Source of the DNA: Anthoceros angustus
Lineage: Eukaryota > Plantae > Anthocerotophyta
Length of the DNA: 58,266 nt
Direction of reading: 5' to 3'
NCBI GenBank assembly: GCA_010909165.1
Contig: MU008224.1
Span: forward strand, 1-58,266
Below are positions 1-58,266 of the stretch, piece after piece; position 1 is the first letter of the stretch; each line of letters opens with the position of its first letter. Both the position numbers and the translations under genes were made by a program. The notes under the pieces are model-generated. The model ran no database searches and had not been told where the DNA came from. It worked only from the letters and a program-made list of their open reading frames with translations.

Positions 1-2351
1 CAACTCAAGTTGACAACGGATCTTCATTCATCTTTGAAGGGCGTTAGGCATGTTCGAAGTTGACAAAGAGCATGATTAGCGCGGGACGGTTGGATGATCT
101 TTGGTTACCCTCTTGGTTTGGGGATCACTCTTGGAAGATCTCCAAAGGTTCTCTTGTGTTAGCTCGTGGATCAGTGTGGCACTTTGTACTCACTTGTAAA
201 CATCAAAGATCATGTGATTCGTGAGCAACCAAATGTTTCCTTGTGGCATTGCGGTTAGGACATATGTCTCGAAGGGAATGAAGGTTTTATCTCGTTCGGT
301 TATATCCTCTTAACTTCTCGATCTCTCGATGTGTGAGCCTTTATATGGGAAGCAGACAAAATCATCACATCGAACAAGAGGTAAAGTAGTAAACCTCTTG
401 AGTTGGTTCATGATGTATGTGGACCTATGCCTCTGCATCATTAGGCGGTGCCTCTATTTTGTCACTTTCATAGATGATTTCTCACAAGGTGTGGGTTTAT
501 CCTTTGAGGAAAAAGGATGAAGTTACGGTGTTTGAAATTTGTCACCCTTGTAGAGAATCGGTCAGCCGATTGAAGTGTCTAAGGGATAATGGTGGAAGTA
601 TGTTTCAGCTTTCGGTCATTACGTGATTCCAAGGAATCAAAAGATTTGTATACTCCTCCACAAAATGGTGTGGTGCGGATGAGCAGAACCATTCGAGAGA
701 GGATGTAGTTTGTTGTCAAACTCGGATTGCCTAATGGGTTTTGGGCGAGCGGTGTCTCTGCGTTCATCTTATTAACGATCTCCTAATAAAATTGATGAGC
801 GGGTTCGAGCTATGGCAGAACCATCCTACAAGCATCTGCGAGTGTTTGGGTATGAGGCATCGCCATGTTCCAAAAGAGTTTCGGGACAAGTTGGCACCTA
901 AGTCCAAGAAATGTATTTTTCTTGGCTATGGTGATTCGGTGAGATGGGATACCGTTTGTGGGATCCAGGCTAGAAAGGTTGTTCGTACTAACGACGTGTT
1001 CTTCAATGAGAACAAGATGCACGGAAGCCTACTCCAAGCGTGGAGGTGCGAAGGGTGATCTTCCAAGAAGATGGACATGATCATCATGGCGGTTGATGCA
1101 TAGTAATGTGCGGGGCACATTCCTCCACCGATAGATGAACCAAGAGTCGAACAAGCACCTATAGAGGTGCACACTGGGTCGAGGATTACGACCTCACGGC
1201 GGTATGATCCATCTCTGGATTATGTCATCTTGACAGTTGTGGGGAACCCTCTTCTTACAAAGAGGCTCATCAACAAAGAGAAGTGGGAGAAGGCCATGCG
1301 ATCGAGAAATGAATTGCATAAGAACCAAACTTGGGAGTTGGTTCGGTTGCCTAGGATAAGAAGGCACTCTGCAAATGGGTGTACAAGATGAAGGTCATAC
1401 CTTGATGGCAAACCAAAGTACAAGGCACGATTGGTTGCTAAGGGTTTCAAGCAACAACGGCATTGACTTTGATGAGATTTTCTCACCATAGTCAAAATGA
1501 CAACTTTGCGATGTGTTCTTGCTTTGGTTGCGGATGATATGGAACTTGTATGCGGATGGATGTCAAGAGCATTCTTGCATGGTGACCTTCAAGAGGGCGT
1601 CTACATGCGGCAACGGAAGGTTTTGTTGAGAAGGGCAAGAGCATCGGTGTGCGAGGTTGAGGAAGAGCCTTTATGGTTTGAAACGGGCACCAGTGGTATC
1701 ACAAGTTCCACTCATTTATGCTTTCTCAAGGCTACAAGCGTGGCGATGAGGATCATTGCCTCTATCTGAAGCAAGCTAAGGATCAAAGCTTGCTCATTTT
1801 GATCCTCTATGTGGATGATATGCTAATTCTTTGGAGCAGTCTTGATGAGATTTGTTGAAGTCAAAGTTGAATGCTCACTTTGAAATGACGGACTTGGGAG
1901 GCGAGCCATATACTTGGCATGCGTATTCGTCGGAGCAGACATAAGCGTGCTTTATTTGTCTCGAATACATTAACGGGTGCTTCAACGTTTCAACATGGAG
2001 AAGGGAAGCCATTGGGTACTCCATTGCCTCCATATGTGAAACTTTCAAGCGCGGATTGCCCAAGCTACGAGGAGGACAAAGCTGAAATGGAGAAGGTCCC
2101 ATACTCATCGGTAGGGAGTTTGATGTATGCAATGATTGCTACGTCGACATTGCCTTTGCGGTGGGAGTGGTTAGTTTATGTCAAACCACGGCAAGAAGCA
2201 TTGGGAGGCGATAAAAGGAGTTATGAGGTATCTGAATGGTACAAAAGCTTTGTGCATATGTTTTGGTAGTGAAGATGCATGTGTGGTTGGGTACGGATCG
2301 ATTATGCGATATGGACAAAAGGAGGTCCACATCAGTTATGTCTTCCGCGTG
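1..2351 (+). mobile_element. Ty1/copia LTR retrotransposon, 5' part of pol (GAG-pre-integrase, integrase, RT, start of RNase H), frameshifted
   Basis: Motifs in copia order: LWH..LGH (~241-262), YFVTFIDDFS, KKCIFLGYG, KYKARLVAKGF, AFLHGDL, LYVDDML (~1806-1826), VPYSS.VGSLMYAM, KKHWEAIKGVMRYLNGT. Interrupted at 2352 by the gypsy block. Confidence 0.95.
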
Positions 2352-5300
2352 TGTGGCGCGACTTTCGATAGCCAGCGGCGCGCACAATCCGTGTCGTTGT
2401 AGGAAGAAGTCGTTCCCAAAGGGAATGATAGGCCGTTTACGTTTGGTGATTCCTTAGCGTTCGTCTCAACACACATACTCTAACTACTCTGGCGTTCACC
2501 GTCTAGCCGGTATGGCCAAGCGTTTAAGGACCCGTTCGCGTCCGTATCGTTCACATCCTCCGCATCGATCCTTTCCTCTCTCCCTCACGCTACACTCTTG
2601 TCTTAGAAAAAAGCGCGGGTTCTGTGATCCGGACCTCCTCGTCGTTCGGGCCTCTCGTCCGGGCTCTACGCCCTCCGAGTTCCTCGGCTCACCGTTCGAT
2701 CCGTTCGGTGTCGGACGCGGCTCGGGACGGGTCACGATCACCCTTCCACCACACACCACAGCGTTAAGTCGTCACGGGACCTTGATCAATCTCCCGGGGT
2801 GCCGTGCACCTTTCGGTGACTCGGGACTCACGTTAGCAAGAAGACTGTGCGAGCGGCATCAACACCAAGAAAGATGCTTTACTAGGCTCGGCCCTCTTAT
2901 CTGCGCCCAAGGTGGCGTCTTTATTACACCCCTATTACGGTGATAGCCCATTTCGGTATACCTAATCGGCCTACCATCCTATTTCCCCCTATCTCCTTCG
3001 CCATGTGTGGGAAGGTCACAGGCCCGCCTCGGGAATGGGTGGTCAATCCCCGTCACAGCGGTTGTGGTGCACCCAATCGGATGATCCGGTGGCGGGGCCC
3101 TCTCTCTCCGGAATCACAGCCGGGTTGGGCTCTGGCGGATCGACAAGCCGTTACCACGTCATCCTCCACAGCCTCCACAGGTCCTTGGCCGGTGGGGCCA
3201 CCCGCTCTGCTCCCCTAAGCGTAAGTCGAAGGGGCTCCTCCTTCTTGCCTTGTCCGGTCCTCGAGGTCACTCGACTCACGAACTTGAGTCAGCTTCAGTC
3301 CGGCTGGGTCACCTTGTCTGCAGGGTCCGGACCTCGAGTCGGACTTATTCAGGTCCGGACTTGAGGTCCGGCCTCCCCTAGTCAGGACAAAGTCGGACTC
3401 CTCCACCAGGTTTCCTCCCTCACAGGACTCCTCAGTGGCTCTCCTCGAAGTCCTTCGCTGTTCCCGATCGCCGGTGACTCCTTTGGCCCCTCCTTCCATG
3501 GTGAGGTGCGGGGTGCCCTCGATCGCATCCGCTCGTTCTCCTCCATTGCTCCTCTCCGCGCTCCGTCATCTCCAAGCAGGGGCCACTAGGGTCCCTGTCT
3601 TGTCCCGTGGCCTTCATCTCCAGGCCTTCCGGTCCGTCCGTTTCTGAGGTCGAGGCTTCTCGCCTTGGGAGCTCGGCGTGGTAATAGGCAAAGTCACAGA
3701 TCGACTTGTTGAATTGCCTCTTCCACGTGTGCGGGAACCCGATACTCCCTCATAAGTGTTCAGGCGTCTTTGCCCGGCTTGTTGGGCCACCTCTCCTGCC
3801 CGGTTGTGTGGGCCGGTATCGCGAGGCTACAAGGCGGCCTCGGTCACCTCCTGCAGTGCCATTGTTGCTCCACTCTCGGCTCCGTCGTTTCCTCTCCATT
3901 GCCGCTTACCGCCATGGCGCGGCGTTCCCTTCCGCCTTTCTCGGTGGACCGGCTTCTTTTTCGCTTCCGGTGCTCGCGCTCCTCCGTTCATTACGGCCTT
4001 TAGCTCCGCTCCTCTCCAGGCGGTCGGATACCTCCGTCCGCTCGGGACTTCCTCCGGCTCATACATGGCAGCAGCGTCCAACTCCTTGGATAGTCGCGAT
4101 TTTCCTCCGTCTTGAGGCGAGGCTGCTCTGTTTGTGCTCGAGTCGTGGATTCTCTCGTTGAGAATCACTGCTCAAGCGCATCTTGGGTTGTAGCTCCAGT
4201 GTGTCCTTTGTCCTCCATCTGCTGCCGCCTCTCCTCTACTTCCTGTGCTCGGAGATCTCTATCTCCCAGTCTTGGCCTCCATCTCCTCCTTTGGCGCCGC
4301 TCCATGCCTTTGTCACGGGTTAGCCTCGGCTGTGACTCTCTCCACGGTTCGATCACGTCGTAGTGATCCGGTCGCTCTTGCGGCTTGACTCCCGCCCGCC
4401 AGGCCGCCCACTTGGCTGCTCTGGGCCGCCTCCGCCCGGTCCCAGCTCTCTCTTGTGCCGGGCCTCTTCCGCCTCTGCTGCGCTTCCCTCACCGGTCCTC
4501 CGCCCGCTTGGCCTCCAGCTTGCTTGTTCGCCGGTGAAGAACCTTAACCAGTCTGTGAACCGCCGGGCCTCGCGCTCACCCGGCGTTTCCCTTCCTCGAT
4601 CCGGCGAGGACTCCGCCTTTCCTTTGCCCCTGGCGCCTTCACTTGCTCTTGGGTTCCACCATCCTCCTCGGGTGGCCTCCACTTCGGTCTTCTCCATGCC
4701 GAGACCCCAAAGCATTCCGTCCATGGCGGTAGCAGGACTTCGCCGTGTTTCTTCGGCCGCCCAGTGAGGCCCCACAAAGTCCGTAGTGGGGCCGGCATTT
4801 CGATCCGCCAAGGACCTCCTCCATGATCAGGAGTAAGTCGGTGGGTTCTCGGACCTAATCGGGACCCTCGGGTCACAGTGGTGGTCAGGACTCACCCTCT
4901 TTGGCCCTCTTGGCCTCTAACTCCTTTGTGCCCTCTTTCTCACAGGGCTCGGAGGAGGTGAGGGGGTCGGGAGCAAGCTCTTTTGCCCCTTCACATCGGG
5001 GCAGGCTCGGGGTGGTGCTGCCCGGTGACCTCCTGCTCCTTGGGCCACGTCCTTCTGCCCTCCTTACGCCTCTTGACCTCTTGCCACTCAGGTGGCGGGG
5101 GTAAGTCTGCGGCTCGAGGTCTTTGCGTTGGTAAGCGGCACCGTCTTCCGCCTCTTGGCTCCCGTTGAGTTCGTCGGGGCTCGGCGGCCGTCGTGGTTGT
5201 TGGGCTGTCTGCGGTCGGGCCGCCCTCGGCTCCCTCCTGTCTTGGGCTCGGAGGGCACCAAAAGGAGGAAGGGAATCGCCTCCTCCCAAAGGTGGTGAGG

Positions 5301-6958
5301 GGTTCGCTCAGGTATGGAGTCAGGAATCCCCGTCGTCCTCCTCCGAGTCGCTTGGTCTTGAAGGGCGACCCCCACCTCAGGCGCCCTTGCACGCTCTACT
5401 TACGGGGCCTCCGGGAGCGCCCGTTCAAGCTCTCCCTCCTTGAGGCTCGAAATGTCCCCATACATGTCGTCGGCCCCGATGGCGAGGCTTCGCTCCTTAG
5501 CTTGCGTGCCTCTGGTGCAGGCGAAGATAATCCTTCCCAGTCGCTCTCTTCCCATTGGGCGCATGCGAGAATACCAGGTTATCACCAAGGTGATCCACCT
5601 TGGTGGCGAGTTCAATGGACAATGATCCGGGCTACCGCCCTTACTCGGATCGGCGGATCGGATATCAACCATCCGTTGGTTGTCGCTGCGTTCGAGCCTC
5701 TCCATGCGCTGTGGCGGCCTATCTTCCCCGCCTTAGGGGCTCGCGCCCCTTCTTCCTCCTTGAGCTCGAAATGTCCCCATACATGAATCGGTATGGGGTC
5801 GCCCCGATGGCGAGGCTTCGCTCCTTAGCTTGCGTGCCTCTGGCAGGCGAAGATAATCCTTCCCAGTCCGCTCTCTCTTCCCATGGGCGCATGCGAGAAT
5901 ACCAGCAGTTATCACCAAGGTGATCCACCTTGGTGGCGAGTTCAATGGACAATGATCCGGGCTACCGCCCTTACTCGGATCGGCGGATCGGATATCAACC
6001 ATCCGTTGGTTGTCCCGTTCGAGCCTCGGCCCCGTGGCGCCCTATCTTCCCCTTCGCCTTAAGGGGCTCGCTGCGCCCCTTCCTCCTTGGGCGGTTGTAG
6101 GCCATCCTCGGGACCTCAAGGTCCATCGCCTCGAGTCCTCCGGAGGTTCTTGGATCGGACCTCCTTGTTGATCGCCTTGACATCTTAACTCCGGACTAGA
6201 GTAGCGTTGTCAAAGGTCGAGACCATTTGGAACACGTCCAGGATGCCACTTCCCACCTTCCTCCGGCCGGAAGTCCGGATAGCGGGTCACAATGTTGCGC
6301 TCCACGGTCCATGGCTCCCAGACTTCGTCGGCTTTTGGGTGCCATTGCTCCTCCTCTTGTTCTGGCTGCGGAGTCCGGCGCGATGTTCCTCCTCCGCGTT
6401 GTTGCTCCAACCTTGGCGGTGAGCCGCGCTCTAGGCCCAAAAGAGCGCCGAGCGGATTGCGGGCGCAAGGCTATGAGGATTGCGGAGGCTGCGTGAAGCC
6501 TCCCTCCTTCCGCGCTTGTGGAAAGCTGGGCGGCGCGCCTCGCCGTTGTCGTAGCGCGAGTGCATGGCTTACTCGACCCTCGCGCTTACTGCGGCCTTAC
6601 GCGCGCCGCGGGCGTGAATACTGCCTCTGACCTCGGCAGGTTACGGTCACGACCTCGCATGCCCGACCTCCACTCGGGGCCGTCCACGTGGCGCCGCCTC
6701 TCCTCACGCCTCGCTCCTAGGTTACTTTCTGGCGTACTTATCCTATTTTGACACAGGGTGGGTTCGGACTTATCCGTTACTCCGGCGTAGTCGGAGCTTG
6801 CCATAGTGGTGCAGGGGTCCGTTGTTCACTCCAGTCGGAGTATACTCGAGCCTCGTCCGGCGCTACCCCAATTTATTCCTCCTTTTGCCTTATTTATCCT
6901 TCAATCCTAAAAAGCGAAACCCTACTTATTTCTTAACTCCCGAAGTGCATAGCCCACA
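2352..6958 (-). repeat. Giant LTR 1 (3' LTR, ~4.6 kb, includes a ~320-bp internal duplication)
   Basis: TG...CA ends. Adjoins the PPT at 6959. Colinear with 17665-21965 and 27525-37318. Confidence 0.9.
3215..6804 (-). CDS. LTR-embedded long ORF (~1,000-1,150 aa consensus, charged/low-complexity, unknown function), frameshifted copy 1
   Basis: Minus-strand ORF pieces chain from MASSDYAGVTDKSEPT (6804) or MHSRYDN (6565) through WEPWTVERNIVTRYPD, DHCPLNSPPRWITLVITWYSRM and TAMDGMLWGL..EATRGGWWNPR to QEGGAPSTYA* (3215). The same peptides recur in the other two LTRs. Strand purine skew matches gag-pol. Confidence 0.6.
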
Positions 6959-8385
6959 TACTCCCTTCTCATCATTGGCGTCTCGCCAACACTAAGCATG
7001 ATACTTCTTCACCGCCACCCGTTCACAGTGGGCAGCTCTCCATCTAGGCATGGCCGGACCCGTTGTCATATACTTGCACCACTTAGTACGGACCCATCCA
7101 TCTCGGTGAAGTTTGCGGAAAATGCATGCGACTATCATAAAGGAGGGCGGTCCCTTCCTTTACATACTCCGATTCGGCGTGATCGTGCCAAATCTTATTG
7201 GTTTTGCACCTGTTGCATCTTCGGTGAGCTTCTTCCTCCTTGGGCGGTTGTAGGCCATCCTCGGGACCTCAAGGTCCATCGCCTCGGTCCGGAGGTTCTT
7301 GGATCGGACCTCCTTGTTGATCGCCGCCGGCATCTTCGGGCAAACTCCGGACTAGAGTAGCGTTGTCAGTCGAGACCATTTGGAACACGTCCGGATGCCA
7401 CTCCCCCAATTCCCACCTTCCTCCGGCCGGGGCCGGTCCGGATAGTCACAATGTTCGCTCCACGGTCCATGGCTCCCAGACTTCGGCTTTTGGGTGCCAT
7501 TGCTTCTCCTCCTCTTGTTCTTTGTACTGGCGAGTCCGGTACGATGTTCCTCCGCGCGTTATTGCTCCAACCAGCGGTGCGCGCTCTAAGGTGGCGCCCA
7601 AAAGATAGCGCGGGCGGATTGCGCAAGGCGCATTATGCGGAGGCTGCCGCGTGACCTCCCTCCTTGCGCTTGTGGAAGTATGGCTGGCGGGCGCCTCTTC
7701 GTTGTCCGTAGCGCGAGTGGTGCATGGCGACCCTACGCTTGGCCTTACCGCGCGCGCCCGGGCGTGAATACCTTATAACGGCCTCGGCAAGGTTACGGTC
7801 ACTCTGCATGCCCGACCTCCACTCGGGGCCGTCACGTGGCGCCGCCTGCTCCTCACGCCTCGCTCCTAGGTTACTTTCCAGGCGTACTTATCCTGTTTTG
7901 ACTGGGTGGGTTCGGACTTATCCGTTACTCGGCGTGGTCGGAGCTTGCCATAGTGTGCAGGTCCGTTGTTCACTCCAGTCGGAGTATACTCCGAGCCTCG
8001 TCCGGCGCTACCCCAATTTATTCCTCCTTTTCCGCCTTATTTATCCTTCAATCCTAAAAAGCGAAACCCTACTTATTTCTTAACTCCCGAGTGCATAGCC
8101 CACATACTCCCTTCTCATCTGTTGGCGTCTCGCCAACACTAAACATACTTCTTCACCGCCACCCGTTCACCCAGTGGGCAGCGACTCTCCATCTAGGCAT
8201 GGCCGGACCCGTTGTCATATACTTGCACCACTTGATGCGGACCCATCCATCTCGGTGAAGTTTGCACGGAAAAAATGCATGCGACTATCATAAAGGAGGC
8301 GGTCCCTTCCTTTACATACTCGATTCGCGATCGGCGATCGTGCCAAATCTTTTGGTTTTACCAAGCTGCATCTTGGTGAGCTTCT
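6080..8385. repeat. ~1.15-kb tandem duplication of LTR end + PPT + integrase 3' end
   Basis: 7231-8385 repeats 6080-7230. Junction at shared CTTCTTCC. Confidence 0.85.
6959..6975 (-). promoter_or_regulatory. Polypurine tract (copies at ~8105-8119 and 21966-21980)
   Basis: The minus strand reads GATGAGAAGGGAGTA immediately before the LTR start TGTGGGCT. Confidence 0.85.
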
Positions 8386-11300
8386 TCCCATCCTCGTGTC
8401 TTTGAACAAACCCCAAGAGTCGCTCGGTGGCTTTCCTCCTCTGTCGATCTCCTTCCATCATTACTCGAAAAGTGGGCACTTCAAACTCAGCATTACGGGA
8501 GAGTGTCGTAGGTCAAGTAAGGGTCCGTTGTGTGGTCACCTTCTGCTGTCCGGGCATAGTGCGGATGGCGACTTAGTATCCATCATGGGCGTAGTTCCTG
8601 AGTTTATTCGATCCTGAGATGAGCCCATTTGTCTTCTCTCGACCCATTGGCCTTAGGATTGTAGGGTGCCGTCTTGCGATGATTGATGCGAAATACTCCG
8701 TCATGGCGGCCACCACATCATTAAGGAAATGGGTTCCCCTATCACTTACCAAGCTGCGGACATCCGTGCGGGTTATGATGTTCTCGTCGAATTTGGCCAC
8801 TATTTGCGAGTCCGTTCTTATCGCCCGCCTCTACCCACAGTGCGATGTCCGTTGCCACGGGATGTATCTCCTTTGTGTGTGTCTTGTCGTGGTATAGGTC
8901 CAACAAAGTCAATACCCCACTTTTGAAGGTGCCGGTGCCAATATCGGTACTAGCGGCCCTGTCGTCGGGGTTGGCTTTCGATCCGGTGACAAGCATCACA
9001 CTTCTTCCTAAGCGGTGGGTGTCCCCATACATTGTTGGCCACCGTATCCGCTTCAAAATCTTTTGGTGGTGACTGTCTTGCGTAGTGTCCTCCCCAATCC
9101 TTCGTGCATTCCCTTGGCGCTCCACATCTCTGGGTTGCAAGTACCTTCGTTCTACTCCGTCAGGCCCTAATTTGAACACACACCGTTGTACATTACGAAG
9201 GGTCGAGCATAGTGCACGAATGCCTCCCTCCCCGAGTCGATTTTGAGCTCCATTCCCAGTACCGCTCTATTTCTTCGTGGGTCGGACGGCGGCGGACCCT
9301 CCCTTCCACGCTAAGGGTTCTCGTAGCTTGGGGTTCGGTGGGCTCCTCGGTTGTACTTTCTGCGGCAACCAATGTCTCATCCAGGGCATCTTCACGATCT
9401 CTCAACACCTTTCTGTTTTCAATCGTGACGAAATCGCATTTTGGTCTTGCCTCCCTTGTCTTGTTTCCACTTGACGTGAACTCTGCGGCAACAATATCCA
9501 CCTTGCTATCCGTCGGACGGTCCGCCTTATTCACCGGATGCTTGATAAAGTGGTCTACATAGAACACAAACTCCTTTGGGTAGGTAGTGTCGAATTTCTT
9601 GACATATACCATACCCGTGCTTGGCGCTGTAGTTGTGTATTTTCGTTCGCGTGGGTGGTCGTCCGGTAGTATATCGGGATAATCCCGCTTGTCGTCCTTC
9701 GGCTCGACTACTCCGATAGCGGACACGTCTACATACACATGAAATTTCTGCTCGGTCCGGTCCTCTTAGAACCGTTACCAAGGTGTTACGTAAATCCGAA
9801 GGCCTCCTCTCGCTCCACGTGACCGGTCCAAACCTCCTCCTTCCTTGAGTTACATCAACTTAGCCCTCTTAAAGTCCTTAATAAACCGGTAGTATCCCAC
9901 CATTCCGAAACCTCTCGGCTCCTTTAGGTTCGTTGGTGGAGGCGGATGACCGGACCTTGTCTGGTCCACCTCGATTCAGCGACACGATGTCGACAAGATT
10001 CCCTCCGTCATTCCAAAGTAGCATTTCTCGGTGTAGGCTCAATTGAGTCTCCGGCGCTCAAGCACCTTCTTAGATGCCCAAGGTGTTTGTCCTGCTCCCC
10101 ATGCACACAAAATCATCCGGGAATATCTCCATGAAGTCCCTCGAAGTCACGGAAGGCGTTGGTCACCATACGCATGAGCGACCACAGGCGCTCCGGTCAT
10201 CCCAAAGGCACTTCTCTTGTAGGCAAGCGTACCCCACTCCGTAGTGAAGGTCGTCTTGTCGGTCAAACTCCCTTAGGTGCAATTGGTTATGTGTCCGGAG
10301 TAGCCATCCGGAAGGAGTAAGTAGTCCGTCCGACCACCTTGTCCAAAATATGTCTCTGAATGGCATCGGAAGTGGTCCTTCTCGTTCTTGCGTTGAGCTT
10401 CCTCAATCTTGGCATACCCAATTTGTCTGGTGTTTCTTGGGAACCACCACAATCGTAGCGACCCACTCGGACGATGGGGAAAATGATGTCTGCCTCCGGT
10501 ACTTATCAAGGACCTCCTTCACCTTGATCGAATACTTGGGGTTGAGCTTGTATTGTCCAGTTGATGGCACACGGCTTTCGATCTTATGCTCTCCCACTTC
10601 TTGAATGCCCTTCATGTCCGTGACCTTGAAGGCGAACACCTCATAAAACTCCCCAGGCTTTAGTCCTTCCTTGGTCCGGAGGCATGCCTTTCTTAAACTT
10701 GAGAATTTGCACGGACCTCCACTTCTTCCACGTCGTCCGGGTTCACCGTCTCCGTTCCGTCCCTCGCTGCGTCAAACCCCTCGTCCTCCTCTCGGGATCG
10801 TCCTCTCGCATCCCCATTCTGAAGAGCTCGTCGGAGGTGAATCGTGTTACTCCTTGATGTCGCTTTTCCTTGGTCCGACTCTTGTTGTCTCCCTTGTCTT
10901 TGGTCACCTCCTCTTCACTTCCTTCCTCCGGCCCGTTGTGGCGTTTACTCAAAACAATCAACCACTTCCGCGCCAAAGGCATCCGCGGTAGTCCATCTCC
11001 TCCTCGGACCGGCGGATCTTGGCGAAAGTCGCCTCCTCGGAACTATCTTGTTCGTCGCTGGAGTCCTCCGAGGTATACCCTTGGTAGTGCTCACGGTTTC
11101 TCCACAATAGGTGTCCTTGCTCCGGTGATAGCAATCCCTCCCTTCACCTTAGGGTCCCATCCACCGGCTTGAAGTGAATCTCCTTCCTTCCAAAGTGTAG
11201 CTTTGTGCAGGCCAACCCATGGCCCGCAACACCTCATACCCTAATGGTCCGGCGGTTTGATCACAACAAAATCCGGTTTGTAGGGTGCGCGGCTATGGTG

Positions 11301-14300
11301 GCCAAGACTCGGTTAACTCCCCGGATCTCTTCTTGACATATACGCCATTCGAGTCTTCGTTGAGGTTGAAGGATGTGAAGCCCAATTTTCGTTGGCTTGA
11401 TGATGAGGTTGACTCGGACCCGTGTCCAGGTACATCCTTGATGATACATCCAATCTCCACTTGTACCACTGGCGGTCCGTATGGGACACCACCCTCACTT
11501 CCATGCTACCCTTCACGGCTTTGGTGCTCCTGGGTTTCCCTAACGCCCGGACCTCTTGTCGGTATTTGGGTTATCCCTCGGCGGTCGAAAGGACACAAGG
11601 TCTGATTCATCATCGGTCCGCCACATTAAAGGCGAGGCTTCTACCCCAATCGAGGATCCTGCTGCGTCCTCATCCTCTCCCGGTCGCCGTGTTACGGTAT
11701 TCTCCGGATGCTTGCGCATTTCCTCCTGCAACATCTCGGTCACCTCCGGACTACGTCCGAAAACGCGTCGTCGCGGGAGGCACCGTTCCTTCTCCCCATC
11801 TGCGGAGAACTTCCTTGGGTAATCCCTCGGCGAGCTGCCGTCCGCCCTCCTTCATCGGTCGGATCCTCTGCTGGTATTTCCGTTTGATTGCCTTCCTCGG
11901 CGTCGTGGCGCTTCCTCCGATCTTGTTCTTCTTCAAGCTGGCGCCTTTCTCGTCGCTCCTTCCTTGACTACAGTAGACACCTCAAGATTTCCATGACTCC
12001 CTTCCTTTCGACACCCCGTACCTTCTTGTTCTTTTCCATCTCGCGTACCTCAATCTCTTCCCACTCCATGTGAGCATCTTGACTTGCCGTCTGTAAGTCT
12101 TAGGAGGTGGCGTTGGTGGTCGAGTTCTCCGCTTGGTGTGGCATATCGTACCGTCCTTGTCGGGGTTGGGACATAGCGTCTTGCACGCCATATGCCCTTG
12201 CGACGCCAGCTCGAAGTCCCCATTACCACCTCGTTGAGTGCGGACAGCGTTGGAGTAATGGCGATTCCGCAGTTCCAACGGACCACGGCCGTCGGAGGAT
12301 ACGAAGGGCTCCCATGCGGTCTTTGCATCGGTGGGGCCCGTTGTATTGTGGACCTCCGGTTGGCGGATACATGGTTTTGGGATATCGCGGCCCGGAGGGC
12401 TTCATGCACGATAGGCCTCTTCCCATTGCTCCTCGGCCTCCTCCTCGTCGTAGTCCACTTGATGCCGGCCTTGAGGCGGTTGGACTTCGAATGGCCGTGT
12501 TCTTGGCACACGGCACACGAGATGCGTTCGCCGTGGTCGGTGTTTTCCGCGCTCGGTCCTTAACACAGTTTATCGCGGTCCTCTACTCTCTTTATCACTT
12601 TTCGGTCCTCGCGGACTGCTACCTCCTTTGAGGGAGTCGGGTCCGGCGGTTTGATCACAACAAAATCCGGTTTGTAGTGCGGCTATGGTGGCCAAGACTC
12701 GGTTAACTCCCCGGATCTCTTCTTGACATATACGCCATTCTCGAGTCTTCGTTGAGGTTGAAGGATGTGAAGCCCAATTTTCGTGGGTGATGAGGTTGAC
12801 TCGGACCCGTGTCCAAGTACATCCTTGATGATACATCCAATCTCCACTTGTACCACTGGCCCCAGGTCCGTATGGGACACCACCCTCACTTCACTGCTAC
12901 CCTTCACGGCTTTGGTGCTCATGAGGCTGGGTTTCCCTAACGGCGCGGACCTCTTGTCATTATTTGGGTTATCCCTCGGTTGTCGAAAGGACACAAGGTC
13001 TTCGATTCATCATCGGTCGCCACATTAAAGGCGAGGCTTCTACCCCAATCGAGGATCCTGCTGCGTCCTCATCCTCTCCCGGTCACTTGTGTTACGGTAT
13101 TCTCCGGATGCTTGCGCATTTCCTCCTGCAACATCTCGGTCACCTCCGGACTCGTCCGGTGGAAAAGCTCGTGTCGCGGGAGGCCGTTCCTTCTCCCTGT
13201 CACATCTTGGAGAACTTCCTTGGGTAATCCCTCGGCGAGCTGCCGTCCAGCCCTCCTTCATCGGTCGGATCCTCTGCTGGTATTTGATTGCCTTCCTCGG
13301 CGTCGCCTTCCTCGATCTTGTTCTTCTTCAATGGCGCCTTTCTCGTCGCTCCTTCCTTGACTACAGTAGACACCTCAAGATTTCCGACTCCCTTCCTTCG
13401 ACACCCCCACCTTCTTGTTCTTTTCCATCTCGCGTACCTCAATCTCTTCCCACTCATGTGAGCATCTTGACTTGCCGTGCAGTAGTCTTAGGAGGTGGCG
13501 TTGGTGGTCGAGTTCTCCGCTTGGTGTGGCATATCGTACCGTCCTTGTGCGGGGTTGGGACATAGCGTCTTGCCCTTATGCCCCACTGCTTGCGATCCAC
13601 CTGACGCTCGAAGTCCCCATTACCACCTCGTTGGAGTGCGGACACGCGTTGGAGTAATGGCGATTCCGTTCCAAGACCACGGTGTGAGGATACGAAGGGC
13701 TCCCATGCGGTCTTTGCATCGGTGGGGCTCGTTGTATTGTGGACCTCCGGTTGGCGGATACATGGTTTTGGGATATCGCGGCCCGGAGGGCTTCACATGC
13801 ACGATAGGCCTCTTCCCATTGCTCCTCGGCCTCCTCCGTATTCGTAGTCCACTTGATGCCAGCCTTGAGGCGGTTGGACTTGAATGGCCGTGTTCTTGGC
13901 ACGGCACACGAGATCGTTCGCACCGTGGTCGGTGTTTTCCGCTCTCGGTCCTTAACACAGTTTATCGCGGTCCTCTACTCTCTTTATCACTTTTCCGGTC
14001 CTCCCGCGGACTGCTACCTCCTTTGAGTCGGGTCGGAGCTTCTCGGACCGGTCTTTGGTGTCACCACCTCCTTCTTACCACCTTCTTTTTAGGGGCTTTC
14101 TTGCTCTTCTTCTTGGGGATACTCTTCCTCGCTAGAGACCTCCGTCTCTTCTTGGACGGCTCCTCCTCAAGACACCTCCGATTGGTCTTCCTCCTCCTCA
14201 AGACTCTTCCTCCTCGATCGAACCCCGTTTCTTCTTCTTCTTCTTGCCTCCTTGAGCGGATTTCTTTATCCTCGATGTAGCGATTCCTCGTAGTTTTTCC

Positions 14301-14930
14301 GCTCGACCGCCTTGCCCACGTCCTTCTCGGCTAGCGGCGGGGCGTGCAGCCATGGGTTTGGCTAGACCGGCGCGAACCACCGTCCGCTTGCATCGTGGTA
14401 TGGGTTGGATGCCGATCCTCGGGCATAGAACCGCTCGATGTGAGGCTTCTCCTTCTTCCCTCGATTTTCCAACTTTGATAATACATACCCCTCACGGTGA
14501 TCCCTCGAAACCGTTCTAAGAAGGCATTTTCAAAGCTTCAAGCAGGCGGGTGGGGCATTCTCCGTGGTCGGTACTTTCTCCGATACCATTGAGTTGTCCT
14601 CGGAGAACCCCTTGGAAAAATTTGGATGAGCGTCGACTCCCTCTCCGTTGAAGTTGGCTTTGGACATGAAGTCCTCCACAAAGGTCTCGCATCCGCTCCT
14701 TCTTCCCTCCGAATATGGAGTCGCTTGTTTGGTCGGTAGGGGCCATGGCTGCCATCGATGGGTTAGGCGTGTCCTACCTTCTTCCGTTGGCGTCCTTGTA
14801 CCCTGTACTCGTCTTGGTCACAATTCGACGTTCTCCCTCCTCGATCGGTGCTCTCGTTGGGTTTGGCGTCTCTCTCTCTCACGGCTCGGAGAGCGAGGTG
14901 ACCACGTCCATCCTCCGGCGGTTCACTCTT
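8215..14930 (-). pseudogene. gag-pol of gypsy internal region 1 (gag with two CCHC knuckles, protease, RT, RNase H, integrase), frameshifted, with a ~1.39-kb internal duplication
   Basis: CAVCQEHGHSKSN and WNCG..HYSNACP knuckles. LDTG protease motif (~11410-11440). RT: QYKLNPKYS..VKE.LDK, WVATIVVVPKK, KDHF.MPF, DGYSG. Integrase: GIDFVGP-like region and VSDRGTHFLND. Domain order PR-RT-RH-INT. Confidence 0.93.
11250..14030. repeat. ~1.39-kb tandem duplication within gag-protease
   Basis: 12640-14030 repeats 11250-12640. Junction at shared GGTCCGG. Confidence 0.85.
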
Positions 14931-15012
14931 GACCGCCGACCTCACGCATTCACTTACCTTCTCTTCCTAAGGGCGCGGCTGCAGACCGATTTCATTCCCG
15001 GCAGCGCCAAAA

Positions 15013-17664
15013 TGTGGCGCGACTTTCTTGATGGGGCGGGGCGCGCACAATCCGTGTCGTTGTAGGAAGAAGTCCGTTCCCAAGGGAATGATAGGCCCGT
15101 TTACGCGTTTGGTGATTCCTTAGCGCTCGTTCAACTCACACACACTCCTAACTACTCGCGTTCACCGTCAGGCCGGTATGGCCAAGCGTTTGAGACCCGT
15201 TCGCGTCCGTATCGTTCACATCCTCCACGCATCGTCCTTTCCTCTCCTCTCACGCTACACTCTTGATCTTAGAAAAGGCAGGTTCTGATCGGACCTCCTC
15301 CGTCGTTCGCCGGGCCTCTCTCCTCTCACGCTACACTCTTGATCTTAGAAAAAAGCGCGGGTTCATCCGGACCTCCTCTCGTTCCGGGCCTCTCGTCCGG
15401 GCTCTACACCCTCCGGAGTTCCTCGGCTCACGTTCCAGTCCGTTGTTGGGACGCGGCTCGGAGAGCCGAGAGTGACCACGTCCGATCCTCCGGCAGTTCA
15501 CTCTTGGCCGTCGCTCGGCCACGCATTCACTTACCTTCTCTTCCTAAGGGCGCACTGCGGCACCGGACGATTTCATTCCCGAGCGCCAAAATGTGGCGAC
15601 TTTTGATGGTAGCGCACAATCCGTGTCGTTGTAGGAAGAAGTCCGTTCCCAAGGGAATGATAGGCCCGTTTACGCGTTTGGTGATTCCTTAGCGCTCGTT
15701 CAACTCACACACACTCCTAACTACTCGCGTTCACCGTCAGGCCGGTATGGCCAAGCGTTTGAGACCCGTTCGCGTCCGTATCGTTCACATCCTCCACGCA
15801 TCGTCCTTTCCTCTCCTCTCACGCTACACTCTTGATCTTAGAAAAGGCAGGTTCTGATCGGACCTCCTCCGTCGTTCGCCGGGCCTCTCTCCTCTCACGC
15901 TACACTCTTGATCTTAGAAAAAAGCGCGGGTTCATCCGGACCTCCTCTCGTTCCGGGCCTCTCGTCCGGGCTCTACACCCTCCGGAGTTCCTCGGCTCAC
16001 GTTCCAGTCCGTTGTTGGGACGCGGCTCGGAGAGCCGAGAGTGACCACGTCCGATCCTCCGGCAGTTCACTCTTGGCCGTCGCTCGGCCACGCATTCACT
16101 TACCTTCTCTTCCTAAGGGCGCACTGCGGCACCGGACGATTTCATTCCCGAGCGCCAAAATGTGGCGACTTTTGATGGTAGCGCACAATCCGTGTCGTTG
16201 TAGGAAGAAGTCCGTTCCCAAGGGAATGATAGGCCCGTTCTGCGTTTGGTGATTCCTTGGCGCTCGTTCGTCTCAACACACACATACTCTAACTACTCCG
16301 TGCGTTCACAGGCCGGTATGGCCAAGCGTTTGAGACCCGTTCGCGTCCGTATCGTTCGTTCACTCACGCATCATCCTTTCCTCTCTCCTCTCACGCTACA
16401 CTCTTGGTCTTAGAAAAAAGCGCGGGTTCTGTGATCCGGACCTCCTCGTCGTTCGCGGGCCTCTCGTCCGGGCTCTACACCTCCGGAGTTCCTCCGGCTC
16501 ACGTTCAGTCGTTCGGTGTGCGGCTCGGGCACGCATCACGATCACCCTTCCTGCACACACCACAGCGCGTTAAGTCACGGGACCTTGATCAATCTCTCCC
16601 GGGCCTGCCTTTCGGTGACTCGGGACTCACGTTAGCAAGACTCACAAGGTCGAGCGGCATCAACACCAAGAGAAAGATGCTTTACTAGGCGACCTCGGCC
16701 CTCTTATCTGCGCCCAAGGCGTCTTTATTACACCCCTATTCGGTGTTCGGTATACCCTAATCGACGCCTACCATCCTATTTCCCCTATCTCCTTCAGTGT
16801 GGTGGGAAGGTCCTGGGCCCGCCTCGGAATGGGTGGTCAATCCCGTCACGGCGGTTGTGGCGCACCCAATCGGATGATCCGTGAGGCGGGCCTCCTCTCT
16901 CCCGGAATCACATCGGGTTGGGCTCGGCGGTCGACAACCCGTTACCACGCGTCATCCTCCCACAGCCTCCCCACAGGTCCTTGCGGTGGGGCCACCCTAT
17001 CGGCTCCCCTAAGCGTAAGTCGAAGGGGCTCCTCCTTCTTGCCGATCGGTCCTCGAGGTCTGTCTCACGAACTTGAGTCGGCTTAACTAGTCCGGCCGGC
17101 TGGGTCCAGGCCTTGTCTGCAGGGGTCCGGACTCAGTCCGGACTTATTCTGGGGTCCGGACTTGAGGTCCGGCCTCCCTCGGTCCGGACAAAGTCCGGAC
17201 TCACGCCCCGGGTTTCCTCCCTCACGGGACTCCTCCGTGGCTCTCCCTCAGTCCTTCGATCGCCCGGTGACTCCCGTTGGCCCCTCCTTCCATGGTGAGG
17301 TGCGGGGTGCCTCTCGCATCCGCTCCTTCTTCCCTCCGAATATGGAGATGCGCTTGTTTGGTCGAGGTAGGGGCCATGGCTGCGCCATCGATGGGTTAGG
17401 CGTGTCCTACCTTCTTCCGTTGGCGTCCCTTACCCGTACTCGTCTTGGTCCGACAATTCGACCCGTTCTCCCTCCTCTCGATCGGCGGTGCTCTCTCGTT
17501 GGGTTTGGCGTCTCTCTCTCTCACGGCTCGGAGAGCGAGTGACCACGTCCGATCCTCCGGCAGTTCACTCTTGGCCGTCGCTCGACCGCCACGCATTCAC
17601 TTACCTTCTCTTCCTAAGGCGCACTTTGCGGCCCAGACCGATTTCATTCCCGGCAGCGCCAAAA
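15013..17664. repeat. Array of truncated LTR-edge/PBS/leader units, including an identical 569-bp tandem repeat
   Basis: The LTR start TGTGGCG recurs at 15013, 15592, 16161 and 17665, each preceded by a PBS. ORFs at 15263 and 15832 are identical (offset 569). Confidence 0.88.
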
Positions 17665-20600
17665 TGTGGCGACTTTTGCGATGGGCGGTAGCGCCACAAT
17701 CCGTGTCGTTGTAGGAAGAAGTCCGTTCCCAAGGGAATGATAGGCCCGTTCTGCGTTTGGTGATTCCTTGGCGCTCGTTCTCTCAACACACACATACTCT
17801 TCTCACTTCACCGTCTGAGCCCGGTATGGCCAAGCGTTTGAGACCCGTTCGCGTCATTATCGTTCACATCCTCACGCATCGGTCCTTTCTCTCTCTCCTC
17901 TCACGCTACACTCTTGATCTTAGAAAAAAGCGCGGGTTCATCCGGACCTCCTCTCGTTCCGGGCCTCTCGTCCGGGCTCTACACCCTCCGGAGTTCCTCC
18001 GGCTCACGCGTTCGATCCGTTCGGTGCGCGGCTCGGGGCGAGCACGGTCATCACCCTTCCACACACCACACAGCGTTAAGTCACGGGACCTTGATCTCCC
18101 GGAGGCGTGCACCTTTCGGTGACTCGGGACTCACGTTAGCAAGAAGACTCAAAGGTGCAAGCGGCATCAACACCAAGAGAAAGATGCTTTACTAGGCGAC
18201 CTCGGCCCTCTTATCTGCGCCCAAGGTGGCGTCTTTATTACCCTAGCCCATTTCGGTATACCCTAATCGGCCGCCTACCATCCTATTTCCCCCCTATCTC
18301 CTTCGCCCGTGGGTGGGAAGGTCCAGGCCCGCCTCGGAATGGGTGGTCCAATCCCGTCAGCGGTTGTGGCGCGCAATCGGATGATCCGGGGCCCCTCCTC
18401 TCCCGGAATCACATGTCGGGTTGGGCTCTGGCGGTCGACAACGCCGTTACCGACGTCATCCTCCCACGGCCTCCACAGGTCCGCCGGTGGGGCCACCACT
18501 ATCCTCCCCTAAGCGTAAGTCGAAGGGGCTCCTCCTTCTTGAGTCCGGTCCTCGAGGTCTGTCTCGACTCCGAACCCGAGTCCGGCTTCTGGTCCGTGGT
18601 CCGACCCTCTCTGGGGTCCGGACCTCGGGGTCCGGACTTTATTCGGGTCCGGACTTGAGTCCGGCCTCCCTCAGGGTCCGGACAAAGTCCGGACTCACGC
18701 CCACCGGGTTTCCTCCCTCACGGGACTCCTCAGTGGCTCTCCCTCAGTCCTCCTGTTCCCGATCGGACTCCCGTTGGCCCCTCCTTCCATGGTGAGGTGC
18801 GGGGTGCTTACCTCGATCGCATCCGCTCCTCGTTCGCTCCTCCGGTTGCTCCTCTCCGCGCTCCGTCATCTCCAAAAGGCCACTAGGGTCCCTGTCATCC
18901 CCGTGGCCTTCATCTCCTCCAGGCCTTCCAGGTCCGTCCGTCTGCGTGAGTCGAGGCTTCTCGCCGGGGCTCGCGTGGTAATAGGCAAAGTCTGATCGAC
19001 TTGTTGAATTGCCTCTTCCACGTGTGCGGAGCACCGATACTCCTCCCCATAAGTGTTAGGGGGCGTCTTTGCCGGCTTGTTGGGCCACCTCTCTGCCAGT
19101 TGTGTGGGCCCATGTCGCGAGGCTACAAGGCGGCCTCGGTCACCTCCTGTGCCCATTGCTCACTGCTCCAGCTCCGTCGTTTCCTCTCCATTGCGGCTTA
19201 CCGCCATAGCGCGGCGTTCCCTTCCGCCTTTCTCGTGGAACGGCTTCTTTTACGCTTCCGGTGCTCGCGCTCCTCGTTCATTACGGCCTTTAGCTCGCCT
19301 CTCCGGTGATCGGATACCTCGTCTCGGACTTCCTCCAGCTCCTTACATGGCAGCGTCCAACTCCTTGGATAGTCGCCGATTTTCCTCCGTCTTGAGCCGG
19401 GCTGCTCTATTTCGTGCTCGAAGTCGTGGATTCTCTGAGAATCACTGCTCAAGCGCATCTTGGGTTGTAGCTCCGTGTCCCTTGCATCCTCCATCTGCTG
19501 CCGCCTCTCCTCTACTTCCTGCGGTGCTCGGAGATCTCCTATCTCCCAGTCGCCTCCATCTCCTCCTTTGGCCTTGCACTCCATAGCCTTTGTGCGGCCA
19601 GTTAGCCTCGGTACTGTGACTCTCTCCACGGTTCGATCACGTCATGGTGATCCCGGTCGCTCTTTCGACTTGAGCTCCGCCGCCGCCTTTACAGGCCGCC
19701 CACTTGGCGCTCTGGCCGGGCCGCCTCCGCCCGGTCGAGCTCTCTGCTTGTGCCGGGCCTCTTCCGCCTCTGCTGCGCTTCCCCCTTCGCTGCAAGGTCC
19801 TCCGCGCGCTTGGCCTCTGAGCTTGCCCGGTGACCGCCTGTGAAGAACCTTCGTCTGCTTGAACCGGGCCTCGCGCTCCACCGGCGTTCCCTTCCTCGAT
19901 CCGGCGAGGGACTCCGCCTTTTCCTTTGCCCCTGGGCCGCCTTCACTTGCTCTTGGGTTCCACCATCCTCCTCGGGTGGCCTCCACTTCACAGGTCTTCT
20001 CATACCAGAGACCCCAAAGCATTCCGTCCATGGCGGTAGCGGGACTCGCCGTGTTTCTTCCACGGCCGTGAGGCCCCACAAAGTCCGTAGTGGGGCCGGC
20101 ATTTCTCGATCCGAGGACCTCCATACGCATGATCCGGGAGTAAGTCGGGTTCTCGGACCTAATCGGGACCCTCGGGTCACAGTGGTGAGTCCGAGTCTCA
20201 CCCTCTTTGGCCCTCTTGGCCTCTAACTCCTTTGTGCCCTCTTTCTCACAGCTCGGAGGAGGTGAGGGGTCGGGAGCAAGCTCTTTTGCCCCTTCACCGC
20301 CGGGGGCAGGCCGGCTCGGGGTGGGCTGCGCGGTGACCTCCTCCTTGGGCCACGTCCCTTCGCCCTCCTTACGCCTCTTGACCTCTTGCCACTCACCGTG
20401 GGCGGGGTAAGTCACCTTCGAGGTCTTTGCGTTGGTAAGCGGCACCGTCTTCCGCCTCTTGCTCCCGTTGAGTTCGTCGGGGCTCGGCGGCGTCGTGGTT
20501 GTTGGCTGTTGTCGGTCGGAGCCGCCGCCGCCCGCATCGGCTCCCTCTGTCTTTGCTCGGAGGGCACCAAAGGAGGAAGGGGAATCGCCTCCCAAACTTC

Positions 20601-21965
20601 CACAGGTGGTGAGGGGTTCGCTCAGGGCGTATGGAGTCAGGAATCCCTCGATCGTCCTCCTCCGAGTCGCTTGGTCTTGAAGGCGACCCCCACCTCAGGC
20701 GCCCTTGCACGCTCTACGGCGGGGCCTCCGGCCCCTTCCGGCGCCCTCAAGCTCTCCCTCCTTGAGCTCGAAATGTCCCCATACATGAATCGGTATGGGG
20801 TCGATGGCGAGGCTTCTCGCTCCTTAGCTTGCGTGCCTCCCGCAGGCGAAGATAATCCTTCCCAGTCGCTCTCTTCCCATGGCGCATGCGAGAATACCAG
20901 GTTATCACCAAGGTGATCCACCTTGGTGGCGAGTTCAATGGACAATGATCCGGGCTACCGCCCTTACTCATTGTCGGGATCGGATATCAACCATCCGTTG
21001 GTTGTCGCTGCGTTCGAGCCTCGACGCCGCGTGGCGGCCCTATCTTCCTTCGCCTTAAGGGCTCGCACCGCCCCTTCTTCCTCCTTGGGCGGTTGTAGGC
21101 CATCCTCGGGACCTCAAGGTCCATCGCCTCGGGTCCTCCGGAGGTTCTTGGATCGGACCTCCTTGTTGATGCCGCCCGGCATCTTCGGGCAAACTCCGGA
21201 CTAGAGAGCGTTGTCAAAGGTCCAGACCATTTGGAACACGGTGCCATCCCCGCACCAATTCCTTCCTCCGGCCGGGCGTCCGGATAGCGCGGGTCACAAT
21301 GTTGCGCTCCAGGTCCATGGCTCCCAGACTTTCGGCTTTTGGTGCCATTGCTTCTCCTCCTCTTGTATTCTTTGGCTGGCGAGTCCGGCACGATGTTCCT
21401 CCTTGCCGCGCGTTCTTGCTCCCAGCGGTGCGCGCTCTAAAGTGGCGCCCAAAAGATGGCGCGAGCGGATTGCGGGCGCAAGGGCTGTGAGGATGCGGTG
21501 CGCGGCCAAATGACCTCCCTCCTTGGCGCGCTTGTGGAAATAACTGGCGGAAGGCGCCTCTTCGTTGTCGTAGCGCGAGTGCATGGCACTCGACCCTCGC
21601 TTGCTTACTCGGCCTTCGCGCGCGGCGCGGGCGTGAATACTGCCTGCGGCCTGCGGCAAGTTACGGTCACCCCTGCATGCCGACCTCCACTCGGGGCCGT
21701 CCACGTGGCGCCGCCTCGTCATCCTCACGCCTCGCTCCTAGGTTACTTTCCTGGCGTACTTATCCTGTTTTGACACAGGTGGGTTCGGACTTATCCGTTA
21801 CTCCGTAGTCGAGCTTGCCATAGTGTGGTCCGTTGTTCACTCCGGTCAGTATACTCGGAGCCTCGTCCGGCGCTACCCCAATTTATTCCTCCTTTTCGCC
21901 TTATTTATCCTTCAATCCTAAAAAGCGAAACCCTACTTATTTCTTAACTCCCAGTGCATAGCCCA
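17665..21965 (-). repeat. Giant LTR 2 (shared middle LTR, ~4.3 kb)
   Basis: PBS on its left (17646-17661) and PPT TACTCCCTTCTCATC on its right (21966-21980). Confidence 0.9.
18509..21821 (-). CDS. LTR-embedded long ORF, copy 2
   Basis: ORF-track pieces 21294-21728, 20987-21391, 19642-20595 (317 aa) and 19198-19629 match copy 1. The same terminal stop context (CTAAGCGTA on +) is at 18509. Confidence 0.6.
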
Positions 21966-22074
21966 TACTCCCTTCTCATCATTGGCGTCTCAACACTAAG
22001 CATGATACTTCTTCACACCCGTTCACCCGGTGGGCAGCTCTCCATCTAGGCATCGTGGCGGGGCCGGACCCGTT

Positions 22075-25000
22075 GTCATATACTTGCACCACTTGTACGG
22101 ACCCATCCATCTCGGTGAAGTTTGCACAAATGCATGTGACTATCATAAAGGAGGGCGGGTCCCCCCCTTTACATACTCCATTCGCGATCGGCGATCGAAA
22201 TCTTTTATTTGGTTTTGCACCGCATCTTCGGTGAGCTTCTTCCACCGTCCCTGTGTCTTGAACAAACCCCAAGAGTCGCTCTGGCTTTCCTCTTCATCTC
22301 TCCTTCCATCATTACTCGAAAAGTGGGCACTTCAAACTCACGGCATTACGGGAGAGTGTCGTAGGTCAAGTAAAGTCCGTTGTGTGGTCACCTTCTGTCG
22401 GGCATACGGTGCGGATGGCGGCTTGGTATCCCGATCATGGGCGTAGTTCACTGTGAGTTTATTGAGGATCCTCGGATGAGCCCATTTGTCTTCTCTGTCG
22501 GCCCATTGGCCTTAGGATTGTAGGGTGCCGTCTTGCGATGATTGATGCGAAATACTCCGTCATGGCGGCCACCACATCATTAAGGAAATGGGTTCCCCTA
22601 TCACTTACCAAGCAGCGGACATCCGTGCGGGTTATGATGTTCTCGTGAATTTGGCCACGGTATTTGCGGAGTCCGTTCTTGTCGCCACGCCTCTACCACC
22701 AGTGCGATGGTCCGTTGCCACGGGATGTATCTCCTTTGTGTGTGTCTTGTGGTGTATAGGTCCAACAAAGTCAATACCCACTTTTCGAAAGGTGCCGGTG
22801 CCAATATCGGTACTAGCGCCCTTTGTGTCGTCGGGGTTGGCTTTCCGATCCGGACAAGCATCACACTTCTTCCTAAGCGGTGGGTGTCCCCATACATTGT
22901 TGGCCACGTATCCGCTTCAAAATCTTTTGGTGGTGACTCTGCGTAGTGTCCTCCCCAATCCCGTGCATTCCCACGAGCTCCTGTCTCTGCGGTTGTAAGT
23001 ACCTTCGTCTACTCCGTCAGGCCCTAATTTGAACACACACCGTTGTACATTACGAAGGGTCGAGCATAGTGCACGAATGCCTCCCTCGTCCACGAGTCGA
23101 TTTTGAAGCTCCATTCCCAGTGCGCTCCATTTCTTCGTGGGTCGGACGGCCCCTCCCTTCTCCGCTTCGCTAAGTGCAGTTCTCGTAGCTTGGGGTTCGG
23201 TCGGTGGGCTCCTCGGTTGTACTTTCTGCGGCAACCAATGTCTCATCCAGGGAGCATCTTCACGATCTCAACACACCTCTGTTTTCAATCGTGACGAAAT
23301 CGCATTTTAGTCTTGCCTCCCTTGTCTTGTTTCCACTTGACGTGAACTCCTGCAGCAACAATATCCACCTTGCTATCCGTCCGGACAGTCCGCCTTATTC
23401 AGATGCTTGAGCAAAGTGGTCTACATAGAACACAAACTCACTGGGTAGGTGTCGAATTTCTTGGTATACCATACCCGATTGCGCTCTGTAGTTGTGTATT
23501 TTCGTTCGCGTGGGTGAGCCGTCCGGTAGTATACGGGATAATCCTTCGCTTGTCGTCCTTACGGCTCGGCACTACTCCGATAGCAAAGCGGACACGTCTA
23601 CATACACATGAAATTTCTTGCTCGATCCGGTCCTCTTAGAACGGTGCGCTTACCAAGGTGTTAGTAAATCCGAAGGCCTCCTCTCGCTCCGTGACCGGTC
23701 CAAACCTCCTCCTTGATGGTTACATCACTTAGCCCTCTTACAAAGTCCTTAATAAACGCGGTAGTATCCCACCATTCCGAGAAATCTCGGCTCCTTTAGG
23801 TTCGTGGTAATGGATGATGACGGACCTTGTCTGGTCCACCTCGATTCAGCCCAGATGTCCGACAAGATTCCTCCGTCATTCCAAAGTAGCATTTCTCGGT
23901 GTAGGCTCAATTGAGTCTCGGCGCTCAAGCACCTTCTTAGATGCCCAAGGTGTTTGTCCTGCTCCCCATGCACACAAAATCATCCAGAATATCTCCATGA
24001 AGTCCCTCGAGTCACGGAAGGCGTTGGTCACCATACGCATGAGCGACCACAGCGCTCGGTCATCCCAAAGGCACTTCTCTTGTAGGCAAGCGTACCCACT
24101 CGTGTGAAGGTCGTCTTGTCGGTCAAACTCCCTTAGGTGCAATTGGTTGTCCGAGTAGCCATCCGGGAAGGAGTAAGTAGTCCGTCCACCTTGTCCAAAA
24201 TGTCGTCTGAATGGCATCGGAAGTGGTCCTTCTCCGTTCTTGCGTTGAGCTTCCTCAATCTTGGCATACCGAATTTGTCTGGCTTCTTGGGAACCACCAC
24301 AATCGGCGACCCACTCGGCTGTGACGATGGGGAAAATGATGTCTGCCTCCGGTACTTATCAAGGACCTCCTTCACCTTGATCGAATACTTGGGGTTGAGC
24401 TTGTATTGTCGGATTGATGGCACCGCTCCGGCTTCAAATCGATCTTATGCTCTCCCACTTCTTGAATGCCCTTCATGTGACCTTGAAGGCGAACACCTCA
24501 TAAAACTCCCCAGGCTGCTTTAGTCCTTCCTTCAGTCCGGGCATGCCTTTCTTAAACTTGAGAATTTGCACGGCGGACCTCCACTTCTTCCACGTCGTCC
24601 GGGTTCACCGTCTCCGTTCTCGTCTTTGCCTCGCTGCGTCAAACCCTCGTCCTCCACTCGGGGATCGTCCTCTCGCATCCCCATTCTCGAAGAGCTCGTC
24701 GGAGGTGAATCGTGTTACTCCTTGATGTCGCTTTTCCTTGGTCCGACTCTGTCTCCCCTTGTCTTTGGTCCGACCTCCTCTTCACTTCCTTCCTCCGGCC
24801 CGTTGTGGCGTTTACTAAAACAATCAACCACTTCCGCAAAGGCATCCGCGGTAGTCCATCTCCTCCTCGGACCCGGCGGATCTTGGCGAAAAGTGCCTCC
24901 TCGGAACTATCTTGTTCGTCGCCGTGGAGTCCTCCGAGGTATACCCCAGTAGTGCTCACGGTTTTCCACAATAGGTGTCCTTGCTCCGGTGATAGCAACC

Positions 25001-27400
25001 CTCCCTTCGCACCTTAGGGTCCCGGTCCACCGGCTTGAAGTGAATCTCCTTCCTTCCAAAGTGTAGCTTTATGCAGGCCAACCCACCATGGCCGCCCACC
25101 TCATACCCTAATGGTCGGCGGTTTGATCACAACAAAATCCGGTTTGTAGGGTGCGCGGCTATGGTGGCCAAGACTCGGTTAACTCCCCGGATCTCTTCTT
25201 GACATATACGCCATTCTCGAGTCTTCGTTGAGGTTGAAGGATGTGAAGCCCAACCGTCTAGCTTGATGAGGTTGACTCGGACCCGTGTCCAGCGGTACAT
25301 CCTTGATGATACATCCAATCTCCACTTGTACCTGGCGCCACAGGTCCGTATGGGACACCACCCTCACTTCCGTGCTACCCTTCACGGCTTTGGTGCTCAT
25401 GTGGGTTTCCCTAACGGACGGACCTCTTGCGTTTGGGTTATCCTCGGTTGTCGAAAGGACACAAGGTCTGTGATTCATCATCGGTCACGCTTAAAGGAGG
25501 CTTCTACCCCAATCGAGGATCCTAACTGCGTCCTCATCCTCTCCCGGTCACTTAGTGTTACGGTATTCTCCGGATGCTTGCGCATTTCCTCCTGCAACAT
25601 CTCGGTCACCTCCGGACTACGTCCGTGGAAGCTAACGTCGCCGTCGCGGGGCACGCCGTTCCTTCTCCATCTGCGGAGAACTTCCTTGGGTAATCCCTCC
25701 GTGAGCTGCCGTCCTGCCCTCCTTCATCGGTCGGATCCTGCTGGTATTTCCGTTTGATTGCCTTCCTCGGCGTCGTGGCCTTCCTCCGATCTTGTTCTTC
25801 TTCAATGGCGCCTTTCTCGTCGCTCCTTCCTTGACTCTGAGACACCTCAAGATTTCCAGCTCCTTCCTTTCGACACCCCAGTACCTTCTTGTTCTTTTCC
25901 ATCTCGCGTACCTCTGGGAATCTCTTCCACTCCATGTGAGCATCTTGACTTGCCGTGCAGTAGGTCTTAGGAGGTGGCGTTGGTGGTCGGGTTCTCCGCT
26001 TGGTGTGGCATATCGTACCGTCCTTGTGCGGGGTTGGGACATAATCTTTCGCCATACCCGGCCTTGCGATCGCCACCAGCTCAAGTCCCCATTACCACCT
26101 CGTTGAGTGCGGACACGCGTTGGAGTAATGGCGATTCCGCGTTCCAGCGGACCACGGCCGTCGGAGGATACGAAGGGCTCCCATGCGGTCTTTGCATCGG
26201 TGGGGCTCGTTGTATTGTGGACCTCCGGTTGGCGGATACATGGTTTTGGGATATCGCGGCCCGGAGGGCTTCACACTGATAGGCCTCTTCCCATTGCTCC
26301 TCGGCCTCCTCCTCGTGTTCGTAGTCCACTTGATGCAGGCCTTGAGGCGGTTGGATTCGAATGGCGTGTTCTTGGCACACGGCACACGGCACGGTGCGTT
26401 CGCCGTGGTCGGTGTTTTCCGCGCTCTCGGTCCTTAACTGGTTTATCGCCGGGTCCTCTACTCTCTTTATCACTTTTCGGGTCCTCCGGACTGCTACCTC
26501 TTGAGTCGGGTCCGTGGAGCTTCTCGGACGGTCTTGGTGTCACCACCTCCTTCTTACCACCTTCTTTTTGGGCTTTCTTGCTCTTCTTCTTGCGGGGATA
26601 CTCTTCCTCGCTAGAGACCTCTCTCTTCTTGGACTGCTCCTCCTCGAAGACACCTCCGATTGGTCTTCCTCCTCCTCAGAAGACTCTTCCTCCTCAGTCG
26701 AACCCGTTTCTTCTTCTTCTTCTTGCCTCCTTGAGCGGTTCTTTATCCTCGATGTAGCGATTCCTCGTAGTTTTTCGCTCGACCGCCTTGCCCACGTCCT
26801 TCTCGGCTAGCGGCGGGGCGTGCACAGCCATGGGTTTGGCTAGACCGGCGCGAACCACCGTCGCTTGCATCGTGGTATGGGTTGGATGCCGATCCCTCGG
26901 GGCATAGAACCGCTCGATGTCTGAGCCCGGCTTCTCCTTCTTCCTCGCTTGATTTTCCAACTTTGATAATACATACCCCTCACGGTCGATCCCTCGAAAC
27001 CGTTCTAAGAAGGCATTTTCAAAGCTTCAAGCGAGGCGGGTGGGGCATTCTCCGTGGTCGGTACTTTCTCCGATACCATTGAGCGGTGTCCTCGGAGAAC
27101 CCCTTGGAAAAGGCTGGATGAGCGTCGACTCCCTCTCCGTTGAAGTTGGCTTTGGACACGAAGTCCTCCACAAAGGTCTCGCATCCGCTCCTTCTTCCCT
27201 CCGAATATGGAGTCGCTTGTTTGGTCGGTAGGGGCCATGCTGCGCCATCGATGGGTTAGGCGTGTGTCCTACCTTCTTCCGTTGGCGTCCCTTGTACCCG
27301 TACTCGTCTTGGTCCGACAATTCGACCACGTTCTCCCTCCTCGATCGTGGTGCTCTCTCGTTGGGTTTGGCGTCTCTCTCTCTCACAGCTCGGAGAGCCG
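22075..27400 (-). pseudogene. gag-pol of gypsy internal region 2, frameshifted
   Basis: Colinear copy of region 1: IKDVPLDTG, GSPIVVVPKK, RKLNARTEKDHF, RFLGMVGYYR, APFEKW, GIDFVGP. Confidence 0.93.
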
Positions 27401-27502
27401 GAGTGACCACGTCCGATCCTCTGACGGTTCCTCTTGACGTGCTCGACCGCCGCATTCACTTACCTTCTCTTCCCTAAGGGGCGCGCACCACGGACCGATT
27501 TC

Positions 27503-27521
27503 ATTCCCGGCAGCGGCGCCA
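27503..27521 (-). promoter_or_regulatory. Primer-binding site, tRNA-Asp type (degenerate copies at ~14994-15009, ~15575-15588, ~16144-16157, ~17646-17661)
   Basis: The minus strand reads LTR..CACA-TTT-TGGCGCCGCTGCCGGGAAT. This is close to the TGGCGCCGTTGCCGGG tRNA-Asp PBS known for Athila-type elements. Confidence 0.85.
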
Positions 27522-27693
27522 AAATGTGGCGCGACTTTTCTCTTGATGGCGCGCGCACAATCCGTGTCGTTGTGGAAAGTCCGTTCCCAAAGGGATGATA
27601 GGCTCCGTTTACAGCGTTTGGTGATTCCTTAGCGTCGTTCAATCTCAACACACAGGACTCTAACTTCTCTAGCGTTCACCGTCTGAGGCCGGT

Positions 27694-30600
27694 CACTGCT
27701 AGGAAGCGTGTCCTTTAGCGAATTACTACGGACATTACTACGAATTACTACACACGTAGTAAAATGCCCGTTATAAACACATAGCGTTAATTTCCGTGGT
27801 AATGTCTTCATACCGTATACCATGGCTATATATAGTATTCGTATGTGATATACATCACGATGTACTTCTGAGTTGACCGTACATCGATTAGGGTTTAACT
27901 ACGATTCACTTTACAACAACAATTACTACGTGATCTAGCGGCATTTACAACAAGCAATCGTGGTTAATAAAATATGGTTAAGTAACCAATGTGAATTAAC
28001 TCAAGTTTATTAACTGAAGTTAAATAACAGTGGTTGATAAACCATAGTTATGTAACCATGGTTAGGTTAATCAGTGAACTGTAGTTATAACGGGCCGTTG
28101 TAAAACACCTGGCTGCAAAATAAGGCGCGCAGTAAAAATCTGATGTAAACAGGACCGTAGTAAAGTAAATACGGATTTATATTACTGTAGTAAAGTGCAC
28201 TCTGTTGTAGTAAAAATGAAGGGAGTGCTAGGCGGGTGTGTGGGTTATGGGGCAGAATTCATTGCACCTACATCCTACAATATATTAGACTCCCAGCCCC
28301 CCTACATGCTACACGGGGCATCTAAGAATTTTCTCCACCCAGCACCTCAACTCAAAGACCGTGCCCCAAAGGTTTGCCACCTGCAAAAAAAGAGAACCAC
28401 GAACTTAAATCAGTTCAAGTTCACAGAACTTCAGGCTATCACAAAATAGACACAATAGTCCTGGACAACGACCTAACCAGAATCATGCTCAAGCATCCTC
28501 AGCTTGTCTTGCAACTTTGCGGGGAAGATAATGCCCCACCATCCACCCGTCATCTATGACATTCTGCTTTAGGATGGCCTCCATGACCTTCTCATCGCAC
28601 TCCTTGATGGAATAGCCTGCATCCTTCAACAAGGTCCACACATTAATCGCCTTGTCCTTCTGCCCCTTTGAGTCCACTTGCAGACCCAAAGCTGGAGTTC
28701 TAGTTCCAGACTGCATCCAAAACTCTTTCAACTTTATAAGCCAAGCCCCATGATTGGGTATCGCATTCATCGGTTGGGTAACCTGCCTCAACCAACTGGT
28801 TTCACACGTTAATAGCAGTGTCAATCCCCCTGTGAGTTAACCTGTGGACCCAAAGCAGGACTTGTGATTTTGGAATTCATCCAAAAAACGCAGCTTCACC
28901 AGCCAATTTCCGTGAACTGTACCAACAGCTCTGATCTCATCCACGGTTGGCTCCTCCCAAACTTTCCTCTGAACCTATCCAGAAAACCACGCTGCCCCCA
29001 TGGCCAAAGCATGTGTAGGTATTGCTACCGTATCCTTCACCCTCTTCATGGCACCCTCCTCCCCAGCACAAAATAGAAAGTTCAACTGCTTTGATCATGC
29101 GGCAGCACCTCGGTCCCCTATGTCTGCCCTAGGATTGAGAAACACAGCACAGCAAAACTCCAGCTCACATGCAAAGCTTGCAGCACACGGCCTCGCTCAC
29201 TCGCGATGCCAGATTGAAAATCAAAGCAAATGCAGCAAGAGCAAAACCCTGCTGTTCGAAACTTTCAAACGCAATCAGTCCCTGGATAGGGCTCCAAATT
29301 GGACACACAGTATACCATTAGACTCGCCTCATCAAGGCGAGCAGTTTGGTATAAGAATCAACGGCAACCGACCTGTAACGCGGGCGCTATGACCCCTGGA
29401 AGGTTGGAAACCCCAAACTTGTTGGATCAGCGTTGCGGCAACGCTGCTGCGGCTAGTGAGGCGGGGAGGTGGTGCCTTGCTGTGGGTGCGTAGCCACCTG
29501 CTCTAAGCCCAGACGCACTCAGATCTCGCAGTTAGTCGTCGAAGTGACATGAAATCTGCTCACGTGCAGGTTTCTAGGAGTCGTGGGAACGACTTTGTTG
29601 ATGGGCTGCCTGCACCAGGCAGCTTGGAGTCGGGTAAGTCGCACCTGGCACTGCAGCGGGACACAGAAACATCAATCCTTGCAACCCTTGAGCCCAAATC
29701 TGGCTGGAACAACGAAAGCACTTGAGTTTCTAAGATAGCTGCAGGCACTCTCCTTGGCGCGACTTCGACGACTAGCTGCCTCCATCTCCATCTCCAGGGT
29801 TTAGCGTGGCGGCCATGGCTGGCGTCAGCGATTCTGGTGCGGGCTTGCCTCTGAGTCATGATATGAGACGAAGGGTTTTCCATACACTTGTACAGCGTCT
29901 CTCCCTTGACCGCGGTGTGAAACGCCGCGGAAATGACTCATAGTCAGGACTTCCGCCATTAGGTTGAGCAGGAATTTCGCAGCACTCGCCATGCGTGTTT
30001 TTGCATGATGTTTTTGCTCTGGTGGGAATGGAGCTCAAACCCTGGATATGGCTTGGTGAATTAGCACATTATCATTGCATTTATAGCCTTCTTCTTCCTT
30101 GGATATCGGTGATAATAGGACTTTACCCGAACCCTAGACCTCAAGCTAGCATATTCCATGCGAATCCGAAGCCAAGGTTACTTTAACCAAACCCTAACCC
30201 TCATCCGACATATTCAACTCGATTTTGAAGGCCAAGGTTAATTTGACCCAAACCCTAATCCTCGGCCACACTTCTCCTCGGCCATATGTGGAATAGTGCA
30301 GAAAATTTTAAAGGTTGACTTTGGGTTGTCATCAACAGCTAATTTTTAAAGGTTAAGTGGTTCAAACTAGTTTATGAGGATGCAAATGATCACAGTGAGG
30401 ATTGAAGAAGGACAATTCGAATGCACATAGTGAACCCTAGATCTTGTTATCCTTCTACCGAGTTCAAGATGATCCCTTTACCCTTGTGTCACCCAAACTA
30501 ATTCAAACTTTTTGTATGACAATAAAGTGGTTGTCGGGACCACGCATGGAAACGCGTTGTCTTTGAAGAAAATATGGATGCATAGGGATGTGGATGCATA

Positions 30601-31147
30601 TGGAGGATTTTTCAGCATGTCCCGCTTGTTCTCGCTTAGGGTGGCCTAAGCCGTCAGCGTACACCCGTTACCTCTACTTTTTCTTTTAGGGTAAAAGATG
30701 TGGGTTATCATCAAAACCCATTCTAAATTAGTCTTGTTAAATAATCGTGTCTAGTCGTAAAGGGTCTTGTTGAAAACCCCTGTGTGTAGTAAACTATGGG
30801 ATGTTGTAAAATACCATTGGCATGTTGTAAAAGAACCCGTTGCGATGGAGAAAGTCCTAGTAAATTGATGGCCCGTGGTAAACAAACATGCCGCTATAAC
30901 GTCCATAAGCTCTCTGTTGTAAGTAAAAGTGCCCGTAGTAAAATCCATTTTGTTTTTGCGTCGGTTTGCGCCTTTGGCAAAACAAGCCACAGTAAAGTTG
31001 GAATGAGGTTTAGTAAATTCGAGGCTATACTTGAAAATAATACATGGACTTGAAATTGCCTTCAATTGACGTAGTAAAATGGGCGTCGTGGTAAAATGCA
31101 CCCTGTTGTAAAGCGCAATTAGTAAAAGTATACTTTTCCTAGTAGTA
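27694..31147 (+). mobile_element. Non-autonomous CACTA (En/Spm) DNA transposon, copy 1
   Basis: Ends CACTGCTAGGAA...TTTTCCTAGTAGTA. 3-bp TSD GGT (27691-27693 and 31148-31150). Many subterminal TTACTACGG/CCGTAGTAAA repeats. No transposase motifs seen. Confidence 0.9.
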
Positions 31148-31850
31148 GGTATGACCAAACGCGTTGACCCGTGAGACCGTTAAAGCGTGGTCACATCCGT
31201 TCACATCCGTCACACACATCCAGTCTCTTTCTCTCTCCTCTCCGCTACACTCTCGGTCTTAGAAAAAGGCATGGGTTACACCCAGTCGACCTCCTCGTCG
31301 TTCATGGCCTCCGTCCGGCTCTCGCCCCTCAAGGTTCCTCGGCTCACGTTCAGTCAGATTGATTGCGCGCGGCTCACGAGCACGGGTCACCGATCACCCT
31401 TCCACGCACACCACAACTTGTGGGGTGGTCACGGGCATCGATCTCCCGGGCGCCGTTTTCGGTGATCGGGACTCACGTTAGCAAGAAGACACAGTGCAAG
31501 AGCGGCATCAACACCAAGAAAGATGCTTTACTAGGCGACCTCGGCCCTCTTATCTGCGCCCAAGCGGCGTCTTTATTACACCCCTATTACGGCGTGCCTT
31601 CGGTATACCTAATCGGCCGCCTACCATCTATCCCCTATCTCCTTCGTTGGTGGGAAGGTCACAGGCCCCTCGGGAATGGGTGGTCAATCCCGTCAGCGGT
31701 TGTGGTGCACCCAATCGGATGATCCGTGGCGGGCCCCCTCTCTCCGGAATCACATCGGGTTGGGCTCTGGCGGTCGACAGCCCGTTACCACGGCGTCATC
31801 CTCCTGGCCTCCACAGGTCCTTGGCGGTGGGGCCACCCCTATCTGCTCCC

Positions 31851-34800
31851 CTAAGCGTAAGTCGAAGGGGCTCCTCCTTCTTGCCCGATCAGGTCCTCGA
31901 GGTCTGTCTCGACTCACAGACTTGAGTCGGCTTATTCTGAGTCCGGTGGCTGGGTCGGGCCTTGTCTCTGCAGGGTCGGACCTCGAGTCGGACTTATTCT
32001 GAGTCCGGACTTGGGTCCGGCCTCCCTGAGGTCGGACAAAGTCGGACTCCATCCCACCGGGTTTCCTCCCTCACGGGACTCCTCAGTGGCTCTCCCTCGA
32101 AGTCCTTCCATTCCCGATCGCCGTGACTCCTTGGCCCCTCCTTCCATGGTGAGGTCGGGGTGCTTACCTCGATCGCATCTCCCTCGTTCTGCTCCTCCGG
32201 TTGCTCCTCTCCGCGCTCCGTCATCTCAAGCAGGGCCACTAGGGTCCTGTCTTTGTCCCGTGGCCTTCATCTCCTTGAGGCCTTCCGAGTCCGTCCGTTT
32301 GCGGAGTGAGAGGCTTCTCGCCCGGGAGCTCGGTGGTAATAGGCAAAGTCAGATCGACTTGTTGGTGCCTCTTCCACGTGTGCGGGGCACCGATACTCCC
32401 TCGCCATAAGTGTTAGGGGGGCGTCTTTGCCCGGCTTGTTGAGCCACCTCTCTCCGCGTTGTGGTGGGGCCGGGGCATCACGCGAGGCTACAAGGCGGCC
32501 TCGGTCACCTCCTGCTGCCCGCTGTTGCTCCACTCTCCGGCTCCGTCGTTTCCTCTCCATTGCCGGCTTACCGCCATGGCGTTCCCGCCTTTCTCGGTGG
32601 ACCGGCTTCTTTTACGCTTCCGTGCTCGCTCCTCCGTTCATTACTTTAGCTCATGACTCCCTCTCCAGTGATCGGTACCTCGTCCAGGCTCGGACTTCCT
32701 CCGGCTCATACAGCACAGCAGCGTCCAACTCCTTGGATAGTCGCGATTTTCCTCCGTCTTGAGGCCAGCTGCACTCTATTTAGTGCTTTCGAGTCGTGGA
32801 TTCTCGTTGAGAATCACTGCTTTGCTCAAGCGCATCTTGGGTTGTAGCTCAGTGTCCTTCTTGTCCTCCATCTGCTGCCGCCTCTCCTCTACTTCCTGCG
32901 GTGTACTCGGAGATCTCCTATCTCCCAGTCTTGGCCTCCATCTCCTCCTTTGGCCCTTGCACTCCATAGCACTTTGTCGGCCTTGAGTTACTCGGTGCAC
33001 TGTGACTCTCTCCACGGTTCGATCACGTCTGTAGTGATCCGGTCGCTCTTTGCGGCTTGCTCCTTGCCGCCTTTACAGGCCGCCCACTTGGGCCGCCTCC
33101 GCCGGTCGAGCTCTCTGCTTGTGCCGGGCCTCTTAGCCTCTGCTGCGCTTCCCCCCTTGCAAGGTCCTCCGCCCGCGCTTGGGCCTCCCAGGCTTGCTTG
33201 TTTGTTGGTGAAGAACCTTAACGATCTGCTTGAACCGGGCCTCGCGCTCCGCCACCGGCGTTTCCTTCCTCGATCGGCGAGGGACTCCGCCTTTCCTTTG
33301 CCCCTCAGGCGCCTTCACTTGCTCTTGGGTTCCACCATCCTCCTCGGGTGGCCTCCACTTCACAGGTCTTCTCATTGTACCACGAGACCCCAAAGCATTC
33401 CGTCCATGGCGGTAGCAGGACTCGCCGTGTTTCTTCCACGGCGCGGTGAGGCCCCACAAAGTCCGTAGTGGGGCCGGCATTTCTCGGTCCAGGACCTCCA
33501 GCCATGATCCGGAGTAAGTCGGGGTGGGTTCTCGGACCTAATCGGGACCCTCGGGTCACAGTGGTGAGTCGAGCCTCACCCTCTTTGGCCCTCTTGGCCT
33601 CCTAACTCCTTTGTGCCCTCTTTCTCACAGGGCTCGGAGGAGGTGAGGGAGTCAGGAGCAAGCTCTTTGCCCCTTCACAGGGGGCAGGGGGCTCGAGGTG
33701 GGGGTCAGGGAGCAAGCCCTTTGCCCCTTCACATGAGGCGGCTCGAGTGGGGGCTGCTGCCCGATGACCTCTGCTCCTTGAGCCCGTCCCTTCACCTCCT
33801 TACCGCCTCTTGACCTCTTGCCACTCGTAGGCGGGGTAAGTCACCTCCGAGGTCTTTGCGTTGGTAAGCGGCACCGTCTTAGCCTCTTGACTCCCGTCAG
33901 TTCGTCGGGGCTCGGCCGTGGTTGTTGTTGCTGGCATGCCGGTGGGCGCCTTTCGGCATCGACTCCCTCACATGCGGTGCTCGGAGGGCACCAAAAGGAG
34001 GAAGGGAATCTCCTCCCAAACTTCCAGGTGGTGAGGGGTTCGCTCAGACGTATGGGGTCAGGAATCCTCGATCGTCCTCCTCCAGTCCGCTTGGTCTTGA
34101 AGGCGAGCCCCCACCTCAGCGCCCTTGCTCCGCCAGCGGGCCTCCTTCCGGGCGCCGTTCAAGCTCTCCTCCTTGAGGGCTCGAAATGTCCCCATACATG
34201 AATCGGTATGGGGTCGGCCCCGATAAGCGAGGCTTCGCTCCTTAGCTTCGTGCCTCGGCCCAGACAGGCGAAGATAATCCTTCCCAGTCCGCTCTCTTCC
34301 CCGTGGGCGCATGCGAGAATACCAGGTTATCACCAAGGTGATCCACCTTGGTGGCGAGTTCAATGGACAATGATCGGGCTACCGCCCTTACTCGTATCCG
34401 GCGGATCGGATATCAACCATCCGTTGGTTGTCCATTGCGTTCGCCTCGGCATCGCGTGGCTGGCCCTATCTTCCCCTTAGCGCCTTAAGGGGCTGGCACC
34501 GCCCCTTCTTCCTCCTTGGGCGGTTGTAGGCCATCCTCGGGACCTCAAGGTCCATCGCCTCGAGTCCTCCGGAGGTTCTTGGATCGAACCTCCTTGTTGG
34601 CCCTTGCCAGCATCTTCCGAGCGAACTCCGGACCAAAAATGCTTGTCAAGGTCGACGGCGGAATACATCAGTGCCATTCCCCACCAATTCCCTTCCTCGA
34701 TCGGCGAGGGACTCCGCCTTTCCTTTGCCCCTCGGCGCCTTCACTTGCTCTTGGGTTCCACCATCCTCCTCGGGTGGCCTCCACTTCACAGGTCTTCTCC

Positions 34801-37160
34801 ATGTACCACGAGACCCCAAAGCATTCCGTCCATGGCGGTAGCAGGACTTCGCCGTGTTTCTTCCACGGCCGTATGAGGCCCCACAAAGTCCGTAGTGGGG
34901 CCGGCATTTCTCGATCAGAGGACCTCCATCTGATCAGGAGTAAGTCGGGGTGGGTTCTCGGACCTAATCGGGACCCTCGGGTCACAGTGGTGGTCAGTCT
35001 CACCCTCTTTGGCCCTCTTGGCCTCTAACTCCTTTGTGCCCTCTTTCTCCACAGGGCTCGGAGGAGGTGAGGTCGGGAGCAAGCTCTTTGCCCCTTCACA
35101 TCGGGGCAGGGCTCGAGGTGGGGGCTGCGTGACCTCCTGCTCCTTGGGCCACGTCCCTTTACGCCCTCCTTACGCCTCTTGACCTCTTGCCACTCCGTGG
35201 CGGGGGGAATCTGCGGCACCTCGAGGTCTTTGCGTTGGTAAGCGGCGTCTTCGCCTCTTGACTCCGTTGAGTTCGTCGGGGCTCGGCGGCCGTCGTGGTT
35301 GTTGGCTGATCTGGGTGCGGGCCGCCTTCCATCGGCTCCCTCACATTTGCTCGGAGGGCACCAAAAGGAGGAAGGGAATCTCCTCCCAAACTTCCACGGT
35401 GGTGAGGGGTTCGCTCAGACGTATGGAGTCGAATCCTCGATCGTCCTCCTCCGAGTCAGCTTGGTCTTGAAGGGCGACCCCCACCTCAGGCGCCCTTGCA
35501 CGCTCTACAGCGGGCCTCCGGCCCCTTGGGCGCCCGTTCAAGCTCTCCTCCTTGAGCTCGAAATGTCCCCATACATGAATCGGGTATGGGGTCGATAAGC
35601 GAGGCTTCTCGCTCCTTAGCTTGCGTGCCTCTGGCAGGCGAAGATAATCCTTCCCCGGTCGCTCTCTTCCCATTGGGCCGCGAGAATACCAGCAGGTTAT
35701 CACCAAGGTGATCCACCTTGGTGGCGAGTTCAATGGACAATGATCGGGCTACCGCCCTTACTCATCGGCGGATCGGATATCAACCATCCGTTGGTTGTCT
35801 CATGCGTTCGAGCCTCGGCATCGCCCGGCTGGCCCTATCTTCCCGCCCTTAAGGGGCTCGCTGCGCCCCTTCTTCCTCCTTGAGGCGGTTGTAGGCCATC
35901 CTCGGGACCTCAAGGTCCATCGCCTCGAGTCCTCCGGAGGTTCTTGGATCGGACCTCCTTGTTGGCCCTTGCCAGCATCTTCCGAGCGAACTCCGGACCA
36001 AAAATGCTTGTCAAGGTCGACGGCGGAATACATCAGTGCCATTCCCCACCAATTCCCCTTCCTCCGGCCCCTTGGGCGCCCGTTCAAGCTCTCCTCCTTG
36101 AGCTCGAAATGTCCCCATACATGAATCGGGTATGGGGTCGATAAGCGAGGCTTCTCGCTCCTTAGCTTGCGTGCCTCTGGCAGGCGAAGATAATCCTTCC
36201 CCGGTCGCTCTCTTCCCATTGGGCCGCGAGAATACCAGCAGGTTATCACCAAGGTGATCCACCTTGGTGGCGAGTTCAATGGACAATGATCGGGCTACCG
36301 CCCTTACTCATCGGCGGATCGGATATCAACCATCCGTTGGTTGTCTCATGCGTTCGAGCCTCGGCATCGCCCGGCTGGCCCTATCTTCCCGCCCTTAAGG
36401 GGCTCGCTGCGCCCCTTCTTCCTCCTTGAGGCGGTTGTAGGCCATCCTCGGGACCTCAAGGTCCATCGCCTCGAGTCCTCCGGAGGTTCTTGGATCGGAC
36501 CTCCTTGTTGCCGCATCTTCGGGCAAACTCCGGACTAGCGTTGTCAAAGGTCGACCATTTGGAACACGTCCGGATGCCACTCCCCACCAATTCCCTGCTT
36601 CCTCCGGGGCCCGAAGTCCGGATAGCGCGGGTCACATATGTTGCTCCACGAGGTCCATGGCTCCCGGACTTCCGCGGCTTTTGGGTGCCATTGCCTTCTC
36701 CTCCTCTTATTCTTGTGGCTGCGATCGGCCCCGGCACGATGTTCCTCCTCCGTTAATTTGCTCCAACCTTGACGGTGAGCGCGCTCTATGGCGCCCAAAA
36801 GATAGCGCGAGGCGGATTGCGGGCGCAAGGGGTAGAGGTTATGCGGAGGCTGCGTAGGCAGCCTCCTCCTCGGCGGCTTGTGGAAATGGCTGGGCGGAAG
36901 GCGCCTCTTCGTTGTCCGTGCGAGTGCACGCAACCTCGACCCTCGCTTACCTGCGCCGCGCGGGCGTGAATACTGCCTTATAACGGCCTCGCAAGGTTAC
37001 GGTCGACCTCTTGCATGCCGACCTCCACTCGGGGCCGTCCGTGGCGCCGCCTCGTCATCCTCACGCCTCCGCTCCTGGGTTACTTTCCTGGCGTACTTAT
37101 CTGTTTTGACTGGGTGGGTTCGGACTTATCCGTTACTCCGGCGTAGTCGGAGCTTGCCAT
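31851..37160 (-). CDS. LTR-embedded long ORF, copy 3 (with internal duplications)
   Basis: Same peptides (NSPPRWITLVIT, IHVWGHFELKEESLNG, EKTCEVEATRGGWWNPRASEG). Same stop context at 31851. Confidence 0.5.
33270..36510. repeat. Tandem duplications within LTR 3 (~1.4-kb unit plus an identical 546-bp unit)
   Basis: Sequence from 34690 repeats that from 33270. ORFs at 35795 and 36341 begin identically (offset 546). Confidence 0.85.
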
Positions 37161-37318
37161 AGTGGTGCAGGGGTCCGTTGTTCACTCAGTCCGGAGTATA
37201 CTCCAGAGCCTAGTCCAAGCGCTACCCCAATTTATTCCTCCTTTTCGCCTTATTTATCCTTCAATCCTAAAAGCGAAACCTACTTATTTCTTAACTCCCG
37301 AGGAGTGCATAGCCCACA

Positions 37319-37665
37319 GCGTGCCGGAGGCGATCTCATGGCGATCTCGTTTGCGGTTCGTGCATTCGCTATCTACCCAGAGAGGCGAGTATGTTGCGGC
37401 TTGAGGCAAGACCACATGGCTTGCTCGTGTAGTGGGAGACTTGGGGATCAAGGTTGGCGCCGGTGTTGTGTGATAGCAGTGCTATCAATTGGCAAAGAAT
37501 CCGGTGTTTCATGCGAAGACTAAACATGTGGATGTGAAGTATCACTTCATTGAGGTGTTGGGACGACGAAGGTACAACTTGTCAGGTTCACACCCGAACC
37601 CTAGATATTCTTACCAAGGGACTCTCTGAGCAATTTGCACAAGCTCGGACGATGGGCATGAGGTA
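37319..37665 (+). mobile_element. Continuation of the same copia element: RNase H
   Basis: Rejoining across the GCGTG TSD restores ..YVF..GGAISWRSR..LST..EYVAA..LAKNPVFHAKTKHVDVKYHFI, the standard copia RNase H signature. Confidence 0.93.
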
Positions 37666-37706
37666 GTCCATTACGCTGAAGGTAAATTGGCATTTAAGTG
37701 GGAGGT

Positions 37707-37955
37707 TGTAAGGGTATTAAAGCCCAATGTACTTGACTATACACTTAGTCTAAGTTGGGTGTCGATTAGTATCATTAGTTTGGCTTAAGCTAATTGAGGA
37801 AGCTTCTTGTGCTCCTTCCTAGGAGCTTCTTGTGGAGCTTCTAGGAGCTATTGGAGGTATAAATACCCTCAAGCCTCATCTCAATGAGAGAGAGTTACAC
37901 TTGCCTCCTCCTCTCCTCTCCTCTTTCCACCAGCATGTTGCCACACGATCCTTCA
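37707..37955 (+). repeat. Probable 3' LTR (~250 bp) of the copia element, preceded by a PPT
   Basis: Purine tract AAGTGGGAGG (37696-37705), then TGTAAGGG...ATCCTTCA (TG..CA with imperfect inverted ends) containing TATAAATA at ~37858. RecX-derived sequence starts right after it. The 5' LTR is outside the window, so the right end is inferred. Confidence 0.7.
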
Positions 37956-37960
37956 TAGCT

Positions 37961-38330
37961 TGGCCAAAGATCATCTTCTAAAACAAGCTCAACGCTAGTG
38001 GCAAAAAGCTGGCTCAAATGTAACACATGAAGCACGAAAATGGTGAATGGTTGGGCGCTGACGGATATGGGTGGCCAGTTATTGCAGATGTTTTGCAATC
38101 TTGTGGTGAGTAGCCTGAGGTGGAGTGGGATGAGTGAAAGATACGTATGTGGTTTGATCGTAGCCACACTAAACCTTGTTGTCCAACTTTGTGAAACCGC
38201 TTGTGTTTATTTTGTGTATTCGTGAGCGATCTGTCTTTGCTTGGAGCTTCTCCTTGGCGAGCTTTAACTCACGCTAGATGTCTTCGGCCACATCTGCTTT
38301 GCGCATCTCCATTTTCATTGCTATCACCGA
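37961..38330 (+). pseudogene. Duplicated 3' end of RecX (last exon + 3' UTR) with stop codons
   Basis: Aligns by eye to 44689-45070 (GGCCAAAGATCATCTTCT...TTGCTATCACC). CAG>TAG and CGA>TGA changes introduce stops. Confidence 0.9.
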
Positions 38331-38997
38331 CTGTGACTTGCTCTCTACGGGTGATACGTATCTTCACTAGAATGTAATTGCCCAATGCATGTTTAAACAA
38401 ACATATCCAAGCTTGTGATAAGTGATCAAATTTTTGTTTCTTGTCAAATTATTCATTTTTTGGAACCAGTTTACTACTCCAACAACCCACTTAATTCAAA
38501 ATTCTTAAAGATTAGTTCACGAGTTTTATGCATTCCCGTGCTAACCTTGTGCATGCATTTTGTGAAAACAGCTGTCAAAATTTGTCTACATGAATGGATA
38601 AGATATCATCAACACTTTTCGACTCAACAATGAAAGCTCCTCTCACAACTTGGACTCTTCCATGAAGTCGAGAAGCTCCTAACATGTTATAAATACAGTG
38701 CAAGACGAGATTGTGTAAATTATAATTAATATCATAATATTAATATTAATCCGCCCTCGGTAATCTTGTGAAAATTATCGAAGCTATTTCATACCACAAG
38801 CTCTATATATATGGGATGGTCTCATTAAATATATCAGATGAGTCACTTGTGCAAGAGGTAAGTGGGTTGTGGTTTAAACATGGGTTGTTGTTTTAATGCT
38901 CTCGTATATTTCCTACTCCCCTAGAATTGATGATTTGGTGAATCTCCGATCCATGAGGTCATGTTCAACAGATTGAAAATTTAAGTCTCCAGCAGCC

Positions 38998-40580
38998 ATG
39001 GCGGACGCGAGGCCGGCAGTGGTGATCAACGAGGGGCGGTTAGTGAGAAGGCTGCAAACGTTTTACAACGCATGGAGGGAGGACGAGCACGGGCTGTGGA
39101 ACGGGGCTCACTATGTGGGCATGGTGGCAGGTAGGAGAAGCGACGAGCGGCGCTTGCGAGTATCATTCGCTCTTCATGTGTGGCTGCTGGGTTTCGAATG
39201 TCGCAGCGCGGGAATTTTGATGTTCACCCAGACTGAAGCCAAGAAGAAGTTAAATGTGCTGTGCAATGGCGCGAATGCCGAGCTTTGGCGGCCGCTGGCT
39301 AGCGTGATACAAAACGGTGCTCATGTTGAGTTGGCGGTGCATATTGTTCGGGAGGATGGTCCGGACGTCCTTGTGCCGTTTCTGCAGCCGTGGGCGCCCA
39401 CGCTGCTCACCACGTTGGTGTTGGAGGTACAGGATGATTTGATTTCGGCCATGCAGCTGGAGGCAGGGAGGATGGTGAGAGTGGAAAGGAAATGTGTGGA
39501 TGTCGTTCCCGCCCTGGCAAATCTTTTGGCGGTCAAGGACGACGAGGAGCTGGAGAACGTGATGAAGGCCGCGAACTTTTGTGCCGACGTGATGGACAAC
39601 TTTGTGTATTTTGAGCTGGCGGCGAAGATCTTCGAGAATGTCGATGTCACGCATGCTGAGCTTACGGAGAACACTAAGAGGGTGATTTTAGATCCAAGCT
39701 TAATGGACATGGACGTGCATCATCAGGACGTGATGGAGATTCCTTACCCGCCGGTTTTCCAGTCTGGGCACCAAGTTTGATTTGGGACCGGATGCGAGGA
39801 GCGATGGACAACGGCTCATGCGGTATGCTCCCGCCGGGGTGATTATATGTTCCCTAACAGTGTCCCATTTGAATTACTGCTCCAGCACTGCCAGGACCTA
39901 CTTTATTGATCCAGAGAACAAGCAGATTGAGCATTACGAGGTGCTCTTGAAAGCTTATGAAGCTGCAATCTCAGCCTTGAAGCCCGGTAATCCCATGTGT
40001 GCGGCATACTGGGCTGCTCATAGAGTTATGACGCAGGAGACACCGCAGCTTAGGCCGTATGACTCGCTCTGCAGGATGGGGTATGGGATTGGAGCGAAGG
40101 GAGTTTGGGTCGACCTTGAATGCTGGTAGTAGACGTCTTGTCAGGCTGGGATGGTGTTCAATGTGCGTCTCGGGCTTGAGGCTGGCCATTTCGGATCCGT
40201 GGACCCTGAGGCCGAAGAGATGTATTCCTGCTGGTCAGGATACAATCATTGTGAACAATAATGAAGCGGATGGGCCTGAGGTCGCTACTAGGAATTGCTC
40301 CAAGTTGGCAGACGACGTTTCGTTCAACTTCATACACAGCGACGAAGAGCTCGAGGTGGAGGACGATGAAGATCTAGAGGAGCTGGTGGGCGATGAACAA
40401 GGATCCGGTGGAGTCTCAGAGATGGAGTCAGACGTTGATTTGGAAGAGTGGCGTGGGCAGGGGCAAGCACAGTCTTGGAGCACGGCGAGAAGTCTTGGAG
40501 ATGGAGAACGACGATGAGAGGTTCAGTGGAAGCAAGAGTTGCAAGCGTTGTGAGCTCTACGCTTCAAAGTGGAATTAGCT
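38998..40580 (+). CDS. SPT16: FACT subunit SPT16-like, N-terminal (peptidase-M24-like) domain only, intronless, 2-3 frameshifts (pseudogene or sequencing error)
   Basis: SFALHVWLLGFE, LAVKDDEELENVMKAA, VTHAEL, IPYPPVFQSG, IICSL..NYCSSTARTYFID, YEVLLKAYEAAISALKPGN, SAG.GMGLE.RE and DTIIV..SKLADDVSFNF follow plant SPT16 in order. An acidic stretch follows and similarity then ends. Confidence 0.85.
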
Positions 40581-41570
40581 GGTGCCTAGATAGATGATTC
40601 AGAAGCCTAGCGTGAGATAGATGTAGAATCCAGAAGCCTAGCATGAGATGGACGTAGAATCTATGTAGATGTGATGGCTTAGCTAAATTTGTTTTTTGTA
40701 AGACGCTTATTAGTTCTTGCGAGGATGGTGGTTGGGTTGGGAGTTTTCTCACCCCTGCATCGGAGCATGCTCTCAGCGACGAGGGCAAGAGTCATCACAG
40801 CTGGTTGAAGAAACCAGTGGAAAGAAGTCTGAACTCTGAGCAAGAGTGTAAAGTGCGGATATCTGCCTCTCTGCCTTGGAAGCCTTTGAAGCCAATCTTT
40901 TAAGCTGGGCCCAGTTTGCTCGGCCTGGTTGGCACCTGCTTGCACTTTCTTTCTCCCGATAATTCAATTCAGGAACTTCTCACCAGAAGACCACCAGACC
41001 AGAAAACCCCAGAAAATCCAGGAGAGAGAGAAGGGCGGTTCTTCCTCTTCAAGCATTTAACCACGGAGGACGACGAGAGAAGGGCGGGGTGATGGTGCAG
41101 GAATCAATGAGCTTCAACACACGCGACGCCGTGCTGCCTAACAAACTGTACTCTGTCGTGCGGTTGGTGCATCCAACTTGGCCTCGGCCCCAGCTCCCTT
41201 CTCGTCCCTTCCTGTTCCCGTCTCTTGTTTTCACTCCCCGATTCCGCTCATTACCGGAATGTAGTAAACATGCTGCGAGGCGCAATCACGCAGCACCGAG
41301 AACCCAACCGTAGAGATTCCTGCCCGCCACGGAGTCCGCAATGCCACCACTTTGCCCGGGCCCGGATGATGGATCACACACCCCCTCTCTCTCTACCCGC
41401 TCCCCGCACCCGTCAAGCCCAAGGCTTGAACACTCCCTCCCTTCAGATCCCAACACTCCCTCCCCCTCCCGGCACTGCAGGCGCAATTCGAGCTGCGAGG
41501 CGTCTCTTTCTCTTCCTCTCTTCCCCCCGCGGCTCAGAGAGGACTCGGAGTCTGCGGTTGGGAAAATTCC

Positions 41571-41952
41571 ATGGGGGAGTACTTCACCCCACCGCCCAGG
41601 CCCCCGCCCCCGGCGCCCTGGATGCCACTCTTCTTCATCGCCGTGCTGGCATCGATGTGGGCGTTTCCGCTCTGGCTGCGCTTCGAGCCCCTGGTCCTCC
41701 ACGCCGTGAACCAGTTCAGCATCATGGTGAGCCTGGCGGTTCCCCTCCTCCTCGTCTTCTTCCTCCACTGGATCGCCTCCCCGGCCTCCTCGTCCCCAAC
41801 TCCCGCCACCTTCAGTACCCCAACTCCCGCCAGACATTCGGCTCCGCCTCCGGCTCCTACTCCGACTCCCAGAGCTTCGGATGGGGCATGTTCCTCATCT
41901 TCATCCTCTTCCTCCTCCTCAACAGCACTGCCCAGGCGTGGTGGGCGGTTGA
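41571..41952 (+). CDS. Small plant membrane protein (~125 aa, about 3 hydrophobic segments), one apparent frameshift near 41785
   Basis: MGEYF..PLFFIAVLASMWAFPLWLRFE..VPLLLVFFLHWI, then in another frame SFGWGMFLIFILFLLL. This resembles a widespread uncharacterised plant family with PLLLLL.VHWL and SPWGV.LLL.LLL segments (recognised from memory). Confidence 0.55.
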
Positions 41953-43222
41953 AGCGGTGCTTGTACAGTCGGCCTCCAATATTTGCCCAATTCCCAGTAT
42001 GGACGTCTCATCTCCGACCTCCCTTCTTCAAGCTTTGCGAGCATTTGGCGTATCGGAAGGACCCACAATTCAGCGCTCCAGTCCAATACTCTCTGAATTC
42101 GGAGCTCAGATTTCGCCTCCTTGGTATGCTACCACTCTTGCATTCCGACGTCTCAGTTCGGCTACTCAAGTTTACGAGGCGAAGCTTCAATGTTCCCTTC
42201 TCTGCGTGGTTCTGCTGGAAGGAGCATGTTGGAATTCCACCATACAATGTGGGGGAGGAGGATATGGAAGGGAATCGTTCTGGGTCGAATCTTGGTAACG
42301 TGTTAGAGGGGGGCTCTGGTAGCTAGGGGTATGTAGGTGCTCTTTCATTTGCCTTCACGCAGCAATGCCGTAGTCTCGCACAGAGCCTATGACTTCGTGG
42401 TGTAGATACTTGCTACATACTTTGTATATTATAAAGGTGTCGTCCATCCTCCTTTGTCTGACAAGGCTCCATCTTGTTGTTGGCAAGTCTCGCTCCGTCG
42501 CTCGCTTGCAACTGCACTCCTGTACCATTGGATCGACATGGTCCTGGTACAGCTGAGGAGGCGACAAAAAATGCAAAGATATCTCCGCTCTTTCCGGCGT
42601 CTTTGGATGAACATATTCTTTTAGTGTTCGAACCATATCTTGGTCCGCAGCTTGCCCGCACAATATGGGATAATTCCTTGTATTCTAGCCGAGTCTGGGC
42701 CAGGAATTGTAAACAACGATAGCCGAAAGGTCGTGGAGTTGTGTCCGAGACAGAGCGGAAAAGGACAGGATGGCGCGGCCTCAGGATGGCCGCGGCGACA
42801 GGGTGGGGGGCGGCAGCAGTTGCTATGGACAAGCCATGGAATGCAGCATCCAGTTGGTGCCGGGACGGATGTGAGAAGGCTGGGCAGAGAGCGCAAGAGG
42901 CAGTGCAGATAAGGCATGGAATCCTGACATTTCTGTGCTGCATAAGATGTTTGTGCCGGAATGTTGTGGCCTCTCTACCAGGTGTGGATGCCGATCAAGG
43001 CGGGCCTGACAGTCCTTGTTTTCGGAGTATCCTACAACGTTTTGCTATGTGCTGTCTGAATTGCCTAAACTCATCCCCAAACCCTAAGGCCTCAGCCTGA
43101 AGGCCAGGTTACAACAGCGTTGAATTCCGAGATAATGTAGCTCAGCTGTCCATGTTGGAGCATGTCTCCTGTTTCAATTGCGTGTACTTATTTGGGCAGC
43201 AATTCCTTCTGGTTAGGTCACG

Positions 43223-44872
43223 ATGGACGTATTGCAAAAAGTGTCTGCGGAAGTCTTGCGAGGTGGAATTCGGCTCAATCTGGTGCCTGGCACGGTGCCT
43301 ACTTCTGTCTATGGTAGCTGAGTGTGTACTGAGTTGTTTGCTGATTATTGCAGAGGCTGTCCAGCTAGACTGACAGTTGTAAACTTTGAAGTGTGGATGT
43401 CCAACAGGTTTGGCCGAGTTTGCTGTATGGCTTCGAAACCAGAAGGTCCGGTTCGGTATAAACCAAGTGGATCCGCACGAGAAGAGAAGACGAAGGATGC
43501 CCAGAACTCGTGCGAAACAAGTGCATCAGGTGTTGAGGGTTGTGAGGGATGCTCTTCGGACGGGCCTTTGGAAACAGAGACTGACAGATGGGTTGATGTA
43601 GGTATGATAACAAGTCTACATTGTGAGATTGTGCTTCATGTTGAAAGTCATAGAATTTTCATCTGGGAATGTTGTCTGAGTTCTCACTGGCTTTTGGCAA
43701 GTCCTAGGAGCTGTCAACAGCAGCAAGAAGAGGAGACCCAAGGAACTGACTGCAACGTCCTCCAGACCACAGAGGATGGATACGAAGCAAGGGAGGGAAG
43801 TACCAGCACCAGTTCTGAATCTGACCTACGCTAATGGAAGGAAGGTGGAGACTACATTGTTGGATGCTCTTGGCACCCTTAAAGCTGGCAACGATGAACA
43901 GTTCCACACACCTGACAAAGGACTCGTCAGATCAAGCAGCACCTTGTCCAAGAGCATCCCTGAGCATGTTGGGCTGGAGAACCTTGGATTGGAGCTGGCA
44001 GGCGCAGACCCAGTTAGGCATGAAGAAATGGCAAGTGCAAAGGACTATGCACTTTCCTTTCTTGCAGCAGCGTAAGCGTGGGTTTTCTCCCTGGTCTCAC
44101 CGATCCTTACTTTATGTGGCCATTTGCACGTATCTTGATCCTACCCTTGCTATTGCGTTCCGTAGGCCCCAGCCTGTCGCAAATCTTCGAAGGAAACTGT
44201 CTAGTAGAAATGTGTCTTCTCCGGTGATTGAGGAAATAATTCAGGACCTGCAGCGTTGGTAAGTCTCCAGAGCTGGTTCAATCACATCTCCACATGTACA
44301 AACTCCGTCCAGGATGTGACAATTCATGTCATGCTATTATTACCGATGTCGAACACCCTCGTATTGATGGCGTGCCGTTGTTTACAGTGGGTTGCAGAGT
44401 GATCGTGAGTTTGCAGAATCATTTGCACGCTCAAGGTGGAGATCTTTGAGTTGGGGTCCCTCTCGAATCAAATATGTGCGTGCCCGAGGTTCCTCTTTCC
44501 TGTCTTGCTGTGGGATCCAGTCCTTTCGGTCTGACTCGGTTTTCTCAGGAACTTAAAAGGCGAGGAGTGGGGGCAGAAGACATCCAAGCTGCGATGCAGA
44601 AGGTATTTGAAAGTGCAAACTTTGAAGATGGAGCAGCAGGAGGATATAACGGGGAGATGGAACTTGGTAACTGGGGCATGACCAGCCAGGCCAAAGATCA
44701 TCTTCTGAAACAAGCTCAACGCCAGTGGCAAAAAGCTGGCTCAAATGTAACACATGAAGCACGAAAACGGCGAATGGTTGGCTGGCTGCAGCGACGCGGA
44801 TATGGGTGGTCAGTTATTACAGATGTTCTTAAATCTTGCTGTGAGCAGCCTGAGGTGGAGTGGGATGAGTGA
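43223..44872 (+). CDS. RECX: Regulatory protein RecX (plant, likely organelle-targeted), multi-exon; start codon uncertain
   Basis: AKDYALSFLAA | PQPVANLRRKL..IEEIIQDLQR | GLQSDREFAESFARSRWRSLSWGPSRIKY | ELKRRGV..RKRRMVGWLQRRGYGWSVI. GT-AG introns at ~43598-43708, 44072-44165, 44259-44386 and 44476-44548. Confidence 0.9.
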
Positions 44873-45741
44873 AAGATACCTGTGTGGTTTGGTCCGTAAC
44901 CACACTTAAGCTTGCTGTCCAAATTTGTAGTTCACATTTCGCCTGTGTTTGTTTTGTGTCTTGCGCGAGCGATCTTGTGCTGCCTGGAGCTTCTCCTTGG
45001 CGAGCTTTAACTCGCGCAAGATGTCTTCGGCCACCTCTGCTGCGCTTCTCCATTTGTCATTGCTATCACCAGCCTGTCGCGCCAAGTTTAGTAAACGGTG
45101 GTGTCTTGGACTACATCCTACATTCTTTTTTTGGACCTCTCGTTCTGGCGGGGTACTTACTATATATGTTATCGGGGTACTTATTATTTATATTACCACA
45201 TTAGAGATACTTACTATATGCGTTACCGCTAAAGTAATAAATATCAGTCTTCAAGCTTATAAGTAAAAATAATTATATAACTTACTCTCAACCTCGACTC
45301 TAAGTTGTTCCTCTATTTTTTCTTCCTATTGAAAGACTTCATTTCCATTTATTTTATAAAGAGTATACCTACTTACTTTCTCTGCGTCCTTAGGTGTGCA
45401 AGTGGCATTAGTCTATCCTTTCCCTTAGTTTGACTTTCCCATAGGTTCAGTCTCCTCCACTCTGGTAACTAATCCCCAGCCATAACCATGTTCAATAGTT
45501 AGAACTGGAACACCCCATTAGAGCTCGTGGCTTTTCTCCAAGCGGTGGACTAAAAACAATTTCTTCTTCTTCTTCATCTACCTCTTCTAATACTTTCAAT
45601 TTTTTTTCCTCTTCTTCATCTACCTCTTATGATACTTTCAATTTCTTCTTCTTCTTCTTCTTCTTGGTCTTCTTCTTCTTCATACCTCTTCTAATACTTT
45701 TTGGTTTCGGCTTCGAGGTGTCATTTGAAGAATACTTCAAT

Positions 45742-46680
45742 ATGACAAAGAGACCAGCAGAACCTCAAATTGAGGAGTCGAGTAGCCGGAACGATCGAAG
45801 ACTTGGTAATTATGATATGTTCATGAAAGCCTTATTGGGGGAAGGTGCCCAAGGCCGGATCGTGGTTGGGAAACATATTATAACTGATGACCTAGTAGCC
45901 ATTAAGACCTTTAATAATATGGATAATGAAAATACCATGAAGAAAGTATTATTGGAAGTCTCGTGCTTACAAGCTTTGGACCACCCAAACGTGTTGAAAA
46001 TACATGACGCGTATGAATGCGATCACGAAATATTTTTGATTACAGAATTGATGCGAGGTGGTTCATTATGCGACTTTATTAGACCACGAGGTGGCTTAGA
46101 TGAAGACACTGCAAGACATTATTTTCGTCAAATCATTTATGGTTTAGAATATTGCCACAATAAAGGCATTTTTCATCGTGATATTAAACCAGGAAATTTA
46201 CTTCTGAATGAACCCAAGGTTTTAAAAATTGCAGATTTTGGACTTGCTTGCGAAGGGAACTCAAAAACAGAATATAATGATTATTGTGGAACGGGAATAT
46301 ACATGGCTCCAGAGATTCGTTTGAAATTAAAATATAAAGGAGCGCCATGTGATATATGGTCTGCGGGAGTAACCTTATTTGAAATGGTAACAGGGCATCA
46401 GCTCTTTATTCAAGAGTATGATGATTTTTTGGTTAATGAGCACGCACTTGAATGTCTTGAAGAACTTTCTTATGGATGTATTAGTCTACTATTAAGATTA
46501 TTAATTTATGATCCAGAAACACGTCTCAATATTTCAGGCATAAGAGTGCATGAATGGTTCACTGACAATGGACACACAGACACCAAAGAAAGATATAAGA
46601 ATTTTATATTAAATGTTTTCAAGACGGAAATGAGGAAGTTAAACACGGGTGGCTCTAATAACCCAATCTTACTAGATTGA
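45742..46680 (+). CDS. Ser/Thr protein kinase, CAMK group (SnRK/CIPK-like catalytic domain only), intronless
   Basis: LGEGAQG, VAIK, HPNVLKI, ARHYFRQII.GLEYCH.KGIFHRDIKPGNLLL, LKIADFGLA, CGT..YMAPE, DIWSAGV.LF. First ATG at 45742. No NAF/UBA/KA1 tail. Confidence 0.93.
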   Translation: MTKRPAEPQIEESSSRNDRRLGNYDMFMKALLGEGAQGRIVVGKHIITDDLVAIKTFNNMDNENTMKKVLLEVSCLQALDHPNVLKIHDAYECDHEIFLITELMRGGSLCDFIRPRGGLDEDTARHYFRQIIYGLEYCHNKGIFHRDIKPGNLLLNEPKVLKIADFGLACEGNSKTEYNDYCGTGIYMAPEIRLKLKYKGAPCDIWSAGVTLFEMVTGHQLFIQEYDDFLVNEHALECLEELSYGCISLLLRLLIYDPETRLNISGIRVHEWFTDNGHTDTKERYKNFILNVFKTEMRKLNTGGSNNPILLD

Positions 46681-48376
46681 AAATAGTTTTTTCTACGGGT
46701 GCAAGCATGCTTTGGTGTTACACTTTGATACCACATCTAAAGACACACTTGGTTATCTTGAGCGTGCTATAGAAAGGAATAAAATTATTCTTTTTTTCCT
46801 ACAGGAAGGTGTGAAATTCAAAATTTAGAGTTTAGGGTTTGTTTCTTTATAAATTTACTTTTCTTACTCACAGCTATATATTTATTATGACTTGAATTTT
46901 TTTAATTTGAAGTTATAAAATCTACCTTTTCAAAGTTACCAGGTGGACATGATGTGGTCAACCTCTTTCCCAGCAATATGGGTGTTGAACCCAGCGTTCT
47001 CTAAGTCCCGTGTCATCTTGTCCTTTCTACTCGCCCTCATGCGCAATCTTCATAATGAGCTTCTTGAAAGAACTCTGAAGGATGCATGGCTCGATTCCTC
47101 AATTCTTGCTTGCCAGTTTAGACTCATGATCCTGCCTCTTATTGTTTAACCTCCTTTGTTTTCTAGCCAACCAGATTCGGGAACCCAGGCAGTTGAGGCA
47201 AGATTTGTTGTACAATGTACTTCGCTATCCCTCCACAAAGCAGCTTGTGGCATTTTTTAATGCCCTTTATGCCCTGAAAGATACTTGTGGCAGACTAGAA
47301 AGGGCTACAAAATCTAGGTTCTTTATGTATGCTTACATTATCCCGCTTAATGACGTGAAGCTTGTGTACGTACGAATTTTGGAGCTTCTGGAGTTGGACA
47401 TCATATTGTTTGTTTATCATCGTACCCATAGATTGCACCCTAAGCCTTGAAAGATAATGCGAGGAACACAGTAAGAGCTTTATAGATATGTAACAATAGC
47501 ATACAAGATATACAGTAGAGTGCACAGATTAGATAACTGGAACATAGTCTTAAAGGACCCTAAACCTTAAACCCTTAACCCGTAGGCCGAAATTCCGGGT
47601 GCTTCTCCCAACATGCCGCTTCATTGTGCCTATACCTCCCACAGCTAGGGCACGGCTCCTCACTCTTGACTCCTCCGAATGCATGCTCGCACTCATGAGG
47701 GGAATGATCCGTCCCTCGGCGCCTCACGCCGGGGCTCGTCACTTGGGCTTAGACCTACTTTCACTGAGGGCCAGCCGGGCGCACACTGATCCCATGTCGT
47801 GTAGTATGGGTTTTGGTCCCAAGGGAATGATCCTTCCGTTCGCTTACGATTTTCCTACTCCGGACGCCTAACTTATCCTATTTCTACTACGATCGGCAAT
47901 TGTTCCAGCAGTTCCACGCTTGCGGGGGGAAAACATAGTTCACCGCAGCATGACCCCTCGCCCGGACACTACTAGGATGAGCGTCGGAATACCCAAGTGT
48001 AGGACCAGAGACGACACTCAAGGTATCGATCTGCCCTTCCCACAAACTGGACCGGAGTACATACCATCCTTCCTATTATCAGCGCCCGAAGGTTACAACC
48101 CTGGAGCCAACCGTACCATCACCCGTAGCACCTACTTTGTAATCTTCGCTCGCCTTCCTTCATGTTCCACAGCTACACTACCGTACAAGCCCGATATGGC
48201 CGAACGTTTAAGAACTCATCCCCGTCCCAGTGTTCTCGCTCTGGCCCGAAGGCCTTTCCACCGTTCCACTCTTGTCAATTCAAGTATACCTTCACGATTT
48301 TTGGTTTAACTTTGTGTGTTCCGGTGGGCCCGTGCGAGATCCTCAGCGTTCTCGCGTCCATCCATCGGGCTCCACA

Positions 48377-49240
48377 TGCCAGTGCGAAGAATATTACTAT
48401 CAGGTGGAAAAAAGAGACATTATGGAGATAAATTCCCCGGTTTCAGGGCTTATACCTTACGGTTATGGATGTCCCAAGAGGCTTTGACATTGGTCCCATG
48501 GATGAGCGGGTGGATGCATGATAAGCAGTTTCCAAAGCTTCAGAAGACTACGGTGACGAATTGGGGCTCATTGTCATGCACGGAGTGGAAGAAGCTCACC
48601 TCGTGAGAGAGTGCATGCGGGGATTATATGGCAAGGGTGGTATGGTATCCTTCGTTTGGGACAAAACGAACATGAGTAATGACAGGGGTGGATTTGAGAC
48701 AGTGGAGTACATAACGGTGGCTTGGTGCGTGAAGGAAGGCAGCTTGAAGCCAAGGGCGGCTATGATGCCCAATGTTACGCAGGGGACTTTTAACAATGGA
48801 CGATCCGTCATTGCACATGACACTGTGAAAAAGCAAGTGTACATGTCTCAAGACAAGTTGGTGGTGTGCCCGTACCAAAGACCTCTCGGGTTGATGATGA
48901 AGTTCATCAAAACATTCTCCAAAGAAGGAGATTGGATTTTGGATTATTGCGCAGGAAGTGGGACTACAATCATGCGACATTGCTTTAAGGCGCTTAATTC
49001 TATTGCCATAGAGTGAACTCCATTGTACTGGTTATATCCCTAGCGCATCCATGGTTTCGAGGTTTTGCAGGGCCGGAAGAGGCGCTCATTCGACTGCCGG
49101 GAGGGCGGCCACAGTTCAGGCTAAGAGGTTTGTCGGTGAAAAAAAATTGTTTGAGCTCGAGGTTGTTCCACTTAGTGCAAGGAGGATGAAAACGCAAACA
49201 GGGGACTTGCTGGAGGAAGGACAACAAACCCTGGATACTG
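48377..49240 (+). CDS. DNA N4-cytosine/N6-adenine methyltransferase-like (PF01555-type, beta-class motif order), 5' end missing or frameshifted, one 58-nt intron
   Basis: Motif-IV-like GLIPYGYG (~48445-48470), FVWDK, CPYQRPLGLMMKFIKTFSKEGDWILDYCAGSGTT (motifs X and I), NSIAIE (motif II). Intron 49013-49070 (GT..TTTTGCAG) removes the TGA and joins in frame to ORF 49051-49578. Confidence 0.8.
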
Positions 49241-49257
49241 TATGGCAGTGCCTACAT

Positions 49258-49563
49258 CATGTGTTTCCGAGTTTTCAAGACTCTTTCCACATCCAAGATC
49301 CTATTATTCTTCCTGTACATGCCCAAACTCTATTTTCTTCACCATGTATCCTACGTTGTACAACCATCAGCACACAACACATAGGAACCTTCGTCATGTG
49401 TTTCCAGTTTTCAAGACTCTTTCCACATCCAAGATCCTATTATTCTTCCTGTACATGCCCAAACTCTATTTTCTTCACCATGTATCCTACGTTGTACAAC
49501 CATCAGCACACAACACATAGGAACCTTCGTCATGTGTTTCCAATTTTACAAGACCCTTCCCAC
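49258..49563. repeat. ~137-bp tandem repeat, about 2.2 copies
   Basis: The CATGTGTTTCC unit start recurs at 49258, 49395 and 49531. Confidence 0.9.
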
Positions 49564-51119
49564 TTGCGCAGGCTGTAGTTCAAAGTTATAGGAAGGTTTC
49601 AAGTATAAACCCTTGTTAGAATGACTCTCATTTTATAAGAGTTCATGAGGCTCAACAAAGAGTTGAGCTACAACTATTTATAACTCTCCTTGGTGTAGAA
49701 GAAGAGGAAGAATTTTATTCAAGTCCACTAAGGACATATTTCTGTCATGGGACTTGGTACTTAACAACTTGTACCGGTGTGCTTAAGCCACTTGCACCAA
49801 AGGCATCCATTCCCTTTAGGCACCCCATCTAAGTATCGATTAAGCTCAGGATGCTTAATCACGACGTTCTTATAAATAACTTAGTATTAATAAGAAAAGT
49901 GCCCAGGTTCAAAAATAAAAAATTATAAATATTATCAATATATGACCTATTAAGTTAGTTGCTGAGAGTATGGTGCTAATGAGACTAAGATTGTAGGTTA
50001 AAGACTTATAGGCCATTCAAGTTGAATTGTGAATCGAAAATAGGAAACTATTAACTAATGTTTATTCGTTTGTCATCTTGTGCGAAGTTTGAATTTGCTA
50101 TATCGTGGTTATCCAAAGTTTGAAATTTTTATGGCTTTTTATTTTGTCTCAATTATAGGTTTGAAGTCTGAATATTGTCAGGCCCCTTTTCTTTTTTCGT
50201 ACTTGTAAGTTCGAAGTCTAAATATTGTCATGGCTTTTTTCTTTTGTCATAGTTGTAGGTTTGAAGTCTCAATTTGTCAATAGACTAGTATTTGTATCTT
50301 ACATCTATTTTATATCATGCATATACTTTGGTATGTAGGTCTATGTTTTGTTCTTTGTCTAGTATTAAAAATTTTTATCATGAATTTATTTTGGTACATA
50401 GGTCTATTTTTTGTGCTTGGTTTAGTTTTGAAATTTTGTCATGACAAAAGAAAACCCTTATTTGTGTTTAAAAGGAGGTGAAGGTGTAGAGATAAATATT
50501 TAAGTTGTCTTACTCTCATAATTCTCCTTTTTAATATGTGTTATAATATAAAGTTTCTTTTGCTTAGTAAAAAACTTTAAGGGAAACTTCCAAGTTTAGT
50601 ATGATTAAATTATTAAGTAGTTCTCTTGAGATCAAAAGAAAACTTCCAATGATATAGGGTAAGACATGAAGCACAATGCTAGCAAGGTGCACACACATTG
50701 TGAAGAGCTTGTCTCAAATGTATCATAGTTGAGGTAGAGAAGGACAAAAAATCAAAGATTTATGAGTACGTAGGTCAATTTTGAAGACAAAATATTGAGA
50801 AGTACCCAAACAAACCAATTGAAGTTAAGATATGAAAAAGAAAACCTCATCCCATTCTATAAGTAACATAAATTTTTATTTATGTGGAGTGGGAAAGTAA
50901 TTCCTATAAATAGCTCGCGATTCTTGCTCAAAAGATTTTCATTTCATTGTGCTTGAGCTCCATAACTCTTCTCTAAATTGCTATTACCTATCACAAATTT
51001 GAGCTTAATCAGGTCATTATGATACAAGATTCGTAATTACTTTAACTTTAACAAAAACAATTATCATAGAGTAATTTCATTCTTGAAAAAGTCATCTCAA
51101 AATCTCAAAATCTCAATCT

Positions 51120-51142
51120 TATATATATATATATATATATAT
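51120..51142. repeat. (TA)n microsatellite
   Basis: TATATATATATATATATATATA run. Confidence 0.9.
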
Positions 51143-53049
51143 AATTTAAAATATCAATTTAATACAATACTTATGTCTAACCCTATTCCATCGGCCCTAG
51201 ACTCTTTAGAGGGCTGTAGTAAGAAGTTGGGTGATTCTCCTATCTTTAGGTTCTGCTAGCTATTGCAATTTTGCGGTATGCGTCGACTTGTCTCTTTGAG
51301 TCTTCAAGATGCTTTAATTAAGTTCTTGTGGGAATTGCAAAGAATAAACATTTAAGTTGTATGAATCTGAAAATCCTTATAAGAATCTTGTCATGAATTT
51401 ATAAGAAATTCAAAGGTTACTTATTAGTAATCTACCACCTAGTAAGACATGTCCTAAACCACCATCTTATCCTCTAGTTTCTTGTGTGCTCACTACAAAG
51501 TTTGACTCAAGTTTGTGTCCAACTCACATCAAAAAAGATTAGAACGAGAAAATGAACATTGAAAGCAACTTATTGTGTTTCCTTATATAGAAGAATTGGT
51601 ATTTAAAGTATAGAATTAGGTTATTGTGATCAAAGTAAAATACCTTCACAATATTTAACTAAATAAATAGCTCTAAAATTATTCTACAAGTATTTTTCTC
51701 ATAAAATGAATCCCAAGTTATCATAAATTTCTTAAAAAGCGCAAAATGGGGAAGGCCTTATGAGATTAATTAGTTCAAATGATGTTCTGCACTTGCTTGG
51801 TGCAAACTCCGCACTTTGTGAGTAGCTAAATGATATATAAAAGTTTTCAAAGACTATATTGACTTGACTACCAACAACATGCAAGATAATATAGTTCCTA
51901 ATAAGCCTAAAATGTTTTTTATAGGTGGAATAATTATACTTAAATAGGAAATAACTAGATATTATCATTTTCTCTGGGACTATCAGTAGCAATGTTTATG
52001 CCCCTACATTTTGCTAGGGGAAAGTGTTCAATCAAAGGTTTAAAGTGGAGGTTACTAACCATAGAGTGAACATCCCAAGTGTTGATGCCTTCAATCACCT
52101 CGACGTAGCCTGTATATGGATTGAGCATAAAATTTAGTTCATATAGAGAAAATTGTGATTGCATCTGCAAATACGCACAATGAAAAAACTATGTAGCTTA
52201 GCAACTTGAATATCTTATCAACAACTCCTTATGACACGCATCGTTTTGCTCAAGAGATCAATATGGACATAAGTTTGAACATGAGCGCATGAAATGGATT
52301 ATTGAGGAACCTTGTTGATAGAATTTTCTTGATTTTGATTATATATTTTTTGGTTTCTGACTTGGTATGCCTCCTCTACAAACTAACTAACTTCAATCTC
52401 TTCCACGGTCAACTATTTCTTGCGATTGCTTTGGTAAAATTTGTAGTTTTATAAAATTTACAGTGTATAAACATGGTTTGATATATATGTCTATAAAATT
52501 ATATTTTTTATTGGTTTTGAAAAGGATTGTAGTCTCTTGGAGTTTGGGAGTGAGGAGAAAATTTGAACTTAGAAGATGTGCAGCACAAACATCAGTGTAG
52601 GAATTTGGGTGAGAAATCGTGATGCTAAGCATCTTGTCTCAAATATCGATGTATGTTACCATAAGAGCGACAAAATTGATAGAATTGCATATCAAGAATA
52701 ATGGAGCTGACACCTACCTTTATCAAAGAACACTCATTTCGCTTAGTTAGAGAGAGAGTACTTTAAATTTTTGACTAAGCAAACTACAAAATTTTGTCAA
52801 AAGAATAATTTTCACAAATCCAAAAAAACAATAGTGTAGACTCAAAAGTGAGTGAAAGCATCAAATTTTTCAAACACTAAATTTTTTTAATATTTATTTC
52901 GGGGGTTGTGGCTCAACATGTTTGCGCATATTCATATCAGCATCCGAGTTCGGATATCTTTTCTTTGGAGGGTTTGAGCATGTGACACTAATCTCTAGAG
53001 GGAAAGAAGACTTTCTTATGAAAAAGAGATGGGAAAAACCCATCCACCC

Positions 53050-56000
53050 CAAAAACAAAAGGAGAAAAAACCTTGGCACCATGCCAGGGGGACTAGCCCC
53101 CACGATCACGCATTTCAAAACCACCAACCGCCTGAAGAACTTCGTGATCAGGCATGTGAAAAGGCCTCCTTACCACCGGTGTCGAAGAAGTTGCATCTCC
53201 CGCGCTCGTTGTTGTTCTATACACTGCGTTAGCCAACGCTCTTTGCAGAGCTATGGAAACCCTCTGCCGGAAGAAAGCAACAATACAAGAAAGAGGGAGG
53301 CCAACCCCATTTCTGCGGCTATGATAAGCCTTGGGCGCATGCCTTGACGAACCTAGAGAAATCCTTGCCCATGGCTCCGTGAGTCTCAATGGCAAGGGGG
53401 CACTACTAGGAAAACGTATCCTTTACAACGGAATTTACTACGGATATTACTACAGAATTACTACACCTGTAGTAAAATGCCCGTTGTAAACACATAGCGT
53501 TAATTTCCGTGGTAATGTCTTCACACCGTATACCATGGCTATATACCGTGTCGTATGACATACATACGATATACTTCTGAGTTGACCGTGTACATCAGTT
53601 AGGGTTTAACTACGATTCACTTTACAACAACAATTACTACGATTGATCTACAGCATTTACAACAACTGTAATCGTGGTTAATAAAATATGGTTAAGTAAC
53701 CAATGTGAATTAACTCAAGTTTATTAACTGAAGTTAAATAACAGTAGTTATAAACCATAGTTATGTAACCATGGTTAGGTTAATCAGTGAACTGTAGTTA
53801 TAACGGGCCGTTGTAAAACACCTGGCTGCAAAATAAGGCGCGTAGTAAAAATCTGATGTAATCAGGACCGTAGTAAAGTAAATACGGATTTATATTGCTG
53901 TAGTAAAGTGCACTCGTTGTAGTAAAATGAAGGAGTGCTAGGCGGGTGTGTGGGTTATGGGGTACCGAATTCGGGATTGCACCTACATCCTACAATATAT
54001 TAGACTCCCAGCCCCTACATGCTACACGGGGCATCTAAGAATTTTCTCCACCCAGCACCTCAACTCAAAGACCGTGCCCCAAAGGTTTGCCACCTGCAAA
54101 AAGAGAACCACGAACTTAAATCAGTTCAAGTTCACAGAACTTCAGGCTATCACAAAATAGACACAATAGTCCTGGACAACGACCTAACCAGAATCATGCT
54201 CAAGCATCCTCAGCTTGTCTTGCAACTTTCTGGGAAGATAATGCCCCACCATCCACCGTCATCTATGACATTCTGCTTTAGGATGGCCTCCATGACCTTC
54301 TCATCGCACTCCTTGATGGAATAGCCTGCATCCTTCAACAAGGTCCACACATTAATCGCCTTGTCCTTCTGCCCCTTTGAGTCCACTTGCAGACCCAAAG
54401 CTGGAGTTCTAGTTCCAGACTGCATCCAAAACTCTTTCAACTTTATAAGCCAAGCCCCATGATTGGGTATCGCATTCATCGGTTGGGTAACCTGCCTCAA
54501 CCAACTGGTTTCACACGTTAATAGCAGTGTCAATCCCCTGTGAGTTAACCTGTGGACCCAAAGCAGGACTTGTGATTTTGGAATTCATCCAAAACGCTCG
54601 CTTCACCAGCCAATTTCCGTGAACTGTACCAACAGCTCTGATCTCATCCACGGTTGGCTCCCTCCCAAACTTTCCTCTGAACCTATCCAGAAAACCACGC
54701 TGCCCCCATGGCCAAAGCATGTGTAGGTATTGCTACCTGTATCCTTCACCCTCTTCATGGCACCCTCCTCCCTAGCACAAAATAGAAAGTTCAACTGCTT
54801 TGATCATGCGGCAGCACCTACGGTCCCCTATGTCTGCCCTAGGATTGAGAAACACAGCACAGCAAAACTCCAGCTCACATGCAAAGCTTGTAGCACACGG
54901 CCTCGCTCACTCGCGATGCCAGATTGAAAATCAAAGCAAATGCAGCAAGAGCAAAACCCTGCTGTTCGAAACTTTCAAACGCAATCAGTCCCTGGATAGG
55001 GCTCCAAATTGGACACACAGTATACCATTAGACTCGCCTCATCAAGGCGAGCAGTTTGGTATAAGAATCAACGGCAACCGACCTGTAACGCGGGCGCTAT
55101 GACCCCTGGAAGGTTGGAAACCCCAAACTTGTTGGATCAGCGTTGCTGTGGCTGCAACGCTGCTGCGGCTAGTGAGGCGGGGAGGTGGTGCCTTGCTGTG
55201 GGTGCGTAGCCACCTGCTCTAAGCCCAGACGCACTCAGATCTCGCAGTTAGTCGTCGAAGTGACATGAAATCTGCTCACGTGCAGGTTTCTAGGAGTCGT
55301 GGGAACGACTTTGTTGATGGGCTGCCTGCACCAGGCAGCTTGAGTCGGTAAGTCGCACCTGGCACTGCAGCGGGACACAGAAACATCAATCCTTGCAACC
55401 CTTGAGCCCAAATCTGGCTGGAACAACGAAAGCACTTGAGTTTCTAAGATAGCTGCAGGCACTCTCCTTGGCGCGACTTCGACGACTAGCTGCCTCCATC
55501 TCCATCTCCAGGGTTTAGCGTGGCGGCCATGGCTGGCGTCAGCGATTCTGGTGCGGGCTTGCCTCTCTGAGTCATGATACGAGACGAAGGGTTTTCCATA
55601 CACTTGTACAGCGTCTCCCTTGACCGCGGTGTGAAACGCCGGCGGGAAATGACTCATAGTCAGGACTTCCCGCCATTAGGTTGAGCAGGAATTTCGCAGC
55701 ACTCGCCAGCATGTTTTTGCATGATGTTTTTGCTCTGGTGGGAATGGAGCTCAAACCCTGGATATGGCTTGGTGAATTAGCACATTATCATTGCATTTAT
55801 AGCCTTCTTCTTCCTTGGATATCGGTGATAATAGGACTTTACCCGAACCCTAGACCTCAAGCTAGCATATTCCATGCGAATCCCGAAGCCCAAGGTTACT
55901 TTAACCAAACCCTAACCCTCATCCGACATATTCAACTCGATTTTCGAAGGCCAAGGTTAATTTGACCCAAACCCTAATCCTCGGCCACACTTCTCCTCGG

Positions 56001-57270
56001 CCATATGTGGGAATAGTGCAGAAAATTTTAAAGGTTGACTTTGGGTTGTCATCAACAGCTAATTTTTTAAAGGTTAAGTGGTTCAAACTAGTTTATGAGG
56101 ATGCAAATGATCACGGAAGGGATTGAAGAAGGACAATTCGGAATGCACATAGTGAACCCTAGATCTTGTTATCCTTCTACCGAGTTCAAGATGATCCCTT
56201 TACCCTTGTGTCACCCAAACTAATTCAAACTTTTTGTATGACAATAAAGTGGTTGTCGGGACCAGCGTGGAAAAACGTTGTCTTTGAAGAAAATATGGAT
56301 GCATAGGGATGTGGATGCATATGGAGGATTTTTCAGCATGTCCCGCTTGTTCTCGTTTAGGGTCGGCCTAGCCCAAGCCATGGCGATGTCCCTCTACTTT
56401 TTCTTTTAGGGTAAAAGATGTGGGTTATCATCAAAACCCATTCTAAATTAGTGTTGTTGTAAACCCGGTGTCTAGTCGTAAAGGGTCTTGTTGAAAACCC
56501 TACAGTGTGTAGTAAACTATGGGATGTTGTAAAATACCATTGGCATGTTGTAAAAGAACCCGTTGTAATGGAGAAAGTCTGTAGTAAATTGATGGCCGTA
56601 GTAAACAAACATGCCATCGTTGTAACGTCCATAAGCTCTGTAAGTAACAAGTGCCGTAGTAAAATCCATTTTGTTTTGCCACGTCACATTGCGCCTTTGG
56701 CAAAACAATAATAAAGTTGGAATGAGGTTTAGTAAATTCAGGGCTATACTTGAAAATAATACATGGACTTGAAACGGTGCCTTCAATTGACGTAGTAAAA
56801 TGGGCAGTCGTGGTAAAATGCACCCCTGTTGTAAAACTGCAATTAGTAAAAGTATACTTTTCCTAGTAGTGGGGACAAAGGCGTGGTCGTCCTGCATAGG
56901 AGAGTACTTGTGGACCTTAGCCGTCGCGCATCCCTCCACCGCCCAACCTGGAGGGTTAAGGATAACATGTTCGCAGACACTCTCCCGGGTGGGATCCATT
57001 ACCACCACATCAACAACCGAAATCTGATCCCCCCGGGTCAAAAATAGGTCTGCCCTAAGCGAGACCCCATTGAGCAAGGTGTAAGGGCGCTCCCTAAATG
57101 GAAGGAACTCGCAAATTTAGTTCAAGCCGGGCGGCATCGTGATGGAGAAATTCTTTGGTGCTATGCGGGCACTTTGAATACTAGGTCGAGCAGAAGCCAT
57201 GAACATCCCCTTTCTGAGCAAGGCGGAGGCAGGCCAGTGGGCCTAAGAATGGAGGAATCATGGAGGAGGG
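53050..57270 (-). mobile_element. 3' fragment of an RLE-type (CRE-like) non-LTR retrotransposon: zinc knuckle + restriction-like endonuclease, split by CACTA copy 2
   Basis: Removing 53401-56874 gives ..GLP.PC..CS..KCPH..HHDAAR.. RADLFLTRGDQISVVDVVVMDPTR..AKVHKY..HAFVPLAIETHGAMG..FFRQRVSIALQRALA. This is the RxD..D..K..KY..F.P.A.E..G..QR.S.ALQR pattern. Confidence 0.85.
53401..56871 (+). mobile_element. Non-autonomous CACTA DNA transposon, copy 2
   Basis: Perfect TIR CACTACTAGGAAAA...TTTTCCTAGTAGTG. TSD GGG (53398-53400 and 56872-56874). Colinear and highly similar to copy 1. Confidence 0.95.
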
Positions 57271-57299
57271 CCAATTCGCCTACCCATCTTTGTTTCTCC

Positions 57300-57610
57300 G
57301 GGAGGGATGCAGAGCCCACCCATGCATGCCGTCCTCCACTCGAGTCGTCACGTGGCGTCGCCTGGTCGTCCCTTCAACTTCTAAGTTACTTTCCTGGCGT
57401 GCTTACCTGGTCACAGGTGGGTCCGGACTTATCCGTTATGCGCCTACCCTAGTAGGTCAGTGCGTTCCTCACTCGGTCCGGAGTATACTCGGAGGGCGTC
57501 AGGAGTGCTATCCATGCTTATTTCCCCTTTTCGCCTCATTTTATCCTTCACTCCTACGAAAAACAAAACCCTACCTATTTTCTAACCCCAAGGGAAGTCC
57601 GTAGTCCACA
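57300..57610 (-). repeat. Diverged LTR terminus (U3 side) related to the giant LTR family
   Basis: Colinear with ~6655-6958 (CTCCACTCG..CACGTGGCG, GTTACTTTCCTGGCGT, CGGACTTATCCGTTA, GGAGTATACTCG, TTATCCTTCA, AAACCCTAC). Ends GTAGTCCACA. Confidence 0.85.
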
Positions 57611-58266
57611 TGTGAAGTGTACTTGGGAGATGAAAGTAGTGCCACTAGTCTGCAGATTCTTGGCAAAGGCGTTGGCAAGTTTCCATTGCATGATGATTGA
57701 ATGTTAGTCCTTCCAGACGTCTTATATGTGCCTAAGATGGCCAAGAATCGATTTCCTTGAGCCAACTTATGAAGATGAAGGAACTTCAACTTACCGCTTC
57801 TGGCGACTCATGTTGTTTCTTCCAAGAACCGCTCCTCTCACATGTATCTTCAAGGCTACTCTTGATTCGATCCGTATTGCTTGGATATCTCCTATACACG
57901 CCGAGAACATGCTTACTCGAGTTGGCAACCTTCATGCCAGAGCCAAATTGTGGCACGCACGTTTAGGTCATGTCAATCGGACTAAACTTATTGACTCCTC
58001 TAAACAGGACTGCTACAGAGAGCCCTTACCTCGTTGTTTCAAGGAACTGCCAGCATGTGGCATTTGCGCCCTTGCGAAGCAACGAGAAACTCCTTTTCCA
58101 CAAGTTCCAGCATACACAACTTCTTCTGTTCTCGAATTGGTGCATGCTGATATTTCAAGCCGACTCCAAGTTCCATCTCTTGGCGGCGCAGAATACTATT
58201 TCACTCGATCGATGATCACGATCGTTATACCGGACCTACCCTATGAAGCATAAGAACGAGACAATT
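57611..58266 (+). mobile_element. Second Ty1/copia pol fragment (protease end, GAG-pre-integrase, integrase start)
   Basis: VYLGD..ILGKG..DVLYVPKMAKN, LWHARLGHVN..CGICALAKQ..PFP, LELVHADI..SLGGAEYY. Confidence 0.92.

Follow-up and report, generated by a model that had tools for sequence, protein, structure and literature searches.

A candidate accessory gene within the long terminal repeats of a Ty3/Gypsy retrotransposon of Anthoceros angustus

Architecture of the element

The window analyzed here, 58,266 nucleotides of contig MU008224.1 (Anthoceros angustus, assembly GCA_010909165.1), holds a long terminal repeat (LTR) retrotransposon with three LTRs, designated A, B, and C, all inside one pair of target site duplications (TSDs). 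An SPT16-like open reading frame (ORF) flanks the element. Its features are the following.

2347 to 2351, no strand: TSD GCGTG at the 3' flank of the element, with the same letters as 37319 to 37323
2352 to 6958, minus strand: LTR A (3' LTR), TG...CA, with a local duplication of ~335 nt (5431 to 5765 / 5751 to 6092)
2920 to 2925, minus strand: AATAAA, a poly(A) signal or a TATA-like box of the genomic RNA
3215 to 6345, minus strand: probable accessory ORF in U3, from ATG at 6345 to TAG at 3217 to 3215, broken by indels in every copy
6346 to 6958, minus strand: non-coding leader and putative, likely promoter
6959 to 6974, minus strand: polypurine tract (PPT), adjoining LTR A
6992 to 14740, minus strand: gag-pol of the 3' unit, in the order RT-RH-INT, frameshifted and locally duplicated, with its stop at 6994 to 6992
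17665 to 21966, minus strand: LTR B (middle LTR), ~4.3 kb, without local duplication, ORF region 21348 to ~18515
21967 to 27524, minus strand: internal region of the 5' unit, 5.6 kb, with primer binding site (PBS; 27521 to 27503), leader, gag-pol, and PPT
27525 to 37318, minus strand: LTR C (5' LTR), split by a CACTA element and holding assembly duplications
27691 to 31149, no strand: CACTA-type DNA transposon of 3.46 kb, inserted in the 3' portion of LTR C and clear of the ORF
37319 to 37323, no strand: TSD GCGTG at the 5' flank of the element

The LTR limits had been set in the sequence-only reading by TSD, PPT, and PBS, and all three were found, together with TG…CA ends. Read from 6958 to 2352, LTR A opens with TGTGG and closes with CCACA, the PPT lying immediately upstream, and a PBS-type TGG sequence follows both LTR B (which ends at 17665) and LTR C (which ends at 27525). 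The length of 4.3 to 4.6 kb given for the repeat holds at its lower value, that of LTR B, the only copy free of local duplications; the 4.6 kb of LTR A is inflated by its ~335-nt duplication, which is probably an assembly artifact. The 5.6-kb interior is occupied by gag-pol, and since the pol stop lies ~33 nt before the LTR, the gap of ~100 nt proposed between integrase and PPT must be shortened, while the accompanying view that an env-like ORF has no room there stands. A diverged LTR, of which the leader portion only is present, was also observed at 57323 to 57610.

With many artifactual duplications in the contig, of which the middle LTR may be one, the ORF described below might be an ordinary internal extra ORF in a repeat drawn too wide by assembly duplication or a nested element. 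This explanation is largely refuted and highly improbable, given that the TSD adjoins the outer TG and CA and that the ORF region lies both upstream of PBS and gag, within the outermost 5' repeat, and downstream of the PPT, within the outermost 3' repeat.

The reading frame in U3 and its breaks

The contig consists of unpolished long-read sequence, in which the copies differ by ~5% mismatches and ~10% gaps; comparison of short-read contigs with positions 2000 to 15100 listed 531 indels. One local repeat is an assembly duplicate, because its units match at 366 of 366 positions, even in their errors. The presence of the same peptides in all three LTRs, previously offered as evidence, does not count as such: the copies are not independent, being enclosed by one TSD pair and including an assembly duplicate.

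The ORF had been drawn from MASSDY at 6804 to GAPSTYA and a stop at 3215, covering ~75% of the LTR. Its end was recovered in LTRs A, B, and C, and AATAAA at 2925 to 2920 does follow the TAG at 3217 to 3215 by ~290 nt. The start and the 75% share were not sustained. In A the frame opened by MASSDY lasts 72 codons and in C 26; copies A0 and B lose it within 8 codons. This start probably belongs to a non-coding leader. The leader contains AT-rich boxes (6897 to 6891 and 6877 to 6871), the short MASSDY ORF from 6804, and a pyrimidine-rich tract ending in AG (~6480 to 6431), a candidate splice acceptor. The likelier start, judged from ATG context and the layout of the relative L001, is the ATG at 6345, which is present in four of four reads and lies 613 nt into the LTR. 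With the start placed there instead of at 6804, the ORF takes up ~66% of the LTR and measures ~930 to 980 codons after duplications are discounted.

The one unbroken frame of ~1,000 amino acids claimed earlier is intact in no copy; the sense strand of an LTR stays free of stops for at most 350 amino acids (19642 to 20694). The W/H/C-rich islands described in that frame were not supported and may be off-frame. At ~6729, A is one base shorter than three of four reads, and with the additional base none of the three phases stays open through 6740 to 6706. When ten short-read indels are taken as phase shifts, every phase meets a stop between ~35800 and 35720, a result that holds for ten among the indels listed, with 24 further entries beyond that list. 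One of the ten occurs in a single contig at 836/2100 depth, and the window reads are discordant there.

The closure at 35800 to 35720 raises the possibility that U3 is coding in origin without being one continuous ORF, whether as two ORFs, as a spliced gene, or as a gene broken in most copies while gag-pol alone drives movement. A GTAAGG donor-like motif at that site, another three-phase block beginning at 5427, and a stop depletion below that of pol (see below) point the same way. Two reads (C1/C2 and C3), however, lack the base in question and remain open, stop depletion extends over all four quarters of the ORF in LTR B, and L001 has a single intact ORF. Moreover, a diverged contig of run X2, possibly an RNA run, has near 4926 an A run one base longer than in any of four window copies, so breaks common to all copies can be systematic errors. 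We consider a split, spliced, or already broken gene unlikely, and a single accessory ORF whose breaks would be mostly long-read errors is preferred.

Evidence for coding

Stop triplets were compared with 400 dinucleotide shuffles in the three LTRs, with pol as control. For an ORF boundary at 6345 that was chosen in advance of the test, though on the model of L001, and in LTR copies that are not independent, the sense strand contains 65 stops in A against 76.7 expected (15 of 400 shuffles as low), 61 in B against 75.8 (1 of 400), and 74 in C against 87.6 (8 of 400). This depletion (z −1.9 to −2.6), which spans 6345 to 3215, is absent from the antisense strand of the same region (z +0.8 to +1.3), from the leader at 6958 to 6346 (z 0.1, −0.3, and −0.2), and from the LTR tail (z +1.0 to +2.1). 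Each quarter of the ORF in LTR B is depleted (z −1.1, −1.9, −1.4, and −0.6). The depletion is weaker than in pol, where z is −4.4 and −4.5 and the stop ratio 0.71 to 0.72 versus 0.80 to 0.85 in the LTR ORF. Amino acid Viterbi scores on the sense strand reach z 1.1 to 2.0 for the long ORF segments, 2.7 to 4.3 for gag-pol, and 0.0 to 0.6 for short 5' segments; antisense and tail score ~0.

Two small diverged stretches show silent changes. Within segment 34694 to 34580, compared with A0 in four hand-picked gap-free pieces and almost without short-read cover, each piece has one frame in which its substitutions are all silent, seven of seven in total, and none is silent in the other frames. The run X2 contig is colinear with 4701 to 4733 and 4891 to 4923, and its 30-nt loose end, read by hand, gives ten codons of which seven are changed, four silently and three conservatively; the other open frame has 0 of 5 changes silent.

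Additional support came from L001, a metagenomic relative with an intact RT-RH-INT pol (Pfam RVT_1, RT_RNaseH, Integrase_H2C2, and rve) whose alignment to the window pol reaches z = 50. Its PPT is followed by TGTGGG, as in the window element, then by an intact 630-amino-acid sense ORF ~570 nt after PPT+TG and by AATAAA ~45 nt past the ORF stop; L001 has one putative LTR, whose boundary is given by PPT+TG alone. Atlas leads for L001, all below 0.9, were Streptophyta clusters, Transposase_32, and ATHILA, and a single-sequence fold of its domain gave a pLDDT of 38.7. Homology of the L001 ORF to the window LTR was rejected against whole LTRs, since the summed score was equalled or exceeded by 268 of 917 shuffles; its scores against a post hoc region (83 versus 56±9 for B and 66 versus 52±6 for C3) are kept as a lead, not as evidence. 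Contig scans with the L001 pol found two loci in one scan and no match in three others, and those using the L001 ORF or portions of the LTR gave no match.

The LTR might also be non-coding, its long frames arising from a T-poor (12 to 13% T) sense strand of 62% GC and its shared peptides from near-identical copies. Beyond base composition, several null results favor this. The minimum-shift and block stop-phase tests equal their nulls on the LTR, and the period-3 signal there is z −0.6 to 1.9, with autocorrelation weak even for pol. Substitution spacing is not enriched in multiples of 3 (20/88); this spacing, a block listing, and 44 isolated substitutions all look dominated by read errors. The searches, which had limited power, found no homologue. 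Pfam gave no family for LTR pieces and no credible family for nine LTR and six gag-pol frames with stops as X, and these negatives carry little weight because the same scan missed gag-pol in six of six frames. Word-based searches with an LTR piece, the flanking SPT16-like ORF, and an integrase piece found none; phmmer with one LTR B frame, probably only partly in frame, had no match among 1.84 billion representatives; a 96-amino-acid window piece had no usable Atlas match; and a PDB sequence search with one pol frame and Rfam returned none. A non-coding LTR nevertheless appears improbable in view of a depletion relative to dinucleotide shuffles that is confined to the sense strand and ceases at the inferred ends, the silent changes, and the intact L001 ORF.

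The proposal of a sense accessory gene within the LTR is supported by stop depletion by strand and region, silent changes in two small diverged stretches, and an intact L001 ORF in the same position; the start at 6804, the 75% share, the single unbroken frame, and the W/H/C islands lack support or are contradicted at particular sites. We place at roughly 55% the probability that the 4.3-kb LTR of this Athila-like non-chromovirus Ty3/Gypsy element holds, in U3, a sense accessory gene of ~950 codons (probable start 6345, stop 3215), for which a shorter RNA of its own is predicted and whose product would most likely be a nuclear regulator of the element.

Relation to known elements and significance

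The element has the TG...CA LTRs, TSD, PBS, and PPT of a Ty3/Gypsy retrotransposon, and its pol, in RT-RH-INT order, is colinear with that of L001. No chromodomain was seen: pol terminates in the manner of L001, L005, and L006, with alignment scores of 765 to 798 to these three versus 191 to 214 to L003, an element with a chromodomain. The stretch from RH to INT is colinear with that of L001 and shows no insertion; an aRH is a domain that defines a group of described structure (PMC10508981). Four aRH motifs gave no matches in 15 frames, in LTR or interior, and no frame holds a hydrophobic run of 12 residues, as in an env-like transmembrane segment, both scans being weak on frameshifted DNA. 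No tRNA gene lies within the window. The PBS presumably resembles tRNA-Asp.

Like Athila, of the non-chromovirus OTA clade, the window element combines a 5-bp TSD (GCGTG; 95% of Athila), long LTRs, an extra ORF, and RT-RH-INT with no aRH or chromodomain seen, and its ~14 kb fall in the Athila range of 7.3 to 22.8 kb. A tRNA-Asp PBS is found in 72% of Athila (PMC6317226). Athila extra ORFs are Athila ORF-1 (PF03078) and env-like ORFs, placed in the internal region in the reviews consulted (PMC7264820, PMC6317226). Unlike these, the ORF here lies inside the repeat rather than in an internal position, only ~33 nt occupy the place of the long non-coding stretch that separates pol from the 3' LTR, and PF03078 had no match in the element in a scan without power. 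The polyprotein of Phygy and Selgy, non-chromoviruses of moss and clubmoss, covers nearly the whole internal part (PMC6317226, in part), and in the window element, L001, L005, and L006 pol likewise runs directly into the PPT; however, Phygy and Selgy have 4-bp TSDs, a tRNA-Trp or tRNA-Ala PBS, 4.4 to 10 kb, and no listed eORF, in contrast to the 5-bp TSD and ~14 kb found here. The element is probably an Athila-like non-chromovirus with an accessory gene in U3, a variant of known extra ORFs.

Rice Retrosat2, RIRE3, and RIRE8 (ORF0) and maize Grande (gene23) are Gypsy elements with LTRs of >3 kb or a fast-evolving extra ORF of unknown function, and Grande GENE23 is a nuclear product whose gene has a promoter of its own (PMC3485330, PMC7264820, both in part). 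In those same portions neither is described inside the LTR: ORF0 sits upstream of gag-pol, and gene23 runs antisense in the interval from pol to the 3' LTR. A similar layout, of a kind found in a few retroviruses, is that of MMTV sag/naf, a retroviral gene with an immune function. MMTV sag is much shorter, at ~320 codons. It lies within U3 and is expressed from a U3 promoter (PMC9412291, in part); the likeness is one of position and implies no homology. Searches of the literature, largely outside subscription journals, turned up no account of a long ORF located within a plant LTR.

The accessory ORF could be the usual Athila/Tat-type extra ORF between pol and the 3' LTR, shifted to the LTR side of the PPT, where it would be copied twice per transposition and retained in solo LTRs. 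Because it follows the pol stop in the genomic transcript, the ORF would need a subgenomic message, which would either start within the leading 600 nt of the LTR or be spliced at ~6431, where the sequence resembles an acceptor. Its charged, largely disordered product with basic clusters might act in the nucleus as an element regulator, a step that, taken alone, we regard as doubtful; anti-silencing, targeting, and movement had been suggested as possible roles in the sequence-only reading. More broadly, and tentatively, a land-plant non-chromovirus Gypsy lineage comprising the window family, the X2-type relative, and L001 may have moved a complete accessory gene of 600 to 1,000 codons, with its promoter, into U3.

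Plant LTRs are usually treated as cis-regulatory DNA, with extra ORFs assigned to the internal region in the reviews consulted. If U3 does encode a protein, each insertion would carry two gene copies in an MMTV-sag-like layout overlooked by annotation of internal regions, and there would be a reason for some LTRs of 4 to 5 kb. Solo-LTR recombination, the host's main removal route, would then leave many copies of the accessory gene able to act in trans, each solo LTR staying a protein-coding transcription unit.

Structure and assembly of the element

Self-comparison of the window and reading of the repeat boundaries resolved the Ty3/Gypsy retrotransposon as a minus-strand tandem in the order LTR C, PBS, interior, PPT, LTR B, PBS, second interior, PPT and LTR A. 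GCGTG is present at both outer ends, which indicates that the tandem is one insertion. The pol stop lies at 6994-6992, about 33 nt ahead of LTR A.

Features of the element and its neighborhood
37318-27525, minus strand, LTR C (5' LTR), interrupted by a CACTA element
31149-27691, CACTA-type element inside LTR C, 3.46 kb
First interior, minus strand, 5.6 kb, between PBS and PPT
About 21966-17665, minus strand, LTR B, the middle repeat
Second interior, minus strand, between LTR B and LTR A, containing local duplications
6958-2352, minus strand, LTR A (3' LTR)
38977-39780, plus strand, intron-free ORF matching the SPT16 N-lobe (Pfam E 2.9e-12)
45499-46680, plus strand, intron-free ORF matching protein kinase (Pfam E 8.7e-65)
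48525-49016, plus strand, intron-free ORF, N6/N4 DNA methylase fragment (Pfam E 2e-08)
57708-58253, plus strand, match to GAG-pre-integrase (E 3.3e-07), likely part of a Ty1/Copia element

The 3.46-kb CACTA-type element has two copies in the window (27691-31149 and 53398-56873) that are 95% alike. The methylase fragment at 48525-49016 is unusual in a plant-like genome.

Pairwise comparison of LTR segments shows about 5% mismatches and 10% gaps, short-read contigs of sequencing run X1 call for 531 indels between 2000 and 15100, and a six-frame Pfam search returned 0 families even for gag-pol. Within LTR C, a local repeat matches at 366 of 366 bases down to its errors, which marks it as a duplicate made in assembly, and the same may hold for the middle LTR. 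Several of the local duplications are joined at short AAGGAGG-like, purine-rich words (5751-5765, 7229-7239, 34688-34698 and 36061-36069), as expected of assembler misjoins. Given this error load and duplication, no LTR copy is able to show an intact ORF, and the occurrence of the same peptides in three LTRs, on which the sequence-only reading had drawn, is uninformative on selection.

Coding signal, start and extent of the probable U3 ORF

The U3 of the LTR probably carries a real accessory ORF, of which one continuous frame is only putative. The most useful test needed no choice of frame: stop triplets of every frame were counted and compared with those in 400 dinucleotide shuffles. Between the 6345 ATG and the 3215 stop (LTR A coordinates), sense-strand stops are depleted in each of the three copies (65 versus 76.7, 61 versus 75.8 and 74 versus 87.6 expected), and counts as low occurred in 15, 1 and 8 of the 400 shuffles, respectively. 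Depletion is absent from the antisense strand of this region (z +0.8 to +1.3), from the leader at 6958-6346 (z about 0) and from the tail past the stop (z +1.0 to +2.1); the pol control gave z of -4.4 and -4.5. Since the three copies are not independent, the depletion counts as roughly one result, at a p value of a few percent. Weak agreement with the coding reading also comes from an amino-acid Viterbi score (z 1.1-2.0 for long ORF segments, 0.0-0.6 for short 5' segments and 2.7-4.3 for gag-pol).

About 110 nt of LTR C (34694-34580, 36069-35960) are far more diverged than the remainder and perhaps recombined from a related subfamily. Codon structure is seen in two diverged stretches. In the variant segment 34694-34580, a single read almost without short-read cover, four gap-free pieces were picked by hand; each has one frame in which its substitutions are all silent (7 of 7 in total), and 0 are silent in the other frames. 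From run X2, a 1,635-nt contig is colinear with 4701-4733 and 4891-4923; over ten codons hand-read from its loose end, four changes are silent and three conservative, whereas the other open frame has 0 silent changes among 5. At an A run near 4926 this contig is one base longer than all four window copies, so a break found in all copies may nonetheless be erroneous. Stop-phase path and blocks, periodicity, substitution spacing and isolated substitutions gave no coding signal, being null or powerless.

The ORF had been proposed to start at MASSDY (6804). At about 6729, three of four reads are one base longer than LTR A, which puts a stop in each of the three phases between 6740 and 6706; this and the lack of stop depletion in the leader argue against that start, while the discrepancy by itself could be explained by shared homopolymer loss. 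The LTR sequence at 57323-57610 shares this spacing and has no MASSDY start; it is the 5' end of an LTR from another, diverged family, shows about 70% identity to the initial 300 nt of the present LTR, and is cut off by other sequence. The ATG at 6345 occurs in 4 of 4 reads and is the likelier start, reducing the proposed ~75% of the LTR and ~1,000 aa to about 2.83 of 4.30 kb (66%) and roughly 930-980 codons.

A single unbroken frame was not borne out either. When ten of the listed short-read indels are taken as phase shifts, all three phases are stopped between about 35800 and 35720; one of the ten comes from a single contig (836 of 2100 depth) with the long reads divided (A1, A2 and B versus C1/C2 and C3), and 24 further indel rows lie outside the count. 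The W/H/C-rich islands, which depend on the frame across this stretch, are a candidate feature.

A related element and classification

The accurately assembled metagenomic contig L001 carries a related Gypsy element (region of interest 2525-6092) that is better suited to testing than the window. Its pol stop at 2487 is followed by PPT and TGTGGG, the same LTR start as in the window element, the contig holding one repeat only and its LTR limit being PPT plus TG alone. After a leader of about 570 nt comes an intact 630-aa sense ORF (3097-4989), with AATAAA at 5032, and the stop ratios (leader 0.92, ORF 0.76, tail 1.09) follow the pattern of the window LTR. The tail contains two repeats with about 250-nt spacing. 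The 630-aa protein has no Pfam match, and its Atlas leads, all under 0.9, are Streptophyta (plant) clusters, Transposase_32 and ATHILA. Its similarity to the window LTR is suggestive in a region picked post hoc but not significant over whole LTRs, where 268 of 917 shuffles reach the score. L001 thus supports the layout, not homology. For the window ORF, no homologue was found in Pfam, a word search, 1.84 billion representatives, the Atlas or contig scans.

The frameshifted window pol is colinear with the intact L001 pol (RT, RNase H, H2C2, rve), the alignment scoring 1271 where shuffles give 213±21. Scores are 765-798 versus L001, L005 and L006 and 191-214 versus the chromodomain element L003. 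L005 and L006 are AT-rich Gypsy pol contigs of the same lineage within a cyanobacterial MAG, probably eukaryotic contamination. A motif scan of LTR and interior, weak on frameshifted DNA, found no aRH motif. The PBS, probably of tRNA-Asp type, would agree with Athila in the REXdb table. The 5-bp TSD and size match Athila in that table (PMC6317226), and the polyprotein-filled interior resembles that of Phygy/Selgy as described in the accessible part of the same source. Tat/Athila are given as absent from algae in the available portion of PMC10508981. Together with the CACTA ends and the Streptophyta Atlas leads of L001, this suggests a land-plant host, probably a non-seed one. On its features the element is probably best termed Athila-like, not Athila.

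Proposed expression, function and origin

Non-chromoviruses are already known to have extra ORFs and LTRs of up to about 5 kb (PMC6317226, in part), and Retrosat2 is described in an excerpt of PMC3485330 as having LTRs over 3.2 kb and an ORF0 upstream of gag-pol. No report of a long ORF inside a plant LTR was found in the open-access literature searched.

On genomic RNA the U3 ORF would sit past the pol stop, so a shorter message would be needed. AT-rich boxes lie in the initial 300 nt of the LTR, and the LTR A leader has a pyrimidine tract ending in AG at about 6480-6431; a clearer acceptor-like tract lies directly upstream of the ORF ATG in L001. In MMTV, sag is expressed from a U3 promoter (PMC9412291, available text).

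A nuclear regulatory accessory protein is a possible, rather doubtful product. This reading draws on basic clusters (frame-dependent), charged low-complexity tracts and analogies of the predicted protein with Grande GENE23, which is nuclear (PMC7264820, in part), and with the Athila domain, described in the accessible section of PMC13547354 as an interaction-rich accessory protein. A further ground is that no hydrophobic run of 12 residues occurs in any frame, a weak test on frameshifted DNA. In the simplest history, the usual extra ORF between pol and the 3' LTR would have ended up beyond the PPT, and would thus be copied into both LTRs and retained in solo LTRs.
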